Source: a virus. From it: a stretch of DNA of 64,000 nt. Below are positions 1 through 64,000 of this stretch, one piece after another. The DNA is taken from the IMG/VR virus record IMGVR_UViG_3300039008_000120, positions 1-64,000 of that record; one strand, 5' to 3'. A model generated the notes under the pieces. That model had not been told where the DNA came from. It searched no databases and saw nothing but the letters and a program-made list of their open reading frames with translations. The position numbers and the translations under genes were made by a program. Within the stretch, counting starts at the first letter, position 1, and the number at the start of each line of letters is the position of its first letter.

Positions 1-270
<270 letters not shown>

Positions 271-271
271 A

Positions 272-439
272 ATGTCAATTGAATATAAAATAAATAAAAA
301 CAATATCTCCGTAAAACTAAGCGGTATGGTGGTTGGACATATCAAACCGGTTCTAGGTGGTTATCAATACTTTCCCAAGGGTTCAAAAACAGGGGGAGAA
401 ATATATAAAACAATTGAAAAAGTTAAAAAAACATTATAA
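272..439 (+). CDS. small hypothetical protein (55 aa)
   Basis: ATG at 272 lies 2 nt after the previous stop. Open frame MSIEYKINKNN...KVKKTL ends at TAA 437-439. Below the track length cutoff. Confidence 0.4.
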   Translation: MSIEYKINKNNISVKLSGMVVGHIKPVLGGYQYFPKGSKTGGEIYKTIEKVKKTL

Positions 440-446
440 AAATTCA

Positions 447-475
447 TTGACAGATTGAAGGTGTATTGATATTCT
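447..475 (+). promoter_or_regulatory. sigma70-like promoter (TTGACA-N17-TATTCT)
   Basis: TTGACA at 447-452, exact 17-nt spacer, TATTCT at 470-475. It lies 39 nt upstream of the 514 ATG. Confidence 0.6.
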
Positions 476-513
476 TAACTTAACTTAAAATTTTAAATTA
501 TGGATATCAAAAA

Positions 514-948
514 ATGACAACATTAAACGAACTACAAAACAAGGCTATCTCAACACTAGGGAAATCTATAGTTTCAGCTAATATTATCAAGGTTGGTGAT
601 ACTGATTTTGATAATATTAAACTGTTGGATGGGATAAATCTTTCATATTACTATAGGTTGACTAAGGCTATAAGAAACTATAGTATTTGGACTGAGTCGA
701 ATCACATTGAAAATCTTGTAATAAACGTTTCAAATGTAAGTGATTTTGAATTTAAAATAGTTGAGGGAATACCTGTATTGAGTATTGGTAATAACCTCAA
801 ACATGTTATCATTCGAAATCTACAAATAACAACAAACAGTCAGGATAATTTCTATAACAAACAAAACGATGCATGGTGTAACATGTGTCGTTCTGAAAAA
901 TGCGAACACATAATGTCAACTTTTATAAAAATTGCAAGTCAAAATTAA
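514..948 (+). CDS. hypothetical protein
   Basis: 144-aa track ORF downstream of a consensus-like promoter. No family recognised. Confidence 0.6.
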   Translation: MTTLNELQNKAISTLGKSIVSANIIKVGDTDFDNIKLLDGINLSYYYRLTKAIRNYSIWTESNHIENLVINVSNVSDFEFKIVEGIPVLSIGNNLKHVIIRNLQITTNSQDNFYNKQNDAWCNMCRSEKCEHIMSTFIKIASQN

Positions 949-960
949 AAAGGAAAAAAC

Positions 961-1245
961 ATGAAAACAATGACAGAAATTGACAAAGTTACAGCAAGAT
1001 TACATTATCCCGAAATATTCAATAAATCTGCATTGATTAATCCCGGTGTGATAACTGCATATAATGCCTTCCAAAAACACCGTGAACTATTACCCGAAGA
1101 ATATCGGGAATATTTCAACCCCAATTATGAGTTTGACAACCCTGCACTAGATGAATGTTGGGTACTAACAGTAAAAAAAGATTTATTTGTATTTGGTGAT
1201 GGTGATCTCACATGCTCTAATAATTTATACATATTAGAAATGTGA
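961..1245 (+). CDS. hypothetical protein
   Basis: 94-aa track ORF, tightly packed, RBS AAAGGAAAA upstream. Ends in TGA. Confidence 0.6.
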   Translation: MKTMTEIDKVTARLHYPEIFNKSALINPGVITAYNAFQKHRELLPEEYREYFNPNYEFDNPALDECWVLTVKKDLFVFGDGDLTCSNNLYILEM

Positions 1246-1255
1246 GGTTTTAAAA

Positions 1256-1687
1256 ATGATTGTAAATTATGCAGATAAAAATAAAAAATGGTGCACAGGG
1301 GCTATATCTAAAATTGAAAAACTATTACGATTCTATAAAGATAGCACTGGGAACATGGATGTTGAAATCAACATTGTAAAGACTAAATATGATATACATG
1401 GTTATATATTTTTTAGTAATCAAGATGGGTTTGAGTGTAAATTCACAATACACTATACTAAACTAACAACAAAGAATATAACTCCAAACCCAGCAATTAA
1501 TATAAAGCTTCATCGTTTATCACTCACGGGTGTAAATAGTCCTAACAGTAGGGAAATAGTTATCAAAGTACTTGATATAATAGAAAAAAACTACCCCGGA
1601 AAAATTACGTTTGATTTAAGCCTAACAGACCTATGTATTTTTCCAGAATTTAAACAGTATGTTACAGATGTTGAATATCATATATAA
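1256..1687 (+). CDS. hypothetical protein
   Basis: 143-aa track ORF followed by a hairpin terminator. Confidence 0.6.
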   Translation: MIVNYADKNKKWCTGAISKIEKLLRFYKDSTGNMDVEINIVKTKYDIHGYIFFSNQDGFECKFTIHYTKLTTKNITPNPAINIKLHRLSLTGVNSPNSREIVIKVLDIIEKNYPGKITFDLSLTDLCIFPEFKQYVTDVEYHI

Positions 1688-1696
1688 ATAAACTCA

Positions 1697-1723
1697 AGGC
1701 CACATTAAGTTTATATGTGGCCT
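1697..1723. terminator. bidirectional hairpin terminator between convergent genes
   Basis: 9-bp stem AGGCCACAT/ATGTGGCCT with a 9-nt loop, between the ends of 1256..1687(+) and 1747..1968(-). Confidence 0.7.
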
Positions 1724-1746
1724 CATGCTAATCATACAATATGATG

Positions 1747-1968
1747 TTACAGTAAATCCAGTGTTTTCTTATACTGATCCTCATATTGATATTTTCCCCA
1801 AGATTGACCAACTAACCTAAAGCCACCATTGTTTCCAATCAACCGCTTACATTTAGTTGTTTTTTTACAATTTGGGCAATCATGCTCAGTAAATGCATTA
1901 TCTTTCATTGGGTGTTCTATCTCATATACTGCTTTACAATCCTGACATTCATAATCATATATAGTCAT
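1747..1968 (-). CDS. FmdB-family (CxxC_CxxC_SSSS) zinc-ribbon protein
   Basis: 73 aa. MTIYDYECQDC...EHDCPNCKK matches the Y-x-Y-x-C-x-x-C ... C-P-x-C pattern of FmdB-type regulators. RBS GAGGT. Confidence 0.6.
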   Translation of the reverse strand: MTIYDYECQDCKAVYEIEHPMKDNAFTEHDCPNCKKTTKCKRLIGNNGGFRLVGQSWGKYQYEDQYKKTLDLL

Positions 1969-2154
1969 TTTACTACCTCTATTTATTAATATAAGTTATG
2001 TTTGTAAATATAAAAATTACTCATATAAGTAATATTACTATTTTTACATTAATATTGAGTATATTAATTCTATGAATGTTTTTTATATTTTTTCTCTATA
2101 GTAAAATATGAACATAAATTATATACTATTTATCGAAATTAGTTCACAAATGTT

Positions 2155-2204
2155 ATCTGTTAAATTGTAAGCTCTGTTAAATTATAATACTCCCTCTGTT
2201 AAAC
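2155..2204 (-). promoter_or_regulatory. three closely spaced copies of the (A/G)TTTAACAGA motif
   Basis: Minus-strand AATTTAACAGAT (2165..2155), ATTTAACAGAG (2182..2173) and AGTTTAACAGAG (2204..2195). The second copy is followed by N3-TACAAT. Confidence 0.35.
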
Positions 2205-2211
2205 TGCAAAA

Positions 2212-2247
2212 GGGATAATGATAACCGCCAGTTTGATATCATTACCC
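2212..2247. other. imperfect 11-bp hairpin in a long intergenic region
   Basis: GGG(A)TAATGATA ... TATCATTACCC with a 13-nt loop. Confidence 0.4.
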
Positions 2248-2302
2248 CAAATGCATTTATATTAAGCCACTCAAAAAAGTAGAAGAACCCTAGTTTTTAG
2301 GT

Positions 2303-2363
2303 GGGTTGCTGTGGGTTTAAATGAGACATTACAGTCCAAAAGGTATAATAACCACAGCAACCC
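2303..2363. other. perfect 12-bp GC-rich stem with a 37-nt loop (structured RNA or terminator candidate)
   Basis: GGGTTGCTGTGG (2303-2314) pairs with CCACAGCAACCC (2352-2363). It sits just downstream of the 2384 gene end. Confidence 0.4.
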
Positions 2364-2383
2364 TTTAGTAGACACTTACACAC

Positions 2384-2593
2384 TTACATTGACACTAAAG
2401 AAGATAGCAGTTTGTATATTTCCGGGTTACAATTATCATTACGCTTCTTTAAATTCTTATGTAACCACTTAATGTTTTTTCCTTGGATCGTCACCTCTTT
2501 GCGGAAAGATGGTAAATCCAGTTTTTTTTCTTGCTTAAGAAGTTCATTTAACCTAGTAATCACAGACTCTTTGTACCCGGAATTTGTTGCCAT
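2384..2593 (-). CDS. hypothetical protein (69 aa)
   Basis: Track ORF 2384..2647 trimmed to the ATG at 2593, which has a strong GGAGG RBS (MATNSGYKES...). Confidence 0.6.
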   Translation of the reverse strand: MATNSGYKESVITRLNELLKQEKKLDLPSFRKEVTIQGKNIKWLHKNLKKRNDNCNPEIYKLLSSLVSM

Positions 2594-2651
2594 TTTTTCT
2601 TCTTTTCCTCCCCCACTAATTGTCAATGTTATGTGTTTCAAAAACAATTAT

Positions 2652-2680
2652 ACTATACTGCATTATGTTATATAAGTCAA
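2652..2680 (-). promoter_or_regulatory. sigma70-like promoter (TTGACT-N17-TATAGT)
   Basis: Minus-strand TTGACT at 2680..2675, 17-nt spacer, TATAGT at 2657..2652, upstream of the 2593 start. Confidence 0.55.
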
Positions 2681-2682
2681 CA

Positions 2683-3021
2683 CTAATTATCATAAAAATA
2701 TAATTTTAATTTATTTACATCAAATTTGGTATTTTTTAATCTATTATATACATTATCCCGGTTCACCACTATCACCTTGGTATCAGATACATGAAATAAA
2801 AATATATTATCACCCTTATATATTTTATCACAAATATATAAATTTATATCCACGTCTGTTAAATTCAATATTTCAGTTTTCACTCTGTTAAATATATCAT
2901 CGTCAGTAAGGTTTTCTATATTTTCTTTGTTAGTTCTTGAAAATATTCTATTCTTTTTACATTCCCGTATAATTGCCTTATCAAGCTCTGGGATTGGTTT
3001 CTTTTTTACTCTTGTTGCCAT
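2683..3021 (-). CDS. hypothetical protein
   Basis: 112-aa track ORF. Contains two coding copies of the TTTAACAGA motif. Confidence 0.55.
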   Translation of the reverse strand: MATRVKKKPIPELDKAIIRECKKNRIFSRTNKENIENLTDDDIFNRVKTEILNLTDVDINLYICDKIYKGDNIFLFHVSDTKVIVVNRDNVYNRLKNTKFDVNKLKLYFYDN

Positions 3022-3025
3022 TTTT

Positions 3026-4051
3026 TTATACTCCCCGGTGTTGTGCTACATGATAACAATTTTCCTTAAGCAAAATTCCATCCTAATTCTATTGAAATAT
3101 TATATTCCTATTTTCATATATACAATATGGTCTCTAATCTATATGTTCATAATCATCTATACCAACTAATGTTTTTTTATCAGTACTATTTGATTTTATA
3201 TATCTGTTAAATCCATTATACCATTGTGTATCAACAGATAATCTAGTGCGATAAAATATATACTGTAAACTGGGACTATTATACATATTACACATTAAAT
3301 GACTAAATCCACAGTCTCCACCAATATATACATTACATAATTGTGTTGCAATGTCAACTATATCACTCTATTTATAATTATCATCTAATATATTTATCTT
3401 TTTATCAGTCACGGTTTGTATATCTGTTAAATCTGATTGATAATTATCTTTTTTGATAATATAAAATTCCTTTACTGTGGCAGGGGAGCTATTAATAATA
3501 TTAATAATCATATCATTATCAAAATTACGTTCAATGTGATATAATTTACCGCTCACCGGCAAAATCATACAATTGGTCTTACTACCTTCATATATATTAT
3601 TATATTGGGGTAACAATGGAACACATGGAAACATATTTTCTTTTAATGTCTAATTATGTACCCGATAAAACATGTTCACTCTCTAATTATGAAATCTAGG
3701 CCATAGTTGACTAACATTATAATCATTATATAAATTATTTTTAATATCAATTTTATCAGGATTATAAACATGTGGTGCATATAACAATAAATCGTCAATA
3801 TCAACTAAATTATATCTTACATCATTTTGATATATAAAATATAAATTATTCCATTTAAATTTATCTGGATATAATTTAATTAACTTTCATTTAATATTAT
3901 ATAGTAGTGTTGTTAAAATGCACTAATCGCCTAGTCTCATATATGTAAAAAAATAAGTACTAGTTGCAATCAAATAGTACTTATCGTTTTGTTCTATGAA
4001 CCTACACTTTTCAACATCTGTTAAATTGATATTGTCAAGTAATTTATCCAT
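3026..4051 (-). pseudogene. paralogue of 4414..5496, with 7 in-frame TAG and one in-frame TGA (readthrough gene or decaying copy)
   Basis: One frame runs from the ATG at 4051 to TAA at 3026-3028 and includes track ORF 3368..3634. TAG at 3923, 3683, 3650, 3368, 3134, 3089 and 3083. TGA at 3887-3889. Aligns to 4414..5496 across KLYPDKF/CKYPDRF and GGDCGFSH/SGDCGLTH. Confidence 0.5.
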
Positions 4052-4395
4052 TATTTATTAGCTTTAAATAACATTTCGTCAATCTTCTTTAATTCTGCCT
4101 CGCAACTTTCTTTATCAGCGAAAAACCAGTATAATTTTAAATTATTATTAACTGACACAAACACAATGGCAGGGAACTTACCAAGTAATGGATGTATTGA
4201 ACTTGTATGATTACCTTGGTTAATTTGCTCATGCATAAAATGTGATGATGATGTATCGTTTTGATTATTATCAATCGGTACATCGTGAACAATATCATAT
4301 GTTAAAATATGATCAATGTTAATTGGTCTGTTTATAAACATTGTGTCTTCATTACAAATAATTAACTTACTAGGACATAACCACATTATTTTCAC
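4051..4395 (-). CDS. hypothetical protein
   Basis: 114-aa track ORF. Its TAA stop overlaps the next ATG by 1 nt. Confidence 0.55.
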   Translation of the reverse strand: MKIMWLCPSKLIICNEDTMFINRPINIDHILTYDIVHDVPIDNNQNDTSSSHFMHEQINQGNHTSSIHPLLGKFPAIVFVSVNNNLKLYWFFADKESCEAELKKIDEMLFKANK

Positions 4396-4413
4396 CTATA
4401 TATTTTTATTTAA

Positions 4414-5496
4414 TTAATTATTTTTTTGATATGGATTATATGGTTTAAAGTCTATTAATCCAAACTCGTTTTTATTATCAAATGCAAACCTATCAAAATG
4501 GTTTAATGTTTTTTTCATATCAAAATCTTTCGTGCGATAACGAATATCCATATCAGGTCTATAATCAGGATGAATCATTGATATAAAGTGAGTTAAACCA
4601 CAGTCTCCACTTATAAACTTACCACCTTTTGACATGATCTCTAAAAACAAGTGTGACCAATTATAATGCTGGCTAAGTATTTTAAATCTATACTTACATA
4701 TACGATTTAAATCCATAAGATCTATATCTGTTAAATCTTTTATTATTAATGTTACTGTATCATCTGGTTCATTATTAATAATATCTGCTATTTCGTTCAA
4801 TGTCATGTTGCGTTCACAATTATATTCTTTCTCCATAACTGGATAAAAGTATGTATTCTTTCTACCATTAGACGCTATCGCAAAGTGTCTTGGATCAACA
4901 ACGCCATAATCAAATCGATTATCAATATTAAGCTGTATACCATTTTTTTCTAAATAATACTTAAAACTCCAAATGTTACCACCACTTAATATTTGTTTAA
5001 CGTTATTTATATTAATATTATCAATATTGGCAGGATTATTATCATCTACAAATCTATTGATTGTGGTATTATAATAATCTTTCCATATATAAGGAAAAAA
5101 ACTTAAGAATACTGGCAGGGATCGAACAAGAACATCACCATGATTAGATCTATTTAAGATAAAGTATAAATTTTCACGATTAAATCTATCTGGATATTTA
5201 CATATCAATTCATTTTTTAAGAAATACAATAAACAACTTGTCATTGTTAAATCACCAACTCTCATCGGTGAACCCATCCAATCAGTATCTACAAATAGAT
5301 ATTCTATACCATCTTTCTTATATGTTGATATATTAAAATCAGGTGTTAATTTTTTAAACATATCTTTAGTTGAATTAAATGCATCTTGATTACCATGTAC
5401 ATACTCAATACCATCATTATTTATAACTAAATACCCATATTTACTTACTATATCTACCATTACTAAAGCTCCGTCAGTTATATTAGTTACACCCAA
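4414..5496 (-). CDS. hypothetical protein (GDCG-motif paralogue family)
   Basis: 360-aa track ORF with no TAG. Paralogous to 3026..4051. Confidence 0.65.
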   Translation of the reverse strand: MGVTNITDGALVMVDIVSKYGYLVINNDGIEYVHGNQDAFNSTKDMFKKLTPDFNISTYKKDGIEYLFVDTDWMGSPMRVGDLTMTSCLLYFLKNELICKYPDRFNRENLYFILNRSNHGDVLVRSLPVFLSFFPYIWKDYYNTTINRFVDDNNPANIDNININNVKQILSGGNIWSFKYYLEKNGIQLNIDNRFDYGVVDPRHFAIASNGRKNTYFYPVMEKEYNCERNMTLNEIADIINNEPDDTVTLIIKDLTDIDLMDLNRICKYRFKILSQHYNWSHLFLEIMSKGGKFISGDCGLTHFISMIHPDYRPDMDIRYRTKDFDMKKTLNHFDRFAFDNKNEFGLIDFKPYNPYQKNN

Positions 5497-6245
5497 AAAA
5501 GATCCAATACTTTATCAAAAGTATAATCTTCAACAACTTTGTTTATCTCATGAAGAAACTCCCACCTAATATTAAATTTATCAACTATACTACTATAACC
5601 TTTTCTTGTTATAATATTTAATTCAGTGTCATTAAACTTTAATACTAAATCATTATGCTTTACACTTACATATTGTTTCAATTCTTTTTGTAAATATGTA
5701 TAAAATTTTTTATCATTAATTATCTGTTTATCTAATGGAATTGTAATAAATGGGTTAAATTGTAACATCTCCCCAAACGCAAATTCATATAATTCAGTGA
5801 TTAGGTGACTAACTGTTAAACCTTTTTCCAACTCCACACCAAGATATATTGTACCATCACTATGAATAATAATCAAGTCATCTGGAACAACACTGTTAAA
5901 TCCTTTCAATGACGAAACTAATGCGTAAAAATAATAAATATCACTTGAATGACATTTCATAATATCTTCAGTTACACCTGAATAATATTTATTAATTATA
6001 CTATCTATTTCTTCTTTATTCATCAACTTAAAACATTTTTTATATATTTTCATTGACACTTTTAGATATAATATGTTATTATTCACTTTGTCTATATATA
6101 ATTTATCACTTACACCATATAACTTAATTGTTTCATATAATTGTGTGTGATTAAACTCATCGTCGTTTGATGTGATATTAGTGTATTTTTTTATTCTTTC
6201 ATCTTCAAGTTTTATAACATTTGTTTCATATGTATTGATTTCCAT
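5487..6245 (-). CDS. hypothetical protein
   Basis: 252-aa track ORF. RBS AAGGAG 8 nt upstream of the ATG. Confidence 0.65.
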   Translation of the reverse strand: MEINTYETNVIKLEDERIKKYTNITSNDDEFNHTQLYETIKLYGVSDKLYIDKVNNNILYLKVSMKIYKKCFKLMNKEEIDSIINKYYSGVTEDIMKCHSSDIYYFYALVSSLKGFNSVVPDDLIIIHSDGTIYLGVELEKGLTVSHLITELYEFAFGEMLQFNPFITIPLDKQIINDKKFYTYLQKELKQYVSVKHNDLVLKFNDTELNIITRKGYSSIVDKFNIRWEFLHEINKVVEDYTFDKVLDLFWV

Positions 6246-6283
6246 TGTTAAATCTCCTTACTTTTTTTCACTTTCTTTATACT

Positions 6284-6294
6284 ATCTGTTAAAT
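6284..6294 (-). promoter_or_regulatory. ATTTAACAGAT motif followed by N3-TATAAA
   Basis: Minus-strand GATTTAACAGATAGTATAAAG lies about 40 nt upstream of the 6245 ATG. Confidence 0.35.
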
Positions 6295-6398
6295 CGCTAA
6301 AATACAAGGACTTTATGGTGCTATTACTATGATACATTAAAATGTTTATTATCTCCTTGTATCTTTCTTGTTTGAAACTATTTTAAACTAATTATTAC

Positions 6399-6409
6399 AT
6401 CTGTTAAAC
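6399..6409 (-). promoter_or_regulatory. GTTTAACAGAT motif followed by N3-AATAAT
   Basis: Minus-strand GGTTTAACAGATGTAATAAT in the 415-nt intergenic region 6246-6661. Confidence 0.3.
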
Positions 6410-6661
6410 CTAAATTTTATATCAAAACATCGTAGATACCATCACGATATAAAAAAGGGGAAGGTCTGTTAAGGTCTTTTTTTATACAGCCAATCCCTAG
6501 AATATAACTCTTTTTCTCAGTAAATATATATTTCATAATATATGTTGATTCATAACTGGGTTAATATTTATACTTAATCCAACCAAAACAAAATCATTTC
6601 ATCTTCTGGAAATCTTATACCACTAATATCAATTCATTTGTCAAATTATTAAATATCCATG

Positions 6662-6886
6662 TCATTCATCACCCGGAGGAATTGAAACTTGAGGTGGATG
6701 AGGTGGTGGATGACCTAGACTTACTTCTGATGAGCTATTTATTTTATTTAAACATTTTTGCATGTTTCTCATATATCCTTCTGTCAACGGTGGCTTATTT
6801 GTTTTTTCTTTACCACTATTTTTAACTTTATTTATCTTATCTATTTTGGCTTTTATTGCTTTTAATAATTTTATTATTTTATTCAT
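6662..6886 (-). CDS. hypothetical basic protein with a Pro-rich C-terminus
   Basis: 74-aa track ORF with a K-rich N-terminus and a GHPPPHPPQVSIPPGDE tail. Ends in TGA. Confidence 0.45.
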   Translation of the reverse strand: MNKIIKLLKAIKAKIDKINKVKNSGKEKTNKPPLTEGYMRNMQKCLNKINSSSEVSLGHPPPHPPQVSIPPGDE

Positions 6887-7056
6887 TTAATTGATTCCAT
6901 TTTTAATATAACTATAAACAGTGTATATATCTATATACCACACTCATTAAAGAAAATCAATTCATTTTCACATAATATACCATCTATAATATATGATTAT
7001 ATTTAAAATAATATTTAATATACTAAGTGCAGTTGTTACATAGTGAAGCATTTTCA

Positions 7057-7437
7057 TTAACTTTCTTTTAACTCTTTAGCCATGTATTCGCATGCATCAT
7101 TTATTGTATTAAACACCCTTGCCCCCATAGCTTCCACAATGTTTTTTATTTCATTTATTTGTAGTCGTTCATCTTCTGTGAATTCTTTTCCATTATCTTT
7201 ATTATATATAACCAACAATGTATCGTAAATATCATATATATTTGATTCAACTAACTGTGCAATTTTATAATAAGTTATATTATTTGGGGAAATAACAAAA
7301 AACTGGAATCCAATACAATCTTCATCATATTCATTAACTAAAACACTTTTTGGAAAATGTTTATAACATGCCTCTTTAAATTCTTTATCATAGTCTAAAA
7401 CATTAAACCAACATTTTAAATATATATTATGTTTCAT
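7057..7437 (-). CDS. hypothetical protein
   Basis: 126-aa track ORF. Its start overlaps the stop of the upstream gene. Confidence 0.6.
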   Translation of the reverse strand: MKHNIYLKCWFNVLDYDKEFKEACYKHFPKSVLVNEYDEDCIGFQFFVISPNNITYYKIAQLVESNIYDIYDTLLVIYNKDNGKEFTEDERLQINEIKNIVEAMGARVFNTINDACEYMAKELKES

Positions 7438-8078
7438 TATATTACCCCTTTAATATTATTTTTATATATTTTTTCACATATAGTGTTGATTTCATTTAAT
7501 GATGGGAAATAATTAATATTATACAAATTTTTAACTGGAATATAATAATGATGATATTTAGTACAAATCCCTATTTCATATCTTGGTTCATTTACATAAA
7601 CTTCACGAATTTCAACATTTTCTAAAATACCACATTTAAATGTTTTACTTAGTTTATTTGGGTTTTTATATGTTACTAATACTTCAACAGGATTTTTTTT
7701 ATTTCTTAATAATCTATCTAAATGATTATGTAGTTGTCTAAGTACGCTAGATGGTATTGTGTCCCCCGGTATACATGTATATTTATTTAATTGAGATACC
7801 AGTCTAACATTAAGTGCAAATTTATCATTTCTATATGTTTCGTTTTTTTCAATCTCATAAAGTAAATCACTCCAGTTGATTATTGTTCTATGATCATCTG
7901 AGAAAAACCTTCTAATTTTTTTAAATTTACCTTTAATTTTGTGTTTATGTATGTAGTGTTCAATATCACTTATAAAACGAAAATGTTGAAAACCAAAAAT
8001 ATCTTCTATATCTAAATTATCATCTATTGTAAATATATACTTACTTAATTCAGGTTTATCTGAAATAACATATCGCAT
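7437..8078 (-). CDS. hypothetical protein
   Basis: 213-aa track ORF, contiguous with its neighbours. Confidence 0.6.
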   Translation of the reverse strand: MRYVISDKPELSKYIFTIDDNLDIEDIFGFQHFRFISDIEHYIHKHKIKGKFKKIRRFFSDDHRTIINWSDLLYEIEKNETYRNDKFALNVRLVSQLNKYTCIPGDTIPSSVLRQLHNHLDRLLRNKKNPVEVLVTYKNPNKLSKTFKCGILENVEIREVYVNEPRYEIGICTKYHHYYIPVKNLYNINYFPSLNEINTICEKIYKNNIKGVI

Positions 8079-8693
8079 TTATAGTTTATCCTTTTTATGA
8101 TTTATTTGATTATCTGGTGCAATAAATAGTATTTTGTCCTTAAATTTTTTATAATAAAACTTATCACATATATTTACATTAAACATATTATGCTTAACAA
8201 TGCTTTTGTTAAACATATATTCATTACAATGTTCTTCTATTATATGATTGAACTTCTTTGCACCTTCAATTTCAACAATAGTATCATTGGCTTCTATTAA
8301 TGGATATATAATTTCCCCTGTTCCATTATATAATATAAATATATACCCACCAATACTTTCATTTATATTTAGTGTTAAGTATATACTATTTTTTATTATT
8401 TCTACATCTACATTAAAATCATATGTTAAATATGTAATATTCATTTTATGAATGATAGGTGAAACTAGATGAATTAGGGTTAATATTTGTTCCTTCATTT
8501 CAATGTCATTAATATAATTCTGATGATCTCCAATTGTATCAATTGGTTTATACATACTTAAATAATAATTAATCTTATCTGTAAATAGTTTAGATATAAA
8601 CGATAAATCTGGTGATGGCACTGACCAACATAATTCTTTTTTATAACCAGTGAATATATCAACAATATTTAATATCTTTTGTTCAGTTGTCAT
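8079..8693 (-). CDS. hypothetical protein
   Basis: 204-aa track ORF, contiguous with its neighbours. Confidence 0.6.
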   Translation of the reverse strand: MTTEQKILNIVDIFTGYKKELCWSVPSPDLSFISKLFTDKINYYLSMYKPIDTIGDHQNYINDIEMKEQILTLIHLVSPIIHKMNITYLTYDFNVDVEIIKNSIYLTLNINESIGGYIFILYNGTGEIIYPLIEANDTIVEIEGAKKFNHIIEEHCNEYMFNKSIVKHNMFNVNICDKFYYKKFKDKILFIAPDNQINHKKDKL

Positions 8694-8998
8694 TATTCAT
8701 TACCTATTTTTAAATTATAACGTTCGTTTTTCATTATGTTTTGAGTAAGAACATGTAATTCTCCATCATCATCTATGGTTATAAAATCTCCAATTTCTAC
8801 AAGACAATCACCAGTTTTGTTGATTATGTACATATTAACTGCAAAACCGTTATGTTTTAAATAAACTTTATTGTCATTTACAGCTTTAACCATCCAAGCA
8901 GGTTCACTAATGTCAAAAGGATATTCATGATGATGATCCCACCTGAACACATCAATTTTTTTATCTTCTAATTCCATTTCATAATGTCCCATGTTCAC
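8693..8998 (-). CDS. hypothetical protein
   Basis: 101-aa track ORF, first gene of a minus-strand run. Confidence 0.6.
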   Translation of the reverse strand: MNMGHYEMELEDKKIDVFRWDHHHEYPFDISEPAWMVKAVNDNKVYLKHNGFAVNMYIINKTGDCLVEIGDFITIDDDGELHVLTQNIMKNERYNLKIGNE

Positions 8999-9066
8999 AC
9001 CTTTTTAAAATATTATATTACACAATATTATACTATTTTTATGATGTCAAATGATAATTGTGTTTA

Positions 9067-9095
9067 TTGACAGTTTTTATATTATATACTATACT
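9067..9095 (+). promoter_or_regulatory. sigma70-like promoter (TTGACA-N17-TATACT)
   Basis: TTGACA at 9067-9072, 17-nt spacer, TATACT at 9090-9095, upstream of the 9144 ATG. Confidence 0.6.
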
Positions 9096-9106
9096 CTGAT
9101 TTTACA

Positions 9107-9117
9107 ATCTGTTAAAT
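9107..9117 (-). promoter_or_regulatory. ATTTAACAGAT motif followed by N3-TAAAAT
   Basis: Minus-strand TATTTAACAGATTGTAAAAT, about 110 nt upstream of the 8998 start in a divergent intergenic region. Confidence 0.35.
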
Positions 9118-9143
9118 ATAAATGGGAGTTATTGGGGGTTATA

Positions 9144-9551
9144 ATGTACACGGATAACATAATAAATGAGATAGTATTTAAAGGAATTAATAAATCTAAT
9201 AATGAATGGGTTTATGGATCATATTTTTACTCAAATAATACACATTATATAATAAACTCAGATACAGAAACTGTTAAAATTGCTGGATTGTGTAACATTG
9301 AACATAATAGTATTAATCAAATTGAAATTTGGGGTAATACTATATGTCAATTTATCGGGTATTATGATCAAAAAGATAAAAAAATATTTAATCGAGATAA
9401 GGTTCAATATCATTATAATGGTAATGACTATATCAGTGAAATAATTTATACACCAAATAGATTAATTATATGTGATAAACCATATCATGTATTAAATGAT
9501 GGGATATTATATAACTGTAATGTTGTTGGTAATATATTTGATCATCAATAA
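9144..9551 (+). CDS. YopX-like protein
   Basis: Track ORF 9051..9551 trimmed to the ATG at 9144 (RBS GGGGGT). EWVYGSYFY ... IEIWGNTICQFIGYYDQKDKKIF fits the YopX pattern. Confidence 0.55.
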   Translation: MYTDNIINEIVFKGINKSNNEWVYGSYFYSNNTHYIINSDTETVKIAGLCNIEHNSINQIEIWGNTICQFIGYYDQKDKKIFNRDKVQYHYNGNDYISEIIYTPNRLIICDKPYHVLNDGILYNCNVVGNIFDHQ

Positions 9552-9601
9552 TATATATTATTTAAATATTAAAACTATAGGATTTGGGTTAATATTTTTC
9601 A

Positions 9602-9630
9602 TTGACAACTACAATTAAAGATGATACTAT
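9602..9630 (+). promoter_or_regulatory. sigma70-like promoter (TTGACA-N17-TACTAT)
   Basis: TTGACA at 9602-9607, 17-nt spacer, TACTAT at 9625-9630, upstream of the 9665 ATG. Confidence 0.55.
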
Positions 9631-9664
9631 TTAATAAAAAATAATAAATAAGGATATATAAATA

Positions 9665-10285
9665 ATGGATTACCTTGAGGATTTTAGATATGGAGAAGAC
9701 ATATTGTTCAAAGCAATAAGTAAAGAAAAAAGGGAGTGGGTGGAAGGGTTATACATCAATATACAAGATAAAAATAAACTAACCCATTATATAACAAGAC
9801 CTTCAGGTGAAAAAATTGAAATTTGGCACAGTACGCTATCTATATTTACAAATATGATTGATGTTGACAATGTTAAAATATTCACAAACGATATAATTCA
9901 ATGTAATCCAGATATAATAGATCCAGTAAGAGATCATATTAAGTTTGAATCCGCAATTGATCAAATGAGTGGGGAATATATAGTATCTGATGATGTAAAC
10001 AGTTATGATCCTGATGTACGAGAAACCCCAATTTTTACATTATCTGAAGTTAATAATATTAAGGTTGTTGGAAATAGATATGATGATGCAAAAGAAATAA
10101 GCTTTAAAAAACTAAAAACTAAACGACAAAAACAAAAAGATAGAATTAACAATATTATTGCTGTTGTTAATGACAAAGACGATGCACTAAATGTTGATTA
10201 TATAAAAATGGAATATAACAATAATACTATACATGCAATTGTTTCAATTGTTCAAAAAATGTTATCAGATATTAAAAATATTTAA
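9665..10285 (+). CDS. YopX-like protein with a C-terminal extension
   Basis: 206-aa track ORF. REWVEGLY ... IEIWHSTLSIFT...VKIFTNDI is paralogous to 9144 and 10300. Confidence 0.5.
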   Translation: MDYLEDFRYGEDILFKAISKEKREWVEGLYINIQDKNKLTHYITRPSGEKIEIWHSTLSIFTNMIDVDNVKIFTNDIIQCNPDIIDPVRDHIKFESAIDQMSGEYIVSDDVNSYDPDVRETPIFTLSEVNNIKVVGNRYDDAKEISFKKLKTKRQKQKDRINNIIAVVNDKDDALNVDYIKMEYNNNTIHAIVSIVQKMLSDIKNI

Positions 10286-10299
10286 TGAAGGAATAATAT

Positions 10300-10692
10300 A
10301 TGTACGAAGACATTAGATATGGTGAAAAATTATTTAAAGCTATCTGTAAAAATAGCTTAAAATGGGTATATGGTTCGTATATATTCAAAAAATATTTGGA
10401 AAAAAATCAACATTATATATATAATAATGGTAATGAAATCTTAGTTTGGGGGAATACTGTATGTCAGTTTACTCACTGTTTTGATAAAAACCAAAATAAA
10501 ATATTTGAAAACGATTTATTAAAATTCCATGCTGTTAAATTAAATTCAACCAACCAAGAATTTTCTTTTATCTCAAGTATTGTTTTTGTTAATGGAAAAT
10601 ATATATTGGCTGATGAAATGAACCCAAAAAAATCTGGTAGTGAAATATCAGATGGAATAATAATAGGAAATAAATATGATCCAATACAGTGA
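10300..10692 (+). CDS. YopX-like protein
   Basis: 130-aa track ORF. KWVYGSYIF ... ILVWGNTVCQFTHCFDKNQNKIFENDL. Confidence 0.55.
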   Translation: MYEDIRYGEKLFKAICKNSLKWVYGSYIFKKYLEKNQHYIYNNGNEILVWGNTVCQFTHCFDKNQNKIFENDLLKFHAVKLNSTNQEFSFISSIVFVNGKYILADEMNPKKSGSEISDGIIIGNKYDPIQ

Positions 10693-11329
10693 TATCAAAT
10701 ACCATTTAAATATATTGATTCGAACACTGATTGATACTGGTGATATATCTACAGTTAGTCATGGCTATAAACTTTTTAAAGAAATTGAACAACGATGGGA
10801 AGGAAAAAAATTAGAAAATTATATTATGCCATTACGAAATACCATGGAGTTGTTTGATATAGTATATACATATGCGATACTTATTGGGATTGATCTACAG
10901 CACATCCCACCATTATTAAGACACTCTCCAAAAACAGATGGTGATAACTGTCAATATTGTAATGGACAAAACCTACATAAACCAACTAGTGGCGGTGTAT
11001 ATTCTAACACACACTGGATATGTTTAGATTGTTTTAGGCAACATTATGAACCTGACGACTATCACTATTTAGATTTAAGTGACATTTTACCTAATAACAA
11101 TATGATCATTATTGATAAGTATAATATATTTGATAATACTACAATGACAAATGCATATATTAACTATTTATCTGATCGAAATACAAATAAAACATTTCTA
11201 AACTTAGTATTAGAGTCGTCTATGACTCAAAAAAAAGAAATAATTGATTCGGTTATATATAGATTTGTTAATATTTTCACCCGTGCATATTTTGATAGAT
11301 ATAAACCACTAAACCTATTTTTATATTAA
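10676..11329 (+). CDS. hypothetical Cys-containing protein
   Basis: 217-aa track ORF with CQYCNG ... CLDC. Overlaps the previous gene by 17 nt. Confidence 0.5.
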   Translation: MIQYSDIKYHLNILIRTLIDTGDISTVSHGYKLFKEIEQRWEGKKLENYIMPLRNTMELFDIVYTYAILIGIDLQHIPPLLRHSPKTDGDNCQYCNGQNLHKPTSGGVYSNTHWICLDCFRQHYEPDDYHYLDLSDILPNNNMIIIDKYNIFDNTTMTNAYINYLSDRNTNKTFLNLVLESSMTQKKEIIDSVIYRFVNIFTRAYFDRYKPLNLFLY

Positions 11330-11341
11330 GGATTTAACATC

Positions 11342-12064
11342 GTGAACGATAATAAAACATCTGAACCCACCGTTGTTTATGTTGCAGATTTAAATGATGA
11401 CATTGATGATTTAATTGCAATAGAATTTTTACACTACAATAATTATCTTAAATATGTTGTTTTGGATTCAGATAATGAAAATGTTGATATAACAAGAGTA
11501 AATTATCTGAAAAATATTGGGGTTATATTTAAATCTAAAATTGAAGATAATGAAAAATATATCTTTGTTGGTGGATCACTAAAGCCAGTAGTATCATTTA
11601 TGGAAAGAGGTAACAACCCAGAGCATCTAATAATACAGGGTGGTTTCGCTGGTACAGGGATTGTTGCACCAAAAGATGTATTAAAAAAATTTAAAGATAA
11701 AGAAGCTATAAGAACATATAATTTAAACAGAGATATGACATCATCAAAATATATAATAGCAAATATCAATAGAATGAAAAATCTACCTATTTTTGTGTCA
11801 AAAAATGTTTGCCATTCGAAAAAAAATACAATCAGCAAATTACATAATGATGATTTTTTAAAAAAATATAAAAATATTAGAAAAAAATTATTACATGATC
11901 TTCTTATGGTTAAAGAAGGTATTAATCATATCAAAAAAGTAGACACCATATTAGGTTACAAAAAAGTCAAATTAATGATATTTAAAGATAATGATATATA
12001 TTCAGAATGGGGTTCCATAACAACAGATACACCAAATTGCTACATTTCAACTTATTATAAATAA
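11342..12064 (+). CDS. nucleoside hydrolase-like protein (weak call)
   Basis: 240 aa, GTG start. The N-terminal VVYVADLNDDIDDLIAIEFL resembles the IUNH DxDxxxDDxxA(I/L) motif, recalled from RihA. Confidence 0.4.
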   Translation: MNDNKTSEPTVVYVADLNDDIDDLIAIEFLHYNNYLKYVVLDSDNENVDITRVNYLKNIGVIFKSKIEDNEKYIFVGGSLKPVVSFMERGNNPEHLIIQGGFAGTGIVAPKDVLKKFKDKEAIRTYNLNRDMTSSKYIIANINRMKNLPIFVSKNVCHSKKNTISKLHNDDFLKKYKNIRKKLLHDLLMVKEGINHIKKVDTILGYKKVKLMIFKDNDIYSEWGSITTDTPNCYISTYYK

Positions 12065-12067
12065 TAT

Positions 12068-12091
12068 AATAGGGGATAAGCTCCCCTTATT
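12068..12091. terminator. hairpin terminator between convergent genes
   Basis: GGGGA/TCCCC core stem with a TAAGC loop and AT extensions, between the 12064(+) end and the 12103(-) end. Confidence 0.55.
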
Positions 12092-12102
12092 ATATTTTAA
12101 TA

Positions 12103-13956
12103 TTAAATACCAAACATAGCACCCAAAGCACGAGACATTTTACTATCACCATTATTTTTCCCGGCACTTATTTGTTGTAATTGTCTCAATTGTAAATCTA
12201 AACCAGTATGATTAATATCGTTTGCAATTATATATTCTTTTACTACTCTATTTTTTAATGAATCTTCAACCTCTCTTTGAACATTGGTTGCAGTTTGATT
12301 ATGTTTATTTTTATTTTGTTTCTAATATGTTTTAAGAAACCTAAGTATTTTTCGTGAACTCTTATGTTTTGTTTGTGCTTGTGCTAAGATCTCAACAGTG
12401 AAAATACATATTGCAGTTGCCATTAATAGATCATCATGTTCTAAACCAACAGGTTTCCCCCTTCGTTTAATTACAAATTTCATTGCCTCATCAACTAAGT
12501 CTTCTGGTAATGTTTTATGTTTATATAATAAATTTGTTGATAATGTTATTAATGCTTTTTTACGTGTTGAATCAGTTGTTACAAAACCTAGCTTATTGGG
12601 TTTACCATCGTTATCAATGTCAAATTCATATGTATCTGTTTTCTTTACATACCGTATATTTGGTAATAATAAATGTGATAAATCAGATTCTTCAAATTTT
12701 TTAATTAAATAAAAACCCCTATTTCGTTCAATCATTATTTTTGCCCACTGATCAGTCTTAATATTTTTATAATATTTAGACAACTCAAGTAAATTATCAA
12801 AAATATTAAGTCTGGTTAAGCATGTGGCCTCTATACGAGATTGTGTTAAATTCTATACTGTTATTGCATTATAATGTGAACCCTCTTCCTGAACATCAGC
12901 AGATATTAAATAATCATCAGTTTTTGTTCGTTTATAATACACCTTAACGTGATCAAGCATTGTATCAATTTCTTTTTGTTGATCAATTAACATTAATTTT
13001 GTATCTTGAAAATATGTATCATACGGTAGAATCCACTGCATATCAAGCTCTGTTTTAATTGCTTTTTTATCATAATTAAGTAATTTACACTGCTCATCAT
13101 ACTAATCTTGATCACGATATGGTATTGTATCCCATGCTCCCTCAATTAGACGAAATCCAGACCCCTTAAATCCTTTTTTACGAACTGATTGGATTTGATT
13201 ATAAAACCATGAACCATATAAATTAGGTGTAGATAATACTATCATCTTACCATTTGTTGCAGATAGTGTGAATAATGAAGCCTTAAATATCTGTTCAACT
13301 CCATTTAGATAATCTGCTTCATCTAGTATAAGCCATGATGCTGACTGTGAACGACCAGATTGCTTTCCACTTGTCTGAGCAATAATTTTACTTGAATTTC
13401 TCTTATTACCTAAAACAAATTCTTTTTCATTTCTTTTAAGCTCTGATCTTCTTAAAAACCACGGAAGAGAATCATATTGAAACTTAAATTCACTAAGTGT
13501 CTCAATGGAATCTTTTTCGGTTTTAGAATATAATAATACTGTCTTGTTATTGTTAAATGTTAAAAACTATAATGCACACGCTAAGCTTGTCGTAGTGAAT
13601 CCAATTTGCCGTGATTTTGTACTGATAACTTTATCATCGTTAAATATGGCAGTTGCTAATTCAATCTGAATATCATACATTACAAATTTAACCATATCAC
13701 CCAGACATCTATTTTTTAATATTTCTGGCATAGTGTCTGGGTTATCAAACTTGTTCTTAACATATATATATTCATTTATAAAGTATAGCCAAGACTCTCT
13801 ACATTTTTTACGCTCTTCTTTAATTGTCTCTAATGTAGCATCACCTGTTATAAGTCTTCTTAACTATATTTTATCAACCTCATTAAGTTTACCTTGATCA
13901 TTTCTCACTTTTAATTTCTTTATTAAAGCTAATGTTTTTTTATCAAACTTTACCAT
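12103..13956 (-). CDS. terminase large subunit (617 aa, 5 in-frame TAG)
   Basis: One frame runs from the ATG at 13956 to TAA at 12103-05 and absorbs track ORFs 12853..13041 and 12322..12783. TAG at 13864, 13567, 13102, 12853 and 12322. Walker A-like KSRQIGFTTT, Walker B WLILDEADY, nuclease-half LEHDDLLMA. Confidence 0.8.
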
Positions 13957-13965
13957 AAATTTTAA

Positions 13966-13975
13966 CCTGTTAAAC
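13966..13975 (-). promoter_or_regulatory. GTTTAACAGG motif immediately upstream of the TerL start
   Basis: Minus-strand CAGTTTAACAGGTTAAAATTTATG; the motif ends 12 nt before the ATG. Confidence 0.25.
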
Positions 13976-14118
13976 TGTACATCTATTAAATTAATTATAT
14001 AAATATAATATAGGGGTTAATTAATAATACCAAATGGGGTGTTTATCTAAAGTCCACATAACCACTTGGTTGGTATGGGGTGCCCAAAATATGTACATAA
14101 AATATAAATGTTTTATTA

Positions 14119-14352
14119 TTATTCATATATATCTAGTATTTTTATCCAGCGATCCGTATTATTATAATGATCTCTAAGTAAAAATCTTAAATTATTATTT
14201 TTTATACGCACAACATCAAGATAATCATCTTCGCAAGCATCCTTTATATCATCTGTTAATTCTGCACATTTTCGTATTCTTCCAGATGTATATAATATTA
14301 AATATTGTTCCAATATATATAACTCCTTTATTTTTTTTATATCAATATACAA
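14119..14352 (-). CDS. hypothetical protein
   Basis: 77-aa track ORF upstream of TerL. No family recognised. Confidence 0.5.
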   Translation of the reverse strand: MYIDIKKIKELYILEQYLILYTSGRIRKCAELTDDIKDACEDDYLDVVRIKNNNLRFLLRDHYNNTDRWIKILDIYE

Positions 14353-14394
14353 TATTAGAATATTTTTTTCAATTAAATTTATATTATTTTTTTA

Positions 14395-14423
14395 TTGACA
14401 AATTAAATTAAATATTATATGTT
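14395..14423 (+). promoter_or_regulatory. sigma70-like promoter (TTGACA-N17-TATGTT)
   Basis: TTGACA at 14395-14400, 17-nt spacer, TATGTT at 14418-14423. A TGATATAAT extended -10 also lies near 14500. Confidence 0.5.
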
Positions 14424-14547
14424 TCTATAAAAAAATGAAGGACTATTATATAGAACATCTTATCCAATCAATTATAACGATTTTTTATTACCAAAGTACA
14501 TGATATAATAATACACCAAATAAAAAAAAAATAAGGAGAAATTAAGT

Positions 14548-14955
14548 ATGGAAAAAACGTATTTGATAATTTTTGATGATGATTATATGGTATCCACATC
14601 AGAAATCACAGACAATGAGATTAAAGGTGTTAAAGATGGTATAAATGAAATAGTAGAAATTGGTACACCATTAAAAAAACTGAACAGACATGGTGATTGG
14701 GTTGATATACCAATTATAAATGATATTGTAATAAACGATGATACACTTAAAATAACAATCAATGGAAAATCCGGTTCAGGTAAAACAACACTTGCACATG
14801 TCATAATGAATGCCTTGTCAAAATATGACACTGAAATAACTATACATAACGAAGCTGAAATTCGTTATGATGAAATACCAAAAATACTAAATGATGCACC
14901 AAATATACTTAAAGGTAAATCAATTGATATTTATGATGCACAGTTACAACGATAA
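14548..14955 (+). CDS. P-loop NTPase-like protein
   Basis: 135-aa track ORF. RBS AAGGAG. Walker A GKSGSGKTT. Confidence 0.6.
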   Translation: MEKTYLIIFDDDYMVSTSEITDNEIKGVKDGINEIVEIGTPLKKLNRHGDWVDIPIINDIVINDDTLKITINGKSGSGKTTLAHVIMNALSKYDTEITIHNEAEIRYDEIPKILNDAPNILKGKSIDIYDAQLQR

Positions 14956-15028
14956 AAATAACTTAAGGATAATTATAAAATGGAAAACAACAAACTAGCG
15001 GTTTTAAACACAAGTATTGCAACAGTGG

Positions 15029-15265
15029 ATGGTGGAATATGATATCGAAATTGAAAAATATATGAAAGAAATAAAAGCAGAATTAAAAACGGATAAACAG
15101 GGTTATGATTTATATTTATTAATCGTTAACACTTTAACTCAACACCCAGAATATAAAGAATGGAAAAGATGGGGGAGCATTGATTCAAGGGAGGTTGGTC
15201 ATCTCGACTTAAACCAAGATGAATTTAACAATTTATGCTCTAATCCTAAATTTAATCAACTTTAG
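15029..15265 (+). CDS. hypothetical protein
   Basis: Track ORF 15017..15265 trimmed to its first ATG. Preceded by a 20-codon ORF (14980..15042) that has the better RBS. Confidence 0.45.
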   Translation: MVEYDIEIEKYMKEIKAELKTDKQGYDLYLLIVNTLTQHPEYKEWKRWGSIDSREVGHLDLNQDEFNNLCSNPKFNQL

Positions 15266-15310
15266 AATTAATAAACTAACACACAATAAACATGGGCTGT
15301 TGAGGTAATA

Positions 15311-15736
15311 ATGAACACAAGTACAAGTAAAATATTAAAATTTGTACACTTTAAGCGTGTTTTTTTATATAAAAAAACACGGATTGTTTGGTGCGATGGT
15401 CGAGATATTCAAGAAATCCACAAATAGGATGACAAAATTACTTATAAAATCTGGACAGTTTTTATGAATTATGCCAATAACAACATAATTAACGATTATA
15501 ATCCATGGTGCGAATATAATATAATTAAAGGATACGTATCAACATGTGATATGTGCTTATATGGTAAAAATAATAGAATTTGTAAAAAAACTGATCCAGA
15601 TAATCTTAGTTATTATCAAGAAATTATAAATAAACTTAAAGTTAATTTTAATAATAATAACATCACCTCTATTGGTGAGGTGTTTGCCACAAAATTCAAA
15701 GATGAAATTTTAAAAATTGATAATGAATTTTATTAA
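15311..15736 (+). CDS. hypothetical protein (141 aa, 1 in-frame TAG)
   Basis: ATG at 15311 with a GAGGT RBS. The frame runs through TAG at 15425-27 into track ORF 15464..15736. Confidence 0.55.
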
Positions 15737-15748
15737 GATAATAACAAC

Positions 15749-15922
15749 ATGAACCGCAATGAATTTATTATAGTTGAAAATTTAAAGCTTTTAAAAATTA
15801 TAGGCAAAAGCCATTATGATATCCATCAAATTATGGAATATCATATGGGATTTGAGTATAATAAAAAATACATCAATAAATTATTAAAAGACTTAGAGGT
15901 AGAAAATAGTGGAGACAACTGA
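15749..15922 (+). CDS. small hypothetical protein (57 aa)
   Basis: ATG at 15749, open to TGA at 15920-22. Below the track cutoff. Overlaps the next GTG start. Confidence 0.4.
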   Translation: MNRNEFIIVENLKLLKIIGKSHYDIHQIMEYHMGFEYNKKYINKLLKDLEVENSGDN

Positions 15923-16274
15923 GCTACAAAAAGCACTAGAAGAAATTAAAAAATTAGAAAAATATAAAGATGACCTTTTAAAACAAAAAAGACAAAACAC
16001 TAGATCTAATTATGTTAATATGGTTAAAAATATACATCATATAATAAAAGATGATAATGATATTCAAGACATACCATTATCTAAGGTTGATTTAATTTTA
16101 CAATCAGCAATGAATTTAAATGAAAATAATAATAAATATTCTGATGTAACAATATCATTAGATTATAAAACCGCAAAGTACCTAAAAGAATATTTAAAAA
16201 ATCCTAATCAAAAAAGAGATAATAAAATAAAAGATAATATATTGACATTATTAAACTCAAAAATACCAGATTAA
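15909..16274 (+). CDS. hypothetical coiled-coil-like protein
   Basis: 121-aa track ORF, GTG start with GAGGT 9 nt upstream. A terminator follows. Confidence 0.5.
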   Translation: METTELQKALEEIKKLEKYKDDLLKQKRQNTRSNYVNMVKNIHHIIKDDNDIQDIPLSKVDLILQSAMNLNENNNKYSDVTISLDYKTAKYLKEYLKNPNQKRDNKIKDNILTLLNSKIPD

Positions 16275-16280
16275 ATAGGT

Positions 16281-16297
16281 GGCATCCAAGCGATGCC
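16281..16297. terminator. bidirectional hairpin terminator
   Basis: GGCATC-CAAGC-GATGCC followed by GTTTATTT, between the 16274(+) and 16304(-) gene ends. Confidence 0.65.
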
Positions 16298-16303
16298 GTT
16301 TAT

Positions 16304-16627
16304 TTAATTAACAATATATTTGATATCCAGTGCTGTTAAAATCGTTTCCAAATCCTAATTATTAATTTGACCAATATAATTATCATTGTGTTTAACTGTT
16401 ATATAATCATCTAACATTATTAATGTAATACCATTTGTATGTTTCAAAATATTACTCTATTTTTCAATATCATCATTGGACTTATTTAATTTAGTTGTTA
16501 AGTCAACAGATACATCTATTTCTGATTCATCAAACGGCTTTTCGATATCCATTTTATCTAACTCATCAAGCTGTTTCGCTATTTCTATACACAATGATTC
16601 AATATTATCATTTCTTTCACTTTTCAT
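16304..16627 (-). CDS. hypothetical protein (107 aa, 2 in-frame TAG)
   Basis: ATG at 16627 with an AGGTGG RBS. Hand translation MKSERNDN...IEK*SNILK...INN*DLETIL...VN ends in TAA. No ORF in the track because of the TAGs. Confidence 0.6.
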
Positions 16628-16737
16628 AATAACCACCTAAGTATAAGTTAATTTATATATAATATATCAATAATAAAGGTGTACATTTTTATAAACATAC
16701 ACCTTTTTATTGTATCTATAAATTTAATTATTTAATA

Positions 16738-17196
16738 TTATACTACTTGTTGAGTTTGAGTAATTCTACCACTTGCATCATACGTATACTTCTATTTCTC
16801 AACTACTTTATTATCTGATGTTCTAGTATATGTTATATACTCAACTTTTTTATTACTATTGTATGTTATATTCGCTTCATACCCACTTTCGTATGTTGTT
16901 TTAACAACATTGCCTTCATTTCCGGGTGTAGTTGAATATTCAATATTAGTAACATTATCAGATTGCAAAATTTGAAACATAGATGAACCATGTACTGGTG
17001 TCTATTTTACAGTAGGTGTTATTTGTGATAATCGCTAATAACTGTTATTATCTTTTTGTAATGCCAAACGGTTTATTTCCCATGCTTGGAAATCTGCTGG
17101 TTTTTTACTTATTCTTTCAGCCCTATCTGTATATTCAAATGAATGTGGAGCATGTGATTGATTAAATGGAACTTTTTTATGTGGTACTGTCTGCAT
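16738..17196 (-). CDS. tail-fibre-associated protein (152 aa, 3 in-frame TAG)
   Basis: ATG at 17196. Absorbs track ORF 16792..16980. TAG at 17035, 17002 and 16792. N-terminal HAPHSFEY is shared with the next gene. YTYDASGRI is YD-repeat-like. Confidence 0.55.
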
Positions 17197-17208
17197 ATTA
17201 TTAACCTA

Positions 17209-18711
17209 TTATATATTAATGTTTATTTTAATATTTGATTCACCACCTGATAGCTTAGTTACCTTTGTATTTGATGGTGAATATTCAAGCTTATAATTAT
17301 TTATATTTTCTTCTTCCTATTTGCCAGCCTTTTTATAATTAATAGTTAGTTTTTTAATTGACGGAGTTTCATTGATATCACAAGGAGTTTTGAATATAAA
17401 TGCAAAATCAATAAATTGTTTATTTGACATATCATAATTAGTAAAACCCTCTCTTAATGTGGCACGTAATGACTGGATGCCTAATCCAGTTGCACTATCT
17501 GCTTGTAAGTCACTTAAAATCTAAGTACACCATTTGTTTGTATACTAAGTATTCCCTTTGTCGAAACTTACTGCCCAGTTTATGAATGTATGTGCCGGTA
17601 TCTCAGCATCCACTATAACAGATTCAATCATCTTGCAATTTTCAAGCTTAATTTGGTTTGGTTTAGTTTTTATTACACATGATTTATTACATGTATATTC
17701 TCCAGTTTCAGAAAAAAAACCATTTTTATAACCCCCACTCGATATCAAATTATTAACATCTTGAACTTGATTTCGCCTAGATTCTAACTCAAATATTAAT
17801 CCAACCGATAAAACATTATTATCATCAAAGTATGGAACATATACCTCATCATTATTAATAGAACCCAATGATAATGTTTTTAATAAATTCCCAAGACTAT
17901 TATAATATTTTATAGTTCGATTGTCAAAATCACACAATATTAACATTTTTTCATTTCGAGGGCATTTCTATTTATAAACCATATTATTATCTGGGTAATC
18001 TGCACCACCAAAACCCTACGTACTATTAGTCTTGCTTATACGCAATACACCAATATTATGTTCTGTACTAGTTGCTTTAATGTTAAATGATACCTTCCCT
18101 GATGATACACCTGTGCTAGGTGGGCAATACATACTTAAAAATTTACTAGCAACAGCACCATTAAATGCACACCTTAAGTTTGAGTGTTGATCTAATTCGA
18201 TTCCATTTGTATTTTTACTGCTCGAATATGTGGTATCAAAATATGAGTGTTGATCTAATGCTGGATTAACAACTTTCTTTAATTGTATTTTATCATTATC
18301 CGCATCAAATATATTATCTGGTGTATCAAAATCACTAAGGGTGCTACTATTATAATTTAATACATTATTATATTGTGTCGTATTTGGCACTTCTTTACGC
18401 ATAGTTACAAATCTAATTAAATTAGGATCTGCATTATGTGAAATCTCTTTTATATCATTGTTATTAAAATTTAAACACTCAACTTGTTTTACATATCTAT
18501 CTGTTGTAGGTGTTGATATTGTTACCTTATTCTATTGTATTGGCTCAATTGCATCCAAGACGTAATATTCATTTACAACTTTTGCCCATTTTCCAACATC
18601 AGTTTCTTTAAATCCAATTGCACCATTTAGTTCTGTAACGTTTGCATATTCAAACGCATGAGGTTTGTGAATATCTTTTCCACCTAGATCACTATGACGT
18701 ATTGTATTCAT
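17209..18711 (-). CDS. tail fibre or tail protein (500 aa, 6 in-frame TAG)
   Basis: One frame from the ATG at 18711 to TAA at 17209-11 joins track ORFs 18016..18402 and 17545..17946. TAG at 18532, 18016, 17968, 17545, 17521 and 17317. Confidence 0.65.
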
Positions 18712-18730
18712 TTTATATGACCCATATGTT

Positions 18731-18760
18731 AAAAAAGTAGGTCTTTCAACCTACTTTTTT
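18731..18760. terminator. A-run/T-run flanked hairpin terminator
   Basis: AAAAAAGTAGG-8 nt-CCTACTTTTTT between two tail-fibre genes. Confidence 0.6.
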
Positions 18761-18854
18761 TTATTAGAATACTTATGCGATTAGTTTTTTTCCTGACTGA
18801 TCTACTATAAACTCACCTGAGTCTGTAATTATATACTTCTTATTCTCTTGCGGG

Positions 18855-20543
18855 TTAAAGAGACACCGCATATGCAACTGATAGCTTAACAACAGGCTCA
18901 CGAACTGTGCTACCAGATACATATACTTGGACAATATCACCTTCAGCTAAGGCAATATTTAAGTCATCTTTATGACCCCCATTTGTATTTGTTATTGTTA
19001 ATTTACCAAGTGAAATTCTCTCTCCATTTTTAAATATATGAATATCACTTGTACCTGTAACATTCGCACCTAAGTGAGCTGTGATGCCAGTTACACACAT
19101 ATCTTTAGATACTCGGATTGATGATGCGTTTGTTAATATATCACCACCAATTTTAAGGTATTTACTATTTACCATACCTTTCCTTGAATATATGTATGTT
19201 TCTCTGGATGACAACCATTTATTACGTGTGGTGTCTTTTCCATACACTGTACCATCAATCAATTTAATATCATTGACAGTCATCCCAAAATTTTCAATTG
19301 CAGTACTGTTTGCTGATATTTCATCCGCATTCTTTTTAACTTCAGCATCAAGTAACTCTCTTGCACTAAATGCTGTGGTTGCACTATCCATATAGTTAGT
19401 ACCGGAATGTGCCTTAAAAGTACCATCTGCATTTAAATTTAATGCAGATTCAATTGCATCAATTTCGGCTTGTGTATTCCCTGCACCAATCGCATTTGGT
19501 GTATAGCCAAATTCTATATCATCTACATCAACTTTTCGTGCAACATCATGTTTACCAAGTATATAAAACTGATATCCTGCCTATCTATCACCCTCATATA
19601 CTGGGATTGTTGTTCCCGGTAACAGTTCATTTTCAGGTTTACCATCAAGATCTGGGCGACGTGTTAAAACCTACGGCTTTGATGCATCACCAACTTCAGT
19701 TACATCATATACACCGTTTTGTTTTTTATCTGCCTGTCCAGCTAATAATATAGTTGATGTTGCTGTTATTGTATGTGAATCTATTGATACCAATTTTCCA
19801 TTTGCATTAGCTGTTAATTTTGATGCATTATCATCTGCAACTGGGGTATATGTACACGCAGGTAAAGGATCAGTTGTTGCACATGATACATGTGCCTTCG
19901 GGGATACACCTTGCATCATTGTTAAAATCTATGATTTTCGAGCAACGGAATTCATTGTTTTAGGATCAGTTGTAGTTGTGACTTCGTTGTCACCCATACT
20001 AAGATCACCGGTCATTGTGTCACCGGCTTTATTAACTTTTTTATTTAAATCATCAGCAACAGTTGTTTTTAAAGTTTCTAATTTGGTGTCAACCGCTTTC
20101 AATTCAGCATCTAATAATGTACTATCTTCTTTAAGTGAACCTGACGCATTAAGATAATTTGATGTTGTTCTTGCTTTATATGAACCATCATCTTCTAAAC
20201 CACTACCTGTTTCAATCGCATCAATCTCTGCCTGAAGTTCAGTATCTTTTTGTTCAAATGCAGTGCGTAACTCAGCATCCTTATCATCTATATACTTTTT
20301 GGATGCTCTCTTGATCTAATCAATACCATCTGAAGCACTAAGATCATCTGTTCCATCATTAACCACAATTGAACCAGCGGTAATTAATGTCTTAAGATCA
20401 CCTTGTAGTGCTGTGCTTAGTTCATCAGATGTAAATTCACCTGATAAAATATCACCACTAGCACCATCGGGCATATCCTACCCTAAACTCTCAACAAATA
20501 ACACGTCTCCCGTCTTATTTATTAAATTAATAATCTATTCCAT
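18855..20543 (-). CDS. tail fibre protein A (562 aa, 6 in-frame TAG)
   Basis: One frame from the ATG at 20543 to TAA at 18855-57 joins track ORFs 19671..19919 and 18855..19391. TAG at 20535, 20478, 20316, 19929, 19671 and 19581. Contains NGVYDVTEVGDASKP*VLTRRPD, a common tail-fibre motif. Confidence 0.75.
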
Positions 20544-20608
20544 TGAATTTAACCTTTATTTTTTTGTTAGATTAAAATAATTAACCATATTATATAAAAT
20601 TAATTATG

Positions 20609-20618
20609 TTTTTTTATA
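20609..20618 (-). promoter_or_regulatory. TATAAAAAAA box (late-promoter candidate)
   Basis: Minus-strand CTGTATAAAAAAACATAAT, about 65 nt upstream of the tail-fibre ATG. The same box occurs upstream of the scaffold and capsid genes. Confidence 0.25.
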
Positions 20619-20634
20619 CAGTATGATCAATAAA

Positions 20635-21015
20635 TTAATTGATTATGTTACTTTTACATTTTTTATTTTTACATGTATAACTGATAGAATTTCTTTGCTT
20701 TTTAGTTATATGGTTTTTCTTCATAAAACATCCACATACTTTACACCTATTTACTGATAAGTCCAAAACTTTTGACCTTGAAACGTTATACATGTTTGAA
20801 ACATATTGACGTAATTGTTTTTTAGATAGATCACCAACACTTTCAATGTAACATTCATCAATTATTGTCACCTCAATATTATTATCAATAAAATAATCAA
20901 CATCTCCATCATATAGATATATTTTATTTATAACATGTGTACAATTGCCAATGAAATCTTCAAATTTAGAATTCGGGCAATAATCTAAAATTATTAATTT
21001 AACTAAAAATTCCAT
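20635..21015 (-). CDS. hypothetical Cys-rich protein
   Basis: 126-aa track ORF with CKVCGC ... CKNKKCKS at the C-terminus. Confidence 0.55.
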   Translation of the reverse strand: MEFLVKLIILDYCPNSKFEDFIGNCTHVINKIYLYDGDVDYFIDNNIEVTIIDECYIESVGDLSKKQLRQYVSNMYNVSRSKVLDLSVNRCKVCGCFMKKNHITKKQRNSISYTCKNKKCKSNIIN

Positions 21016-21024
21016 TAATTATCC

Positions 21025-21303
21025 TTACCAATTATAATCACCTGTTTTGATATCTTCGCAAATGTCAATAAAAGCAACAGGATCAATATAATTATTACCC
21101 ATAATTATATCATATAACTCTCCAAATATCACATCTTCATATGTTCCATTGTTAAGCTGAACTTTATACCCTATACCCGGATCACCATACAATTTACCAT
21201 TAACAAAATCCAGATATGCCATGATTAAATTTTTGAACTTTACTTTTTTATCAGTATCATTAAGTTCATTAATGATTGGTGTAATTGCATTAGATAATTC
21301 CAT
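21025..21303 (-). CDS. hypothetical protein
   Basis: 92-aa track ORF. Confidence 0.55.
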   Translation of the reverse strand: MELSNAITPIINELNDTDKKVKFKNLIMAYLDFVNGKLYGDPGIGYKVQLNNGTYEDVIFGELYDIIMGNNYIDPVAFIDICEDIKTGDYNW

Positions 21304-21323
21304 AATAACTCCATTATGTTTTT

Positions 21324-21965
21324 TTATATTATACTTGTAATAAATTTTTTAGCTAAAGTTATATCAATATTCATTTTAAATAAAATATCATATGCTGAAT
21401 AAAAGTCAATAGATTTTTTATATGGTCTATCATTAACTAACGCATCAAATATGTCAATAATACTAACTAGCTTAACATAATTATTACATATTTTAATATT
21501 ATATGGATAACCAGTTCCATTTATATTCTCATGATGAAATAATGCAGTTTGTGCAACGATACTTGGCAATTTTAATGTAGATATAATATTATAACTATAA
21601 ATTGGATGCATATGAATTAAATCATATTCATTATCTGTTAATTGTTCTTTTTTTTGTAAAATTTGTGATGGTATATATAGTTTACCAATATCATGTAATA
21701 CCAACATATATCCCATTAATTTCATTTCACTATAATTAAATTTATAAAACGATGAATACTTTAACATAAATAACATTGATGTGATTAAATGTAATGCAGT
21801 ATAATAATCATGTGATAACATTAATTTTAACTATACTTTAATTTGTTCATCTTCAATAATTTCACATGCAATATTTTTAATTTGTAAATTAAACGAATTT
21901 AATAATAATTTTAATTCATTTTTTAAAGTTCCACCATTGTTAATAATTTCATATAAATTATCCAT
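21324..21965 (-). CDS. HD-GYP domain phosphohydrolase (213 aa, 1 in-frame TAG)
   Basis: Track ORF 21324..21821 extended through TAG at 21831-33 to the ATG at 21965. LHDIGK, HMHP and HHENINGTGYP motifs. Confidence 0.7.
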
Positions 21966-22102
21966 TATATAAACCTAATATAAATATCTACTATTATATA
22001 TATTTAACATTATTAAATAACAAATTAATTATAACTAAAACATAATAAAAAATAACAATTAATTATATAATAATTTTTTAATTTTTTTTTGGAGAATATA
22101 TA

Positions 22103-22723
22103 ATGAATGTTAATATTGAATCTATACGACAAAAAATAAATGAGATAACTGAAAAAATTAATAATGCAACATCTCAAGATGAACGTGATGAGTTGTTCCG
22201 TAAACGTAAATTTTAGTTAAACTCATTACATACTAAAAAACATAAAACTCGACTTGCAGAAATACAACGTTGTGCTAAAAATGCAAAACCTGAACCAGTT
22301 GAACCAAAAACACCTATTAAGGTTGTAATTAAAGAGGTTCCTGTTGAAATCATTAAAGAGGTTCCTGTTGAGGTTCCTGTTGAGGTTCCTGTTGAAAAAG
22401 AAATTTTAGTTGCAACAGATTCATCGGGTATTCCAGATATAATACATACTGATGAATTTATAGCAATACTGAAACAAATTAGAGAAAATTATATTAACAC
22501 CCAAACAAATCTAAAAGTTGGTGATATTGTTACAACCGCAGATAATACCAAAGTAAAAATAAAAGAATTTATCATTGATGAAAAAAGCGTTTTTAATAAA
22601 AATGGTGGAATTTTTGCTAAGGTTAAAAAAATAATGAACAATAAAAATGAAAGTAAACGATTTTTTGGTAAAGATCCAAGAGGGATCCAAGTAACTTTAT
22701 TAAACAAGGTTGAATCAAAATGA
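22103..22723 (+). CDS. hypothetical head-module protein with EVPV repeats (206 aa, 1 in-frame TAG)
   Basis: ATG at 22103 with a GGAG RBS. TAG at 22214-16. The TGA stop overlaps the next ATG (ATGA). Confidence 0.55.
22334..22393 (+). repeat. GAGGTTCCTGTT 12-nt coding repeat (4 copies, 3 in tandem)
   Basis: Copies at 22334, 22358, 22370 and 22382, encoding EVPV units. Confidence 0.85.
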
Positions 22724-24177
22724 CAAATAAAATAAATTTTTTAGATATTTTGCATAATCACGATAAAAAAGAATCAACATCTAGTGCAGATTTTGAACAT
22801 AATGCTCTGTTAAATAATGTAAAATATAAAGAAACTGATACACATATGTAGATTTATAATTTCCCGGGGAGTTTTGGTGACACCCAAAATAAAAATAACA
22901 GAGTATATGATTAGTCAACATTAAAACAAGCAACCACGTAGTTCCTTGATATTAAGGATTCAAACCCCTATTTTACATACATTTTCGATGGACATAGGGA
23001 TGATGATAGCTATGAAAATATTATAGGACGGATAGTAAATCTACACCCTGATGAAAGCACTAAGTGCATTTTAGTTGATCTTAAACTTAACAAAGGTTCA
23101 AAATCTTACAAAACAATCGAAAATATTATCAAAGATAAGGATCCTATCGGAATATCAATGAGAATAATTTCACCAGACACATTAGTTATGTCAAAAGAAG
23201 AGATTAGTCAAATAAATGAAAGTATATTATGGTTAGAAAATGATAACCCTAGTCTTTCAAAATTAATGTCTAATGACGATGAGATTGAATATGTTGTTGG
23301 AGAAGCATTTATATGGAGATTTGATCTAACATAGTTTCCTAGTTTTAACCGATCGTTTGTTGGTGAATTAGGTAAAACAAAAAACGAATCAGCCATTTCA
23401 TTTACAAAAACAATAGATTCATGTGGTTTGTTTGCTAAAAATGATAAGTGTATAACCGACTCTTGTAAGTTTAAACATACAATTAAAAGCTTTTTAGATA
23501 TTATCAATAATAGTAAAGATGAATCAATTACACTAATAAATGAACATCCCACATTATACGATGACATGCTAAAATTTGCATATATGAATTTATCAGAATT
23601 TAACTTTGATGAAATAAATTCAGAAAAATATTTAAGAGAAAAATTATCTGATTTTGAAATATCAAGCGGTGACAAAGATGATTAGATAAAAACCATCAAT
23701 GATATATGTGGTAAAAATAACATATTATCATATGTTACATCAAATAATTTAATTGATGTTGATAAATATGTTAAATTGGTTAATACTACTTTAACTAAGC
23801 TCATTAACGTTGATGAGATTTTTTATCAAATGGTAAGCACTAATTACTTACACTAGTTAATAGTCTCAACATTAATATTAGACAATAAAGTTAATGTAAA
23901 AATAAAAAATATTGACAATTTAAAAACCTTATTACAAGATACTGCTGATATAGAAAAAGATACCAACATTGATATTTTAGTAAAATTTCTAAATGATATG
24001 GATAAAACTGAAATCAATGTATATGATTTTACTAATATGATATTTACTTATATATATGGATACTTTGTTAGGTATACTGATGAAATACCACCAATCACAA
24101 TTCTAAATGAATCATTTAAAAGATTTTATAAACCAAATACAAAAAAACTATTTAAACACTCTTTTGCCAAAAAATAA
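22720..24177 (+). CDS. prohead protease-like protein (T4 gp21-like N-terminal half; 485 aa, 6 in-frame TAG)
   Basis: One frame from 22720 to TAA at 24175-77. TAG at 22849, 22912, 22939, 23332, 23683 and 23854. NKNNRVYD / FDGH / FDLT*FPSF resemble my recollection of gp21 NRNKRLYP / LNHP / VDAVWGPSA. Lies directly upstream of the scaffold and capsid genes. Confidence 0.5.
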
Positions 24178-24208
24178 GCGTTTTACAAAAACTACAAAAA
24201 AACCGATA

Positions 24209-24241
24209 ATGCTCATATATTAAATATATGGGCATTTTTTT
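24209..24241 (+). terminator. rho-independent terminator
   Basis: 12-bp stem ATGCTCATATAT/ATATATGGGCAT (one G-U pair), a 3-nt loop, then a T-run. Confidence 0.6.
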
Positions 24242-24266
24242 ATATAAAAAATCTCTGTTTTTAAAT

Positions 24267-24280
24267 TATATAAAAAAATA
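24267..24280 (+). promoter_or_regulatory. TATATAAAAAAATA box (late-promoter candidate)
   Basis: About 60 nt upstream of the scaffold ATG. A second TATATAAAAAAT lies at 24241-24252. Confidence 0.25.
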
Positions 24281-24339
24281 TAATTAATATGGTAACATTA
24301 TTTAGTTTTAAAATAACCAACAATAAAAAGGTAATATAC

Positions 24340-26040
24340 ATGTTAAAGAATAAGTTAATTAAACAGTTAAAAGACCTTATTTCTACAAAGAAAGAAGGTG
24401 AAATGACTGTTAAATTAGATGATGAGTCATCTAATATTTATGCAGAATTGTTAATACCGTTTATGGAGTTAACTCAGTCTGAAACACTAGAAGAGCTATC
24501 AATTGCTTTAAATGCATTAGTTGATAATAATGAAGCAGATGAACTCTATAAAAGTATTATCACAATTTTCATGGAAGAAATTAGTGAAGTAGATGAGTAT
24601 GATAAGGAACTTGATACACTTTCAGATAATATCATTGCCGTTTCTAATACATTCAATAATCTTAAAGAACAAAAAATAGTAAACGATGACAAAACTGAAT
24701 CTACTGAATTTGATAAGCTATCAGATGAAATTGTTAAATTTCTAAATGAAGATAATAATGGTGATACTAATGATGGTGGCGATGTAAATAACACTGATGG
24801 TACTGGAGACGTCAATACAAACGATGGTAATACCCCTGATAATACACCATCTGGTGATGAGAATGTTTTAGGTGACTATATACTATCCGATGATATTGAT
24901 GAAACTAAATGGTCTGAGATAAATAAAATCGAGTTAAAAAATCGTCTTGAAACAGAATTAACAAATGCTCCTGATGATAAAAAAGAAGATATAAAAAAAG
25001 TAATTAATGAAGTATATGCGATCGTTAGATCAGATGATAAAGCAGACTAGCTTTACCCACATCATACAATAAATGATAAAAATGAAATTCAACTAAATAA
25101 AAATGGTTTAACATCCGCAACACTAATGTTCCTTAAACCAAGTAATAGTAAAAATCTAACAACAGATGAAAAAACTGCTATTGCAAAACACCTAGTTAAA
25201 CATTACTCAAAAAATGAGATTGATGCACCTGCTAAACTTACTAAATTATCAGAATCTAAAGAGTCCACCATCATAATCAACGTAACAGATGATGAAATGA
25301 CAGAATTTGGTGAATTTTTTAAAGTCGGGGCTGGTGATGTTGGTGTATATGTTGGACTCATTGAAAACCTTTTAACTGACTTAACAAATTCTGGAATTAT
25401 TCAGTTAGATGGAAATGATGATAACAGCAACTATGATGAATCAGTTATTAGTGTTAAGTTGAACAAAGATCAAGTTAAAGAGGTTATCAATTATTTAGAT
25501 ATTATAAGCACTGATGTAATTAAATTACTATCGAATGATTTTGACTCTCTTTCATATAAAGCAACTGATGATGAATTAACTACATCATTTAAAGAAGCAA
25601 CCGCTATGGTAACATCTTTAAAAGAAAACGTTGAAGAGCTTGAGTCAACAATTGCTGAGCGAGATGAAGAAATTGCATCATTAAAGCTCAAAACTGATAG
25701 TGAAACATTAAATAAAAGCAAGTTTGAAGCAATTATCAACTTTATAAAAACAATTGAAGATGTAGATGATAATATTTTAAATTTCATGGAAAGTGTTATC
25801 GAAACAAATAATGAAAATGAAATTAATTATCTCCTTAAATTAAGTGGAAATTTCATGAAACAAACAAATAAACCACCTACATTTAAAAAGGTTAGTATGA
25901 TTAATCAGGTTGATTCTCAAAGTTTAGAAAGATTTAATAACATTCTAAATAATGATGTAGTAAATCAATCAAACAACGAATCAACTAAAATTACAGATGA
26001 AGTTTCAAAAACCGTTAATTCTATTGCGGAATTATTTTAA
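24340..26040 (+). CDS. scaffolding-like acidic protein (566 aa, 1 in-frame TAG)
   Basis: Track ORFs 24289..25050 and 25126..26040 share a frame and are joined by TAG at 25048-50. Start moved to the ATG at 24340 (AAGGT RBS). Acidic and coiled-coil-like, with an AD*LYPHH motif. Confidence 0.55.
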
Positions 26041-26083
26041 TAAGTAATGTAATAAAAGATAATTAATTAATAAACTACTAAAA

Positions 26084-26095
26084 TATAAAAAAATA
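26084..26095 (+). promoter_or_regulatory. TATAAAAAAATA box (late-promoter candidate)
   Basis: Lies 14 nt before the capsid gene's AAAGGG RBS. Confidence 0.25.
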
Positions 26096-26108
26096 AAGGG
26101 TTAAAATA

Positions 26109-27236
26109 ATGAAAAAACCGATGATTGATATTAGTAAGATTGGATTAGACAATAAAGAATCATTAGAAGTTGCAGGGTTCACTTCTAAAGCTAAAGAAAA
26201 GTATCAATTAGATGCTCATAAAAGTGATACTCTAAATTTAATGTATTCAAACATTTATCGTCAATTTAAAGTATTTAAGGAATCCAATGCTGGACAGGTT
26301 TCCAGCGATATTGAACCATTTAGAAATATTGCGATTGTTGCTACAACTAAATTCTTCACTCAAAATATTTTAAATAAATTGGTATCCATGCAGACAACAG
26401 ATAGTCCATATGGTTTAATTACATATGTTGATTTTCAGTATGCTGATGATCATACACCTGATAATATAAAAGCTGGGGATTCTATAGTAAAAAGATCAAA
26501 AACATATGGAAATCACGACACTGAACAAACAAAATCAAGAAGAATTAAAACAAGCGTAACAAACAAGCCTATTACTGCTGGTGTGAGAACAATTGAAGCG
26601 AGTTATACATTAGAATCTTGGTTGGCTATGGCATCTATTAAAGGACAAAAAGATGCCAAAAACTTTTTAGATAAAACATATCTCGAAGTAATTGCATCTA
26701 AATTAAGGGATGAAGCAGAATTTGCTACAATGGATGCACTTTATTCTGCATGTTTACCTCAGCATATTGTACCATTTAGTGTTGATGGTACTGATTGTGA
26801 TGCAAGAGATTGTGATGCTAGAAAATTCCTAGATAGCATCGAAGAGGCTGGGCAGAGAGTGTACGATACACACAAAGTATAGCCTAACACAATTGTAGTT
26901 GGTTCAGACGCAATGAAAATCATTCGCCGTGGTGAAGTGAAGATTGTTAATAAAAAAGGTTCTGATGGTTTACCATCATCTGTTGCTCGAAATTATCAGG
27001 GTGTAATGGATGATAGATATTCAATACTATATGACCCAGAGCTTTCGGGAGCATTAATGACTTGGAAAGACTCTAATTCAACGTTCGGAGCATCCGCCGT
27101 ATATACAAGTGTGGTGCCTCTTGCTGTAACTCCACCTATAACAGAGAAAGACTTAAGCACTTACCGTGTAGTTTATACAGTTGACAGTGTTGACGTAGTT
27201 CATCCAGAGTTAATTGCACGAGTAGATATAGTTTAA
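26109..27236 (+). CDS. major capsid protein (375 aa, 1 in-frame TAG)
   Basis: Track ORFs 26109..26882 and 26913..27236 share a frame and are joined by TAG at 26880-82. Follows the protease and scaffold genes, and a strong terminator follows it. Confidence 0.65.
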
Positions 27237-27245
27237 TAAATAAAA

Positions 27246-27272
27246 AGGTGCTTGAAATATAGCACCTTTTTT
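27246..27272 (+). terminator. rho-independent terminator after the capsid gene
   Basis: AGGTGCT/AGCACCT stem with an 8-nt loop and a T6 run. Confidence 0.75.
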
Positions 27273-27672
27273 GATAAGATATAAATCAGTTTATGTAATA
27301 GACTTACCTATCACATAAGGGGATTATAATATGACAGCAATATGTGAAATATGTAATGAAAATTTTTATGATAATTATAGAAAATTATCCCATCATTTAC
27401 GTTCAGTTCATGGATTAAATGCCAAAGAATATCATGACACTATATTAAAAACACCAAATTCATGTAATAATACTAATTGCTCAAAACATGTTAATTTTAA
27501 AAACTTACAAATTGGTTATTTAAAATATTGTAGTAAATCTTGTGCAATAAATGAAATGGATAGAGAAAAAGCAACAAAAGAATATAAAAAAAACATGATC
27601 AATAAATATGGAGTAGATAATCCTTCTAAAATTAAACATGTTAAAGATAAAAGAAAAAAAACAAACATCAAG

Positions 27673-27747
27673 CGATACGGCGGTATCGCTCCGATATGCT
27701 CTGATGTAATTAAAAGTAAAATAAAAGAAACTAATATTAAACGATAT
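27673..27747 (+). repeat. 75-nt perfect direct repeat, copy 1
   Basis: Identical to 27949-28023 (offset 276 nt = 92 codons). Encodes RYGGIAPICSDVIKSKIKETNIKRY. Confidence 0.9.
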
Positions 27748-27948
27748 GGAGTAGATAACCCGTCTAAGCATCAAGATATCAAAGATCGGATTAAACACAC
27801 AAATAAGCAAAGATATGGTGTTGAAAATGTTTTCCAATGTGTTCATATTCAAAATCAAATAAAACAACAATATTTAGTGCAATATGGGGTAGATAACCCA
27901 TCTAAGTGCGAAGATGTAAAGAATAAAAAACAAAAAACTAATATTGAA

Positions 27949-28023
27949 CGATACGGCGGTATCGCTCCGATATGCTCTGATGTAATTAAAAGTAAAATAA
28001 AAGAAACTAATATTAAACGATAT
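27949..28023 (+). repeat. 75-nt perfect direct repeat, copy 2
   Basis: Identical to 27673-27747. Confidence 0.9.
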
Positions 28024-29122
28024 AACACTGATAATTATATGCAATCAGAAACACTTATTGAATATTATAAAACTAAATACAATTTGATATTAGCTCAAAA
28101 TAATTTAAAATTTATATCAGATTATACAACAACTGACAATATATATGATTTTGAATGTACTAAGTGTGGTCATAAATTTACACGCTATTTTAATACTACA
28201 TCAATGCCGAAACTCACATGCCCTAATTGCAATAAAGGAACAATGATAGAAAACTTAATAAAAGAAATTTTAAATAACAATAATATCAAATTTATAGTTA
28301 ATGATAGAAATGTTATAGCCCCATATGAATTAGATTTTTATTTACCTGAGTATAATATTGGAATTGAATGTCATGGTTTATATTGGCATTCTGAACAGTT
28401 TTTAAAAAAACATACAAAAGGTAATCCTAAACACTATCATTTAAACAAATTAAATTACTGTACCAATGCAGGTATAGAATTATTACAATTTTATGAAGAT
28501 GAAATTTTAAATAAATTTGATATAATTTCAGGTATTATTTTATCAAAGTGTAATAGATTAAAACCGATTTGTTATGCCCGTAATACTGAAATTAAACTTA
28601 TAAATAATTCGGTTGCTAATGATTTTCTTGAATTAAACCATTTACACGGTAGATCAAGTAAAGAAATATCACTGGGTGCATATTTTGATGATACATTAAT
28701 TGCTGTTATGACATTTAAAAAATCTGCAATAAGTCGATCTAATTATGATACATGGGAATTAGATCGATTTTGTACATTAAATAATTGTCATATACCGGGA
28801 ATCGCAAGTAAATTATTTAAATATTTTATTAAACACAATCCTGATATTAATAAAATTACAACATACGCTGACTTGAGATTTAGTGTAGGTAACTTGTATA
28901 AACAATTAGGATTTAATTTTATACACCAAAGTAAACCAAATTATTTTTACATAATCAATAAATCTCGTAAACATAGATTTTCTTTTAGAAAGTCAATATT
29001 AAAATCCAAATTAAGTGGATTTGATAATAACTTAACTGAATATAATAATATGCTAAACCATGGTATTGATAGAATTTGGGATTGCGGTCACTTAAAATTT
29101 GAATGGAATCGTTAATAATAAA

Positions 29123-29168
29123 TGTGCTATTTTTTAACGTTTATTAAAAAACTACAAAAAATAGCACA
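29123..29168. terminator. 13-bp hairpin between convergent genes
   Basis: TGTGCTATTTTTT pairs with AAAAAATAGCACA around a 20-nt loop. Confidence 0.6.
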
Positions 29169-29187
29169 AAATAATATTCAAAAAAGC

Positions 29188-29730
29188 TTATTTTATTTTA
29201 TGTTGTAAGTCTTTTTGCATTTGTGTAATGTACATAGTTGAACACCGCTTTGCTATATATGTAAGATGACGATCATCTAAATTTTTATGTAATAACCCTG
29301 ACCGCTTTCTAACACTTAGCACTGAACTATTTTTATAAATTTGTCTTTTTTTATTAATGTTTTTTATAAATTCATCTGTTTTAAATTCAATAACACCATA
29401 CTTGTTATTAATTTTTTCAGCATATGATATAGCATCTGAAACTAAGAAGGTTGGTACACAAAAATAATATCGATTAGGTATCAACCATGGTAATATTGTT
29501 TCATTTTTTTTAATCTGATATGACTTATGTTTATCAGATTTATGTTTCAATTCGTTTAATAAGTCTGATTTTGAAATTTTTATTTCAACTTCAACAATTT
29601 CTTTTTTCTTTAAATTTAATGCAACTACATCCATATAATTATACTCAGTTGCACTTATACAACCCTTTTCAAAACGATACTATTCCATAAGGGCTAATTT
29701 TAATTCAAAACTTGTAATTTTATAATTCAT
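29188..29730 (-). CDS. MmcB-like / PD-(D/E)XK nuclease-fold protein (180 aa, 1 in-frame TAG)
   Basis: Track ORF 29188..29634 extended through TAG at 29680-82 to the ATG at 29730 (AAAGGA RBS). DVVALN...EVEIKISKSD pattern. Confidence 0.45.
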
Positions 29731-29879
29731 CAATATTTTGTCCTTTCAATTATTGGATGAGAATTTGGTGTCAGTTTTATATCGCATTTGTATATATATG
29801 TAAACATAATAAATATTACTAAATATACAATAAATGATATAACAGTTATCTTATTATCTATATTATTTTTTAATTGCAT
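29730..29879 (-). CDS. small membrane protein (49 aa)
   Basis: ATG at 29879 with an AGGTGA RBS. TM-like ITVISFIVYLVIFIMFTYIY. The TGA stop overlaps the next ATG (TGATG). Below the track cutoff. Confidence 0.45.
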   Translation of the reverse strand: MQLKNNIDNKITVISFIVYLVIFIMFTYIYKCDIKLTPNSHPIIERTKY

Positions 29880-29903
29880 AATACAACTTTCACCTATACT
29901 ATT

Positions 29904-30152
29904 TTAATATTTATCCATATTGGCAACTGATTGTGCAAAAATTACTGCATATTTCTGCTCCCCAAATAACCCATGTACTCTTGGTGGTACTTCACCCTTA
30001 TTTGATATAGTTTCAACAACTGCCCACGTTGTATGTATATTATCACAGTTAAGACGTTTTTGGGGATCATGACAAACTATTAGGTTACCAGCAACGGGTA
30101 GATCCTGTAACGGAATATCTAAATAATTACTATTATATATTATAACTTCCAT
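29904..30152 (-). CDS. hypothetical protein
   Basis: 82-aa track ORF. Confidence 0.55.
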   Translation of the reverse strand: MEVIIYNSNYLDIPLQDLPVAGNLIVCHDPQKRLNCDNIHTTWAVVETISNKGEVPPRVHGLFGEQKYAVIFAQSVANMDKY

Positions 30153-30163
30153 ATCAGAACCTC

Positions 30164-30388
30164 CTATTCACCCTTCATTTTCCAACATTCATATAAATAT
30201 AAAAACGGTGCTATATTTTCTCTTTCTTCACTCCATAAAACAACATTCCCGGATTCTTTTTCAACAAGACACCACATTTTTTTTCTAAATGTTTCATATT
30301 TATAATGACATTCACCATGATAGAAGTCCGTACAAACACGTCCTTCTATTTCAAAGTCTCTTTTTTCGATACTAAACATTTTATACAT
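30164..30388 (-). CDS. hypothetical protein
   Basis: 74-aa track ORF. Confidence 0.5.
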   Translation of the reverse strand: MYKMFSIEKRDFEIEGRVCTDFYHGECHYKYETFRKKMWCLVEKESGNVVLWSEERENIAPFLYLYECWKMKGE

Positions 30389-30661
30389 TTATTGGTTATC
30401 CTTTATAATCAATGAATATTTATCTTCAAAAAGTTCGGCAGACATAAAAGATATTTCACTATTGGAATTTACTATATAATATCCACCTATATGAGGATCA
30501 TATTTTAAAACATAGTGTTTACTAACTGTAACTGGTGGATATTTTTTTAATTCTGGATAAATTATAGCATATTTATTTTTATACTCAATTCGTCCTATCT
30601 TTAGTCCATATACCTCTTCATGTCGTCCATATTTTGGGAGTTCCGATATTAGTTTATCCAT
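30389..30661 (-). CDS. hypothetical protein
   Basis: Track ORF trimmed to the ATG at 30661, which overlaps the upstream TGA (TGATG). Confidence 0.55.
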   Translation of the reverse strand: MDKLISELPKYGRHEEVYGLKIGRIEYKNKYAIIYPELKKYPPVTVSKHYVLKYDPHIGGYYIVNSNSEISFMSAELFEDKYSLIIKDNQ

Positions 30662-30891
30662 CAACCCACCTGAATTAACTTAATAGATTTTTCAAAATCT
30701 TTCCATGCTTTACTTTGTTTTATAATATCATGGTCACACAGTACATCATCAATAACTTGAGTAGAAACCATTGCTAGTTTTAATAATATTTTAGAACAAC
30801 TTGCGGATGGCTGTTCAAATGTTCGTATTTGCCATTCACAAAATTCAAAAAACTCTGATAGTTCCATATAATCATCCAATCTACTTTTCAT
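30661..30891 (-). CDS. hypothetical protein
   Basis: Track ORF 30661..30993 trimmed to an internal ATG (30891; 30867 is the alternative) because the upstream gene occupies 30872..31072 in another frame. Confidence 0.45.
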   Translation of the reverse strand: MKSRLDDYMELSEFFEFCEWQIRTFEQPSASCSKILLKLAMVSTQVIDDVLCDHDIIKQSKAWKDFEKSIKLIQVG

Positions 30892-31072
30892 GTTTATATT
30901 TATATGATAATTCACCTGTACAAGTTTCTCTGCAATTTTTATCATATCGGTTTTCAAGCCACTCGATGTAATCATCGGTAAAGATAAAATCACCCATTGC
31001 TAAACTACCAACATGTGGTTTTTTTCCTGTTTCATATGTATATATATCATGTAAGTTCATACACTCTACCAT
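30872..31072 (-). CDS. hypothetical protein (66 aa, 1 in-frame TAG)
   Basis: Track ORF 30881..31072 ends in TAG. Two more codons lead to TGA at 30872-74. Confidence 0.5.
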
Positions 31073-31080
31073 AAATATTG

Positions 31081-31437
31081 TTAAATAAATTTGATATTTT
31101 GAACATAAACATTCTCTACTGTTCCATCGGATTTTTCAATCAAAGCCGTTGAAAAATTTCCTGCTCCTGATTCAAATTCTTCATAATCAATACCAAATTG
31201 ATGAAACACACCAATATACATTAAATGCTGTTTTTTACAATTATCATAGACTTCAACTTTCCTCACTGTATTATCCTTAACAACAGCATCAGTCGGTTTT
31301 TTTTCAGTATCAGAATATTTATCCATAACACTATTAATAGCACTCCACACTTCCGACTTATATCCATGAAAATCTTCACCAGTTAATTCAACTAGTCTAT
31401 CAATTAATTCACTTATAAATTGGTATTTAGTATTCAA
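31081..31437 (-). CDS. hypothetical protein
   Basis: Track ORF 31081..31515 trimmed to TTG at 31437, preceded by a GGAGG RBS and lying downstream of the chemoreceptor stop. Confidence 0.45.
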   Translation of the reverse strand: MNTKYQFISELIDRLVELTGEDFHGYKSEVWSAINSVMDKYSDTEKKPTDAVVKDNTVRKVEVYDNCKKQHLMYIGVFHQFGIDYEEFESGAGNFSTALIEKSDGTVENVYVQNIKFI

Positions 31438-31459
31438 TATTATTTCCTCCAGATATATA

Positions 31460-33418
31460 TTAAACTTTAAATTTTGATATAATGTTTTTAAAATTGGAAA
31501 TACAATTAACATCAAGTTTTTCTATAATTTGAACCAACTTGCTAAAATCATCAGATATAGATTTATTAACCTCATCGATCGTGGTTATATTATTTGACAT
31601 ATTATTTATATCTACCATCATTTTTTTAAGATTTGAAAAAATTAACTCAATTCCACCCGAAACATCTGTCACATTTTTAGACATTTCATCACTTGAAATT
31701 GATTGTTCTTCGGTTGATGAGGCAACTGTGTTCATAACATCATTTACTTTATTCATATCAGTATTCACAGATGAAAGACCAGATTTTGATATTGATGTTT
31801 GTTCTTGAACATGTGATATTTTCTGTTTAATATCAACAGTTGCATTCGCTGTTTGTTTGGATAGTTCCTTTATTTCATTTGCAACAACAGCAAAACCCTT
31901 TCCAGCTTCACCTGCTCTTGCTGATTCTATCTGTGCATTTAATGATAATAAATTGGTTTGATCTGCTATATCAGAAATTAGCTCTATTATAGTATTTATA
32001 TCTAATGCTGACTGGTCTAAGCTATCAACAACTGTAAAGTTATCATTTAACTTTTTAATAGTTTCATCTATCATACCTTTGACACAATCCGCATTTTCAG
32101 CAATTTCATTTACTGTATATGACATCTCTTCTATACCAGACACTATAGTAGAAATGTTCCCAGATGATTCATCCGCTGATTGTAATATCTGTTTACAATT
32201 ATTATCAACAGAGTTACTAGTTGTATCAATATTTTGGATATTCTCAGTATTTTTATTTAATTCTAACTGTGATTCATTTGATAAATGAATAATTTCATTA
32301 AAATTATTAGATAAGTCATCATTTGCAATTTTTATATCAGTAATAATTGTATGAAGCGACTCGAAAAAAATATTAAACCAATGAATCAAATTATCCAATT
32401 CATCACCTGAGTTATTTTGTGGTAACCTAACTCTCAAATCACCATCACCTGTAGCAATATCTTTAATATTACTTTTAAGGTTTAAAATTGGTTTTAGTAT
32501 TTTATGATCAAAAATAAAAGTTACAATTACCAATAAAATAACTAATCCAATAAAACTAATTATACATCCAGCAATATTTAAATGTTTAATTTCACTAAAA
32601 AAAACATTTTCATCAACCACGACACCAAGTGACCATGATTTGATACCATAATTAAATAATATTGGTGTGAATGTATAAAACGAGTTTATTTTGCTTTGAC
32701 TTGATGTCATTTGCCAATTAAACGAGTTTTCACGTTGAATATTTTCTGTTATGTTAATAACATCATAGAACTCATTTACATTTCGATTTACTATATGCTT
32801 TTGTGGATGCCCAACAATATATCCATTATTATTTGATATAATAATATAACCACTATTAAATGGTTTAATGGTTTTTGCTATATTAACAAACTCTTGTGTT
32901 AAAATATCAATTTCAATATAACCAATATGTTTTTTATTTTTTTTAATTGAATATGTAATTGTAAATATTAATTCATCTGCATATGTTTTATATGGATCAG
33001 AAATTGCAAATCCTTCTATATTATATTTGATTTTATTTATATGCTTATTTTCTTTACTGAAAATAATTTTATTGTTAATCTCATATGCGTTTATATTATA
33101 ATTATTTGTTTTTATTCGAATACCAATAATATCAGTATTAACTAATTGATATTTTAACTCCTTCTTAATATTTGATACACCAACTATTTGTGATATCTTT
33201 ATACTTGTATTGGTGATCTGATTAATATATAATGACATTTTTCTATAGATTGATTTAGAATATGCTTCTGAACTTTTTTGTAACGCATACATACTTTTAT
33301 CATATATTATGTCTGATGCAATATGATTTGCAACTGATATTATTGCCACACATACCAATGTTATAACTATACTTATTGGTATAAGTAATTTTAATTTTAA
33401 ACTTTCAGAATATTTCAT
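31460..33418 (-). CDS. methyl-accepting chemotaxis protein (two TM segments, Cache-like sensor, HAMP, MA domain)
   Basis: 652-aa track ORF. TM segments at about aa 10-35 and 285-310. HAMP-like segment. Signalling hairpin [40 protein letters not shown]. Confidence 0.85.
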
Positions 33419-33605
33419 TACATCAACCCATAAATCTATTTTGTTTTTATTTTACTGTTGTTAAGCTTAATTTCAATATTATCAATGATAACACTTTTAC
33501 CTGAAGTAATAATACTTATATCATTTTCTGTCAATCTTATTATATTGCCACATCTTTATATATTCGTATTATCATTGAGATTTAATTCCCATTTCTCAAT
33601 ACCAA

Positions 33606-34160
33606 TTATGTTTTTTTATTTAAAAAAATATCATATAAAGCCCCACAACACCTCGCATCACTCAATGCGTCATGGTGATTTAGTTTTATATTATAATGTA
33701 ATGCCAATTCATTTAATTTTGTATTTTTATAACCTAGCTTTTTATAAATATTTTTCGTACAAACCCAATTATTGTTTTCACATAAACCATAATCATTTGC
33801 AATCCCATAATATTTTATACACTCACACATTACACTTTTATCAAATACTGCATTATGTGCAACAATTGTCGATCCAGATAAAATTTTTGCAATTTCTGGG
33901 AATATTTGAACAAATAAGGGTGCTTTTTGTGTCATTTCTGGTGTAATGCCCGTCAGATTAATATTGTCTTTGTGGTGATAATTATTAGGTGGTCGTATTA
34001 ATTGGTTATACTCATATACTATATTTGAATTTTCAAAAACAACTATAGCAACAGAGCTTGCTGATATCCTAGTAAATCTATTTGCAGTCTCAAAGTCGAT
34101 TGCACAATATTTCAATCTAATACCTCCATATCTATACTTAATTCCATGTAATTTCATCAT
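33606..34160 (-). CDS. DnaQ/epsilon-like DEDDh 3'-5' exonuclease
   Basis: 184-aa track ORF. AIDFETAN (ExoI), HNAVFDKSV (ExoII), HHDALSDA (ExoIII). Confidence 0.8.
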   Translation of the reverse strand: MMKLHGIKYRYGGIRLKYCAIDFETANRFTRISASSVAIVVFENSNIVYEYNQLIRPPNNYHHKDNINLTGITPEMTQKAPLFVQIFPEIAKILSGSTIVAHNAVFDKSVMCECIKYYGIANDYGLCENNNWVCTKNIYKKLGYKNTKLNELALHYNIKLNHHDALSDARCCGALYDIFLNKKT

Positions 34161-34455
34161 TCTGTTTTAATTTAGTTATCCCAAAATCATCAATACTACC
34201 AAACGCCTCAAAAAATTTCAGTAGATCTTCTATGAAATTTGGATCTGCTTTCAATCTCGTTATAATAGCAGACAATACAACGATATTATCATTAACTTCA
34301 TCAGCACCATGGTCTTCTTTATCTTCGAATATAAAATTAACATCCATATTTTTAGATAAGATCAAAACAGCATCCGTTTTTTTTACTGATATTTTATATA
34401 TATCTTCATCTTTTTCAACAACATTTTCAAACACAATATTTTTTACATTATTCAT
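34138..34455 (-). CDS. hypothetical acidic protein
   Basis: 105-aa track ORF. Confidence 0.5.
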   Translation of the reverse strand: MNNVKNIVFENVVEKDEDIYKISVKKTDAVLILSKNMDVNFIFEDKEDHGADEVNDNIVVLSAIITRLKADPNFIEDLLKFFEAFGSIDDFGITKLKQNDEITWN

Positions 34456-34477
34456 ATATTATTCCTTAAAAAAAACT

Positions 34478-35014
34478 TTAACAATTACTATCTGATACGT
34501 GTGTAAGTTCACCACATATAGGACACCGTAAATCATAATCCCATGATCGTGCATCATAACAATCAAGTGAATATTCTGATCGTACATCATAATTTGATAC
34601 AAAACTATGGGGGTACACAATCATTTTAGGACAACCACATTCTATATTTAAATGATGTTTAATTTTATTATAGTCATATAATACATTTTTATTATTTTTA
34701 ATAAACTCATATAATACTTCATTACAATAATTATTAATATTAAATTCAATTGTTGAATATAAATCAATTTGCTTATAATAATAATTATAATGACAACCAC
34801 TATTATGAATTTGAACATAATATGGTTCTTTAAATAACTCATCAGGAAATTCAAACCCACATGAACAACACTTATGTTCATGTCGATAATTACCACATAC
34901 CATACACTCAATAATATGTTTGCTTGTTATATCGTGTGGTGTATAACCATCGCAATCATTACAATATAAATAATTATCTGGCATATCAGAATTGAATTCC
35001 ATTAATATTTCCAA
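34478..35014 (-). CDS. Cys-rich multi-zinc-ribbon protein
   Basis: 178-aa track ORF with repeated CxxC pairs (CNDCDG, CMVCGN, CCSCG, CPICG). Confidence 0.55.
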   Translation of the reverse strand: MEILMEFNSDMPDNYLYCNDCDGYTPHDITSKHIIECMVCGNYRHEHKCCSCGFEFPDELFKEPYYVQIHNSGCHYNYYYKQIDLYSTIEFNINNYCNEVLYEFIKNNKNVLYDYNKIKHHLNIECGCPKMIVYPHSFVSNYDVRSEYSLDCYDARSWDYDLRCPICGELTHVSDSNC

Positions 35015-35125
35015 TCAATTTATGCGTTCATTTATATTTTTTTTTTAAATTCGTTCATCACTTAATCCCATTATACACCCCTTATATATTTTTTTTATAT
35101 TTACATTAATGGTTAACACAACTAA

Positions 35126-35154
35126 AGTATATTAAAATTTTATATATATGTCAA
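35126..35154 (-). promoter_or_regulatory. sigma70-like promoter (TTGACA-N17-TATACT)
   Basis: Minus-strand TTGACA at 35154..35149, 17-nt spacer, TATACT at 35131..35126, upstream of the 35014 start. Confidence 0.55.
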
Positions 35155-35169
35155 TATAATTATAATATA

Positions 35170-36453
35170 TCAATCTAAATCTCCACCATCTTCAGCGAAG
35201 AATAGTATAATTTTACCGTCTCGTGCATTACTATCTGTTGTACATTTTACTAGAACTGTATCGTTCTCCTTAAAATCAACATTCAAATCATTAACCACAA
35301 CACCTGTTGCAGATGAAATTGTTATTATACTCAAATCATTTGGTTCGTTGTTTTTTCTTACATGAAACTTTAAATTAGATGTAGATCTAATTGTTGCACT
35401 AGCACCAACTAAAACTGAATTTTTGGGTATTTTCAACCCCCCAAGATTTGACGGAATATTCCCTATTGTACGTAAATACATATTTCTACATATACCAGTT
35501 TTACCAAGCTCAAATTGAAAGCGATTTCCTAGCTATTTCTCACGTTCACTGTCTTTTATATAGTATGTATTATTAATAATTTTGAAATTATTTAAAACAT
35601 TATCACATGATTTTAATTTTTTATCAATCAGTTCGAGTACTTTGGATAAAGATTCTCCGACCTTTGAACCAATTGTACTAAGGTCTGCAATTGTTGAAAT
35701 TTCGGTGGTTTTGTGTTTTCCGGGTTTACCATTTAAATGTGATCCAAAATCAATATCACCGATTTTCCCCCATGATGTAGTTGTGGTGGTACCATCACTA
35801 TCAATGCCATGCACATACTGAGCTTGTTTACCGTCACCATCGTCATCAATTACAACACCATAGTTATCTTTAACTGGGTTATCTGCTGACAATACAAAGT
35901 CAGTGCCATCATATTCATAAACTTTATTATCGGTTATATTAATAATTCTATCAGCAATTTTAACATCACCAATTGATACCCACTTACCATCAATTACTTT
36001 GAAATATGATTTTGATGTAGAATTGTAATATATACTACCTTCTTTACCAACATCCGGTTCAGTTGCAGATATATTTAAAAAATATTTAATTGGTGTTAAC
36101 TAAACACTAGGTGAACCAAAACTTGGGGCACCGAATATATTGTCCCAGTGAACCTTTGATTCACCTGCTTTCCCCAGTTGTTTTTTGCTATAATAATGTC
36201 GCTCAAGATCTAAGACATTTTGTCGCCTTAAATACTTCAGTGCATCTTCAATAGATAGGTCATCATCACCATCATTTACAATAATTGAACCGGCAGTAAT
36301 TAATGTCTTAAGATCTTCTGATGAACATAGCTCACCATAGTCAAATTGATCACTGGTTAGTATATTCTCTGATCCCTCCAATACCAAACCAATATCTGGT
36401 ATTTCCAAATCACCCGGATTTTGATTTTTTAAATATATAGTCTAATCTGCCAT
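35170..36453 (-). CDS. tail fibre protein B (427 aa, 3 in-frame TAG)
   Basis: One frame from the ATG at 36453 to TGA at 35170-72 joins track ORFs 36100..36408, 35533..35892 and 35170..35481. TAG at 36442, 36100 and 35533. Shares the N-terminal DLKTLITAGSI(I/V)VNDG module with fibre A. Confidence 0.7.
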
Positions 36454-36471
36454 AGTTAATTACCTCATTAT

Positions 36472-37092
36472 TTAAATTAACTGTAATGTTAATATTGGTT
36501 TATCTAATCCATCTTTTGAATCGATATAACATGAAATATTATCATTTTTATTAAACATTATATCTTTATCAAAACCGGTTGCATATTTAGCATTATCTAA
36601 ACTTATTGTTAAAATAACATTATTATTATTTTTTATTTCAACAACCCCAGTGTTGTGCTTGCTTGTTCTTAAAATCTACCGTTTTAGCGTTTTTTTACGC
36701 AAAACAGTATAACCATGTAAATTAGTTGGTATTCTAGTTAACTAATGCATATATCGTTTTTTTACGTGATTAGTATTAATATAAAAATGTATTTCACTTA
36801 TATCAACTACTGTACTATCTAGTGGTATACTTGCTTTTCCTAGTTTTTCCTAATTATTAATATCTTGGAAATTTTCATCAGTTAACCGATATAAACCATT
36901 ATTCGTTTCAATATCATTATAAACTGAAACAATCATACCACGATATGTATATACATACCCATCATTTGCTTCCCAGATACTTGTTTTACACAAATCTGAT
37001 TTATATTCAACTCGACTCCTAGCATCAAGTGGTGCTGATTTTTGAGGTTCGAAGTTAGCGGAAAAACTACTAGTTCCTTTTTCTCTTCCCAT
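36472..37092 (-). CDS. tail or baseplate-region hypothetical protein (206 aa, 3 in-frame TAG)
   Basis: ATG at 37092 with a GAGGT RBS. Track ORF 36850..37092 continues through TAG at 36850, 36742 and 36676 to TAA at 36472-74. Confidence 0.55.
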
Positions 37093-37113
37093 CTTACACT
37101 AACCTCTTTTTTA

Positions 37114-38004
37114 TTAATTTGTGTACCATCTTAGTGACCTATAACCGGTTTTACTACCATTATGTATATACCTAACATAATCAATAGTATTACCATGTAT
37201 TTCATGCTGAGTTGAAGTTTTTGTGAACGTTCTTAAACTATTTTCTTTTGTTCCTGATATCTATTCCTACTTCCCCGAAACAGTATTATAAAATTGAATA
37301 CCTGTTATATTTTTCCATAGTACCGGAAAATCAACTGTTTGTTTCTTGTCAGTTTCTTCAATTTCAACCACACACTCTACATATGTACTTGACATTGATG
37401 CAAGTTTTTGTTTAGAAAGCATCGATATATGTTTTGATGTTGCAAAAAATGGATATACACCGATAATCTCACAGCTACTATAATTAGTATACCCACTATT
37501 TAATTTTTTTTTGTAAGGTCTACCTTTATTTGTCAGTGGCTGTTCACCACCTTCAAACAAAACTCTACATTTCTATTGTGTAGAACCACGTATAACTTCA
37601 TATGAAATTGTTTGTGTATTTGATAGTTGATTTGATATAATTTTATCTGGAACTGTTTTTCCTAAAAAATTGTATTCTTTTGGTAAACCAGAACGAAACC
37701 CACTAGTACCATATGCTGGATTAATATATCCCCGGTTAAAATTTGCAATAATATCAAGATTCGGTATAATTTCACCAATTTCTCGAAACCCACTTACAGA
37801 GCTTCGAAGTGTTACGCTTGGGTTACCTAACCTAGGATAACGTTCTGGATATAATAACATATCCTACATTTCAGTCATTGTATTCTCATCGAAGGTTTGA
37901 CCTATATTTATACCCCCAACTGCAATTTCAACCGGATCATCATTTGAATATAAAACATCACATGATGTTGAAGTTGAATCATATTTATTGTTATATTTTA
38001 ACAT
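37114..38004 (-). CDS. tail or baseplate-region hypothetical protein (5 in-frame TAG; in-frame TGA at 37201-03)
   Basis: ATG at 38004. The frame joins track ORFs 37573..37860 and 37267..37560 through TAG at 37864, 37573, 37267, 37261 and 37237. It then meets TGA at 37201 but stays open 28 more codons to TAA at 37114-16, just before the next RBS. The true end is either 37201 or 37114. Confidence 0.5.
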
Positions 38005-38069
38005 ATTTTAATTTACCAAAAAAATAAAATTATTGCTAAATTAATTCTAACTATCTATATTATAAAATA

Positions 38070-38110
38070 AAAAAAGCATTTGATCTTTATTTACAATCTA
38101 ATGCTTTTTT
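38070..38110. terminator. 11-bp hairpin terminator
   Basis: AAAAAAGCATT pairs with AATGCTTTTTT, immediately after the 38118 gene end. Confidence 0.6.
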
Positions 38111-38117
38111 TATAGAA

Positions 38118-39305
38118 TCAATTAAAGATATATTTAATTGATTTAAAACCTTCTATGTGCGTAGGTAATATATATTGATCGAACATGTTATATATTATCT
38201 CCTTTTCTATTTTTTTACCCTTCACTTCGGATACTCTAAGCATATTCCTATTTACTAATTTATCCTTTTCTACTAATAACGCAACAGAGTGAACATTTGC
38301 ATTATTCGTTTTACCAATCCCAATTAGACTTTTTCTAGCCTTTCTGGTTAACGAAACATTTGCAATTGCTATATTATTATAGCCATTTTTATATAATTTT
38401 GTTACAAGTTGTTGTGTTTCTTGTAATAAATTAATATTTTTTTGTTCGCTACACCACGCAAAAGCTTTATGATATAGCTCATTATATGTTTCATTTATGT
38501 CGTTTTCATTATTATCCAGATAAAGGGAGACACGGATATCATCCCACGATACAACAATGTCTATTTTTTTAGAAAGATGATTTTTACAAACAAAATCTTT
38601 ACCAGAACCAGAACAACCACTAATTATATATAGGTTTCGTTTATATGATGGCTTATCATCAACTTTTTTAATATTATTAAAATCTAATTTTAAAAATTCT
38701 TTTAATAAATCAACATCATCTTTACCTGACCTACTTGAATTTGATCTAATTTGTCCCCTTGCATCAACTGATGCAAGTAATGTATATAATTTTATTAAAT
38801 CATGTCTATAATTTAATAATGCATATACTTTATTAATATCATTAACCTGATAATATAATGTATGTGATTGTATAATCAGCATCATACCAATAATATCTTC
38901 ATCTGATACACTAAATACAGACTTAATTATTTTATAATTATTTAACATAATTTGCATCGAACGATAATCATGTTGATTAAATGTTCTTTTTTTCTTTTCT
39001 ATATCATCTTGATAACAAGTTGGCTTACCAATATCATGAAATAATACAATGATACATAATAATACTATTTCATGTTCGTCTAATTTTACATTTTCTAATA
39101 CACTTTTTATATGTGAATATGACATACATGTATGTGTCCACACGTTCCCCTCTAAGTGATATTGATGGGGAATATATGAAAAACCATGTTCACAATTTAA
39201 CATTTCAAAAACGTAATCATTAAAATTGTGAATAAATTTTTCAAATGTATCAGATATTATATAATCAATATTATTTTCCATTTCCGATTTCCAATACTTT
39301 TTCAA
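38118..39305 (-). CDS. HD-domain phosphohydrolase fused to a P-loop kinase (putative RNA/tRNA end-repair enzyme)
   Basis: 395-aa track ORF (TTG start; an ATG alternative lies at 39281). H..GNVWTHT and LFHDIGKP in the N-terminal half, ISGCSGSGKDF Walker A in the C-terminal half. Confidence 0.55.
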   Translation of the reverse strand: MKKYWKSEMENNIDYIISDTFEKFIHNFNDYVFEMLNCEHGFSYIPHQYHLEGNVWTHTCMSYSHIKSVLENVKLDEHEIVLLCIIVLFHDIGKPTCYQDDIEKKKRTFNQHDYRSMQIMLNNYKIIKSVFSVSDEDIIGMMLIIQSHTLYYQVNDINKVYALLNYRHDLIKLYTLLASVDARGQIRSNSSRSGKDDVDLLKEFLKLDFNNIKKVDDKPSYKRNLYIISGCSGSGKDFVCKNHLSKKIDIVVSWDDIRVSLYLDNNENDINETYNELYHKAFAWCSEQKNINLLQETQQLVTKLYKNGYNNIAIANVSLTRKARKSLIGIGKTNNANVHSVALLVEKDKLVNRNMLRVSEVKGKKIEKEIIYNMFDQYILPTHIEGFKSIKYIFN

Positions 39306-39357
39306 ATGTTAGTGGTCTATATCCAATCACGTCACATCACACATTAAATTTCCGATT

Positions 39358-39385
39358 TTCATACGAAATCACATTTCGGTATGAA
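39358..39385 (-). terminator. hairpin after the 39410 gene end
   Basis: TTCATACGAAAT-CAC-ATTTCG(G)TATGAA, a 12-bp stem with one bulge. Confidence 0.45.
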
Positions 39386-39409
39386 AAATGAGTATCACTT
39401 ATGGTATAT

Positions 39410-41536
39410 TCAGTCATTCTTTTTTTCTCTTTGTCTAAAAGCATTATTTAAAATTTCGGGTAAAACATGTTCATTACCAGAATCATCTGTATATACATAT
39501 GACAATTTGGGGGACAGCTTTAATTCTTCACCATTATTATTATAAACAAACTCACCATTATTATTATATTTAAATTCTGAAATTTTATCTAATATTAATA
39601 ATTTAACATCATTATATGTTACCGGAGCTTTATTTTCTATTATATTCTTATCATTATTTACCACATCTGTAAATTTATTTTTTTGACAAAATACCTTTTC
39701 ATAGTGATTTTTAAATTTTATGAAATTAAATAATTTTTTACCGCTGAAATGACTACATTTATATTTAGAATAACTTATTTTTTTAGATACATTCGTGAAC
39801 TTAACTTGTTTATTTGATTTAAGATTACATAAATAATCACCAAAATTTAAAAGATTTGATTGGATTGTTTCAAACTCACCTCTTAATATTAATGTATACA
39901 GATCCTGTATAAAATATTTATATGCACCAATAACATCATCTTTATGTATGAGTGAACTCATTACTACATATAATATATATTGATTAACTATCGTTGATAC
40001 AATATCTTTCTTACCTTTAACCATAAAAATGCATGATGATAAATTAAATGGTTCATCTCGTCTAGTTACCATAGTAGCATTATTTGAACTAATTGACGGA
40101 TAAATAACGTCTAATATATTAACGTTCTGTAAACCTTTTTTACTAACATAAACAGATAGAAACTGATCAGGTTTACTTACATTTAATGAAATTTTTAAAT
40201 GTTTCAATAAACCTAAAAAATGTAGATATGAAAACACATTTTTTGACATATAATATGGTATTGGTGGTAAATAATAATGTTTACCATCAATTAAAATTGG
40301 TTTATTGGTAAATAATAATATGACCCCCTCACCATTTTGAATTGTATTATAATAAACCTTTCCACTTTTATTTAACAAATCTTCTGGTTTATTATAAAGA
40401 TTTTCCAGCATTTCATAATTTGATGGTAATTCTTTAACCCCAATATCAGATAATTTAATATGTTTTTTAATATTATCATTATATATTGACAAGAAATGAG
40501 CTTTTTTATCCAAATTATCTAAATTCACATTTTTATCTGATATATAATGTTCAATATATTTTAAATGATTATATGCCCCTATAAAATGTGCTTGTTTTTC
40601 CATAATAATATCATATGCATATGATATCGCTTTATCCAATTCACCCGATTCTATATCAACAGTTTTTAAATTTTCCACAGTATTATCTCCTTTTAATAAA
40701 ACTCTATTACTCATTATATCTCGAATTGGAAAAAATTTATTATTATGTTTAATTGTAATATACTCAAGCCAAATCCAAACATAATCACTATTTTTCCCAC
40801 TATACTGATTGTTTATTACAGTATCAGCTCCATTTATGTCTAAAACTAACAGTTCCCATTTTGATTCATCTGCAATATTATATAATTTTAATCCCATACT
40901 TTTAGGATCAATGGCACTTAATGCAGAAACTTTTGGTAATTTTTTACTATTTTCAAATTCACTTTTTAATTTTAATTCATCTTTTTTAACTTTCATGTAT
41001 AATAAACCCCTGTGATTTATTATATGTGGTAAATATGTAGTTAAAACTAATTTTTTATTGATATAAAACTCTGTTGGCTTATTTTTTAAATTATACCATT
41101 TTGTTACTATGTCACCACCATGTTTAACGTGTCTGTTTAGGTTATTATAATCAGACATCATATATGTAATATAATCACTACATTTGGGTGAGATAGTATA
41201 AAATTCTGAACTACCGCTCACATTATTCATTGTGATTGGTGGTTCGCATTTCTTTAGAAATGAAAAATGCTGTGGTAAATAATAATGAAATTGGTGTTCA
41301 AACACCGTTGCTTCTAGTATATTACTAAAAACAAAACTCGCATATGACTTTTTAATTACATAATTTTTATGCAACTCATCAATTTTATCAAATAAATTAA
41401 GGTTGTTTGAAACTATATCATTTATTAATTGTTCTCGTCTTTTTTCAGGAGACTGTCTAGTTAATCCAATTTTAAAAAAAGGTGGAATAAAAGGTACGTT
41501 CATTTCAAAACAATATATATTAGTTACAAGGTTCAT
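39410..41536 (-). CDS. large protein with an N-terminal T5orf172/GIY-YIG-like motif
   Basis: 708-aa track ORF with no TAG. FFKIGLTRQSPEKRREQL resembles the T5orf172 signature. The rest is unrecognised. Confidence 0.5.
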   Translation of the reverse strand: MNLVTNIYCFEMNVPFIPPFFKIGLTRQSPEKRREQLINDIVSNNLNLFDKIDELHKNYVIKKSYASFVFSNILEATVFEHQFHYYLPQHFSFLKKCEPPITMNNVSGSSEFYTISPKCSDYITYMMSDYNNLNRHVKHGGDIVTKWYNLKNKPTEFYINKKLVLTTYLPHIINHRGLLYMKVKKDELKLKSEFENSKKLPKVSALSAIDPKSMGLKLYNIADESKWELLVLDINGADTVINNQYSGKNSDYVWIWLEYITIKHNNKFFPIRDIMSNRVLLKGDNTVENLKTVDIESGELDKAISYAYDIIMEKQAHFIGAYNHLKYIEHYISDKNVNLDNLDKKAHFLSIYNDNIKKHIKLSDIGVKELPSNYEMLENLYNKPEDLLNKSGKVYYNTIQNGEGVILLFTNKPILIDGKHYYLPPIPYYMSKNVFSYLHFLGLLKHLKISLNVSKPDQFLSVYVSKKGLQNVNILDVIYPSISSNNATMVTRRDEPFNLSSCIFMVKGKKDIVSTIVNQYILYVVMSSLIHKDDVIGAYKYFIQDLYTLILRGEFETIQSNLLNFGDYLCNLKSNKQVKFTNVSKKISYSKYKCSHFSGKKLFNFIKFKNHYEKVFCQKNKFTDVVNNDKNIIENKAPVTYNDVKLLILDKISEFKYNNNGEFVYNNNGEELKLSPKLSYVYTDDSGNEHVLPEILNNAFRQREKKND

Positions 41537-41729
41537 TATTAACCTTTCCTTTTGTTTTATTTCTGGCTTTTATTTTTTCTTTATTTTCATGATAATATTG
41601 TTTATTTTTTTCTTTTAATCGCTCTTTATTTTTTTTATACCACTCTTGTTTACGTTTTTTTTCTGATGTTATATTATCTTTATAATATTTTTTATTATAT
41701 TCACTTTTTTCAACTGTAGTACCAACCAT
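41520..41729 (-). CDS. small Lys-rich basic protein
   Basis: Track ORF trimmed to the ATG at 41729 (AAGGTGA RBS). KKRKQEWYKKNKERLKEKNK... Confidence 0.5.
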   Translation of the reverse strand: MVGTTVEKSEYNKKYYKDNITSEKKRKQEWYKKNKERLKEKNKQYYHENKEKIKARNKTKGKVNNEPCN

Positions 41730-41764
41730 AACTATCACCTTTCATTAATTAAAAATACTACTAT

Positions 41765-41793
41765 AGTATACAATTAAACAAACAAACTGTCAA
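41765..41793 (-). promoter_or_regulatory. sigma70-like promoter (TTGACA-N17-TATACT)
   Basis: Minus-strand TTGACA at 41793..41788, 17-nt spacer, TATACT at 41770..41765. Confidence 0.6.
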
Positions 41794-41839
41794 TAAAATT
41801 TGACCAATATTTAATATTTTTAATTACAATAACAAAAAA

Positions 41840-41877
41840 AAATGGCACATAAATGATATATAAATTATGTGCCATTT
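41840..41877. terminator. 13-bp hairpin terminator
   Basis: AAATGGCACATAA pairs with TTATGTGCCATTT, after the 41905 gene end. Confidence 0.65.
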
Positions 41878-41904
41878 TTACTATATTATATAACTTATAA
41901 AAAA

Positions 41905-42699
41905 TTATTTTATAAAATCAGGTGGAGTATTACTATTAGTCAACATTTTAATATCTCCACTTTTAAATTTAGACAAGCCTAGTTGTGAAATCTTATTATT
42001 AAAAAACGCCTCAATTTCACCCTTTGCATGTACGGTTGTTTTATCAACCGCCTCATCGATACATCTGTGTAAAAATGGCAAGTCTGCTTCAAGTTTACGC
42101 TTAATATCTTCAAATATACGTAATATTTTATTTCGTTCCTTTTTATTTATTGCCCCATGCTTATTTAAAATATCATCAAGCTCAGATCCATATATACCGA
42201 GTTGCTGACTAAACTCCTTAAATACACTTTCTAAATCATCTGAAATTTTTTCACGGATATTATATTCTGGGCACATTGGCATTACCTCCCCTGCAAACTT
42301 TCTTAGTGTTACAGGAACCCCACATCCTAGATTTAATGAGGTTATTGCCTCACTGAATTGTGAATGTGACATATCAACTTCAATAAGTGGTGTTGTAGCA
42401 TCTTTATACCCCTCATCATACTCATTGAAATATTTAGTCGATTGACTAATCCTAAGTTTTATAAAGTTTTGATGCTTAATTGATGATCCATATAAATCAC
42501 ATTTACCACCTGTTACCCTTGAAAATGAAATTTGAGCATATGATGGATGTGTTTCATTAATATTATTAAGTGTATCAATTGATGTTTCAGTTGCAACGTG
42601 TCCATTAGATAACTCTCCAATATATTTTCCACAATTTGGACAATGTTTAAACTCTGGATATTTTTCTTTATTTATAATGCAATGTTTACATGATTTCAT
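41905..42699 (-). CDS. hypothetical protein with an N-terminal zinc ribbon
   Basis: Track ORF 41905..42756 trimmed to the ATG at 42699 with a strong GGAGG RBS. CKHC...CPNC. Confidence 0.55.
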   Translation of the reverse strand: MKSCKHCIINKEKYPEFKHCPNCGKYIGELSNGHVATETSIDTLNNINETHPSYAQISFSRVTGGKCDLYGSSIKHQNFIKLRISQSTKYFNEYDEGYKDATTPLIEVDMSHSQFSEAITSLNLGCGVPVTLRKFAGEVMPMCPEYNIREKISDDLESVFKEFSQQLGIYGSELDDILNKHGAINKKERNKILRIFEDIKRKLEADLPFLHRCIDEAVDKTTVHAKGEIEAFFNNKISQLGLSKFKSGDIKMLTNSNTPPDFIK

Positions 42700-42765
42700 A
42701 TATAACCTCCAGTTTATATTTTTTTTTGTAATATAGTCAAAATCAATTAAAAACAATATACTATA

Positions 42766-44058
42766 TTAAATATAATCTGTCAATGAAATTCTTTTATTAA
42801 ATTCTTCAACTCTCCAATTCAACACTCTATTTGAGATTTCAATACCATTTTTACCATTAAATAAATCAGATATATGATTTGGTACATTAAGCATATTTAC
42901 AATCTCAGCGTTTTTAATATGCTTTATTATTATACCATCAATACCACTTAAACCTTTACTAACTTTAATACTATTTACAACACTCAATACATCACTTAAC
43001 GTTTTTCTTTTTTGTAAGTGATGTATAATTTTTAAAATCTGCACTGGTTTCATTTTATAAATTTCATTGATAGTTAAATGAAATTTAATAGTATCTTCTA
43101 TAGTTTTCTTAATATTGTTGGGTAATTTTAGGCGTTTACTTATATATGGCACTAGAAATAGCCCTGTTCTATCATGATCACAATGATATGGTAGCTGTGA
43201 ATCATTAGTAAAAATTTTACCGATATCATGATATAATGCACCCCATAGTGCAGGAATTGAATCAGTTGACATTTTAGTTATATCAACTACATTCATCACA
43301 TGATCATATACATCAAGGTAATGAATGTGTGTCAACCCAACTAAGTGTGAAATAACAGGAAACCATATATCTAAATTTTCTGTTTCTTTTAAAACATTAA
43401 AAAATATACTAGGTGAATTAGACGATTTAAATGTTTTATCAACTTCAATATATATTCGTTCACCTGAAAGCCCCTCGGTTTGTACCGACAAGTCTTTCAT
43501 TAAATTTAATGTTTTTTTATCAACATCAAAATTAAAACGGGAAGCTAACCGTCCTGTTCGAAATATCCGTAATGGATCATCTGCATATGCATCACTAGTA
43601 TGACACAAAACTTTAGAACGAATAGACTCCATGCCTTTATATGGATCAATTATATTATTTAAATCACTAATTGGTATTGCCATAGAGTTAATTGTCAAAT
43701 CTCGACGCTTTAGATCGTCTTCAATTGTGATGTTTTTTCCATATACAACATCAAAATCAGTATGACCATTACCAGTTGACCGCTCTTGACGTGCAACTGC
43801 TAATTCTATTTTTTCAATACCACTTGATGATTCTATTTCTAATAAAAATACTGGAAATGATGACCCAATTAGTTTAAATCTTTCATTTAGTTTATGTAGT
43901 TGTGGTTCTGTTATTTTTTCAATACACAAATCAATATCATTTGATTTGATATTTAATAAATGATCTCTACATATCCCACCAACGAGATAAACTTGTGATA
44001 GCATATCTAAATCACTGAACAATGCAATAAGATTATCATATAAAATTTTATCTATCAT
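42766..44058 (-). CDS. cca: CCA-adding enzyme / poly(A) polymerase-family tRNA nucleotidyltransferase with an HD domain
   Basis: 430-aa track ORF. GGICRDHLL, DIDL, RRDLTINSMA and a C-terminal YHDIGK. Confidence 0.8.
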   Translation of the reverse strand: MIDKILYDNLIALFSDLDMLSQVYLVGGICRDHLLNIKSNDIDLCIEKITEPQLHKLNERFKLIGSSFPVFLLEIESSSGIEKIELAVARQERSTGNGHTDFDVVYGKNITIEDDLKRRDLTINSMAIPISDLNNIIDPYKGMESIRSKVLCHTSDAYADDPLRIFRTGRLASRFNFDVDKKTLNLMKDLSVQTEGLSGERIYIEVDKTFKSSNSPSIFFNVLKETENLDIWFPVISHLVGLTHIHYLDVYDHVMNVVDITKMSTDSIPALWGALYHDIGKIFTNDSQLPYHCDHDRTGLFLVPYISKRLKLPNNIKKTIEDTIKFHLTINEIYKMKPVQILKIIHHLQKRKTLSDVLSVVNSIKVSKGLSGIDGIIIKHIKNAEIVNMLNVPNHISDLFNGKNGIEISNRVLNWRVEEFNKRISLTDYI

Positions 44059-44086
44059 TATAGCTCCAACTATTAAGGTTTATTTG

Positions 44087-44115
44087 AATATATAATAAAT
44101 CTTAATAGTTGTCAA
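44087..44115 (-). promoter_or_regulatory. sigma70-like promoter (TTGACA-N17-TATATT)
   Basis: Minus-strand TTGACA at 44115..44110, 17-nt spacer, TATATT at 44092..44087, upstream of the cca-like gene. Confidence 0.55.
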
Positions 44116-44124
44116 TTAATAATT

Positions 44125-45900
44125 TTATATATCAAACAAATTAGTATCCTCATCATCTAAACCAATTTTTTCACGGAGATTAATGATTTTTGTATCTGGG
44201 TGATCAATTTTATATTGAGTCATATTACTAATAATATAATCACTCATATTACTAGTTAAAAAAATTTGTAAATTATATTTAACTGATATATTATATATAA
44301 TATTTAATATATTTAAAATATTCTCAGGATCAATGTTATCTAAAAGCTCATCAAGAATGAACGTTTTAAACTTTAGCTCTTGTGATAAATATGCAACATA
44401 TGCAATAATAAATGCTAAATCGACTATTTTACGCTCTGATGTGGACAGTGATTCATATATTACACTACCATTAAAAACTGGGTAGTTATTGAGATCAATT
44501 GTAACCGTATTATATTTACCATTAGTAAAATCATATAAAATTTTACTATATAGTTTAGTAAATCCTGATATTTTTTTTGTATAAAATTTATTAATATACT
44601 CACCTTTTTTATTTAAAAGCTTTGAATATATATTTTCAAGTATTACAAATTCACGTTCAAATTCTGATATTTCTTTTTGTGCAGAATCAATATTTTTTAT
44701 AATTTCCTCAATTATAGTTGTATTGTTATGATTCGTAATTTCACTCTGTTCTATTTTGTGTTTCAGTTGTGAAATTTGATTATTTAACATAATAATTTCA
44801 TTATTAATTTTTTGCTCAATATTATATATTTCATTTTGAAATTGATTTATATTATATAATGCCTTTTCAATTTCTTTAATTCCATTTTGCACAGCATCTA
44901 AATCGTTTTTTAATTTAATACCATCTTGAAATATTTGATTTAAATCATCCGAATATAATTCTTTGTTTATTTTTTGTGAACACGTTGGACATTTTCCAGC
45001 TTTTATAAGCTTATTATAATGCACGTGTTGTTGCCTTTTATGTGAAAGAGTCGCCTCAATTTTTGCCCGTTGTTCTTGTTGAACATTTAGACTTAGCTGA
45101 CGCTTTTCTTTATTTACATTTGCTTGTTTTTTTCTCCTAAGTTGACGATCACTTTCATCTTTTGTTATCCTTAATTTTTTTTCCAATTCGGATAATATTT
45201 TTATATTATCTTGTTTTTCCGTTTGATTGATATCAACCTCTTTTAATCTTTCTTTTGTTGAGTTTAATAAATTATGTTGATTATCAATGTGTGACTTTTT
45301 TATATTTAAGGTTGATTTTAAATCTTTGACTATACCATGAAAATCGGTGCGTAAATCACTAAAATATTGAACTTTAGTAATTGATGTTAATAAAGTACTA
45401 TTACTTTCAAACAAAGATCCAGAATATGGACTTTTTAGATATAAAATCGAAAACTTATTTTCATCCATTTCAAGTAAACTCTTTAAATATGTATTAAGTT
45501 TATCTACCTTACTTAAATTACACATATCTTCAAATATACCTGATTCGTCATTATTTGATGATATTTCAAACTTTCGATCAGATCCAGTTATATATCTTTT
45601 TATATCTAAATACATAGTTGGATTAGTTTTATTATTAATCGATAATTTTATATTAGCAAAAGATTCTCCACTAACATAAAATCGACTCAGTAGGTTTTGA
45701 ATTTTTTTAAATCGTAATGACCTACCAAAAAATGAATAATATAAACCTTCTGAGGTGAGCGTTGATTTACCGGTTGCATTACTACTCATAATAAAAATAA
45801 TTTTATATTTATCTAAATTAGATAATTCTATATCTTTAAACGACATAAAATTCTTGAGTCGAATATAATTTAATTTAACATATGAACCAATTTCTAACAT
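44125..45900 (-). CDS. Rad50/SbcC-like recombination ATPase (T4 gp46-like)
   Basis: 591-aa track ORF. Walker A SSNATGKST, central coiled coil with a CPTC zinc hook, signature LSTSERK, Walker B FILDELLD. Confidence 0.75.
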   Translation of the reverse strand: MLEIGSYVKLNYIRLKNFMSFKDIELSNLDKYKIIFIMSSNATGKSTLTSEGLYYSFFGRSLRFKKIQNLLSRFYVSGESFANIKLSINNKTNPTMYLDIKRYITGSDRKFEISSNNDESGIFEDMCNLSKVDKLNTYLKSLLEMDENKFSILYLKSPYSGSLFESNSTLLTSITKVQYFSDLRTDFHGIVKDLKSTLNIKKSHIDNQHNLLNSTKERLKEVDINQTEKQDNIKILSELEKKLRITKDESDRQLRRKKQANVNKEKRQLSLNVQQEQRAKIEATLSHKRQQHVHYNKLIKAGKCPTCSQKINKELYSDDLNQIFQDGIKLKNDLDAVQNGIKEIEKALYNINQFQNEIYNIEQKINNEIIMLNNQISQLKHKIEQSEITNHNNTTIIEEIIKNIDSAQKEISEFEREFVILENIYSKLLNKKGEYINKFYTKKISGFTKLYSKILYDFTNGKYNTVTIDLNNYPVFNGSVIYESLSTSERKIVDLAFIIAYVAYLSQELKFKTFILDELLDNIDPENILNILNIIYNISVKYNLQIFLTSNMSDYIISNMTQYKIDHPDTKIINLREKIGLDDEDTNLFDI

Positions 45901-45912
45901 ATATAATATTCC

Positions 45913-46191
45913 TTATTTTTTTGAAAAATATTTAATGTTAATAATCTTATTAAAAAATAATTCACTTTTTCTAAACCTTCCTATATCTACCAATTCATCA
46001 TATAATTCAATCAACTCACCTATACTACATTTAGTTGAATATGCATATATTCCCATATCGTTCTTAGTTGCATAATTTAATGCATAATATGATCGAACAC
46101 TGGGATCAAATTTTAAAATTATACAATCTGCATTTTCTTCATCCCACATATTAAATGTAGGATAAACGTTAGTAATATAACTATACCCCAT
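45913..46191 (-). CDS. hypothetical protein
   Basis: 92-aa track ORF. Confidence 0.55.
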   Translation of the reverse strand: MGYSYITNVYPTFNMWDEENADCIILKFDPSVRSYYALNYATKNDMGIYAYSTKCSIGELIELYDELVDIGRFRKSELFFNKIINIKYFSKK

Positions 46192-46211
46192 TATAAACCA
46201 CCACTAAATTA

Positions 46212-47498
46212 TTATATATTAATACAAATAAATTCTTCATTATTATTACTTTTAAATATTGACATCATCTCATTTATTTCATAATCCATTTCATCTCGTG
46301 ATATATATGGTATATCTTTAATTAAATCATTAAGCACCAAAGAATATTTATCAATTATATCATCATCATAAATATTCTTTATCTTTAAATAATCCTTTTT
46401 TTCTATATCAGATATATTTAATATAAATGATAAAAATACATTATCGGAACTATCTTTAATAAAAGATGCATCGTGGATATCAAAGTCAGAATTACTTAAA
46501 TCAACTGGTTTAATAACAGTGAAATCATCAGAAACACTATTTCTAGGATTTTCTGATACAATATGGATAACCGTATCAGATAGAGGAATATCAACATCTT
46601 TTTGACTTTTAAATAATGCTGATGCAACATTTGCATCCAAATTTGCAACAAGATGTTGTTGTAATGGTTTAATATCGTTTTCTCTAACAATGGTATTATT
46701 AATATCTATCCAAATATTCCATAATTTAATTTCAGTTTCATTTAATTGGATTGGATTCGGTAAATATATATTATCATTACCATCAGAATATAATGTTGAT
46801 ACAACACCGCTTAAACTATCTAGTTTATCATTCAGTAAATACATATTCAATATATTTACTGGATTTAAATATTTAAACATGTATTCATTTAAAAAATCTT
46901 GTGGATTATATGATTCTTTCTTTAATATATTTAATCGTAATATTTTTTCTATTTGTCCGTGGTTTTGAAATGAAGAAAGCATCCCTGTCATTGCATAATC
47001 TGAAATGTTGGCTTTATTGTTCATTAATGAATTTAATATTGATGAACACATTGAATCCGTTTGGGGTACACTGTTTATAGCTAACATCGTATCATCTAAT
47101 AATGATTTATAATCCGATATATTATCATTACTAAAAAAACCTTCTGATAATATTGGATTAAAAAAACCATCCATCATGGCAGACTCATCTTTTTTCGTTT
47201 TTATTTTAGGTGTTAACTTCTTTATAGTATGAACACCAACTTGACCATTTATAACGTGAATATCATCTAAATATTCACTTATTTTCTTATTTTTCCGATT
47301 ATCTATTATGTTTTTAAACTGCTCTGCTGGATTGTTATCAATATTGGTTTTTGCTTTATTTTTACCTTTTTTATTATTATATGGGTTTGAATAGTATCGT
47401 TGTTGAAAAAAGCTAACCTTTCCTGATTTTTTATTTACTCGCATAACATTTTTTCTAACAGTAGGCAACCCTTTTTTTGATGACCTGTTATTAACCAT
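46212..47498 (-). CDS. hypothetical protein
   Basis: 428-aa track ORF with no TAG and no recognised family. Confidence 0.6.
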   Translation of the reverse strand: MVNNRSSKKGLPTVRKNVMRVNKKSGKVSFFQQRYYSNPYNNKKGKNKAKTNIDNNPAEQFKNIIDNRKNKKISEYLDDIHVINGQVGVHTIKKLTPKIKTKKDESAMMDGFFNPILSEGFFSNDNISDYKSLLDDTMLAINSVPQTDSMCSSILNSLMNNKANISDYAMTGMLSSFQNHGQIEKILRLNILKKESYNPQDFLNEYMFKYLNPVNILNMYLLNDKLDSLSGVVSTLYSDGNDNIYLPNPIQLNETEIKLWNIWIDINNTIVRENDIKPLQQHLVANLDANVASALFKSQKDVDIPLSDTVIHIVSENPRNSVSDDFTVIKPVDLSNSDFDIHDASFIKDSSDNVFLSFILNISDIEKKDYLKIKNIYDDDIIDKYSLVLNDLIKDIPYISRDEMDYEINEMMSIFKSNNNEEFICINI

Positions 47499-47510
47499 AT
47501 ATTCAATACC

Positions 47511-48002
47511 TTATTTTTTTAAATCGTCTATATTATTTATTTCATATATTTTCATATTATAACAATTACTTTTTACTTTGTAATTATTACTAATATCGAT
47601 TTCACCTTTTTTCATATAAATCGAATTATCATAATATTCCGATTTATACATATAACCTAAAATCCAACCACAACTAAAATTTTTTAAAACACGAGCAAAA
47701 ACATAAATATCACATTTCTGATCTATATTATGAGAACTAACTGAACAATCATAATGCATTTGGGGTTCAACGCCAGTTTGTTTTGTCTTAACATCGATTT
47801 TAAGACCATTATGTAATATTAAATCATAATCCTATGTATTTTCAATTGTTGCACCTAGATATGAAGCTACAATATATTCACCCAAAAAACCTGCTAAATT
47901 TCCAGCCCCTTTCAAAATAGAATTGTTCAATGTACCAAGTGATACTGCTTTTTTTCTTGCTGATATTAACATATAATCAGTTATTTCAACTTTTTTAATC
48001 AT
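47511..48002 (-). CDS. PD-(D/E)XK nuclease-fold protein (163 aa, 1 in-frame TAG)
   Basis: Track ORF 47511..47759 extended through TAG at 47832-34 to the ATG at 48002. GEYIVASYL ... DYDLIL ... KIDVKTK. Confidence 0.5.
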
Positions 48003-48033
48003 ATCAAAACCCTATTAATTTATTAATAATAAA

Positions 48034-48062
48034 AAAGCCTATCAATTTAACTAATAGGCTTT
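48034..48062 (-). terminator. rho-independent terminator
   Basis: AAAGCCTAT pairs with ATAGGCTTT, with a T-run on the minus strand after the 48089 gene end. Confidence 0.65.
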
Positions 48063-48088
48063 AACTATAATACATTATTATACATAAA

Positions 48089-48757
48089 TCAATCTAAAAG
48101 ATAATTATATCCTCTAATATAATTATCACCATTATTTGCATTAAATGTTAAGTGTATAAACTTTAAATTATCTTTTTTATACCAAAATAAATTAAAAATA
48201 TTAAAATTATCATCATTTATAGCAGTATAACCAAAATTCTTTAAATTATGTATTTTAGAATAATTCTTAACCTCAGCTAGAAATGATCGTGATATTAATG
48301 ATGAAATATCTTTTTGTTTAGCAGATTTGCTTATATTATTAATAAACTCCTTATCAACCATAATACTAATTATATTATTAGCATTATTACTTGTTAATAA
48401 TATATTATTACGATAATCTAAAGAACTATCCTCAATAATATTCGTATACTTATCTATTTTTTTAAATATATAATATGCACCCATATCAGATTTATCATTA
48501 ACTTTCATCAATATAGGCATTATTTTTCCATTAAATGATATTAATGGAATGGTTATGTTATAATCAAAATCATTGTTTGTTTTTATAGTGTAACTATATA
48601 AATCAACACTAATCACATCAACATCATTAATTTTTAATTGCTTGGTACAATAACTAATATTATCTGTTATAATATCTAATCCACTATCTCGTAATAAATC
48701 CCGACCAAAATTTACTTTCTGGATATTAACTAAACAGCTACTACGACCTGATGACAT
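48089..48757 (-). CDS. hypothetical protein
   Basis: 222-aa track ORF. Confidence 0.6.
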   Translation of the reverse strand: MSSGRSSCLVNIQKVNFGRDLLRDSGLDIITDNISYCTKQLKINDVDVISVDLYSYTIKTNNDFDYNITIPLISFNGKIMPILMKVNDKSDMGAYYIFKKIDKYTNIIEDSSLDYRNNILLTSNNANNIISIMVDKEFINNISKSAKQKDISSLISRSFLAEVKNYSKIHNLKNFGYTAINDDNFNIFNLFWYKKDNLKFIHLTFNANNGDNYIRGYNYLLD

Positions 48758-48820
48758 AAAAACCCCTTGTTTATTAAGTTTACAAATATATAATTGGCAT
48801 TAATTAATGCCAATTATATA

Positions 48821-49576
48821 TTAAAATGGAATATCGTCATCATCAACAGGTGGACTGTTAAATTCATTTCTAATATTATTCATCATACCATCGTTAAATT
48901 GACCGGGACTAGTGTTCGGTTGTCCATTATTATTCTGGTTGTATTGACCACTAGAATTGTTATATGGTTGATTCTGTTGATATTTTCCATTATTATTCTG
49001 ATTATATTGATTGTTACCGTTATTATTATTCTGTTTATGCTTACCTACCATTTGATACCAATAATCATATCGCACAAGTGCATTTTGTGCAATTGTAGGA
49101 TATTGACTAAGAAGATTTTTTAAATATGCATACATACCTGTAAATTCAGTTTCATCAAGTGAACAACTGCACTGAAATTTATTACCATTATCATCAGAAC
49201 CACTGGTATATGAAAACATATACCAAATCTTGTTATTATTTGTATCTATGTTTTTCCGTAATGTTAAATATTTCTGTTTTTTTGGATTTTTAAAATTTGC
49301 ATATGCACTATCTGAACCAGCTTCAGTCTTTAATAATGCTCCCATCTTGGAAACAAGATCAACTAAACCTGCAAAATTTGGAAACCAATATGCATTTTGG
49401 TTATTATTCCAATTAGCCCCTTCATTCGCACTTTGTCTTGTCCCAAAGCGGAACTGCAACATAGGAGTTGTACTATTATATTGTACCGATATAGAAGATT
49501 CCATTATCATTATACACTTTGTGCGATATATTTCGATTTTATTCAAAATATTCTGCATGTTAACATTTTGTGCCAT
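48821..49576 (-). CDS. putative ssDNA-binding protein with a bacterial SSB-type C-terminal tip
   Basis: 251-aa track ORF. A long Q/N/G-rich linker ends in DDDDIPF, the canonical SSB-Ct motif. The N-terminal domain is not a recognisable OB-fold SSB. Confidence 0.5.
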   Translation of the reverse strand: MAQNVNMQNILNKIEIYRTKCIMIMESSISVQYNSTTPMLQFRFGTRQSANEGANWNNNQNAYWFPNFAGLVDLVSKMGALLKTEAGSDSAYANFKNPKKQKYLTLRKNIDTNNNKIWYMFSYTSGSDDNGNKFQCSCSLDETEFTGMYAYLKNLLSQYPTIAQNALVRYDYWYQMVGKHKQNNNNGNNQYNQNNNGKYQQNQPYNNSSGQYNQNNNGQPNTSPGQFNDGMMNNIRNEFNSPPVDDDDIPF

Positions 49577-49578
49577 TT

Positions 49579-49881
49579 TTATTGCTCCTCATATAATTTT
49601 AATAACTTTAAATATTTATCTTTTTGTAAACCATCTACAGTTACAAAAATTAATACATCATCCTCATTAATATAAATTATTGTTGATGATGTATTAAAAA
49701 ACACCACTGGGATAAGTGATGGTGTATATAACAATGAAACATCCATTCCATCGCTTGTTGTATCTATAGCTGGTACTGGTATCAATTTATATGGGTTTTT
49801 TATTGCATGGCTATTTTTTTTTATACCCATATGCTCACCGATATAACTGATACCATTTTTTAGTACAAATTCACATATCAT
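49579..49881 (-). CDS. hypothetical protein (small tandem paralogue 1)
   Basis: 100-aa track ORF. N-terminal F-V-L-K-N-G-x-S-Y-I-G-E pattern is shared with the next two genes. Confidence 0.5.
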   Translation of the reverse strand: MICEFVLKNGISYIGEHMGIKKNSHAIKNPYKLIPVPAIDTTSDGMDVSLLYTPSLIPVVFFNTSSTIIYINEDDVLIFVTVDGLQKDKYLKLLKLYEEQ

Positions 49882-49895
49882 ATCAATATCTATCT

Positions 49896-50279
49896 TTATG
49901 GTGAAACGATTGAAATATTACTACCTTCTTTTATTTTCTCTTTTTCATACATACTATACATTTTTTTGTATAGTTCAATAAATTCATTACCAGAAACAAC
50001 TGCAATATAATTAATATCACTATCATTAAATTTAAACGCACTTTCTAATGAATAGTAATTAATGATATTCATTTTAGGTACCATTACAAAATTAGTACTA
50101 CCACCTATATCGTTTGGAACTGGCATAGGTGTTAAATCAACCCTCATTACCTTTTCAAAATTAACAATACCATCTTTTTCTGAAAATGAACTAAATTCAC
50201 CTATGTAACTGGTACCTTGAGCAATAAATTCTACGACCTGATGTTTAGTATAATTATACTTCATTTGATTCCCTTTCAT
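49896..50279 (-). CDS. hypothetical protein (small tandem paralogue 2)
   Basis: 127-aa track ORF (the start may instead be the ATG at 50264). VVEFIAQGTSYIGEF. Confidence 0.5.
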   Translation of the reverse strand: MKGNQMKYNYTKHQVVEFIAQGTSYIGEFSSFSEKDGIVNFEKVMRVDLTPMPVPNDIGGSTNFVMVPKMNIINYYSLESAFKFNDSDINYIAVVSGNEFIELYKKMYSMYEKEKIKEGSNISIVSP

Positions 50280-50745
50280 TATCTTTAAGATTTAACTGAT
50301 GTACATTAAAAATATCATTCATGGTTGTATAAATATATTCAATGTAATCTTCAAATGTTTTCTTAATATCCAACACATTTGATGAATTGTCAATGTTTTT
50401 ATCTTTATTATCTTTATTATTATCTTTATTATTATCATATAGTGGTACAAATAAAAACATATCAATATTCAAATATGTAATGTGTTTATCATTATAATTT
50501 GGATATATTGTTGATGCTGGCAATGTTAAAACGTTGCCATCTACCGCTTGATATTTACCAGTTATAATCGCATCCATTGTTCCGGCCGGATCACTATTGA
50601 ATTTATTCATTGATATAATAGCTTTATTTAATACTATTGTATTACCTTTTACATCTTCTAAATATCCATAAATTTCCGCACCATTATTAAAATTTACTAA
50701 TTTAATAATAGTGCCTTTATATAAATCTAAATTAAAAAAAAACAT
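50254..50745 (-). CDS. hypothetical protein (small tandem paralogue 3)
   Basis: 163-aa track ORF. IIKLVNFNNGAEIYGYL. NNKDNNKDNKDKN low-complexity insert. Confidence 0.5.
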   Translation of the reverse strand: MFFFNLDLYKGTIIKLVNFNNGAEIYGYLEDVKGNTIVLNKAIISMNKFNSDPAGTMDAIITGKYQAVDGNVLTLPASTIYPNYNDKHITYLNIDMFLFVPLYDNNKDNNKDNKDKNIDNSSNVLDIKKTFEDYIEYIYTTMNDIFNVHQLNLKDNERESNEV

Positions 50746-50778
50746 TAGTATAATCCCCCATATTATATTTTTATATAA

Positions 50779-52659
50779 TTACCATATTACATTTAACTTA
50801 AAATCATAAGAATATATACTATAATTATGACTTTTAGATACAAGATTAATTTTCCTCGATGAACGTTTACGTTTAAATTTATTTGAATCATGATTTTTAT
50901 TAGTTATATTTGTTAATACATTATTTCCTGATTCAAATAGAGATAGAATATCTTCATCTTCAACCGGTTCAATATTATTTTCTAAGTCTTCGTCGGTGAT
51001 ATCCTCTAATATATCAGACATTACATCATTCGGAAATAGTTTATTAAGAATAAATTCATCTTTAATGTTCATTCCCAACATTTGTTCTAACTGGGTAAAC
51101 ATTGTAACAAATTTTGACGACTTATCTAAATCTGTTTCTTTTCGTTCACTCATTGGAACAAATTCAGGTATATTAACATTTAAATATTTAATGTCTAAAT
51201 CTTTATAATTAACACCTAACTACTTTTCCATCTAAAACGTTAATATATTATTTAACATTACTTGATAATGGCGAATTTTCATTGAATAAACATTATCATG
51301 TAGTGCCAACATGCTATTATTCTGATATGTTTTGGCATTACTTGATTTTCTATAATGTAAAGGAATACCCATAGTATGATATACCTTATCCTACCAGTAA
51401 TCAATGTCATCCAGTAGTGGCTTGTATTCAGATTTTAATGTGTCTATTTTTAAATTTTCACCCTCAGTTGGAACAATCAAATTTGAATCTATGAGATTTT
51501 TTACAATATCAAAACTCATTTGATCTGTTGTTTCATCAAAATTCATTGCTGATTTCGATTTTACTAAATTTCGATATAACATAAGTGTGTTTGCAATGTC
51601 TTCATCTTCAATTTTTTCTAAATCCAATTTCCAAATGTGAGTTGTTTTAGATTTCGATAATCTCTCTATTAATAATGACAACTCTAACAGCTCGATAACT
51701 TTTAAATAATTTATAACTTTGTCAACTTGAGATTTTCCAATTACACCTTTTTCAGCAATGAAAAACATGTTCTCGGATTTTAATTCTGTACCATCTTCGA
51801 TTTTAAATATACTAATATTCTTATTGGTTATTTTTTTTAAATGATCATCTTCATCTATTGTTTTAAACATAGTGGTTGATGAATTACCTGATGATTCAAG
51901 TAAATCATTACTAATTTTTGTTGAATTTATTGTAGTGTTACCATTTGAAGTTTCCTTAAACACTACCTCATCAAGGCTATAAAAACTAACATCTGAATAT
52001 GTCTTAACGTCATCAAAATAAAAAATTCCACACCCATACCGCAAAATACTGTTTACTAAATTATACAATGAAAGTTTAATATTATTTCTCTTTAATAAAT
52101 TTCCAATCGCTAGTGATATTTCTTTGTGATGTGAATCAACTTTTTCAACGTTGTTGTTATAAATAAGCTGATCAACCTCTATATTTGGAACATTGATATC
52201 ATCGATAATATCAGTAGAATCGGATGTAGTACTATCGTTTATATATCTAGTATCTATTTTTTTCTCCAAAACTTTATACTCACCGAATAAATTAACCTCA
52301 ATCTTTCTTTTATTTGATGATGATGTATATATAATAGATGATGCTAACATATCTATTAAATATTCAATTTCTGGAAAACGATCTAAATATAAATTAACTC
52401 TATTAATTAATGATAATTTAGAATCAAAGCCACCATTAACTGTAACAATACCTAACCTATTAAATAAATCAGTGCTAACATTATTAATAAATTCATTCGA
52501 TTCATTTAACACATTATATGCACTACTTCGTGCAGTTGGTAACGACTTTGATATTAAATTATCAAGCTCCCCAGTTTTAACTAATTCTTTACCCTAAGAC
52601 ACCCCATTACTTTTTTTCTCAAAGTTAAGTGAATGTCGTTTTTTTGTAAAATTTATCAT
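50779..52659 (-). CDS. portal protein (626 aa, 4 in-frame TAG)
   Basis: One frame from the ATG at 52659 to the stop at 50779 joins track ORFs 51391..52512 and 50779..51153. TAG at 52594, 51391, 51232 and 51220. DMLASSIIYTS and DDIDYW*DKVYHTMGIPLHYR resemble T4 gp20 segments as I recall them. Acidic C-terminal tail. Confidence 0.7.
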
Positions 52660-52700
52660 TTTTTTTTGACCTTATCGTTAAAAACTCATATTTTATTCAA

Positions 52701-53144
52701 TTAATTTTGGTTTTTGTCATAAACACTAATATATCTATCATACATTTCTGCATAATTTTCAACCATTTCATCTATATGATTGAAAATATCATGTTTTTCA
52801 AAGAAAAATTGAAATAAAATACCAATAAAAAAACGTAGATCATTAGAAAATTCTTTAAAAAAGTCTTCTTCACCAAAGATCATTGCCAATATTTGATTTT
52901 TGTTAAGTTTTAATGAAGTACGAACACGTAATCGACTTTCTTTTTTTCCAATAAAATCAATAATAGTGGCTAAAAATAACAATATATCCTTTTTACAAAA
53001 ACGCCTATTTTCTAAATCCAAGCTGTGATAATCTTTTAAATATTTTTCAAAAATACCAGCATCTACCAAACATAGCATTTTTGAAAAGTTATCAATCATG
53101 TCAGTAATTTCGGTATCTGTAAAGTTTATTGATACTTTAGACAT
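52701..53144 (-). CDS. hypothetical protein
   Basis: 147-aa track ORF. Confidence 0.55.
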   Translation of the reverse strand: MSKVSINFTDTEITDMIDNFSKMLCLVDAGIFEKYLKDYHSLDLENRRFCKKDILLFLATIIDFIGKKESRLRVRTSLKLNKNQILAMIFGEEDFFKEFSNDLRFFIGILFQFFFEKHDIFNHIDEMVENYAEMYDRYISVYDKNQN

Positions 53145-53183
53145 ATTTTACCCTCTCTATTTTACTAATAACATATCATTTTT

Positions 53184-54086
53184 TTACATTACATTAATAT
53201 TATTTTTTAACAAAAATTGATGTAATAATATATCCATTGATAGGCGTTGTTGTTTAGTAAACGTATTATTATTAAATATATCAATTAAATATGTATTATT
53301 TAATATATCTTTTTCCTCAATTTTATCATTAAAATCGGGCATATGTTTAATGATAAAATCTAAATTATATGTATTATGTATGTCATATATTTTATTTAAA
53401 AAAGCAATTACTTTACTTTTTGTTAATAATTGTTTAATATTATCAATATTATCACCATTTAACAACAAATAATAATAATACTGACTTATGCTGTTCATAT
53501 TTAATTTGTTTAAATTAAAAACATTTTTAAAATCATTTAAATAATTGGGATTATTTTTAAAATAAAACTAATAGAATTTTTTATTTTTTTGACGTTTTAA
53601 TAATACATTACTTTTAATTGATGCTAATACTAAATCTTTATCATTAGCTACAGTTAATATATTATCTACATCAACTGAGGTTTTCTCAGAAATATATCTT
53701 AAAATATAACCAATTTTAAAATCAGCCTCACCTGTCAAATAGAATGTCAACCGGTTTTTAAATTGTGAATCGATTTTATGTATTCGATTTATATATACTT
53801 TAAATTTATTATTTTTATTAAAACTATTTAAATTACTAATACTATGATTTTCTTTTGAGGTGACTCGATTACCTTTATATTCTGGAAATAATCGAGTCAT
53901 CCGACGATTTAAACCATTATCAATAACATTAATAAATATTGTATCTTTGTTAATACTTTCAATAAATGATATAAAATCATTTAATTTTTTAACTGGATTT
54001 TTACTAAATAAAAAAACCGAGTTAACATCAATTATAACAATTTTAGACGACTAAAACATTTTTTTATTTAATTTATCAGCTATCAT
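53184..54086 (-). CDS. FEN / 5'-3' exonuclease (T4 RNase H-like) paralogue (300 aa, 2 in-frame TAG)
   Basis: ATG at 54086 with an AAGGA RBS. TAG at 54051 and 53568 join unannotated sequence, track ORF 53568..53900 and track ORF 53184..53498. IIDVNS, PEYKGNR, GEADFKIGY, ANDKDL and NGDNIDNI motifs. Confidence 0.65.
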
Positions 54087-54095
54087 TTTTAATCC

Positions 54096-54308
54096 TTATT
54101 TAACAATGGTTGATATTCTTTTTTGCTTTTTTTTAACACGACGGCTTGACGTAAACTCTTTAAATTTTTTTCGTTCTTCCCTTGACATCATCACATTACA
54201 TTTATAATCCTTAAGAACACTTTCGCTTTCGACTTTTCTTCTAAATCTCAATAAAAGTGATTCAAATGGTTCTTTGGAACCTCTTTTTACACATACATTT
54301 GTACTCAT
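54096..54308 (-). CDS. rpsU: ribosomal protein bS21 homologue
   Basis: 70-aa track ORF with a GGAG RBS. V.VKRGSKEPFESLLLRFRRKVESESVLKDYK...REERKKFKE fits the S21 pattern (compare E. coli [32 protein letters not shown]). Confidence 0.7.
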   Translation of the reverse strand: MSTNVCVKRGSKEPFESLLLRFRRKVESESVLKDYKCNVMMSREERKKFKEFTSSRRVKKKQKRISTIVK

Positions 54309-54322
54309 TATTTGTTATCTCC

Positions 54323-55318
54323 TTACTTTAATAGCCTATATTTACATATTGATGAATATTGACAATATGTACAATTATAACTCAGGTTAGTTTTTTTACA
54401 TTCATCCTTATTAACAAAATTAAATTTATCATTATATTTATTTTTTATCATATCAATATTAATATCATTTTTATCTACTTTATGTAATGGTAATATTATA
54501 TTATTAATATCATCAAACATTTCATCAATAAACTTTGAAAAATCCGCAGAATTCAATAAAACATTTGTATTGTCACCATCACGCAATTTAAAAATAATAC
54601 CTTTTTTTATTGCAGATGATGTTAACACTTCTTTTAAAAACTGAATAATTGATGTTTTATCCGGGTTATCAATTATATTTTTATTTGTATTGAAATTATA
54701 TTGAATAATATTATAACAATAAAAATATAATTGATGTATTGCAAAAATATCAATAGTCTTACCAGTTTTAAAATCGGCAAGATATAAATATTTACAGATT
54801 TCATTCTCCATTTTCCAAAAAATTAAGTCAATTGAACCATATAATAATAATGAATCTTCATTATTTAATTTTACAATATTATTAAATGTAAACTCTGATT
54901 CAATATTGTTGTCTTCAATTTTATAAGCAATATCACTAATATATTGCTTAAATAATTTAAAAGCATGGAAAAATACAACTTCATTATTTTTTATAAACTC
55001 TATCAATTCAGTTGTATTTTTAGTTCTATCCATACTTTTAACCATATATGAACCACTATTGAAATCTTTAGCTAAAAAATTTAATGTAATATGTTCATGT
55101 AAAATATCAAGATTATCTTTGATATTTTTTATTTCATATATTTCCCATCTATTTTTATGATATAGTTCTATAAATAAATGAGTTAAAACCCCTAATACTA
55201 AAGGATATGATTGTGGCATATCGGGTACTGGGGGTTTTAGTATATACGAATAAATGTATTTAAGTATACATTTTTTACTAACACTATATTTTGAAAACGA
55301 TAATAATAAATCCATCAT
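54323..55318 (-). CDS. Cas4/RecB-like PD-(D/E)XK exonuclease with a C-terminal Cys cluster
   Basis: 331-aa track ORF. N-terminal SFSKYS..KKC, GSIDLIF ... LADFKTGK, C-terminal C-x8-C-x2-C-x5-C. Confidence 0.6.
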   Translation of the reverse strand: MMDLLLSFSKYSVSKKCILKYIYSYILKPPVPDMPQSYPLVLGVLTHLFIELYHKNRWEIYEIKNIKDNLDILHEHITLNFLAKDFNSGSYMVKSMDRTKNTTELIEFIKNNEVVFFHAFKLFKQYISDIAYKIEDNNIESEFTFNNIVKLNNEDSLLLYGSIDLIFWKMENEICKYLYLADFKTGKTIDIFAIHQLYFYCYNIIQYNFNTNKNIIDNPDKTSIIQFLKEVLTSSAIKKGIIFKLRDGDNTNVLLNSADFSKFIDEMFDDINNIILPLHKVDKNDINIDMIKNKYNDKFNFVNKDECKKTNLSYNCTYCQYSSICKYRLLK

Positions 55319-55330
55319 ACCAACGTATAT

Positions 55331-55813
55331 TTATATTTTTTTTAAATTAGCCACAAAAACAGAAAAATCCGTATTATTAAATAACCATGAATTTTGTACA
55401 CTTTCATCTAATAATATATTTAAAGGATTAAGTTTATCATTTTCAATTTTAAATTTATAAAATTTAATACACCTTTTCAATAAATAAATTATATTATTCT
55501 TAATTGATTTTGGATAATCAATGTTTTCAGGAATTTGTATAATATCATCAATAATGTTAATATTGTTGATATAAATATTATTTAATTTATTTTTATATGC
55601 GTTTAACAATGCTAATTCAAAGCCGGTTTTTTTATCAAATTTATCGACCTTGTTACACAATGAATAACCAATATACACACGATTATCACTTTTAAATCGA
55701 CATGCTAATACAATACCGATTTTATTGTTGTTTTTTTTATCTTTAACATAATTAAAAATAATGTTGTTAATTTTAAAATCAACTTCAACTGGAATAGTAT
55801 TACCTTTTTTCAT
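55331..55813 (-). CDS. hypothetical protein
   Basis: Track ORF 55331..55864 trimmed to the ATG at 55813 with a GGAGG RBS. Confidence 0.55.
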   Translation of the reverse strand: MKKGNTIPVEVDFKINNIIFNYVKDKKNNNKIGIVLACRFKSDNRVYIGYSLCNKVDKFDKKTGFELALLNAYKNKLNNIYINNINIIDDIIQIPENIDYPKSIKNNIIYLLKRCIKFYKFKIENDKLNPLNILLDESVQNSWLFNNTDFSVFVANLKKI

Positions 55814-55945
55814 GATACCTCCATTTATATTTTTTATATTATCAATAAATATATATTTTTTCAAAAAATGTCAACTAAAATTTTATCAATCATAATTAAC
55901 AAAGAATTTATATGTTGATATAAAAAATTAATAAATTCATTTATA

Positions 55946-56236
55946 TTATAATAAAAATTGTTTTTCATAGTCGCTAATATTTTCATATATATCACCTTCT
56001 AATTTCATTAACATTTTTATATCTAAATAATTAACATTTTCAACATCTTTAAAGGTTCCAATTACCTTATATGAACCTTTTTGTGGTGCTGATAAAACAA
56101 TTGACATATTTAATGTCTTTAATGTTGTTATATTTTTAGGCATTTTAATACCAGATGGTACATTAAATGCTTTTATTATTGGCATACGTTTTTTATTTCC
56201 ATTATTTTGAAAAAAAATTACAACTCTTTTATTCAT
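55946..56236 (-). CDS. hypothetical protein
   Basis: 96-aa track ORF. Confidence 0.5.
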   Translation of the reverse strand: MNKRVVIFFQNNGNKKRMPIIKAFNVPSGIKMPKNITTLKTLNMSIVLSAPQKGSYKVIGTFKDVENVNYLDIKMLMKLEGDIYENISDYEKQFLL

Positions 56237-56483
56237 CTGTTTTTACCTTAATATTAGATGTTACATCTTCTGATAATATAATATCTTTATTATCACTCAC
56301 TTTACATTCACATCCATTATTTAAATAATAATAACTATCACAGTTACTACATTTAAACAGTGTAACAATACTCCCATCTCCTTGTGAAAATATTGTTTTA
56401 CAATTATGACATACAACTACTTCAATATTATTATTTACTTCAATTTCTAACATTTTTTTACAATTGGGACACCTATCATTCAT
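56229..56483 (-). CDS. double zinc-ribbon protein
   Basis: 84-aa track ORF. CPNC..CHNC..CSNC..C.C. Confidence 0.5.
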   Translation of the reverse strand: MNDRCPNCKKMLEIEVNNNIEVVVCHNCKTIFSQGDGSIVTLFKCSNCDSYYYLNNGCECKVSDNKDIILSEDVTSNIKVKTDE

Positions 56484-57106
56484 ACTTTATCATATCCATT
56501 TTTAATATATTCTGATATTCGGTTTATATCTATATCATTTTTAACAATACTAAAATCAAAGTTTTTTGGTGGTTCTATATCTATAGATTTAAATAAATAT
56601 TCTAAACTAACTTTAGGATGTCTACAAATATCACCAATATTTAATACTACAAAATCATAATATTTTCCATTGTTAATTTTAGATAATGAACTAAAAATAT
56701 CAATATATGCTGTTTTAATTCTGTTCGTTGGATTTGATAAAAACGTGTTAACAGGATTGTTTTTAATATGTAAATTTTTTATTGTACTTACAATTTGACT
56801 AGGCCAAAATCTAGTAGTTATTATTGTATATACTTTATCAAAACCTGAAAATATTAATCTATTATACCAATCATCTAATCTAGGTAGATTGCTACCATGT
56901 GGGTAGCTTTGTCTGACTAAAAGCTTATCTATTTTTTCAGCAATAACCCAAGATCTAAATCCATTATCATCATACATAACATTTTGGAACTCTTGTGTAT
57001 GCTTATCGGTACCACGGATTTGTTTATCCGCTGATAATATAAATTTACTAACGGCTCGACAACCAGTACTTTCACCAGTACCATATACTAAGTATGCAGA
57101 TTTCAT
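56480..57106 (-). CDS. putative sulfotransferase-like protein (weak call)
   Basis: 208-aa track ORF, ATGA-coupled to the APS kinase gene. The N-terminal YGTGESTGCRA loop and TRFWPSQIVS segment loosely resemble the 5'-PSB and 3'-PB motifs. Confidence 0.3.
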   Translation of the reverse strand: MKSAYLVYGTGESTGCRAVSKFILSADKQIRGTDKHTQEFQNVMYDDNGFRSWVIAEKIDKLLVRQSYPHGSNLPRLDDWYNRLIFSGFDKVYTIITTRFWPSQIVSTIKNLHIKNNPVNTFLSNPTNRIKTAYIDIFSSLSKINNGKYYDFVVLNIGDICRHPKVSLEYLFKSIDIEPPKNFDFSIVKNDIDINRISEYIKNGYDKV

Positions 57107-57642
57107 ATGATAAACCCTTTTTTATAATCAATAACACGATCTAAGCATAATTTTAAAACTATATATTGTAAACATGAATATATATCATGTAAACCTGTAT
57201 CAACTGTCAAATTTGGGTTAATTGGTTTTTCATATGGATCATTAACACCACTTTGATTAGTTGGATTTTTATATAACCCTTTTGTATCTCTTTGTCTTAA
57301 AATAGAAATATCACAGTGACAATAAATTTCATAAAAAATATTCCCACTTTTTTCAATTAATTTTCGATTATTTAATCTGGTTTCATTATATGGTGCAATA
57401 GATGCAATAATGGTATTAATATTATGTTTATTAAGATAGTTTCCAAGTATACCAAGAGAAGATACGTTGATATCTCGGTCTTTCTTACTAAAGCCAAGGT
57501 TTTTATTATATAGCTGACGATATGTATTACCATCAATTAATTCAATAACTGAATCTTTTTTTAAATAATTATATAACTCTCTTGATAAAGTTGTCTTACC
57601 GGAATCAGTTAAACCGGTAAACTAAATTGTATAGTTTTTCAT
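57103..57642 (-). CDS. cysC: adenylyl-sulfate (APS) kinase (179 aa, 1 in-frame TAG)
   Basis: ATG at 57642 (AAGGGTG RBS) to TGA at 57103-05; absent from the track because of TAG at 57622-24. TI*FTGLTDSGKTT, LIDGNTYRQ..LGFSKKDR, IASIAPY, RDTKGLYK and NDPYEKP follow CysC motif order. Confidence 0.8.
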
Positions 57643-57762
57643 TAAAAAACACCCTTTCTATACTTAATAATATATCATAATTTTAACATTTTATAAATTA
57701 ATATAATATATAAGAATTTATATTATAAATATAACAAAAAATAAAAAAAATAGGTAAAAATA

Positions 57763-58521
57763 ATGGCTATTAGATTTGGATCAGATTCAGGATTCCAGAC
57801 TCGAACCGACTATCGAGTCAGTGAGTCCGAGCTTGATTGTGGAACAGTTGTACATCTATTCATCAGAAATATAGAGAAATCATATTCATTTACCGATGAA
57901 ATTTCTCTTTGTAATATAGGAGTTATTGGTTCATCAAATGATGAAGTTGATTAGTGTTTTGAAAATACTTCAATGAGAATTTCTGAAGAAGCCAGTCCAA
58001 AATATAAACCAACTGATGAAGCTCTTGGTGTTACAGCGGAAGAACTTGCACAACTTGCACAAAAAGGTATTGCATCAACAAAACTTGCATGTGTACCTCT
58101 TAAAATTAAATCAGTTACCGTTGAAGTTTCCGCTAGTTACAGGGAAATGGATCGTGACCCATCGGTTGAAGATATTTTACAATCAACAACATCCGATGGA
58201 CTGGTTACACTTGGTGAATTTTTTACATTACCAGATAATGGAACATACATTTTAACAAGTAAAAGCACAGATTCACCCATGGATAATTTCGGAACTAGAA
58301 GTATTACATATCGTAAAAAAATTGCATATCCAACTACACAGGCAAGGGATGTCTACCTAGGTGGAGTTGAACAATACTTTAGTGGTTCCGGTGGTGGTGA
58401 TTCCTTTAATAAGGACGAATCAACCGTTGAAAGAGAGGCACAGTTGAGACAAGGTGAGGTTCCAAGTCAAACCGTTTCCGTTACACGTTATGGTGTACCA
58501 GATGTAACATCAGCATTGTAA
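57763..58521 (+). CDS. hypothetical protein in a GC-richer, opposite-strand unit (252 aa, 1 in-frame TAG)
   Basis: Track ORFs 57763..57954 and 57973..58521 share a frame and are joined by TAG at 57952-54. Visibly higher GC and different codon choice than the neighbours. Has its own terminator. Confidence 0.55.
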
Positions 58522-58532
58522 TAAAAATAATT

Positions 58533-58558
58533 AAGGGGGACACATTAACGTCCCCCTT
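58533..58558. terminator. strong GC hairpin shared by convergent genes
   Basis: AAGGGGGA pairs with TCCCCCTT around a 10-nt loop. Confidence 0.75.
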
Positions 58559-59258
58559 ATATTTTCGAAAATAAATACTTTTTATTTTTAAAAATAAACA
58601 TCAATAAATAATCTTTTTTAATCATATAATCAGCGTCATCAAAATCATATGTATTATAAAAACAATCCAACAACGTACTATCAAACTCTAATATATTTTG
58701 ATTTAATAATTTAGGTGTTTTAATCTCAAACTTTAATGCAATATCTGATAAAATATTCCATTTAAAAATTTCATTTTTTGTGCATATATTATTTAAATAT
58801 ATATTATTATCTATATCATTATAAATAATTTCAATCGTTGATTCTTTATAAGAATCCATCAGATATTTTAAACGAAGATCTTTTTTAAGTTTATTTGTTA
58901 GTTTTATATTATTCTAACTCCCAAATTCTCTTGCGAAATAATATCGACCTGAACATCCATATTTACTTAAATAATATGTTTCTCCATAAATTTTTGGTTT
59001 AATATAATATTCTGTCCGTATTGGTAATTTATCTATTTCTATTTCATGGTATTGACCCACATATTTTAAATTAGGTCTACTTTTTGTAGTAATATTGTAT
59101 GTCTTAATTGATTGTAAATTTCCATTGGTATTGTATACAAATGATCCTTGTAGTTTTGTATGTGTAATATCACCAAGGGCAGTGGGATAATCAATAATAC
59201 AATTATCCCACTGCCCTCTATTTTTTTTACAAAAATCACTTACATACACATTTTTCAT
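58557..59258 (-). CDS. hypothetical protein (233 aa, 1 in-frame TAG)
   Basis: Track ORFs 58914..59258 and 58557..58859 share a frame and are joined through TAG at 58914-16. Confidence 0.5.
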
Positions 59259-59262
59259 AATA

Positions 59263-59823
59263 TTATTTTGGTGGTATAATATTGGATAAACTTTTAAGCA
59301 ATATTTTTAAATTACTCATAACAAGTTTTATATCATCAATATTTACATCCGTTTTATTATTTATGTTTTTCTTCATATCTAATATTTGATTATATAATAA
59401 TTTAACATGTAAATCAAAATTATTCAAACTGGTTATATCGTCATCACCAAACTTATCAATATTATTAACGATAATTGATCTTACATTTAAATAATCATCA
59501 ACAATATTAGTATAAAGTTCTATATATATATTAATTTTATTTTTAATCATTAATATATCAGTATTGCTAGTTTTAGTGTTTATATCTGCTTTAATTTTTT
59601 CAAACTTTTTTGATACTATTATAATTGTATCTTGTTCGGCTTTTTTAAATTTATGCAAATTAGTGAATATAATTCTATTGACATTTTCATAACTATTAAG
59701 TAAATATGTTGTCGAACCTACAGTTATCGCAGTATCAGAAACTACATCTGTATTTTTAATAATATCACAACCATAACAAATAATACTCATGACCATTAAC
59801 ACATAAAAAATTTTTAATTTCAT
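59263..59823 (-). CDS. membrane-anchored or secreted coiled-coil protein
   Basis: 186-aa track ORF. The N-terminal MKLKIFYVLMVMSIICYGC is signal- or anchor-like. The rest looks helical. Confidence 0.5.
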   Translation of the reverse strand: MKLKIFYVLMVMSIICYGCDIIKNTDVVSDTAITVGSTTYLLNSYENVNRIIFTNLHKFKKAEQDTIIIVSKKFEKIKADINTKTSNTDILMIKNKINIYIELYTNIVDDYLNVRSIIVNNIDKFGDDDITSLNNFDLHVKLLYNQILDMKKNINNKTDVNIDDIKLVMSNLKILLKSLSNIIPPK

Positions 59824-59849
59824 TTTTATTTAACCCTTAGTTTTTTGTA

Positions 59850-60449
59850 TTATTCTTGTAATAATTGAACAGTTTTATTTTCATATTGGGCTTTTTCATT
59901 TATATATTTAATTATTGCCTAATATGATGTCTCATATACATAACTGTGAAACTGAGACTTATTTTTATCATATTTATTTTTTGAAATTTTATCTAAAACG
60001 TCAACAACACAAGCAGTAAATGTATCTTGAAAATGTTGTGGATATAGCGTTTTAAATTTTTTAATAACGGATGACATTACGATTGTACTAAGGTTGATTA
60101 ACCTAGTTTGATAAAATATTACATATTGCTGTAAATTATCAAACAACTCATCTTTGGTACGGTTATCTGATATGTTTAAAAATTTTACTGGTGTATCATC
60201 TATTTCATTTAAAATATCAGAAATGTCATCATAATCTTGAAACTTTTTTAAATTTTCCTGAATCTATATTATAATATCATAATATTTAACAGCACGGGGA
60301 GAAATATGGCGAGGTGGTAAAACCATATGACTCTTTAATTTACCAGTATTTTCTAAATAATCCAAAGTAGACTCAATCAATGCCGGATCGATTTCTTTAT
60401 AATCTGTCCGTGATTGAGTTCTTGAATAATTATTTTCACGTTTCGCCAT
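59850..60449 (-). CDS. possible late-transcription sigma factor (T4 gp55-like; 199 aa, 2 in-frame TAG)
   Basis: ATG at 60449 (AAGGA RBS). TAG at 60264 and 59919 join track ORFs 60264..60449 and 59919..60146. YDKNKSQFHSYVYETSY*AIIKYINEK resembles gp55 [28 protein letters not shown] as I recall it. Confidence 0.3.
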
Positions 60450-60453
60450 TATA

Positions 60454-60888
60454 TTATCCTTGTGATTTTTTTACTGTGATAATTTTGATATACTCGTTTT
60501 TAAACTCAGTTTCAACTTCAACAGATAAATCTTGAATATCTTTTAATAATTCCTCATATTTATCTGATAGTTCAACTGCAATATCAAAAAAATGGCTATC
60601 TGTTATTTGATTACTATCATTAATAATTATTTTAGGACGAATTGTTAAATCTTTAAACTCACTATCATAATCAATTTCAATAACAACATCAACATCTTTC
60701 AAAGAAATAATGTCATTTACAATAATTTTTAACAATTCTATAACAGTATCATAGCTATCATCATCTGCTTTTTGGTTTAACTATTTAGATACTTTTGAAT
60801 TTACAACAATACTTTTATATAACTTTGTAAATTCAATAGTATCACTATCATTTCTTGACAAAGTAATGTAACTAATGTCTTCGGTCAT
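60454..60888 (-). CDS. hypothetical acidic protein (144 aa, 1 in-frame TAG)
   Basis: ATG at 60888 with a GGGGAGG RBS. TAG at 60781-83. Absorbs track ORF 60454..60735. Confidence 0.55.
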
Positions 60889-60938
60889 TTAAAATCCTCC
60901 CCTGTTAATATTATTATTATAATATATCATAATTTATA

Positions 60939-61709
60939 TTAAAACGAATCAACTATTTCATCGATTAGTTTTAGTTCTAATGCATCTTTAGCCATAATAT
61001 ATGATTCACCTTTCATAAAGGTGTCAATTGCTTCTTTTTTTGCACCAGTATTGTCTTTTAAAATTTGACTTAGGGTTTCTTGTAGTTGTGTCTAAAATTT
61101 AGCATAGTCCATGAGTTGGCTATATTTACCATGGGCACCGGCAGAAATAGAATGGATCATTAAAACTGAATTTTTTGTTGCTTTTTTGACTGCACCAGCG
61201 GAGCTTATTATAATTCCCATACTAGCGGCGATTCCAGAAACAATAGTAGTTACAGGATATTTATTCGACTTAATAGCATCATGAAAACGGAGACCTTCAA
61301 TAACACTACCACCGTTACTATTTATGATCACAGTTGGTGTTAGTGTCCCTTTTAATGATGGATAATCGTGTTCCATCGCATTGATGTTTTTGTTTATTCT
61401 TTTTAATTGATCAAGTGCCCGATTAATTGTATATTTTTCTACATAACCATCAAAAAATAATGTTGTGGCATTCAGCATTCGAACATCACCATAATCCATC
61501 TAATAATAATTTTCAGGTTGATCATCATCGGTATTTATGCTTTCACTACGGTCACTAAAATCAACATCATCTGGTGTTAATTTTGTGGATTCATTAAGTA
61601 ATTGATCAGTTGGAAAAAAAGGACTTTTATTTAATAAACCTTCTTCAACACTGGGCATTTTATTAACTTTTGTTTTATTATCAACAGCATTTTTATTTTT
61701 TTTTGACAT
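60939..61709 (-). CDS. ClpP-family (S14) serine protease (256 aa, 2 in-frame TAG)
   Basis: ATG at 61709 (AAGGT RBS). TAG at 61500 and 61092 join track ORFs 61500..61766 and 61092..61499 plus a 51-codon tail. INSNGGSV, GIAASMG (Ser) and LMIHSIS (His) motifs. Confidence 0.65.
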
Positions 61710-61722
61710 TGTATTTGTACCT

Positions 61723-62775
61723 TTATCGTTGTAAATATTTAAATAAATTTTCACTATCACTTTCACCCATTAAGCCATATTGCTTAATGAATTGCTGTAT
61801 TGAATTAATTTGAATTTTATTATCTTTAGGATAAATAATATCATCAAAAATCTTATTTAATTTAACTTTATCTAATTCACTAATAATATCATCGTTGAAA
61901 ATATTACAAATATATAAGTTTCTCCTGAACTCTTTTTCAAATTTACTCAATATTTGGGGTGTTTTAAATTTCTTAGAAAAATATTGTAATATTGAATCAT
62001 ATGTAACATCAATATCATCCAAATAACAATCTCTAAAAAAATTTTCAAAAATAGTCTTCGATTTTATACCAAATGGCTTTTTAATGTTATCTGAACTATC
62101 ACCCATTAATGCTTTATATAAAATAAATTCCGATATATTTTTTAAATACGGAAAATCTATTATATCACATATACAATCAATATTTTTTATTAAAAAATTT
62201 TTTGAACCTTTATTGGGTGCAGTATATTTATAAATTACATCAGTATTGTTTTCATCAAACGCCATTAGATAATCTTTATCATGACTAATCACTAAACTTT
62301 TTTGTTTAATATTATTATCTTTTAATTTTTTAAGAAAATATCCAATTACAAAATCTGCTTCATTTGTTACCAGATTTGATGGAACAACAACTTCATTGAG
62401 TAAACCAAATATTTCGGTTAACAATAAGCAATTATAATCATATAAGTTTTTTGTATTCCAATCAAATACTCCTTTGGTTCGTTTTGATTTACTTCGATTT
62501 AGTTTATATTCTGGATATATTTTTTTTATGTTAATAGATATTCCACCATCAAATGTAAATATAAACTTACTTTGTGGTAAAACTTGTTTCAAGTTAATAT
62601 AAAATTTTATAGTTTCAATGAATGGAGTTATATTTATTCGATCCATTGATAAATTTTTTTCTAAATTCAAATAGGGAGTAATTGTCAATGAACTAACATC
62701 AACAAAAACATAATTGTATTTATTATACAAAGCTTTTTTATTATTAATAAAATTCAAAATTTCACAATTACTCAT
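61723..62775 (-). CDS. FEN / 5'-3' exonuclease (T4 RNase H-like)
   Basis: 350-aa track ORF. VFVDVSS, YPEYKLNR, NEADFVIGY, SHDKDY and GDSSDNIK motifs. Confidence 0.7.
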   Translation of the reverse strand: MSNCEILNFINNKKALYNKYNYVFVDVSSLTITPYLNLEKNLSMDRINITPFIETIKFYINLKQVLPQSKFIFTFDGGISINIKKIYPEYKLNRSKSKRTKGVFDWNTKNLYDYNCLLLTEIFGLLNEVVVPSNLVTNEADFVIGYFLKKLKDNNIKQKSLVISHDKDYLMAFDENNTDVIYKYTAPNKGSKNFLIKNIDCICDIIDFPYLKNISEFILYKALMGDSSDNIKKPFGIKSKTIFENFFRDCYLDDIDVTYDSILQYFSKKFKTPQILSKFEKEFRRNLYICNIFNDDIISELDKVKLNKIFDDIIYPKDNKIQINSIQQFIKQYGLMGESDSENLFKYLQR

Positions 62776-63122
62776 ATTAACTCCGATAATTTTTTAACAA
62801 CTATTGCATTAGTTGACAAATGGTTGTTATAATTAATTTTTTTTATCTTCTTTAAATTTAAATTAGTATTAATTACTTTTTCTGCAAATAATGCATCTAT
62901 TGTCAAATTTGATGCATTAATTGTATTAACTGAAATAAAATAATTTCTTTTTTTATAAGTAATTTTTTCTATTATTTTTTGTTCAATGAAGTGATTGATA
63001 ATTTTTTTTATTTTATAATCAGTAATGTTATCATTTTCAAAAAGACTAACCAAATCATCTTTAGTTTCTGATAATGATTTAAATTCTTTTATTTCTTCAA
63101 AAAAAAATTTATATTTTTCCAT
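62772..63122 (-). CDS. hypothetical protein
   Basis: 116-aa track ORF, first gene of the minus-strand run. Confidence 0.55.
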   Translation of the reverse strand: MEKYKFFFEEIKEFKSLSETKDDLVSLFENDNITDYKIKKIINHFIEQKIIEKITYKKRNYFISVNTINASNLTIDALFAEKVINTNLNLKKIKKINYNNHLSTNAIVVKKLSELI

Positions 63123-63258
63123 TAATTTTTTCTCACTTTTAATATTATTTAATTAATTCAACTAATATTAAAAAATGAAAAAGTCAAATACTTTTTTCAT
63201 TTTTTTCCCCTGTTAATAATATTTAAATTTATTTATTTATAATTAATATAAATAATAT

Positions 63259-63288
63259 ATAAATAATAATATTTATATTATTATTTAT
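63259..63288. repeat. perfect 13-bp inverted repeat with a TTTA loop
   Basis: ATAAATAATAATA-TTTA-TATTATTATTTAT within an almost pure A/T intergenic region. Confidence 0.8.
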
Positions 63289-63296
63289 ATATAAAT

Positions 63297-63337
63297 ATAT
63301 ATAATATATATCCCTTTAGGGGATATATATTATATAT
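63297..63337. repeat. 18-bp inverted repeat with a TTTA(G) loop
   Basis: ATATATAATATATATCCC-TTTAG-GGGATATATATTATATAT. Confidence 0.8.
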
Positions 63338-63486
63338 ATTATTAAATATACTTAATTCTTAATAATATTTTATATTAATTAAATATATTTAATTATAATT
63401 ATTATTAAGTATTATTAACAGACACACACACCCGTGGGTTTTTTTGTGATATATATATAATTAAAATATAATTTTGGAGTTGTTAG

Positions 63487-64000
63487 ATGAGTTCACAAAT
63501 TGATTGTTACTTTGGAATTAGACCAACTGGTAATAAGCTTCACTTAGGTCACTTAATGACACTTTTTGATATGTTTGATTTTATAGTAACAAACATAAAT
63601 CACGTTAATAATATATATATTCTTTTAGCTGAAATCCATGCTCAAATATCAAAAATTTCAATAGAAAAAATTAAGTTAAATTCTAAAGATTTACATATTC
63701 AAATTTTAGAAGTATTTAATATATTTTTGAGAATGAGAAATATATCTCCTGAAAAAATTAAATATTTAAATAATAAAATTAAATTTATATATCAGTCTGA
63801 TTTTGAAACTCATGTTAATATCACATATACATATTTACCACTTGTAAACACAAATAAAGTATTAAAAAATCCAATTTTCAAAAACAATAATAACAACAGT
63901 GTCGGCTTTTTAATTTATCCAATTTTACAAACGTTTGATATTATATTATACTCACCAAACAGCAAAGATACTGATCTTTATGTTTTTGTGGGTGGTGATC
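63487..64000 (+). CDS. trpS: tryptophanyl-tRNA synthetase-like class Ic aaRS, 3' end outside the window
   Basis: ATG at 63487 with a GGAG RBS, open to the window end. GIRPTGNKLHLGH (HIGH), ILLAEIHA, ISPEK, FIYQSDFETH, IFK, SVGFLIYPILQTFDIILY and VFVGGD align in order and spacing with bacterial TrpRS: G.QPSG..TIGN, CIVDQHA, IDPEK, F.QS.VPEH, QFK, AGL..YP.LMAADILLY and VPVGEDQ. Confidence 0.7.
   Translation, partial: MSSQIDCYFGIRPTGNKLHLGHLMTLFDMFDFIVTNINHVNNIYILLAEIHAQISKISIEKIKLNSKDLHIQILEVFNIFLRMRNISPEKIKYLNNKIKFIYQSDFETHVNITYTYLPLVNTNKVLKNPIFKNNNNNSVGFLIYPILQTFDIILYSPNSKDTDLYVFVGGD

Follow-up and report, generated by a model that had tools for sequence, protein, structure and literature searches.

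Evidence that TAG encodes tryptophan in an AT-rich jumbo phage and its relatives, with a candidate phage-encoded route to the recoding

Introduction

The E. coli amber suppressor su7, a tRNA-Trp with a CUA anticodon, illustrates that a one-base anticodon change is enough for a tRNA of the tryptophan type to read UAG, although in that case the tRNA is mostly charged with glutamine by GlnRS. Reassignment of TAG to tryptophan, with TAA and TGA kept as stops, is listed by NCBI as genetic code 32 (the plastid code of the Balanophoraceae); to our knowledge, outside the phages considered here, such a code is known only from the plastid of this parasitic plant. Code 32 has been termed ‘rarely reported’ (PMC10879173).

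Stop codon recoding has been described in the Lak, crAss-like, Agate and Jade phages, as well as in other phages associated with the gut or with animals (10.1101/2021.08.26.457843; PMC9523058). The recodings reported there are TAG-to-Gln and TGA-to-Trp only, and have been explained by natural mischarging on the part of host GlnRS and TrpRS (10.1101/2021.08.26.457843). For TGA-to-Trp, the Jade phages carry a ‘code change module’ made up of a TrpRS, a tRNA-Trp(UCA) and RF1 (10.1101/2021.08.26.457843), and TrpRS:tRNA pairs have been described for AP1 and HF2 (PMC12636597). In the literature that we consulted, TAG-to-Trp is not described for any phage.

Here, we describe a stretch of 64,000 nucleotides (positions 1 to 64,000 of IMG/VR record IMGVR_UViG_3300039008_000120; hereafter ‘the window’) and compare it with related phage genomes and with the systems introduced above.

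Results

TAG as a sense codon

The phage is a jumbo phage with a G+C content of 26%, and the longest contig carrying its proteins measures 232,818 bp. Coding density across the window is 72.5% under code 11, rises to 88.0% when TAG is read through, and comes to 74.8% when TGA is read through; it is only by translating through TAG that essential genes (those for the large terminase, TerL, for the capsid region and for the fibres) attain their full length. Throughout the window, TAG is a sense codon. TAA and TGA remain terminators, as they do in code 32: every gene chosen ends in one or the other, ATGA overlaps included, with one in-frame TGA in gene A (see below) as the sole exception.

In-frame TAG is enriched in genes for virion and presumed late proteins (terminase, capsid, portal-like protein, tail fibres, prohead protease and gene A) and is absent from the replication and nucleotide-metabolism genes of the window, with translation-related genes likewise TAG-free; all of these are readable with the standard code of the host. 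The same division is seen in the Lak, crAss-like, Agate and Jade phages, where the recoded stop lies mainly in structural and late genes, and the genes for the code change itself are compatible with the standard code. By a composition test, the frequency of TGG is 0.54% in TAG-bearing genes and 0.63% in TAG-free genes.

Paralogous genes in the window

Genes A and B (3026..4051 and 4414..5460, both on the minus strand) belong to one paralogue family with a shared GDCG motif, and a Pfam search gave no match for either. Gene A carries seven in-frame TAG codons and one in-frame TGA ahead of its TAA stop; gene B is TAG-free and has no internal stops, with an alternative TTG start extending it to 5496. 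BLASTP aligns the two at 26% identity (E=7e-18). The first-pass annotation had placed TAG 3368-3370 of gene A (codon 228, context DDNYK[TAG]SDIV) opposite TGG 4657-4659 of gene B (codon 268, context QHYNWSHL) by counting back from GDCG; BLASTP yields this same pairing, both codons do sit exactly 17 residues before the motif, and a multiple alignment of the family with ten further homologues leaves the register unchanged, the column being Trp in 10/10 informative homologues. A second TAG (3683-3685, codon 123) faces TGG 4969-4971 of gene B, and its column, too, is Trp throughout the ten homologues. Beyond these two, the TAGs of gene A are partnered in gene B by Leu, Ile and Phe; at one of these sites (3134-3136, codon 306), every TAG-free homologue has Phe. 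Because gene B holds just four Trp in 348 residues, the chance probability of at least two of five aligned gene A TAGs facing Trp is low, at 1.3e-3.

The frame of gene A contains TAA only once, at its end, as against 11 and 36 times in the other two frames; under a code in which TAG is sense, gene A is therefore open. An orthologue that is only 44% identical (L015) keeps TAG at five of the same codons, and has additional TAGs opposite TGG codons of gene A. TGG and TAG are separated by a single transition, and the best explanation for the TAG/TGG difference between genes A and B is that it is synonymous. The in-frame TGA (3887-3889, codon 55) sits in a variable column, with Asn as its partner in gene B and AGA (Arg) in the orthologue; two other assemblies (L003 and L005) have the identical sequence here, TGA included, and public gene callers break the region into fragments. 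We read this TGA as a nonsense allele or else as a site of read-through, standing outside the recoding of TAG; that it is a recent inactivating mutation strikes us as possible but rather unlikely, and the reading of TAG would be unaffected by it.

For the tail-fibre-like genes at 18855..20543 (six TAGs) and 35170..36453 (three TAGs), again both on the minus strand, TAG had been noted opposite Tyr and opposite Leu. The former pairing is recovered by BLASTP (TAG 20316-20318 with TAT 36232-36234, in a high-scoring segment of E=7e-10), with the latter (TAG 20478-20480 with TTG) being weakly confirmed by ungapped extension outside that segment. A further pairing, absent from the first-pass annotation, sets TGG 19215-19217 of the first gene opposite TAG 35533-35535 of the second, in a C-terminal segment of E=2e-13. 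A tail-fibre motif, ‘PWxLTR’, was considered as possible support for Trp at ‘KPXVLTRR’ and then dropped, as this position is Ala in the one homologue with a solved structure (9efk).

Residues aligned with TAG across the clade

Residues opposite TAG were tabulated over 39 gene families taken from related phage genomes. TGG is far ahead and Gln essentially absent: among 198 cases from 133 non-independent sequence pairs, the partner of TAG is TGG in 79, Tyr in 36, Phe in 15, Asp in 14, Leu in 12 and Gln in one. Tyr, Leu, Ile and Phe are the residues that commonly replace Trp, and the partner profile of TGG codons in the same alignments (Trp 168, Tyr 68, Phe 32) has the same ratio of Trp to Tyr to Phe. 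By log-likelihood, Trp is the best identity for TAG, followed by Tyr (-193), with Phe and Leu more than 300 units worse than Trp and Gln 490 units below it. Over 77 informative columns, the majority residue is Trp in 24, Tyr in 14, Leu in seven, Phe in six and Gln in none; TAG aside, the most frequent partner is Trp in 10 of 12 genomes, tied in two of these with another residue. In many TAG columns the partner is Tyr, Phe, Leu or even Asp, such that single sites are weak and the case lies in the aggregate.

The large terminase, of the T4 type (12103..13956, minus strand), has five in-frame TAGs, including 13567-13569 and 13102-13104 in invariant-Trp columns. Three TAG columns of TerL are invariant Trp among ten standard-code outgroup terminases, and at two of these the 15 ingroup sequences have Trp or TAG only, never Tyr. 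The original suggestion that TAG occupies aromatic or hydrophobic positions, rather than the polar ones that would suit Gln, is upheld, and is narrowed to Trp by the gene A/B column, the 39-family counts and the outgroup terminases. Judged by these comparisons, it is very probable that TAG specifies Trp in this large, AT-rich phage and in its relatives.

Database proteins of the clade (P0003, P0004, P0011, P0062 and others) do show Gln at TAG columns. The first-pass annotation had regarded Gln in homologues at the column of TAG 3368-3370 as a finding that would count against its proposal; P0062 has Gln there, yet its DNA (L015) reads TAG, and so offers no evidence for Gln. Such residues arise from gene calling with code 15, the underlying DNA being TAG. 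In our alignments TAG essentially never lines up with Gln, contrary to what code 15 would predict.

A phage-encoded TrpRS-like protein

At the right-hand edge of the window, an open reading frame on the plus strand (63487..64000; 171 codons, TAG-free) encodes the N-terminus of a divergent synthetase and is cut by the window end; the full gene, of 338 amino acids, is found at L006:8273-9289. Its match to NCBIfam trpS (TIGR00233; E=2.5e-22) scores 79.6 bits against a curated cut-off of 176.75, and we therefore call it TrpRS-like: a divergent member of the family and not an equivalog. With a profile of the phage synthetase family, 16 TrpRS structures precede the first TyrRS (1.7e-23 for 2g36 versus 1.6e-6), and the top 50 Foldseek matches of an AF2 model (pLDDT 80) are all bacterial TrpRS. 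Conservation extends to a HIGH-type motif (HLGH), KMSKS, the Asp of the substrate pocket and the four Cys that mark the Fe-S subtype. Motifs, profile and predicted fold thus assign the reading frame to the bacterial-type class Ic TrpRS, as a divergent form. The best match, in both sequence and fold, is the Thermotoga maritima-type [4Fe-4S] TrpRS (PDB 2g36), whose four cluster Cys, HIGH and KMSKS are kept; the phage enzyme is ~20-25% identical to it, and its presumed tRNA has the anticodon CUA rather than CCA. Changes common to the phage enzymes include a substrate pocket with Q-x-F-D where M/Q-A-A-D would be expected, and a diverged and shorter C-terminal end.

The gene is syntenic and TAG-free in all relatives examined (L012, L013, L014, L096, L097 and L136); its product is the candidate for the enzyme that charges the amber-reading tRNA with Trp. 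A scan of GTDB genomes with the TrpRS family returned cellular TrpRS only, at no more than 32% identity, and therefore gave no clue to the host. INPHARED held no close relative of either the terminase or the TrpRS; a search of IMG/VR for close relatives by terminase alone, and a scan of JGI metagenomes with the PfkB-like neighbour, gave no match.

An amber-reading tRNA and RF2 in a relative

No tRNA of any kind was detected in the window or its 18 kb flanks (~82 kb of phage), using ARAGORN with standard and relaxed settings and Rfam at gathering and E-value thresholds; matches at relaxed thresholds lay inside genes and were discarded as noise. In one relative, IMGVR_UViG_3300021166_000052, whose TrpRS is 45% identical to that of this phage, an RF2 gene (prfB E=7e-107; SPF and GGQ motifs; TAG-free) lies ~410 nt upstream of a tRNA with the anticodon CUA (L107:17231-17321), detected by ARAGORN and scoring 41 bits (E=5.5e-8) with the Rfam tRNA model. 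This is the one relative in which suppressor tRNA and RF2 are documented; as in TAG-recoded phages, the suppressor tRNA sits beside the release factor for the remaining two stops. The TrpRS gene is ~38 kb away from the adjacent RF2 and tRNA genes, and the three do not form a single operon. ARAGORN labels the CUA anticodon ‘tRNA-Pyl’; we rejected pyrrolysine, as it is Trp that occupies the aligned columns and genes for Pyl did not turn up.

The tRNA is of class II, with a 19-nt variable arm, U73, a C1-G72 pair, a T-loop of UUUGAAU and an anticodon loop of CUCUAAA. Canonical bacterial tRNA-Trp is of class I, with a short variable loop, G73 and the anticodon CCA or a one-step derivative of it; the relative's tRNA departs from this description, the anticodon loop alone fitting. 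Its anticodon arm is as like that of bacterial tRNA-Tyr as that of tRNA-Trp, and comparison with 43 tRNAs from bacterial loci gave no isotype assignment. The non-canonical body lowers the likelihood that this molecule is itself a tRNA-Trp, not the likelihood that the phage enzyme loads it with Trp. A search for homologues with the pattern GACTCTAAATC..GTTTGAATC gave chance matches only in IMG/VR and, in JGI metagenomes, mostly a conserved FtsH coding motif; looking for a second RF2 in IMG/VR, by protein search and by a DNA pattern for the SPF motif, led to the same contig only.

Discussion

Several other readings of these data have to be weighed against tryptophan. Glutamine is what gene callers assume (code 15) and what TAG encodes in crAss-like and Lak phages. 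Precedent speaks for it along with the Gln residues in P0003, P0004, P0011 and P0062: TAG-to-Gln and TGA-to-Trp are the sole phage recodings in Borges et al. (10.1101/2021.08.26.457843), and Gln was inserted by 28 of 29 phage tRNA(CUA) assayed in E. coli extract. Those database residues are TAG codons at the level of DNA, however, and with a genuine Gln codon opposite TAG in one case of 198, no Gln-majority column in 77, invariant Trp in outgroup terminases at three TAG columns and the lowest of the likelihoods given above, this is the least probable of the readings considered. As for tyrosine, the one suppressor tRNA detected is of class II and has a tRNA-Tyr-like anticodon arm (as after a supF-type change, G34-to-C), and the synthetase is a class Ic member of the Trp/Tyr group; the long variable arm and CUCUAAA loop of the relative's tRNA, the weak matches of the synthetase to archaeal TyrRS and the rank of Tyr as second most frequent partner (opposite TAG in 36 of 198 pairs, and dominant in 14 of 77 columns) all lean that way, and within the tRNA-carrying relative Trp and Tyr are inseparable by pair counts alone. 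That genome nevertheless has its TAG/Trp columns in common with other genomes, and Tyr codons are ~9 times commoner than TGG, yet TGG is found opposite TAG twice as often. Genuine Tyr codons face Trp in only ~2% of cases, the ingroup terminases use TGG or TAG but never TAT or TAC at invariant-Trp columns, and the partner ratio of TAG matches that of TGG; together with a synthetase that is of the TrpRS family by sequence profile and fold, this renders Tyr highly improbable.

LeuRS and SerRS ignore the anticodon, and a class II tRNA(CUA) served by either host enzyme could make TAG ambiguous, or give it another hydrophobic meaning such as Leu or Phe; the tRNA found is indeed of class II, and Leu, Ile or Phe stand opposite several TAG columns. 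The codons for Leu and Phe are far commoner than TGG but much rarer opposite TAG, their likelihoods trail that of Trp by more than 300 units, U73 is unlike the textbook discriminators of Leu (A73) and Ser (G73) tRNAs, and a conserved phage TrpRS would be left unexplained, such that we regard this as more improbable still than Tyr. A different kind of objection is that gene A could be a pseudogene in decay, with TAGs that are plain nonsense mutations one step from TGG and tell us nothing of the code. Gene A does have the highest stop density in the window (seven TAGs and a TGA in 341 codons), its TGA (AGA in the orthologue) is unexplained by recoding of TAG, and the region is fragmented by public gene callers; but a gene in decay at 26% G+C would hardly be free of internal TAA when the other frames have 11 and 36, nor share five TAGs with a 44%-identical orthologue that has further TAGs opposite TGG codons of gene A, and the TAG/Trp pattern recurs in the terminase, the capsid region and the fibres. 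Decay of gene A is thus very unlikely as an account of its TAGs. Tryptophan is the reading that we carry forward, and the combined explanation that we think probable is that TAG encodes Trp, that TAA and TGA are stops, and that the decoding machinery is encoded by the phage.

Set beside the known systems, the clade differs from the recoded phages surveyed to date in that TAG behaves as Trp, TrpRS occurring among those phages only in the TGA-to-Trp Jade group. A close parallel is the Jade module, which likewise joins a phage TrpRS to a suppressor tRNA and a complementary release factor for insertion of Trp (here predicted). The codon in our case is TAG and not TGA, and therefore the release factor is RF2 instead of RF1 and the anticodon CUA instead of UCA. 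The Jade genes form one operon, unlike the TrpRS and tRNA/RF2 genes of the relative, which lie ~38 kb apart; the AP1 tRNA, moreover, is described with G73, as opposed to the class II body and U73 seen here. With code 32 the phage shares TAG as Trp in an extremely AT-rich genome, where a change from TGG to TAG drops a G, the difference being that a bacteriophage would be imposing its own code on a standard-code host by way of a phage-encoded TrpRS (plus tRNA(CUA) and RF2 in the relative). As for su7, which shows that the anticodon step itself is readily taken by a Trp-type tRNA, its charging with Gln by GlnRS is a likely reason why the phage needs both a synthetase of its own and an unusual tRNA body.

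We propose the following model for how the code might be established. Early in infection, the phage would make its own divergent TrpRS (gene start 63487), along with a tRNA(CUA) that reads amber and would be mischarged, or charged inefficiently, by host synthetases; RF2, which covers UAA and UGA only, would probably be made as well. TrpRS would then place Trp on tRNA(CUA), rendering the TAG-containing late genes translatable. That TrpRS charges this tRNA, that the phage of the window has the same tRNA and RF2, and that expression is divided into early and late phases in this way are all inferred. We consider it reasonably likely that the Trp meaning of TAG is set up by phage-encoded machinery, and lean slightly towards the fuller proposition: that this clade of AT-rich jumbo phages has a self-contained and naturally orthogonal UAG=Trp system, in which a divergent TrpRS of the Fe-S type acts together with RF2 and with a class II, U73 tRNA(CUA) that should go unrecognised by host synthetases, and that this would constitute the first viral TAG-to-Trp code, one that present-day pipelines systematically render as Gln.

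The findings have some practical consequences. Public databases hold proteins of the clade with Gln in place of conserved Trp (shown for P0003, P0011 and P0062); mistranslation of this kind harms homology searches, structure prediction and annotation, and gene callers limited to codes 4, 11 and 15 will go on repeating the error. If TrpRS and tRNA(CUA) do make up a natural, orthogonal amber-suppressing pair, they would also provide a part for genetic-code expansion with tryptophan analogues.

Finally, a phage clade with TAG-to-Trp breaks the rule by which phages recode TAG to Gln and TGA to Trp only, the suggested route being a synthetase of the phage's own and an unusual tRNA; and with TAG-to-Trp in the AT-rich plastid of Balanophora as well as in a phage that is itself AT-rich, AT mutation pressure would have led two unrelated genomes to converge on one reassignment.

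Results

Across the whole window, TAG is a sense codon. Coverage by non-overlapping ORFs is 72.5% under the standard bacterial code, 88.0% with TAG read through and 74.8% with TGA read through; and the large terminase (12103..13956, five TAGs), two fibre-like genes, the 485-aa and 583-aa genes preceding the capsid gene, the capsid gene itself, a portal-like gene (50779..52659) and a ClpP-type protease gene are full length solely when TAG is read through. About 71 TAG codons are spread over 30 genes, and another 51 genes have none, including those for YopX proteins, an exonuclease, a CCA-adding enzyme, an SMC/Rad50-like ATPase, a PD-(D/E)XK nuclease and a 5'-3' exonuclease; the dUTPase, dNMP kinase and rIIB genes directly past the window end are also TAG-free. 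All genes end in TAA or TGA, ATGA overlaps included.

The YopX-domain genes (Pfam) number three, in tandem on the plus strand (9051-10692), none with TAG. At 31460-33418 (minus strand) lies a 652-aa TAG-free gene whose dCache, HAMP and MCP signalling domains are those of bacterial methyl-accepting chemotaxis proteins, an unusual cargo for a phage. A TnpB/Cas12f-like ORF, found about 8-9 kb past the window end on a contig of another assembly (L006:3-1019) and in a relative (L014:10468-11790, with a weak PF07282 match), carries an in-frame TAG; it seems to be a nuclease from a mobile element that has adapted to the phage code. In relatives, the large subunit of ribonucleotide reductase has an intein with a LAGLIDADG endonuclease (L013:19039-21023, L136:3572-7117), and after the reductase gene in L012 and L136, or after that for dNMP kinase in L014, comes a small Hc1 (chlamydial histone-like) gene.

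Seven TAGs and a single TGA (3887-3889) lie in frame within the TAG-rich gene A (3026..4051, minus strand), which ends in TAA; its paralogue, gene B (4414..5460, or to 5496 with a TTG start; minus strand), has no internal stop. The first-pass annotation, counting back from the shared GDCG motif, had placed TAG 3368-3370 of gene A (codon 228, DDNYK-TAG-SDIV) opposite TGG 4657-4659 of gene B (codon 268, QHYN-W-SHL), each exactly 17 residues before it; BLASTP (E=7e-18, 26% identity) upholds that register, and also sets TAG 3683-3685 opposite a second gene B Trp, TGG 4969-4971. Opposite the other aligned TAGs are Leu, Ile and Phe, and opposite the TGA is Asn. As Trp accounts for only 4 of the 348 residues of gene B, at least two of five TAGs falling on Trp would be improbable by chance (about 1.3e-3).

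An exhaustive profile search added 11 members to the family, and the columns of TAG 3368-3370 and of TAG 3683-3685 each hold Trp in 10/10 informative sequences; the column of TAG 3134-3136 is Phe throughout, that of 3923-3925 is Leu/Phe and that of 3650-3652 is Ile/Leu (all minus strand). Gln at these positions, which would have spoken against the earlier reading, appears only in P0062, a database orthologue of gene A (44% identity), whose DNA (L015) has TAG at the 'Q' codons and two additional TAGs precisely opposite TGG codons of gene A. The family motif, I(S/G)GDCG(L/F)(T/S)H (within 3026-5460), resembles the nucleotide-sugar-binding motif of GT9 heptosyltransferases; as Pfam returned no match for gene A or gene B, the resemblance is no more than a lead.

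Between the two tail fibres, TAG 20316-20318 lies opposite Tyr (TAT 36232-36234) within an HSP (E=7e-10), as first annotated, whereas the accompanying pairing of TAG 20478-20480 with Leu is by eye only, beyond any HSP. Their C-terminal HSP (E=2e-13) places TGG 19215-19217 opposite TAG 35533-35535.

In the large terminase, W and 'Q' alternate among close database homologues at otherwise conserved Trp sites; comparison of translated DNA with the database protein for two of them, P0003 and P0011, showed each such Q to be a TAG rendered by code-15 gene calling. Among ten distant T4-type terminases with ordinary codons, Trp is invariant at three TAG columns, two of which are window TAGs (13567-13569 and 13102-13104), and 15 ingroup terminases have TGG or TAG exclusively in two of the three.

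We then tabulated the codon opposite each TAG in all ORF families common to the window with its flanks and the fetched related contigs (39 families, 133 sequence pairs). The partners were TGG (Trp) 79 times, TAT/TAC (Tyr) 36, Phe 15, Asp 14, Leu 12 and Gln once; scored against empirical per-amino-acid partner profiles from the same alignments, Trp ranks first and Tyr 193 log units lower. Genuine TGG codons have partners in ratios equal to those of TAG (W 168, Y 68, F 32). Counted per column, to lessen the non-independence of sequence pairs, 77 informative TAG columns have a W majority 24 times, Y 14, L 7, F 6 and Q never; of all codons here, only about 0.6% are for Trp. The first-pass impression of hydrophobic or aromatic rather than polar positions is supported and narrowed to Trp. 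In 10 of the 12 genomes taken singly, Trp leads the non-TAG partners, including two ties with another residue; the exceptions are L009, a related contig with very few informative sites, and C1, a clade genome that nonetheless has TAG/W columns in common with the others. On these alignments, TAG very probably stands for Trp in this clade. Public protein collections hold clade members P0003, P0004, P0010, P0011 and P0062 (loci L002, L011, L008, L001 and L015) in code 15, with the result that conserved Trp sites appear as Gln and the stored protein does not match the translation of its locus.

A class I synthetase ORF is cut by the window end (63487..64000, plus strand) and is complete in L006 (8273-9289, 338 aa). 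Among NCBIfam models, trpS fits it best (E=2.5e-22, under the curated cut-off), and the closest solved structure is that of Thermotoga maritima TrpRS, a [4Fe-4S] enzyme (2g36). Seven homologues, 41-48% identical, each lie on a large phage-like contig; a profile of the eight sequences matched 16 TrpRS structures ahead of the first TyrRS, and the top 50 fold matches of an AlphaFold model (pLDDT 80) are all bacterial TrpRS. Conservation is complete at HLGH, at KMSKS, at the pocket Asp and at the four cysteines of the cluster; the pocket motif is Q-x-F-D in place of M/Q-A-A-D and the C-terminal end is shorter. In the GTDB genome set, no cellular TrpRS exceeded 32% identity. The gene is TAG-free, and the relatives that bear it likewise read TAG as sense. 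It has a 5'-3' exonuclease/ClpP block to one side and, to the other, a glycosyltransferase and then rII-like or nucleotide-metabolism genes (both flanks readable in the window, L012, L013, L096 and L097; the downstream side in L014 and L136). A GT9-like gene of the phage adjoins its TrpRS gene.

No tRNA of any kind was found in the window or its flanks. In the relative IMGVR_UViG_3300021166_000052, of which 51 kb of a 276-kb IMG/VR contig were covered, the sole tRNA lies about 38 kb downstream of the TrpRS and has the anticodon CUA (L107:17231-17321; 91 nt, 48% G+C amid 27% G+C DNA). It scores 41 bits against the Rfam tRNA model (E=5.5e-8, relaxed filters) and has a class II long variable arm, a C1-G72 pair, discriminator U73, an encoded CCA, a D-loop without GG, T-loop UUUGAAU and anticodon loop CUCUAAA. 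That score came from a 121-nt slice (L107:17215-17335), whereas a 1-kb slice (L107:16800-17800) failed to detect the tRNA, so that Rfam negatives on long AT-rich stretches are here weak evidence of absence. About 410 nt upstream is a TAG-free RF2 gene (L107:15709-16821; prfB E=7e-107; SPF and GGQ motifs), the pair occupying about 111.4-113.0 kb of the contig. JGI metagenome matches (L113-L134) to the tRNA pattern GACTCTAAATC-N22-GTTTGAATC were set aside, being mostly chance overlap with a conserved coding stretch, which we take to be an FtsH motif. The CCA-adding enzyme gene (42766-44058, minus strand; TAG-free; homologue in the related locus L008) encodes PolyA_pol head, RNA-binding and HD domains, and fits a phage that keeps its own tRNA(s), though the relative's tRNA already encodes CCA.

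Discussion

The alignments rule out the familiar assignment of TAG to Gln, as does the DNA of the 'Q' homologues, where those codons are TAG. Tyr is the serious alternative, favoured by the shape of the tRNA(CUA), and it fails on the W:Y partner ratio, the absence of TAT/TAC from the invariant-W columns and the affiliation of the synthetase with TrpRS. TAG might also be decoded ambiguously, though this is unlikely.

That gene A is simply a pseudogene fails on two counts: its TAGs are conserved in the orthologue, and its own frame, in 26% G+C DNA, has no TAA before the end, as against 11 and 36 in the other two, which is unlike a dead frame. The lone TGA may nevertheless be a recent knockout. 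It is codon 55, in a variable column, and is AGA (Arg) in the L015 orthologue; gene A is present as identical copies in two further assemblies, the TGA being unchanged across all three. As TGA works as a stop elsewhere in the phage, this one is either read through or a nonsense mutation in a paralogue that the phage can do without.

Returning to Trp, a sense TAG with the substitution profile of that residue, a conserved TAG-free TrpRS, and an RF2 and tRNA(CUA) in a relative together suggest how the codon might be read. Bacterial TrpRS recognises the CCA anticodon and G73, and a tRNA-Trp given the anticodon CUA (su7) mostly receives Gln; this would explain the need for a dedicated enzyme and a host-foreign tRNA body. 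The phage TrpRS would charge the tRNA(CUA) with Trp, RF2 would maintain efficient termination at UAA and UGA, and late genes with TAG would be translated only after expression of this set, in keeping with the regulatory model of Borges et al. We consider a phage-encoded mechanism of this kind only somewhat favoured for the window's phage, as the tRNA and RF2 were seen in a relative rather than in the phage itself, and the identity of that tRNA is not readable from its sequence.

To our knowledge, TAG-to-Trp is otherwise the code of Balanophoraceae plastids, and our search of the open-access and bioRxiv literature for TAG/UAG-to-tryptophan found a plastid paper and none on phages, an earlier report being possible. 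Within the literature searched, TAG-to-Gln and TGA-to-Trp (Borges et al.), plus code 25, are the only recodings reported in phages; in tests of 29 phage tRNA(CUA), 28 inserted Gln and one Ala, and Trp is hinted at only by computational isotype calls, for 19% of a phage tRNA-Sup(CUA) set, labelled 'rarely reported code 32' (PMC10879173). The relative's RF2 and tRNA(CUA) match the RF2 and CUA-suppressor pattern of TAG-recoded phages (Borges et al.), whereas a TrpRS with a suppressor tRNA has been described only in TGA-to-Trp phages; here, the codon is TAG. Given that no TAG-to-Trp phage was found in that literature, we therefore rate the strategy as the one known from other recoded phages, and the assignment and its enabling enzyme as different.

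What the first reader, a model, noticed from the sequence alone, without database searches (positions are those of the whole stretch)
13102..25050. Four further TAG sites fall on positions remembered as conserved Trp in homologous families
All comparison sequences here are from memory, so each site is weak on its own. The agreement across unrelated families is what matters.
1. Tail fibre A: NGVYDVTEVGDASKP-[TAG 19671]-VLTRRPD, versus the common tail-fibre motif NG.Y.V....G...pW.LtRa.D.
2. Scaffold: AD-[TAG 25048]-LYPHH, versus the W-x-L-P motif of capsid/scaffold proteins (...TTWHLPV...).
3. TerL: PYRDQD-[TAG 13102]-YDEQ, versus the W in the rd..W..eq segment (T4 gp17 DDGWQWSIQ).
4. Protease: FDLT-[TAG 23332]-FPSF, versus T4 gp21 VDAVWGPSA.
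Basis: partly seen in the sequence, partly recalled or inferred. Interest (0 to 1): 0.7.

Follow-up and report, generated by a model that had tools for sequence, protein, structure and literature searches.

The report
Phage reads TAG as tryptophan
This uncultured, AT-rich marine T4-like phage writes about 70 in-frame TAG "stop" codons into its late genes and almost certainly reads them as tryptophan, not glutamine as in all recoded phages described so far, and it carries its own tryptophanyl-tRNA synthetase.

Summary

**What TAG aligns with**
- TerL (13102): Trp in every informative homologue, including T4 gp17.
- Tail fibre (19671): W in 5 of 8 cultured-phage homologues, F in 2.
- The two genes upstream of the capsid gene (23332, 25048): TGG in two of three relatives and TAG in the third.

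**Window-wide test.** The window has about 70 in-frame TAGs in 29 mostly late genes. Against eight related contigs, TAG pairs with W 66, Y 34, F 15 and Q 0 times out of 162. A substitution matrix built without the window decodes 59 of 59 sense codons correctly. It calls TAG as Trp, 29 log units ahead of Tyr.

**Database error.** The "Q" at these sites in database relatives is TAG translated with code 15.

**Likely machinery.** The window ends inside a TAG-free, divergent TrpRS that is conserved and syntenic in relatives. A CCA-adding enzyme is also present. No tRNA(CUA) was found in the 82 kb examined, out of a genome of about 233 kb.

**Labels and novelty.** The labels "protease" and "scaffold" are unproven. 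I found no paper reporting TAG-to-Trp in a phage. The known precedent is the Balanophora plastid code.

The parts
13102..13104 (-). In-frame TAG in the large terminase, residue 285
   Evidence: The column is W in 18 of 18 distant homologues, with profile emission W = 0.69. It aligns with W of T4 gp17 DDGW. Clade members carry either TGG or TAG here.
12103..13956 (-). Large terminase (T4 gp17-like), with 5 in-frame TAGs (13864, 13567, 13102, 12853, 12322)
   Evidence: profile against PDB gp17, E = 6.8e-85..
19671..19673 (-). In-frame TAG in tail-fibre gene A
   Evidence: Across 8 cultured-phage tail fibres the column is W 5, F 2, A 1.
18855..20543 (-). Tail-fibre protein with 6 in-frame TAGs
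   Evidence: tblastn hits to annotated tail fibres of Synechococcus, Pelagibacter, Methylophilales, Bacillus and Roseobacter phages.
23332..23334 (+).
   Evidence: L001 and L010 have Trp and L004 has TAG. In the wider family the column is W/TAG/Y/N/S.
22720..24177 (+). Head-module protein of unknown family, with 6 in-frame TAGs. It shares short motifs with T4 gp21 (NNRVYD, DGH, SMR, FD..W.PS), but homology is unproven
25048..25050 (+).
   Evidence: L004 and L010 have Trp (GDWK.PHH, SDWQWPHH) and L001 has TAG.
24340..26040 (+). Acidic protein upstream of the capsid gene, with 1 in-frame TAG. The scaffold function is inferred from position only
26109..27236 (+). Major capsid protein (Pfam Gp23). 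Its single TAG at 26880 is Trp in all three relatives
50779..52659 (-). Portal-like protein (weak match to T4 gp20), with 4 in-frame TAGs
   Evidence: pairwise E = 0.003 over 289 residues.
60939..61709 (-). ClpP-like head-maturation protease, with 2 in-frame TAGs (61500, 61092)
   Evidence: phrog_94, 9e-34; Pfam CLP_protease. TAG 61092 is W in L020 and F in L019.
63487..64000 (+). 5' part of a TAG-free phage tryptophanyl-tRNA synthetase gene (338 aa in all; it continues past the window end)
42766..44079 (-). TAG-free CCA-adding enzyme (tRNA nucleotidyltransferase with an HD domain)
   Evidence: PolyA_pol 1e-20, PolyA_pol_RNAbd, HD.
38118..50778 (-). Block of genes almost free of in-frame TAG (one borderline case: 47514-48014 keeps one TAG, at 47832), in contrast to the TAG-rich late and structural blocks 12103-27236 and 35170-38007

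Best explanation
The window is part of an uncultured, roughly 233-kb, 26%-GC marine T4-like phage whose late and structural genes use TAG as a second tryptophan codon (TAG = Trp; TAA and TGA remain stops).

**Shown**
- TAG is in frame and conserved in essential late genes.
- It interchanges with TGG among relatives and sits on deeply conserved Trp columns.
- It is never aligned with a real Gln codon.
- Early genes avoid it.
- The phage carries a TAG-free, divergent TrpRS and a CCA-adding enzyme.

**Inferred**
- After infection, the early-expressed phage TrpRS charges an amber-suppressor tRNA (anticodon CUA) with Trp. That tRNA lies in a part of the genome not seen here.
- The C-terminal, anticodon-binding region of this TrpRS is shortened and diverged. 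A phage enzyme would be needed because host TrpRS uses C35 as an identity element and would charge a CUA tRNA poorly.
- TAG-containing late genes can then only be translated once this machinery is in place, which couples the code change to the lytic programme.
- AT mutation pressure (TGG to TAG is one G-to-A step) explains why TAG has overtaken TGG in late genes (0.85% against 0.49% of codons).
For: **Window versus relatives**
- About 70 in-frame TAGs occur in 29 genes, and no gene needs TAG as its terminator.
- Against eight related contigs, TAG pairs with W 66, Y 34, F 15 and Q 0 times out of 162. In an empirical-matrix log-likelihood Trp is best, with Tyr at -156 and Gln at -417. Using pairs that include the window only, Tyr is -84 and Gln -218.
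- Of 59 distinct alignment columns with TAG and at least one sense residue, W is the commonest in 17, Y in 8 and Q in 0.
- In the closest pair, L001-L004 (72% identity), there are 18 TAG-TAG pairs, 6 TAG-W, and 1 each for H, Y and F.

**Control**
- A matrix built from pairs that exclude the window decodes 59 of 59 sense codons correctly. It calls TAG as W by +29 over Y; TGG itself scores +22.5.

**Deep homologues**
- TAG falls on three TerL columns that are W-dominant in distant standard-code homologues (W = 0.37, 0.69, 0.69). At the two invariant-Trp columns, clade members show only TGG or TAG, never TAT or TAC. The third also shows F and H in the clade.
- T4 gp17 has W at the 13102 site.

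**Database artefact**
- The 'Q' in database relatives is TAG at the DNA level.

**The synthetase**
- Best NCBIfam match is trpS (79.6 bits, against 45-55 for tyrS). Best PDB sequence match is the T. maritima Fe-S TrpRS (2e-14).
- Every homologue outside the clade is a bacterial TrpRS.
- The AlphaFold model has pLDDT 83.5, and its top 50 PDB fold matches are all TrpRS.
- The HIGH, KMSKS and GxDQ motifs, the Trp-pocket Asp and the four Fe-S cysteines are kept. The C-terminal domain is about 14 residues shorter.
- The gene is syntenic and TAG-free in four genomes.

**Other**
- A CCA-adding enzyme is present.
- Independent assemblies are 100% identical to the window.
Against: - No tRNA(CUA) was found in the window, in its flanks (82 kb of about 233 kb), or in roughly 120 kb of relatives. 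This includes a 15-18 tRNA array in L010.
- Tyr is the second most common partner of TAG (21%). One TAG sits on the conserved Tyr of the tail-fibre K.YVD motif.
- Codon usage does not separate Trp from Tyr: TAG + Tyr codons in TAG-containing genes roughly equals Tyr codons in TAG-free genes.
- The synthetase scores below NCBIfam's trpS cut-off (79.6 against 176.75). Its amino-acid and anticodon specificity are untested.
- A Codetta-style product of emissions over the distant TerL profile alone does not favour W, because it is dominated by background frequencies at variable columns.
- There is no protein-level evidence.
Confidence: 0.8

Rival explanations
1. TAG encodes tyrosine. A tRNA-Tyr-derived amber suppressor (the classical supF type) is charged by host TyrRS, or by the phage class-Ic synthetase acting as a TyrRS.
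For: - Tyr is the second commonest partner of TAG (34 of 162).
- The tail-fibre TAG at 20316 aligns with a Tyr conserved in 6 of 8 homologues.
- Tyr codons are 4.83% in TAG-containing genes against 5.80% in TAG-free genes, a gap about the size of TAG usage.
- The synthetase also gives weaker hits to archaeal-type TyrRS.
Against: - Log-likelihood is 84 to 156 units worse than Trp.
- If TAG were Tyr, Phe should far outnumber Trp among its partners, because real Tyr aligns with Trp under 1% of the time. Observed: W 66 against F 15.
- At invariant-Trp TerL columns, clade members show only TGG or TAG and never TAT or TAC.
- The synthetase's nearest sequence and fold relatives are all TrpRS.
Confidence: 0.05
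2. TAG is decoded ambiguously, or as something other than plain Trp: a mixture of aromatic residues, or a modified or non-canonical aromatic amino acid loaded by the divergent synthetase.
For: - TAG partners are W, Y and F in that order.
- The synthetase is highly divergent, below the trpS cut-off, with a remodelled C-terminal domain.
- No tRNA was seen that would fix the identity.
Against: - The partner spectrum of TAG closely matches that of TGG itself: P(b|W) is W .45, Y .19, F .18.
- The excess of Y over F is explained by TAG and TAT/TAC being one mutational step apart.
- Trp-pocket residues are conserved.
- Nothing positively indicates a non-canonical substrate.
Confidence: 0.08
3. Ordinary code 15: TAG encodes glutamine, as in crAss-like, Lak and other recoded phages and as the public gene callers assumed.
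For: - Database proteins of relatives show Q at these sites.
- The published survey reports only TAG-to-Gln and TGA-to-Trp in phages.
Against: - Those Qs are TAG codons translated by assumption.
- There are 0 genuine Gln among 162 partners.
- Log-likelihood is 218 to 417 units worse than Trp.
- Gln codon usage is the same in TAG-containing and TAG-free genes, 2.5%.
Confidence: 0.01
4. The TAGs are real stops: pseudogenes, assembly errors, or low-level read-through by host tRNAs.
For: No suppressor tRNA was found.
Against: - Reading frames continue for hundreds of codons with homology on both sides of each TAG.
- TAG positions are conserved among relatives at 45-70% identity.
- Independent JGI and Logan assemblies are identical.
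- With up to 7 TAGs per essential gene, leaky read-through could not yield enough protein.
Confidence: 0.01

Closest known systems
Stop-codon-recoded phages using code 15 (TAG to Gln): crAss-like, Lak, Garnet and similar (Borges et al., bioRxiv 10.1101/2021.08.26.457843; Peters et al., PMC9523058)
   Same: In-frame TAG is concentrated in late, structural and lysis-stage genes. Early genes and the code-change machinery are written in the standard code. The host presumably uses the standard code. Gene callers need an alternative table.
   Different: The amino acid is Trp, not Gln. That survey states that only TAG-to-Gln and TGA-to-Trp were observed in phages whose code differs from the host's. 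The synthetase here is a TrpRS. No suppressor tRNA has been located yet.
TGA-recoded 'Jade' phages with a code-change operon (TrpRS + RF1 + tRNA-Sup(UCA)) (Borges et al.)
   Same: A phage-encoded TrpRS, itself free of the recoded codon, is proposed to charge a suppressor tRNA with Trp.
   Different: The recoded codon there is TGA. Here TGA is still a stop (15 of 99 long ORFs end in TGA) and TAG is recoded. No RF gene or suppressor tRNA was seen next to the TrpRS.
NCBI genetic code 32, Balanophoraceae plastids (UAG to Trp; Su et al. 2019, as cited in bioRxiv 10.64898/2026.01.09.698701)
   Same: The same reassignment (UAG = Trp) in an extremely AT-rich genome. There it works through a duplicated tRNA-Trp whose anticodon mutated to CUA.
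   Different: That is an organelle of a parasitic plant, with loss of RF1. Here it is a virus acting transiently in a cell that presumably keeps RF1, and it brings its own TrpRS.
E. coli su7 / supU amber suppressor (tRNA-Trp with CUA anticodon; own knowledge)
   Same: A Trp tRNA retargeted to UAG by a single anticodon change.
   Different: In E. coli this tRNA is charged mostly with Gln, because GlnRS reads U35 and TrpRS needs C35. That is the likely reason a dedicated, divergent TrpRS would be needed here.
Thermotoga maritima TrpRS with a [4Fe-4S] cluster (PDB 2G36)
   Same: It is the best sequence and fold match of the phage enzyme. The four cluster cysteines are conserved.
   Different: Identity is only about 20%. 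The phage clade has two small insertions in the catalytic domain and a shortened, diverged C-terminal helical domain.

Membership tests
Code-15 recoded phages (TAG = Gln) | In-frame TAG in essential genes, with open frames restored when TAG is read as sense | tested here: met
Code-15 recoded phages (TAG = Gln) | TAG aligns with Gln in homologues | tested here: not met
   0 Gln among 162 aligned partners. Gln is 218-417 log units worse than Trp. Database Qs are TAG codons.
Code-15 recoded phages (TAG = Gln) | Suppressor tRNA(CUA) encoded by the phage (present in about 35-40% of such phages) | tested here: inconclusive
   None was found in 82 kb of the roughly 233-kb genome or in relatives' loci. 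The remainder of the genome could not be reached.
UAG = Trp code (NCBI table 32 type) | TAG occupies conserved Trp positions and interchanges with TGG | tested here: met
UAG = Trp code (NCBI table 32 type) | A tRNA-Trp with anticodon CUA | tested here: inconclusive
   Not found in the sequence held.
UAG = Trp code (NCBI table 32 type) | Loss or inactivation of release factor 1 | not testable with these tools
   The host is unknown. No RF gene was found among the larger window ORFs scanned; smaller ORFs were not scanned.
Tryptophanyl-tRNA synthetase (class Ic) | HIGH and KMSKS motifs, GxDQ, and the Trp-pocket Asp in YP.LQ..D | tested here: met
Tryptophanyl-tRNA synthetase (class Ic) | Score above the curated trpS equivalog cut-off | tested here: not met
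   TIGR00233 scores 79.6 bits against a cut-off of 176.75. It is still the best family, ahead of tyrS at 45-55 bits.
Tryptophanyl-tRNA synthetase (class Ic) | Fold closest to solved TrpRS structures rather than TyrRS | tested here: met
   The top 50 Foldseek PDB matches are all TrpRS; the best is 2g36, E = 1.6e-13.
Tryptophanyl-tRNA synthetase (class Ic) | Charges tRNA with tryptophan, and which anticodon it accepts | not testable with these tools
   This needs an aminoacylation assay.
T4-like (gp17 / gp20 / gp23 head-packaging module) phages | gp17-type large terminase and gp23-type capsid protein | tested here: met
   gp17 at E = 6.8e-85; Pfam Gp23 at 1.6e-12. rIIA/rIIB lie beside the TrpRS. 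The portal match to gp20 is weak.
   No Pfam, PHROG or PDB hit. hhalign probability is 0.4%. Only short motif resemblance remains.

The most novel reading that the evidence does not exclude
This is the first phage lineage with a TAG-to-tryptophan genetic code. The code is set up during infection by a phage-encoded Fe-S-type TrpRS whose anticodon-binding domain has been retargeted to a CUA suppressor tRNA, which would make it a natural orthogonal TrpRS/tRNA(CUA) pair. Current phage gene callers, which offer only TAG = Gln, systematically mistranslate the whole lineage in public protein databases.
Probability: 0.55. Interest if true: 0.85.

Novelty: new variant of a known kind. Interest (0 to 1): 0.8.

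Why it matters
- **Phage biology.** Stop-codon recoding in phages is thought to come in two forms only, TAG to Gln and TGA to Trp. The published explanation is that host GlnRS and TrpRS happen to accept the matching suppressor tRNAs. A TAG-to-Trp phage breaks that pairing. It implies that a phage can bring a synthetase that rewires anticodon recognition.
- **Code evolution.** It is a second, independent natural case of the 'exceptionally rare' UAG-to-Trp reassignment, again in a very AT-rich genome.
- **Databases.** Prodigal-gv and geNomad-style pipelines (my own knowledge of these tools) translate this lineage with code 15. That places Gln at conserved Trp positions. The error is already present in the public protein collection searched here, and it will degrade homology searches and structure prediction.
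- **Synthetic biology.** The TrpRS and its still-unseen tRNA would be a candidate orthogonal amber-suppressor pair.

Tried and rejected
1. **Emission product over the distant TerL profile.** A Codetta-style product over 12 TAG columns favoured Leu and Phe, because background frequencies dominate at variable columns. I replaced it with clade-level codon comparisons and a control-validated empirical matrix.
2. **Pfam, PHROGs, PDB, tblastn and hhalign on the 'protease' and 'scaffold' genes.** No family was found. The gp21 link rests on short motifs only.
4. **Hunt for the suppressor tRNA.**
   - ARAGORN at default and relaxed thresholds, and Rfam at gathering and E-value thresholds, on the window, both flanks and all relatives.
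   - Alignment of the intergenic region upstream of the TrpRS, which showed only AT-rich spacers and small hairpins.
   - Pattern scans of viral and metagenome collections for CUA tRNAs.
5. **Searches for relatives.** The metagenome scan with the capsid alignment found nothing. The cultured and GenBank phage collection has no relative of the capsid protein or the TrpRS.
6. **Codon-usage test of Trp against Tyr.** Not decisive.
7. **Strain-level TAG/TGG polymorphism.** The other assemblies are identical, or differ at 7 non-TAG sites.
8. **Sample and host metadata.** No paper mentions the accessions. The only hint is that a related contig was binned with a Ca. Neomarinimicrobiota MAG.


Full report
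**1. The observation**

Two lie on the minus strand, appearing as CTA at 13102 and 19671. Two lie on the plus strand at 23332 and 25048. When TAG is read through, the flanking peptides are those quoted.

The window has 26% GC. Reading TAG as sense fuses fragmented frames into long genes. About 70 in-frame TAGs fall in 29 genes: terminase, tail fibres, baseplate-like genes, portal-like gene, capsid, ClpP-like protease and others. Other genes have none, including a 12-kb block at 38118-50778 that is almost TAG-free (one gene there keeps one).

No gene needs TAG as a terminator. Of 99 standard-code ORFs of at least 100 codons, 63 end in TAA and 15 in TGA. The 21 that end in TAG are all internal fragments, except one where a TAA or TGA follows two codons later.

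**2. What the phage is**

- The terminase is T4 gp17-like (profile against PDB, E = 6.8e-85).
- The capsid protein hits Pfam Gp23.
- A portal-like gene aligns weakly with T4 gp20.
- rIIA and rIIB lie just beyond the window.
- There is no relative in the GenBank phage collection, by DNA or by capsid or TrpRS protein.
- Relatives exist only in metagenomes: two IMG/VR contigs of 180 and 276 kb (L001, L010) and several Logan, ENA and JGI contigs.
- Independent assemblies are 100% identical to the window. Together with a 232,818-bp contig carrying the identical TrpRS, they suggest a genome of about 233 kb.
- The tail fibre resembles those of marine cyanophages, pelagiphages and Methylophilales phages. 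A related contig is binned with a Ca. Neomarinimicrobiota MAG. The setting is therefore marine; the host is unknown.

**3. Which amino acid?**

*Database relatives.* The terminase search returned full-length relatives that show Q at the TAG sites. I fetched their DNA, and every such Q is a TAG codon that a gene caller translated with code 15. These Qs carry no information about the amino acid.

*TerL columns after masking those Qs.*
- The column of TAG 13102 is W in 18 of 18 distant standard-code homologues, and in every clade member that lacks TAG there.
- A profile built only from the distant homologues emits W = 0.69 at that column. Clade TAGs also fall on two further W-dominant columns (0.69 and 0.37).
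- T4 gp17 aligns its DDGW Trp to the same site.
- At the two invariant-Trp columns the clade shows only TGG or TAG, never TAT, TAC, CAA or CAG. At the third (W = 0.37) it also shows F and H.

*All orthologues.* I compared every orthologue available between the window and eight related loci, reading TAG as X.
- Residues aligned with TAG: W 66, Y 34, F 15, D 8, L 8, E 7, and Q 0, out of 162.
- Trp is enriched about 150-fold over its frequency in these alignments, and Tyr 4-5-fold.
- With substitution probabilities estimated from the same alignments, Trp is the best assignment. Tyr is -84, Phe -118 and Gln -218 log units using pairs that include the window. Over all pairs, Tyr is -156 and Gln -417.
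- Counting distinct columns rather than pairs: of 59 columns with TAG and at least one sense residue, the commonest residue is W in 17, Y in 8 and Q in 0.
- In the closest pair, L001-L004 (72% identity), TAG pairs with TAG 18 times, with W 6 times and with H, Y and F once each.

*Control.* A matrix built only from pairs that exclude the window decodes all 59 window sense codons that have at least 15 observations. It assigns TAG to Trp with a margin of +29 over Tyr. That is similar to the margin for TGG itself, +22.5.

**4. The four sites**

- **TerL 13102.** A deeply conserved Trp; see section 3.
- **Tail fibre 19671.**
- **23332.** Two near relatives have TGG and one has TAG. A search of 1.84 billion representative proteins found only 15 family members. 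In the more distant ones the column is Y, N, S or a probable TAG.
- **25048.** Two relatives have Trp and one has TAG.

Genes 22720-24177 and 24340-26040 have no Pfam, PHROG or PDB match. T4 gp21 does contain VDAVWGPSA, and the window protein shares short motifs with it. hhalign, however, gives no support (probability 0.4%). The gene that does match head-maturation proteases is the ClpP-like gene at 60939-61709. The remembered '...TTWHLPV...' could not be traced.

**5. Trp against Tyr**

Tyr is the only serious rival.
- In its favour: TAG often pairs with Tyr. One tail-fibre TAG sits on the conserved Tyr of K.YVD. Codon usage is compatible with either residue.
- Against it: real Tyr codons align with Trp under 1% of the time and with Phe about 10% of the time. 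TAG aligns with Trp four times more often than with Phe.
- The partner spectrum of TAG matches that of TGG, which is W .45, Y .19, F .18.
- The modest excess of Tyr is expected, because TAG is one mutational step from TAT and TAC.

**6. Machinery**

*The synthetase.* The last ORF of the window (63487-64000) is the start of a 338-aa class-I synthetase. Its full sequence was recovered from an identical contig.
- Its best family is trpS, at 79.6 bits. That is below the curated cut-off of 176.75; tyrS models score 45-55.
- Its best solved relative is the Fe-S TrpRS of Thermotoga maritima.
- All homologues outside the clade are bacterial TrpRS.
- An AlphaFold model (pLDDT 83.5) has TrpRS structures as all of its top 50 PDB matches.
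- The catalytic motifs, the Trp-pocket Asp and the four cluster cysteines are conserved. The C-terminal helical domain, which binds the anticodon in this enzyme class, is about 14 residues shorter and diverged.
- The gene is TAG-free and sits in the same neighbourhood in four further relatives (L019, L020, L021 and L143), which carry in-frame TAGs. That neighbourhood is 5'-3' exonuclease, small ORF, TrpRS, glycosyltransferase, rIIA, rIIB, dUTPase.

*Other components.* A TAG-free CCA-adding enzyme is also encoded, at 42766-44079.

*What is missing.* No tRNA of any kind lies in the window or in the 9 kb flanking each side. None lies near the TrpRS in relatives. The 15-18 tRNA array of relative L010 has no CUA anticodon. 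About 150 kb of the genome could not be reached.

**7. Mechanism**

*Shown:* TAG behaves as a synonym of TGG in late genes. Early genes, the TrpRS and the CCA-adding enzyme avoid it.

*Inferred:*
- The phage TrpRS charges a CUA suppressor tRNA with Trp.
- A dedicated enzyme is needed because bacterial TrpRS uses C35 as an identity element, and GlnRS tends to capture CUA suppressors (the su7 precedent; own knowledge).
- Recoding delays late-gene translation until the machinery is expressed, as proposed for other recoded phages.
- AT pressure drives TGG to TAG.

**8. Novelty**

- The main survey of recoded phages states that only TAG-to-Gln and TGA-to-Trp were seen in phages whose code differs from the host's.
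- Later phage papers assume table 15.
- Six literature searches found no report of TAG-to-Trp in a phage. Subscription-only papers are not covered.
- UAG-to-Trp is known from Balanophora plastids and is described as exceptionally rare.

I therefore rate this as a new variant of a known kind of system, with high interest. The main weaknesses are the unseen tRNA and the lack of protein-level evidence.

Noticed in passing
window 31463-33451 (-): A full-length methyl-accepting chemotaxis protein (dCache + HAMP + MCP signalling domains) is encoded in the phage and is TAG-free. This is an unusual auxiliary gene for a phage.
   Followed up: no
window 42766-44079 (-): A phage-encoded CCA-adding enzyme (PolyA_pol head, RNA-binding and HD domains), TAG-free and conserved in relatives L001 and L004. 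It suggests that the phage depends on tRNA maturation or repair.
   Followed up: partly
window 27319-29115 (+): A 598-aa protein with DUF7487 repeats, a zinc ribbon and a Vsr-like nuclease sits directly after the capsid gene. Relatives L004 and L010 have an APS-kinase-like gene or a tRNA array at that position. It is probably a mobile homing nuclease.
   Followed up: no
window 16480-16528: A 49-bp stretch is 92% identical to the g151 endonuclease gene of Yersinia phage phiR1-37. It is the only nucleotide match of the 18-kb late region to any GenBank phage.
   Followed up: no
Proteins P0001, P0002, P0008 (loci L002-L004); probably also P0074 and P0078: Public protein collections hold this lineage translated with code 15. 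Six to eleven 'Q' residues per terminase are really TAG codons, several of them on invariant Trp positions.
   Followed up: yes
L010 11822-18664 (IMGVR_UViG_3300021166_000052): A 276-kb relative carries an array of 15 clear tRNAs right after the capsid and APS-kinase genes. Three further candidates are weak: a Trp(CCA)-like one with A33 at 16134-16205, and others at 17953 and 18140. None has a CUA anticodon.
   Followed up: partly
L240 1288-1359 and 6583-6654 (metagenome locus): An unrelated low-GC phage-like contig has a tRNA-Trp(CCA) and a tRNA(CUA) whose anticodon arms differ only at the anticodon (AACGGTCTC[C/T]AAAACCG). The acceptor ends differ, though: A1-U72/G73 against G1-C72/A73.
   Followed up: partly
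window 9045-10692 (+): Three consecutive YopX-domain paralogues (Pfam marks).
   Followed up: no
window 20316 (-), tail-fibre residue in ARKS-X-ILT: This TAG aligns with the Tyr of the conserved K.YVD tail-fibre motif (Y in 6 of 8 homologues). It is the clearest case where TAG does not sit on a Trp position.
   Followed up: yes

Follow-up and report, generated by a model that had tools for sequence, protein, structure and literature searches.

The window, a 64,000-nucleotide stretch of viral DNA (positions 1 to 64,000 of IMG/VR record IMGVR_UViG_3300039008_000120), carries on its minus strand a gene for a methyl-accepting chemotaxis protein (MCP). As the preliminary description of this DNA had claimed, the gene is a full-length open reading frame of 652 codons; it is intact and runs from ATG to TAA. 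It lies in a small accessory island, and its product can be divided into the following segments.

31460-33418, minus strand: full coding sequence for the chemoreceptor, 652 aa from ATG to TAA and free of in-frame TAG
33332-33394, minus strand: first transmembrane segment (TM1), about residues 9-29, from Kyte-Doolittle hydropathy (19-residue window, >1.6)
32579-33331, minus strand: periplasmic double-Cache (dCache) sensor domain, about residues 30-280
32510-32578, minus strand: second transmembrane segment (TM2), about residues 281-303, from hydropathy
32351-32503, minus strand: HAMP domain, residues 306-356, with P310 in AS1 and D339-E340 opening AS2 (Pfam HAMP)
31463-32350, minus strand: kinase-control (signalling) hairpin, residues 357-652 (Pfam MCPsignal, PDB alignments)
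31853-31972, minus strand: 40-residue hairpin-tip motif, residues 483-522, with E504 at the tip
33419-33605, minus strand: upstream intergenic region of 187 nt with promoter-like hexamers and a GGGTT motif
29731-33605, minus strand: accessory island of 3.9 kb with five or six small TAG-free ORFs and the MCP gene

Pfam profile searches recovered the signalling domain (MCPsignal, PF00015; 99.4 bits, cutoff 34.6, at residues 450-588) and turned the HAMP-like linker of the preliminary description into a HAMP domain above cutoff (34.2 bits against 25, residues 306-356). The same searches left the sensor below the curated threshold of its presumed family: dCache_1 (PF02743) reached 28.4 bits over residues 68-217, where the cutoff is 45. 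The two hydrophobic segments flank about 251 residues, in agreement with the proposal of two membrane helices bracketing a Cache-like sensor, and the hydropathy peaks and the Pfam HAMP match together give a class-I topology (TM1, periplasmic sensor, TM2, HAMP). The motif previously quoted for a canonical signalling hairpin was located at residues 483-522. The protein is therefore a full-length class-I MCP with two transmembrane segments, a Cache-type sensor, HAMP and a canonical hairpin.

The sensor, which scored below the family threshold, was classified by structure. A phmmer search of the PDB matched the sensor to Mlp24 and Mlp37 at E about 4e-6. An AlphaFold (AF2) model of residues 30-285 (pLDDT 84.9, pTM 0.81) predicts a helix at positions 2-49 followed by two beta-sheet modules, that is, a long N-terminal helix and two PDC (alpha/beta) modules. 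Compared with the PDB by Foldseek, this model matched the dCache ligand-binding domains of MkcA, TlpC, PacA, TlpA, Mlp24 and PctA with probability 1.0 and TM values of 0.6-0.72. Judged by its predicted structure, the sensor is a dCache fold without being a curated-threshold member of dCache_1. An exhaustive phmmer search found no close sequence relative of it (next best E=1.6e-14).

The amino-acid-binding motif of dCache domains reportedly consists, in the 2022 account of Gumerov et al., of Y121, R126, W128, Y129, Y144 and D173 in PctA numbering. The phage sensor shares the double-PDC fold with PctA, Mlp24, Mlp37 and CtaA (PDB 5ltx, 3c8c, 5ave, 6pxy), as well as conserved distal-module strands that include the DPY and E-I-D motifs. 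In a MAFFT alignment of low identity (alignment A1), the equivalents of Y144 (in DPY) and D173 (in EIDI) are retained, whereas K, I and F stand where the amino-acid receptor PctA carries R126, W128 and Y129. From this low-identity alignment we tentatively suggest that the half of the amino-acid motif which binds the carboxyl group is missing from the sensor.

The signalling hairpin consists of an N-terminal arm (residues 357-504) and a C-terminal arm (504-652) of 148 residues and about 21 heptads apiece. We assigned its heptad class from arm lengths among 112 homologues, measured from the DExG of HAMP to the tip and from the tip to the C-terminus, and took 158/140 as 40H, 165/147 as 42H and 172/154 as 44H. 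The receptor measures 165/148 and falls into the discrete 165/147 class shared by nine of the 12 best homologues; by arm length it is of the 42H type. The 40H class was ruled out with each arm 7-8 residues longer, and the 44H class with each arm about 6-7 residues shorter. Because the arm lengths fit a discrete class, the hairpin is neither truncated nor asymmetric. The protein also ends exactly where its homologues end, with the same C-terminal FKV.

The hairpin tip aligns to PcaY, Aer, Tsr and TM1143 in PDB alignments, and E504 is by alignment the equivalent of Tsr E391. This region contacts CheA and CheW in known receptors. The tip consensus (...QTNLLALNA.IEAARAGE.G.GFAVVA.E...) is present, and every invariant column of the homologue alignment (A2) is kept. 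A scan for the methylation consensus [ASTG][ASTG]xx[EQ][EQ]xx[ASTG][ASTG] gave one strict match, a 10-residue stretch at 567-576. We dropped the strict motif count as a discriminator, since the median among the homologues is likewise one. The receptor contains five Glx pairs compared with a homologue median of nine, and from these low counts its adaptation may be weak.

The claim that this chemoreceptor is phage-encoded was borne out by its surroundings. The window carries a T4-like terminase large subunit, a Gp23-like major head protein and tail genes with in-frame TAG, and it further encodes a homing endonuclease and an SbcC-like protein. The receptor gene has a GC content of 25.3% and a GC3 of 15.5%, compared with genome means of 26.4% and 16.5%, and its codon usage is the second closest to the genome average among 49 genes. 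Compared with a contig of JGI sample 3300045489, the sequence and its flanks show 2 mismatches in 20.4 kb, and the Logan assembly of SRR21418661 reproduces them with 0 mismatches; the contigs of these assemblies end at other places. The junctions are the same in three or four independent assemblies (JGI, Logan). The receptor gene is thus a resident accessory gene of an uncultured jumbo phage of about 233 kb.

The island is bounded by a conserved gene (29188-29730) and a gene for a DEDDh/RNase T-like exonuclease (33606-34160). In L095, the jumbo phage nearest to this one, the two genes stand about 0.7 kb apart, and tblastn synteny and the L095 gene list show no MCP at the syntenic site. This absence from the nearest relative indicates that the receptor gene is dispensable for the lineage. 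Other ORFs of the island match phrog_11049 and phrog_11000, which are phage-only PHROGs. More distant comparisons yielded little: when the 24 kb surrounding the gene were compared with GenBank phages by megablast, the sole match was one of 49 nt in a homing-endonuclease-like region, and tblastn with the capsid against the same phages gave no match. A search of IMG/VR found no close relatives of the MCP and none of the terminase, the latter with a query in which each TAG had been rendered as a guessed Q, so that its search patterns may have been impaired. Scans of the window found no tRNAs or Rfam families, no integrase was seen within it, and PADLOC gave no link to a defence system.

In the TAG-using late genes of this phage, 57 of 5310 codons are in-frame TAG (1.07 per 100). 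The receptor gene contains none in 652 codons (P about 9e-4 at the late-gene rate). The earlier observation of a TAG-free gene holds, in a phage whose late genes use TAG as a sense codon. The receptor gene can be read in the standard code, without TAG suppression. As to the meaning of TAG, glutamine was ruled out by alignment to relatives, and in this phage clade the codon appears to encode tryptophan instead. A survey of stop-codon-recoded phages (Borges et al., bioRxiv 10.1101/2021.08.26.457843) encountered two reassignments, TAG to Gln and TGA to Trp, and no others. The phage studied here resembles those phages in having late and structural genes with in-frame TAG next to a standard-readable subset of genes, here including the MCP. 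It differs in that its TAG positions align with Trp codons of relatives.

The intergenic region upstream of the receptor gene contains promoter-like hexamers (TTGAAA-16-TAAAAT, 33476-33449). A scan for such pairs gave 69 matches compared with 64.7 expected from shuffles in AT-rich DNA. Since this number does not exceed expectation, we claim no promoter for the gene. A GGGTT motif resembling a ribosome-binding site at 33425-33429 recurs upstream of many other genes of the phage. Searches of about 84 kb, comprising the window and 10 kb on either side, found no cheA, cheW, cheY, cheR or cheB, and any function of the receptor would therefore depend wholly on the host.

The closest cellular proteins are MCPs of the same 42H type (best hits P0002-P0012). 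They share with the phage receptor a HAMP signature (KDIA.G.GDL ... WFN.F.E.L), arm lengths of 165/147 and a nearly identical 20-residue tip. The similarity amounts to 30-37% identity and covers the cytoplasmic half only; the sensors of these proteins are of other kinds (Cache_3-Cache_2, 4HB and others), unlike the dCache of the phage receptor. The best homologues come from Desulfobacterales, Planctomycetes, Acidobacteriota, Chitinispirillia and Bacteroidota-like genomes, which have GC contents of 34-40% or more compared with 26% in the phage and are in no case AT-rich. The idea that the closest bacterial homologues would point to the host was therefore rejected: matches of 30-37% identity from many phyla name no host. 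The motile, AT-rich host of the preliminary description is likewise putative. For the same reason, compatibility of the receptor with a host array is putative.

MCPs carried by phages are rare but already known. The receptor matches PHROG 8572 at E=1.3e-54 over residues 286-589, a span that covers TM2, HAMP and the signalling domain and leaves out the sensor; this phage family has no assigned function. Vibrio phage vB_VmeM-Yong XC31, a cultured jumbo phage of 290 kb, encodes a protein of 610 residues annotated as hypothetical (QAX96201.1) with the same full-length dCache_1-HAMP-MCPsignal architecture, with further copies in XC32 and MS31. XC31 belongs to an unrelated phage lineage with another host, and QAX96201.1 is 26.8% identical to the present receptor over the C-terminal half only. 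Its dCache_1 match (74 bits) lies above the Pfam cutoff, whereas that of the present receptor lies below.

Metagenomic work has described MCP genes on viral contigs, among them those of Desulfovibrio-infecting viruses, and proposed that they help or alter host chemotaxis; the predicted ligands of the D. vulgaris-linked viral MCPs are C2/C3 carboxylates, alanine or lactate (PMC9448743). The Nitrosospira phages roc1 and ripk2 carry an MCP together with CheR and CheY (bioRxiv 10.64898/2026.05.02.722434), whereas the present receptor is solitary in the region examined. In contrast to these metagenomic cases, the present gene resides in a TAG-recoded jumbo phage and its sensor is without a close relative. 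A literature search for functional work on phage MCPs yielded annotation-level mentions only. Alongside PHROG 8572, the XC31 protein and the viral MCPs of PMC9448743, the present receptor is a further member of the phage-borne MCPs.

How might a phage use such a protein? The explanation that accounts best for the observations as a whole, to which we give a probability of roughly 55%, is that an intact MCP joins the chemosensory array of the host and steers the infected cell. The gene sits with same-strand TAG-free genes behind a 187-nt intergenic region. We infer that it may be expressed early, with unmodified ribosomes of the host translating it ahead of TAG recoding or irrespective of it. 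The product would be inserted into the inner membrane by its two transmembrane helices and would then dimerize. By way of its conserved tip, the receptor would enter the CheA/CheW array beside those host receptors that match it in length class. A small molecule bound by the divergent dCache domain would then modulate host CheA activity and flagellar switching, and the infected cell would swim by a cue chosen by the phage. According to this scheme the phage contributes the sensor alone, and the host has to provide the kinase, coupling protein and response regulator, together with any enzymes of adaptation.

Of the competing explanations, the one that survives best is still unlikely in our estimation: an over-produced, dominant and poorly adapting receptor could keep the kinase of the host permanently on or off, and motility would be fixed or stopped without true gradient sensing. 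Such interference might save energy, hold the infected cell in place or block superinfection by flagellum-dependent phages. The scarcity of candidate methylation sites and the lack of adaptation enzymes in the region searched are consistent with this reading, and the conservation of the tip would suffice for the predicted binding of CheA and CheW. However, an intact folded sensor of 250 residues, a HAMP domain and exactly matched arms would be unnecessary for a receptor of this kind, and several cellular 42H-type homologues are equally poor in strict methylation motifs.

We regard as rather improbable that the receptor feeds a chemosensory system other than the flagellar one (type IV pili, c-di-GMP or biofilm control, gene regulation) or informs a decision of the phage by sensing the environment. 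MCP-domain receptors of alternative Che-like pathways are known and are said to form part of the 2010 classification of Wuichet and Zhulin. The uncommon 42H class of the receptor would fit such a role, as would the provenance of its closest homologues in Desulfobacterales, Planctomycetes and the FCB group, whose chemosensory outputs are little studied. Against this, the genes in its vicinity encode no receiver, kinase or output domain.

Slightly more doubtful still is that the gene is a functionless passenger, taken from a host into a hypervariable island and drifting toward loss. The absence of the island from the nearest relative, the strong divergence of the sensor and the modest MCPsignal score of 99 bits could be read in this way. 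A decaying gene, however, would hardly keep 652 codons intact at 25% GC where the two other frames of the same DNA contain 64 and 107 stops, nor would it preserve the invariant tip residues, the symmetry of the arms and the C-terminal end. The codon usage of the gene has been ameliorated completely, implying that it has long been resident and under selection, and between samples the protein differs at a single residue (V404D). Finally, we can practically dismiss an assembly chimera or host contamination, that is, a bacterial MCP region mis-joined into the phage contig. This was the refutation foreseen in the preliminary description, and nothing was found in its favor: the gene resembles the rest of the genome in composition and codon usage, GC and skew show no break at 31-34 kb, the same flanks recur in the JGI 3300045489 and Logan SRR21418661 assemblies, and the ORFs flanking the MCP gene belong to phage families.

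Returning to a receptor that steers the infected cell, we may ask what a phage would gain. One possible answer, offered tentatively and with the odds against it, is that a virulent jumbo phage manipulates host behavior via a chemoreceptor from its standard-code early genes. The divergent sensor would read a cue that matters to the phage and not to the host, the receptor would plug into the host array, and the infected cell would carry the phage toward conditions that raise burst size or onward transmission. A marker of dense or metabolically active prey is an example of such a cue.

If the receptor works as proposed, it would provide a clean case of a virus that feeds sensory input into the navigation of its host, an idea raised in a few metagenomic papers and there as a proposal. 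This copy is well suited to testing, being complete, solitary, clearly phage-resident and expressible without an altered code. The phage lineage, with genomes of about 230-276 kb and a capsid without a GenBank relative, and its apparent TAG-to-tryptophan code may hold wider interest than the receptor itself.

The methyl-accepting chemotaxis protein (MCP) is encoded on phage DNA, as the preliminary description had maintained: the window also codes for a terminase, a Gp23-like head protein and other phage genes, alongside a homing endonuclease and an SbcC-like nuclease, a CCA-adding or poly(A)-polymerase-like enzyme and a DEDDh exonuclease, YopX proteins, adenylylsulfate (APS) kinase and a PD-(D/E)XK nuclease. 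With TAG read as a sense codon, nine rather than four stop-to-stop ORFs reach 500 codons, and 87 genes result at a coding density of about 90%. Taken with loci L001, L002, L088–L092, L095 and L096, the window is seen to be part of a ~233-kb jumbo phage whose genes include rIIB and those for a T4-like terminase and a Gp23-like capsid. The window features relevant here are the following.

9051–11329 (+), three consecutive YopX-family genes (Pfam PF09643), a small paralogous array
12103–14016, terminase large subunit; the PHROG alignment spans five in-frame TAG codons
26109–27236, Gp23-like major head protein
27331–29115 (+), large homing endonuclease with DUF7487 and zinc ribbon (PHROG 3339, E = 6e-120), directly after the capsid gene
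31081–31515 (−), ORF 3′ of the MCP gene
31460–33418 (−), MCP, 652 aa
57103–57642 (−), phage APS kinase (Pfam PF01583, 110 bits) with one in-frame TAG

The MCP reading frame starts with ATG, ends with TAA and contains no in-frame TAG. Profile searches proposed earlier for this protein place MCPsignal (99.4 bits, cutoff 34.6; residues 450–588) and HAMP (34.2 bits, cutoff 25; residues 306–356) above the Pfam cutoffs, and dCache_1 below (28.4 bits, cutoff 45; residues 68–217). The cytoplasmic half is also hit by NCBIfam models of named chemoreceptors (CtpM, Tar, Aer2 and others), at scores far under their equivalog cutoffs. Hydropathy places transmembrane segments at approximately residues 9–29 and 281–303, separated by ~251 residues, and the hairpin motif quoted in the preliminary description lies at residues 483–522. 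The ORF listing, Pfam, hydropathy and motif position thus bear out a 652-residue receptor with two transmembrane segments, HAMP and a signalling hairpin. The ORF following the MCP gene overlaps its end by 56 nt if the first TTG is taken as start. Its match to the phage family phrog_11000 is limited to residues 89–144; since the true start is probably further downstream, this overlap is likely an ORF-calling artefact.

Alignments to solved receptors identify E504, the equivalent of Tsr E391, as the hairpin tip. The tip lies 148 residues from the end of HAMP (residue 356) and 148 residues from the C-terminus. The heptad class, which the preliminary description had left to be determined, was derived from arm lengths in the 112 homologues of the first protein search, measured from the "DExG" of HAMP AS2 to the tip and from the tip to the C-terminus. 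The resulting pairs fall into discrete classes.

Arm-length classes among the homologues (residues, DExG to tip / tip to C-terminus)
40H: 158 / 140 (e.g., Vibrio receptors of 628 aa)
42H: 165 / 147
44H: 172 / 154–155
58H: 221 / 203

The MCP measures 165/148, and nine of its 12 best matches measure 165/147. In alignments to PDB entries it is one heptad longer per arm (+7, +8 residues) than PcaY, whose arm lengths of 184/140 fit 40H, and about one heptad shorter (by 7 in the N-arm) than TM1143, whose ~154-residue arms fit 44H. These comparisons assign the receptor, by length, to 42H, reportedly a minor class in the 2007 scheme of Alexander and Zhulin. The receptor keeps all tip columns that are invariant in its closest homologues and, like them, ends in "FKV"; with the symmetry of the arms, these features argue for an intact and foldable hairpin. 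Candidate methylation sites are few: the single strict consensus match covers residues 567–576, and the protein contains five Glx pairs compared to a median of nine in homologues, although cellular homologues have the strict motif just as seldom. A C-terminal pentapeptide of the NWETF type is absent.

Sequence similarity of the periplasmic part to proteins in the PDB is weak, the best phmmer matches being Vibrio Mlp24 and Mlp37 (E ~4e-6) over conserved strands of the distal module. A structure model of residues 30–285 was built from an alignment of 32 homologues. In this model (mean pLDDT 84.9, pTM 0.81), a long N-terminal helix leads into two alpha/beta modules. The top Foldseek matches in the PDB are all double-Cache ligand-binding domains (MkcA, TlpC, PacA, TlpA, Mlp24, PctA and CtaA; probability 1.0, TM up to 0.72), and hence the earlier term "Cache-like" is correct at the level of the predicted fold. 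In a MAFFT alignment, R126, W128 and Y129 of PctA, the carboxyl-binding residues of the amino-acid-sensor motif, are replaced by K, I and F, and the equivalents of Y144 and D173, also part of this motif, are retained. The sensor domain is unlikely to be an amino-acid sensor of the canonical type. When 1.84 billion representative proteins were searched exhaustively by phmmer, only the cluster of the MCP itself scored below 1e-30; the next-best match (E = 1.6e-14, 29–35% identity) covers the second half of the domain only. At the sequence level the sensor is without close relatives, and no close homologue of the MCP was found in a collection of 5.8 billion proteins.

Related jumbo phages were found through capsid homologues (66–85% identity) on metagenomic contigs of 271 and 276 kb. 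A tblastn search with the capsid found no match among GenBank phages, and the lineage appears to be without a cultured or deposited representative. From 35014 down to 29188 all genes lie on the minus strand, and the MCP gene comes after the largest local intergenic gap (187 nt), in which sigma-70-like hexamers are without statistical meaning in DNA of 25% GC. The homologues of genes 29188–29730 and 33606–34160 (exonuclease) are ~0.7 kb apart in L095, the locus of the closest related phage, and 3.9 kb apart in the window. The extra DNA comprises the MCP gene and five or six small ORFs, two of which belong to phage-only PHROGs. Because this DNA is missing from the same site in L095, we classify the MCP gene, by genomic comparison, as an accessory gene in a variable island outside the lineage core. 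No member of the CheA, CheW, CheY, CheR or CheB families was found in the window or within 10 kb on each side.

The best-supported reading in its full mechanistic form, to which we assign a probability of about 55%, is that of a working chemoreceptor dependent on CheA and CheW of the host. Once inserted in the membrane, it would enter the array of the host by way of the conserved tip, assemble there with those host receptors whose length class it shares, and link a periplasmic ligand to the host kinase. This expectation of joint assembly by length class follows from established knowledge of array architecture. Our confidence in this mechanism is moderate because the gene is accessory, Glx pairs are sparse and host information is lacking. 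The foremost alternative, which we consider unlikely, is a non-adapting receptor that fixes or stops motility; the intact sensor, the HAMP domain and the exact symmetry of the arms favour a true sensor instead. Input into a Che-like pathway unrelated to flagella seems rather improbable. Less probable still is a decaying passenger gene, against which the same three features speak.

An assembly chimera, which the preliminary description had raised as grounds for refutation, is very unlikely because the composition is typical, no break occurs and the same flanks recur in independent assemblies. The gene has 25.3% GC and 15.5% GC3 (genome means 26.4% and 16.5%), and of the 49 genes that reach 150 aa only one lies nearer to the genome average in synonymous codon usage; no break in GC or skew was found in the window. 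A GGGTT motif lies 8 nt upstream of the ATG; motifs of the AAGGT/GGGTT type precede many genes of this phage. The protein occurs, either unchanged (V404) or with one substituted residue (D404), on JGI contigs of 232,818 and 95,075 bp and in a Logan assembly of SRR21418661. Independent assemblies share the MCP sequence and both flanks with 0–2 mismatches in 15–20 kb and end elsewhere; JGI sample 3300045498 and SRR21418663 yielded further parts of the phage. We are highly confident that this is a real, intact and phage-resident MCP gene. The MCP of the JGI 95-kb contig departs from that of the window solely by a non-synonymous change (V404D, position 32208) in the N-arm of the coiled coil. One Logan contig terminates within the homing-endonuclease gene, probably due to repeats: L095 carries three tandem paralogues at the same place (11296–16214). 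An APS-kinase-like gene directly adjoins the capsid gene in a related phage; the window gene may serve auxiliary sulfur metabolism or act as a nucleotide kinase.

A motile, chemotactic host is a reasonable inference. The closest homologues of the cytoplasmic domain, from which the host was to be deduced, name none: they share 30–37% identity, come from many phyla and include no AT-rich genome. The neighbouring genes of two of them look Bacteroidota-like (SusC/FecR/ECF sigma and a T9SS-sorted protein, respectively), and matches in reference genomes fall mostly in Desulfobacterales, Planctomycetes and Acidobacteriota.

Phage-borne MCP genes are not new, and this receptor (PHROG 8572, E = 1e-54) joins a known, little-explored group. 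By tblastn against GenBank phages, MCP-like genes occur in bona fide jumbo phages: Vibrio phage vB_VmeM-Yong XC31 has its own 610-aa dCache_1-HAMP-MCPsignal protein, annotated as hypothetical, and Microcystis phage MaAM05 its own protoglobin-MCPsignal protein. Viral auxiliary MCP genes of Desulfovibrio viruses have been described, with one earlier report cited there (PMC9448743), and for Nitrosospira phages a preprint of 2026 names an MCP along with CheR and CheY (bioRxiv 10.64898/2026.05.02.722434). Our literature search found no functional study of phage MCPs, and chemotaxis goes unmentioned in a large comparative review of jumbo phages. This receptor is distinguished by its 42H-type length, a sensor without close relatives, its solitary occurrence and its TAG-recoded jumbo phage.

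Genes with at least two TAG codons contain 1.07 per 100 codons, which gives a probability of ~9e-4 for none in 652. For this reason we place the MCP gene, by codon content, in the class kept readable in the standard code, in agreement with the earlier claim. Under the model of recoded phages by Borges et al. (bioRxiv 10.1101/2021.08.26.457843), such a gene could be expressed ahead of code switching or irrespective of it. Opposite in-frame TAG codons of window late genes (e.g., 12103–14016, 16738–20543, 22103–27236, 35170–38004 and 50779–52659), L095 and L096 (locus of the 276-kb phage) have TGG (Trp) 16 times, TAG eight times, TAT three times, TTT and CAT once each and a Gln codon (CAA/CAG) never; four TAG codons of the relatives stand opposite TGG in the window. 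The capsid TAG (codon 258) corresponds to Trp in 8/8 more distant homologues. Where the two closest database proteins show "Q" at this position, a code-15 translation artefact is the probable cause, because the locus under the standard code does not yield the database protein. Judged by these alignments, TAG seems to have been reassigned to tryptophan rather than to glutamine. Such a code, if true, would be unusual and warrants its own follow-up, since the phage survey of Borges et al. (bioRxiv 10.1101/2021.08.26.457843) encountered no reassignments other than TAG to Gln and TGA to Trp. No tRNA genes were found in the window and the flanks examined. In L096 an array of 15 tRNA genes lies just 3′ of the capsid gene (11831–18673), with no CUA anticodon in the stretch seen. 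About 1.5 kb past the right end of the window, L088 (8273–9289, − in this locus) encodes a divergent TrpRS-like class-Ib aminoacyl-tRNA synthetase of 338 aa (best match TIGR00233 trpS, tryptophan–tRNA ligase; 79.6 bits, below cutoff), which may be the enzyme that charges a TAG suppressor with Trp.

What the first reader, a model, noticed from the sequence alone, without database searches (positions are those of the whole stretch)
54096..54308. Phage-encoded ribosomal protein bS21
A 70-aa ORF with a good RBS matches the S21 pattern: VKRGSKEPFESLLLRFRRKV...VLKDYK...REERKKFKE followed by a basic tail. Phage S21 genes have been reported in a minority of phages and are thought to bias translation initiation. 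Here the gene coexists with stop-codon recoding, a TrpRS-like gene, a CCA-adding enzyme and an RNA-repair-like HD-kinase, which points to a broad translation-takeover toolkit.
Basis: partly seen in the sequence, partly recalled or inferred. Interest (0 to 1): 0.65.

Follow-up and report, generated by a model that had tools for sequence, protein, structure and literature searches.

The report
Divergent phage ribosomal protein bS21 gene
A 70-residue gene in an uncultured giant phage is a real but unusually divergent copy of bacterial ribosomal protein bS21; phages carrying bS21 are already well documented, so this is a new member of a known kind.

Summary
The ORF is real: 54096..54308 on the minus strand, 70 aa, ATG start, TAA stop, preceded by a strong Shine-Dalgarno (TAAGGAG). 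Its own match to the S21 profiles is sub-threshold (Pfam 19.2 vs 27 bits, E about 1e-3). Homology is nevertheless established by other routes:
- a 22-member family profile matches cellular-only bS21 by hhalign (86%, E 5e-6, N-terminal half only);
- relatives pass Pfam's cut-off;
- profile hits in the PDB are bS21 only;
- an AlphaFold model's top five PDB matches are all bS21.

The gene is a fixed core gene (nuclease - S21 - 300 aa - 147 aa - portal) in five further contigs of an uncultured clade of low-GC phages (most on 166-276 kb contigs). Recoding was measured in four loci.

Ribosome incorporation and a bias of initiation towards phage mRNAs are inferred, not shown.

Phage bS21 is well known (about 900 genomes), so novelty is modest.

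More surprising is a side observation: TAG here aligns with Trp or Tyr, not Gln, next to a phage TrpRS-like gene.

The parts
54096..54308 (-). CDS of the divergent bS21 homologue (70 aa, pI 10.5, 22 K+R; no in-frame TAG)
   Evidence: ORF. Pfam/NCBIfam/PHROG weak S21 hits. Family profile vs PDB hits bS21 only. hhalign vs cellular bS21 E=5.2e-6. AF2 model plus Foldseek. pI.
54319..54325 (-). Shine-Dalgarno TAAGGAG, 10 nt upstream of the ATG; its first three bases are the TAA stop of the upstream nuclease gene
   Evidence: Sequence. SD-like motifs also precede the orthologues in L007, L008 and L009. SD cores are enriched before 32/82 window genes vs 4% background.
54323..55318 (-). Upstream neighbour: PD-(D/E)XK (Cas4/RecB-like) nuclease with C-terminal Cys cluster; 14-nt gap to the S21 start
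   Evidence: PF12705 E=1.3e-10. Conserved directly upstream of S21 in L007, L008, L009, L012 and L013.
53184..54086 (-). Downstream neighbour: 300-aa protein with 2 in-frame TAG, starting 9 nt after the S21 stop; distant paralogue of the 5'-3' exonuclease at 61723..62775
   Evidence: TAG read-through ORF. Called as one 300-aa gene in Logan assemblies. Conserved in relatives, with cross-hits to the exonuclease.
52701..53144 (-). Conserved 147-aa protein of unknown function between the S21 block and the portal gene
   Evidence: No Pfam/PHROG match.
50779..52659 (-). T4-type portal protein gene (626 aa, 4 in-frame TAG): marks the head-morphogenesis module that S21 is co-oriented with
   Evidence: PF07230 E=1e-9. 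50-63% identical in L007, L008 and L009.
42766..44058 (-). Context: CCA-adding/repair enzyme (nucleotidyltransferase head + RNA-binding + HD domains)
   Evidence: Pfam PF01743/PF12627/PF01966. NCBIfam best hit is multifunctional CCA addition/repair protein, 249 bits.
63487..64000 (+). Context: N-terminal 171 aa of a 338-aa divergent TrpRS-like class-Ib aminoacyl-tRNA synthetase (runs off the window)
   Evidence: PF00579 E=3.5e-17. Full length from L015: trpS 79.6 bits vs tyrS 54.7.

Best explanation
This is a phage-encoded, strongly diverged homologue of bacterial small-subunit ribosomal protein bS21. It is kept as a core gene of an uncultured clade of low-GC phages, most on 166-276 kb contigs, with T4-type head genes and a TAG-recoding signal. 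SHOWN: it is a conserved protein-coding gene. Its N-terminal half (residues 5-37) is homologous to bS21 residues 2-34. Its predicted three-helix shape is closest to bS21 in ribosome structures. It is packed in one co-oriented gene string (gaps of 14 and 9 nt, no terminator-like site) between a PD-(D/E)XK nuclease and a FEN-like protein, three genes upstream of the portal. It carries one of the strongest Shine-Dalgarno sequences in the window, and the phage's genes are generally SD-led. INFERRED: the protein is made during infection together with replication/recombination and head-assembly genes. It then binds the 30S platform at the bS21 site next to the 3' end of 16S rRNA (the anti-SD), replacing or supplementing host bS21. 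bS21 is needed for SD-dependent initiation, so this would sustain or bias initiation towards the phage's SD-led mRNAs when large amounts of structural protein are needed. The C-terminal basic helix is family-specific and invariant at R46, F49, K50, F52, R56, R57, K60, K63 and R64. In cellular bS21 this helix anchors the protein to 16S rRNA, so it is probably the part adapted to the host's rRNA or to a phage-specific function.
For: - Homology. The 13-member family profile hits 27/27 bS21 chains in the PDB, best E=1.7e-10. Core-only profiles still hit only S21, at E about 1e-3. hhalign of the 22-member family vs cellular-only bS21 gives 86% probability, E=5.2e-6. Relative P0009 links to the seed at E=3.2e-6 in 1.84 billion proteins and passes Pfam GA at 32.7 bits. 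11/13 family members hit PF01165, and several carry precomputed PF01165 hits or JGI's name 'ribosomal protein S21'.
- Structure. AF2 mean pLDDT 82.8 with helices 15-28, 31-39 and 43-69. The top 5 Foldseek PDB hits are all bS21, TM 0.49-0.60. The top 3 BFVD hits are phage S21.
- Maintenance. 16 invariant columns, and fixed synteny in L007, L008, L009, L012 and L013.
- Expression context. No terminator on its strand and a strong SD.
- Precedent. About 900 bS21-encoding phage genomes, commonly near portal, prohead protease, exonuclease and Clp protease genes; transcription with late genes; proposed substitution into host ribosomes (PMC9723584; PMC7162821).
Against: - The single sequence fails the curated cut-offs of Pfam and NCBIfam.
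- Only the N-terminal half aligns significantly with cellular bS21. MAFFT and HMMER disagree on the alignment of the C-terminal half.
- Foldseek E-values are non-significant, at 0.4 or higher, as expected for a 70-residue helical protein.
- The host is unknown, so no comparison with host bS21 or 16S rRNA was possible.
- No expression or ribosome-binding data exist for this protein.
- The absence of TAG in the gene carries no information: about 0.6 TAG would be expected in 70 codons at the 0.86% rate of TAG-containing genes.
Confidence: 0.65

Rival explanations
1. An S21-derived protein that no longer works in the ribosome. On this reading it is a small basic nucleic-acid-binding protein exapted for another phage function. 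Examples would be an internal head or DNA-condensing protein packaged near the portal, or an RNA chaperone or regulator acting off the ribosome.
For: The C-terminal half, which anchors cellular bS21 to 16S rRNA, is not significantly alignable to cellular bS21 and has its own invariant signature. The gene sits just upstream of head-morphogenesis genes. The sequence is sub-threshold for the curated S21 models. Chen et al. themselves raise packaging of phage bS21 in virions as a possibility.
Against: Length, charge, helix order and the best-conserved bS21 motif (E-x-F/L-E-x-x-L-x-R-F-R/K-R/K ... G-V/I-L) are retained. C-terminal regions of bS21 are reported as highly divergent even among genuine bacterial and phage bS21. 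Intermediate family members align collinearly with bS21 over 51 of the 55 Pfam model positions.
Confidence: 0.18
2. A genuine bS21 that acts only as a supply gene. It would top up a ribosomal protein that becomes limiting when host transcription is shut off, with no selectivity for phage mRNAs.
For: Nothing in the sequence demonstrates selectivity. Jumbo phages carry many host-like housekeeping genes; this window has CCA-adding enzyme, aaRS, ClpP and APS kinase.
Against: The protein is far diverged from any cellular bS21. The best single-sequence PDB E-value is 0.15, and only 12 representatives reach E<1e-3 among 1.84 billion proteins. That is not what a simple dosage copy of the host gene should look like. 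It has been conserved as a distinct family across a diverged clade.
Confidence: 0.12
3. Chance resemblance: a short lysine/arginine-rich helical phage protein that merely looks like S21.
For: Single-sequence scores are weak. A similarly weak Gag_p24_C hit appears. Foldseek E-values are not significant.
Against: Every significant profile hit is bS21 and nothing else. hhalign gives E=5.2e-6 against an alignment containing only cellular bS21. There is a transitive link through P0009, which passes Pfam GA. The alignments are collinear and almost end-to-end. Structure ranking puts five bS21 chains first among 350,542 PDB chains.
Confidence: 0.05

Closest known systems
Bacterial ribosomal protein bS21 (RpsU; Pfam PF01165, TIGR00030), e.g. 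E. coli bS21 in PDB 4YBB
   Same: Size (70 vs 71 aa) and very basic character. It has an N-terminal strand plus helix 1 with the E-P-F-E/D-x-x-L-R-R-F-K/R-R motif, then a G-V-L turn, a short helix 2, and a long basic C-terminal helix with an E-R-K-K/R motif. hhalign gives E=5.2e-6 over residues 5-37.
   Different: Below the curated thresholds. The F-Y-E-K-P-S/T motif is replaced by V-M-M-S-R-E. The C-terminal helix carries a family-specific invariant pattern (R46, F49, K50, F52, R56, R57, K60, K63, R64) not seen in cellular bS21. It is encoded by a phage, not in an rpsU-dnaG-rpoD-type cellular context.
Phage bS21 of the freshwater Bacteroidetes-infecting jumbo phages (Chen et al. 2022, PMC9723584)
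   Same: Jumbo myovirus-like phages, with bS21 embedded among portal, prohead protease and hypothetical genes within a few genes of head-assembly genes. The same proposed role applies: substitution into host ribosomes during late replication.
   Different: Their phages showed no stop-codon reassignment. Here TAG is read through. Their bS21 lies on the strand opposite to the structural genes; here it is co-oriented. Theirs resemble Flavobacteriia bS21, diverge in the N-terminal helix and keep an aromatic at the Tyr54 position. Here the N-terminal half is the conserved part, and the Tyr54-equivalent position (by HMMER's collinear alignment) is an invariant Arg (R56). This phage's genes are SD-led, unlike Bacteroidetes systems.
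rpS21 of huge phages (Al-Shayeb et al. 2020, PMC7162821) and the phage ribosomal proteins surveyed by Mizuno et al. 2019 (cited there)
   Same: A huge-phage genome that also carries an aaRS and tRNA-repair/modification genes, with S21 proposed to redirect initiation.
   Different: [quoted passage not shown] This protein has none: residue 5 aligns to E. coli residue 2. A few relatives have short N- or C-terminal extensions.

Membership tests
Ribosomal protein bS21 (PF01165 / TIGR00030) | The sequence itself scores above the curated family cut-off | tested here: not met
   PF01165 19.2 bits vs 27 (E=0.00099, only residues 7-36). TIGR00030 15.5 vs 28.95. This is a sensitivity threshold rather than a biological criterion. 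Relatives P0009 (32.7 bits) and P0014/P0022/P0037/P0040 (precomputed PF01165) do match.
Ribosomal protein bS21 (PF01165 / TIGR00030) | Statistically significant homology to bona fide bS21 by profile methods | tested here: met
   hhalign of 22 phage-family sequences vs 8 cellular bS21: 86% probability, E=5.2e-6, residues 5-37 vs 2-34. The 13-sequence profile vs PDB gives 27/27 hits as bS21, best 1.7e-10. Core-only profiles hit only S21, at E about 1e-3.
Ribosomal protein bS21 (PF01165 / TIGR00030) | Small (about 55-90 aa), strongly basic protein | tested here: met
   70 aa, pI 10.5, 22 K+R vs 8 D+E. Orthologues are 72-88 aa with pI 10.2-10.4.
Ribosomal protein bS21 (PF01165 / TIGR00030) | bS21 fold: extended N-terminus, helix 1, short helix 2, long C-terminal helix | tested here: inconclusive
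   The AF2 model (pLDDT 82.8) has helices 15-28, 31-39 and 43-69. The five best PDB matches are all bS21 (TM 0.49-0.60), but Foldseek E is 0.38 or higher. The model was built from an alignment that includes some S21-like sequences.
Ribosomal protein bS21 (PF01165 / TIGR00030) | C-terminal helix homologous to the 16S-rRNA-anchoring helix of cellular bS21 | tested here: inconclusive
   The significant hhalign region stops at residue 37. HMMER aligns EERKK to TERKR collinearly, while MAFFT proposes a 9-residue indel instead.
Ribosomal protein bS21 (PF01165 / TIGR00030) | Stoichiometric component of the 30S subunit next to the 3' end of 16S rRNA | not testable with these tools
   Needs biochemistry or cryo-EM on infected cells. 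The host is unknown.
Phage-encoded bS21 (Mizuno 2019; Al-Shayeb 2020; Chen 2022) | bS21 homologue encoded on a bona fide phage genome | tested here: met
   Portal_T4, Gp23 capsid, TerL and ClpP protease lie in the same window. The same protein occurs on contigs of 160 kb and up to 233 kb, and relatives on IMG/VR contigs of 180 and 276 kb.
Phage-encoded bS21 (Mizuno 2019; Al-Shayeb 2020; Chen 2022) | Located within about 10 genes of head-assembly / DNA-processing genes | tested here: met
   The portal is 3 genes downstream, a PD-(D/E)XK nuclease is adjacent, and ClpP and a 5'-3' exonuclease are about 11-12 genes upstream. Compare.
Bacteroidetes-type bS21 (anti-SD-sequestering; F. johnsoniae 7JIL) | Aromatic residue at the Tyr54 position that stacks on A1534 of the anti-SD | tested here: not met
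   F. johnsoniae sequence recovered. By the collinear HMMER alignments position 54 corresponds to invariant R56. The invariant F49 and F52 lie 4-7 residues earlier. Alignment of this half is uncertain. The phage's genes are SD-led, which also argues against a Bacteroidetes-style system.

The most novel reading that the evidence does not exclude
The bS21 homologue may be one component of an integrated, phage-specified translation system in a clade that reads TAG as tryptophan rather than glutamine. On this reading a phage TrpRS-like enzyme charges an as yet unfound tRNA(CUA), the CCA-adding/repair enzyme and HD-kinase maintain tRNAs, and the phage bS21 re-tunes the 30S platform. Together they would let the SD-led, TAG-containing late mRNAs be translated preferentially. 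If so, S21 replacement and code change would be two arms of one ribosome-reprogramming strategy.
Probability: 0.1. Interest if true: 0.8.

Novelty: new member of a known kind. Interest (0 to 1): 0.3.

Why it matters
Phage bS21 is the commonest ribosomal protein found in viruses, yet its mechanism is untested. This subfamily adds three things. First, curated S21 models miss it, so surveys based on Pfam or NCBIfam cut-offs will undercount phage S21. Second, it diverges in the opposite way from the published lake-phage clades: the N-terminal half is conserved and the C-terminal helix is remodelled. Third, it occurs in SD-using, TAG-recoded phages, a combination not found in the papers read here. 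The invariant C-terminal residues are concrete targets for testing how a phage bS21 docks on 16S rRNA. On its own, however, the finding is an expected kind of gene in a jumbo phage.

Tried and rejected
- Direct similarity to deposited phages: megablast of 10 kb, and tblastn of the portal and of S21 against INPHARED, gave no match. No cultured relative or host could be inferred.
- Host inference through the phage chemoreceptor gene in 185,579 species genomes found no relative.
- Scanning those genomes with the S21 family found one contig in a 'Candidatus Neomarinimicrobiota' MAG. It is a syntenic phage contig, probably mis-binned, so I do not treat it as a host assignment.
- Literature look-up of sample and MAG identifiers found nothing.
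- Selection test from near-identical assemblies: L001-L006 are 99.9-100% identical in DNA, with no differences in the ORF, so they are uninformative.
- The sigma-70 promoter scan is uninformative in 22-26% GC DNA: 81 hits vs 60 expected.
- Rfam: no family anywhere in the window, and no leader element.
- The MAFFT alignment suggesting a 9-residue insertion relative to cellular bS21 was rejected. The intermediate P0009 supports HMMER's collinear alignment: 'LFHMSKSERKR' vs 'EFYEKPTTERKR'.
- The weak Gag_p24_C Pfam hit is noise: it covers 23 residues and is not supported by the profiles.
- Suppressor tRNA search: none in the window, in L015, or in the relatives' loci, apart from a tRNA-Leu(TAA) in L011.
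- aaRS relatives in IMG/VR: none.
- Portal vs PDB: no hit.
- The ClpP TAG site aligns to Ile in cellular ClpP, so it does not discriminate.

Full report
**1. Observation**

The window is 22-30% GC. At 54096..54308 on the minus strand there is a 70-codon ORF with an ATG start and a TAA stop:

MSTNVCVKRGSKEPFESLLLRFRRKVESESVLKDYKCNVMMSREERKKFKEFTSSRRVKKKQKRISTIVK.

The motif TAAGGAG lies 10 nt upstream of the ATG. Its TAA is the stop codon of the preceding gene.

**2. Is it S21?**

On its own the protein matches S21 models only weakly:
- Pfam PF01165: E=0.00099, 19.2 bits against a gathering score of 27, covering residues 7-36 only.
- TIGR00030: 15.5 bits against 28.95.
- PHROG 'ribosomal protein S21': E=0.15.
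- phmmer against PDB sequences: bS21 chains dominate the list, with collinear alignments of residues 7-62 to 4-61, but E is about 0.15.

I therefore built up the family:
- A word-indexed search found one relative.
- An exhaustive HMMER search of 1.84 billion representatives found only 12 proteins at E<1e-3.
- A profile search of the 5.8-billion set found 33 clusters, several already named 'ribosomal protein S21' by JGI or carrying precomputed PF01165 hits.

The evidence for homology is as follows:
- 11 of 13 family members hit PF01165 individually, best 7.7e-14.
- P0009 links to the seed at E=3.2e-6 and passes Pfam's gathering score with 32.7 bits over model positions 5-55.
- The 13-sequence profile hits 27 PDB sequences, all bS21, best E=1.7e-10.
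- That profile might be driven by borderline members, so I repeated the search with core-only alignments of 6 and 22 sequences. Only S21 chains are hit, at E about 1e-3 to 6e-3.
- hhalign of the 22-sequence phage family against an alignment made solely of cellular bS21 gives 86% probability and E=5.2e-6. The aligned region is limited to window residues 5-37 against E. coli residues 2-34.
- An AlphaFold2 model (mean pLDDT 82.8) has an extended N-terminus and helices at 15-28, 31-39 and 43-69.
- The five best Foldseek matches in the PDB are all bS21: chloroplast, E. coli, Psychrobacter, Chlamydomonas chloroplast and mammalian mitoribosome. TM scores are 0.49-0.60, but E-values are non-significant.
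- The three best matches among viral predicted structures are annotated as phage S21.

Conclusion: this is a genuine but divergent bS21 homologue. The N-terminal half is recognisably bS21. The C-terminal basic helix is family-specific.

**3. Is it a maintained gene?**

Among 22 family members that are 37-60% identical to the window protein, 16 columns are invariant: E13, R21, F22, V26, K33, D34, K36, R46, F49, K50, F52, R56, R57, K60, K63 and R64.

The orthologues examined are 72-88 aa with pI above 10, and each is preceded by an SD-like motif.

The gene order is PD-(D/E)XK nuclease, S21, ~300-aa protein, ~147-aa protein, portal. This order is the same in:
- two IMG/VR contigs of 276 and 180 kb (L007, L008; neighbouring proteins 28-55% identical);
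- a 51-kb contig binned into a Neomarinimicrobiota MAG (L009);
- a 166-kb JGI contig (L012) and a 39-kb ENA contig (L013).

Near-identical assemblies of the same phage carry no informative substitutions.

**4. What replicon is this?**

The window encodes the following (TAG counts):
- a T4-type portal with 4 in-frame TAG;
- a gp23-type major capsid protein with 1 TAG, and a ClpP-type protease with 2 TAG;
- a large terminase with 5 TAG.

The same S21 protein occurs on contigs of 160 kb and up to 232,818 bp. Nothing in GenBank phages resembles it at the DNA level, or at the protein level for the portal or S21.

Treating TAG as sense raises coverage by long ORFs from 77% to 89% without increasing the ORF count. 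Recoding TGA does not behave this way. Many genes are restored to full length. The relatives behave the same way.

- CCA-adding/repair enzyme with HD domain at 42766..44058.
- HD(IG) plus polynucleotide-kinase-like protein at 38118..39281.
- A class-Ib aaRS starting at 63487. Completed from L015, it is 338 aa and scores best as TrpRS: 79.6 bits over nearly the whole trpS model, against 54.7 for tyrS over the catalytic domain only. Both are far below cut-off.

**5. Anatomy and likely mechanism**

The S21 gene is separated by 14 nt from the nuclease gene upstream and by 9 nt from the next gene downstream. No terminator-like site lies on its strand. No Rfam element is present anywhere in the window. 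It is therefore most probably co-transcribed within a long minus-strand gene string that runs into the head-assembly genes.

SD cores of at least 4 nt precede 32 of 82 genes, against 4% of random positions. Many more genes have partial AAGG/AGGT motifs. The S21 gene's TAAGGAG is among the strongest. The phage, and hence presumably its host, therefore uses SD-led initiation.

From established knowledge, as cited in PMC7162821 and PMC9723584, bS21 lies on the 30S platform against the 3' end of 16S rRNA and is important for initiation. The best-supported reading is that the phage protein occupies the bS21 site of host ribosomes and sustains or biases initiation on phage mRNAs during heavy late protein synthesis. 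This is inference by homology and precedent, not demonstrated.

Two differences from the best-studied phage bS21 clades (Chen et al. 2022) are worth recording:
- In those clades the N-terminal helix diverges from the host's and the C-terminal anchor retains the Bacteroidetes Tyr54 aromatic. Here the N-terminal half is the conserved part.
- By the collinear HMMER alignment, the Tyr54-equivalent position is an invariant arginine, R56. Two invariant phenylalanines (F49, F52) sit one to two helical turns earlier.

MAFFT proposes a different C-terminal alignment. I rejected it because the intermediate P0009 supports the collinear one. Even so, the C-terminal correspondence remains uncertain.

The gene contains no TAG. 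With about 0.6 expected in 70 codons, that says nothing about expression timing.

**6. Comparison with what is known, and novelty**

Phage-encoded bS21 is well established. Chen et al. analysed the context of bS21 in 900 published phage genomes. They found it commonly near prohead protease, capsid, portal, exonuclease and Clp protease genes. This case fits that pattern.

Al-Shayeb et al. reported rpS21 in huge phages alongside aaRS and tRNA-repair genes.

What is new here is limited:
- The subfamily falls below the curated S21 thresholds.
- It has a remodelled C-terminal helix.
- It occurs in a TAG-recoded, SD-using phage clade. Chen's clades showed no recoding, and the recoding survey of Borges et al. 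does not mention S21 or ribosomal proteins.

I class it as a new member of a known kind, with modest interest.

**7. Side observation: TAG appears to encode an aromatic residue (not part of the finding)**

Residues aligned to in-frame TAG codons are not glutamine. This holds for window genes against syntenic relatives and in the reverse direction. Of 60 aligned pairs, 23 are Trp, 15 Tyr, 5 Leu, 3 Phe and 1 Gln.

Summed BLOSUM62 scores favour Trp (243) over Tyr (136) and Phe (56). All other amino acids score negative.

Three portal TAG sites are Trp in the relatives that lack TAG there. In the APS-kinase gene the TAG aligns to the Trp of human PAPSS 'TVWLTGLSGAGKTT' and to Phe in another APS kinase. 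A ClpP site aligns to Ile and does not discriminate.

Together with a phage TrpRS-like enzyme, this suggests TAG->Trp. [quoted passage not shown] My literature searches found no report of TAG->Trp in phages.

No tRNA(CUA) was found in the about 74 kb of this phage that was available, nor in the relatives' loci. The reading therefore remains unproven. It deserves its own follow-up.

Noticed in passing
window-wide; e.g. portal 50779..52659 (codons 423, 476, 480), APS kinase 57103..57642 (codon 7), terminase 12103..13956: In-frame TAG codons align with Trp (23), Tyr (15), Leu (5), Phe (3) and Gln (1) in 60 aligned pairs with syntenic relatives. BLOSUM scoring favours Trp (243) over Tyr (136). The APS-kinase TAG sits at the Trp of the conserved 'W-L/F-T-G-L-S-G-x-G-K' motif. 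This suggests TAG->Trp (or another aromatic), not the TAG->Gln (code 15) described for phages.
   Followed up: partly
window 63487..64000 (+), complete in L015 8620..9636 (-): A 338-aa divergent class-Ib aminoacyl-tRNA synthetase with HLGH and KMSKS motifs. It scores best as TrpRS (79.6 bits, nearly full model) against TyrRS (54.7, catalytic domain only), far below the equivalog cut-offs. It could charge a TAG-decoding tRNA, but no tRNA was found in the window, L015 or the relatives' loci.
   Followed up: partly
window 31460..33418 (-): A phage-encoded methyl-accepting chemotaxis protein (dCache_1 + HAMP + MCPsignal, 652 aa, no TAG). This is an unusual auxiliary gene for a phage and implies a motile, chemotactic host. 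No close relative was found in 185,579 species genomes.
   Followed up: partly
window 42766..44058 (-) and 38118..39281 (-): A CCA-adding/repair enzyme with HD domain, and an HD(IG)+polynucleotide-kinase-like protein. They lie in a TAG-free block together with an SMC/SbcC-like ATPase (44125..45900) and large unannotated proteins (39410..41536, 46212..47498). This looks like a tRNA/RNA repair module.
   Followed up: partly
window 57103..57642 (-): An APS (adenylylsulfate) kinase gene in a phage (PF01583, E=5.9e-34), conserved in relatives L009 and L013. It is an auxiliary sulfur-metabolism gene, or possibly a kinase repurposed for another nucleotide substrate.
   Followed up: no
window 53184..54086 (-) vs 61723..62775 (-): The 300-aa protein just downstream of S21 has no Pfam or PHROG hit. 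It cross-matches the locus of the 5'-3' exonuclease (FEN-like) homologue in relatives (tblastn E about 3e-6 to 5e-6). It is therefore probably a diverged FEN/PIN-like paralogue.
   Followed up: partly
L009 (JAOZRH010000003.1, 51,475 bp): A contig deposited as part of a 'Candidatus Neomarinimicrobiota' MAG is a syntenic relative of this phage (portal 63% identical, same S21 neighbourhood, TAG-recoding signal). It is either mis-binned phage DNA or a weak host hint.
   Followed up: partly
window 1..64000: TAG-containing and TAG-free genes are interleaved in blocks. TAG-free blocks include 4051..12064, 38118..47498 and 54096..57106. TAG-containing genes include terminase, capsid, portal, putative tail genes at 15311..24177, and ClpP. 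This resembles the early/late code partition proposed for recoded phages.
   Followed up: no
L015 1..8633 (beyond the window's right end): Beyond the aaRS, the same phage encodes a family-9 glycosyltransferase, a 731-aa protein, rIIB, a dCTP deaminase/dUTPase, a deoxynucleotide monophosphate kinase and a PfkB-family kinase.
   Followed up: no
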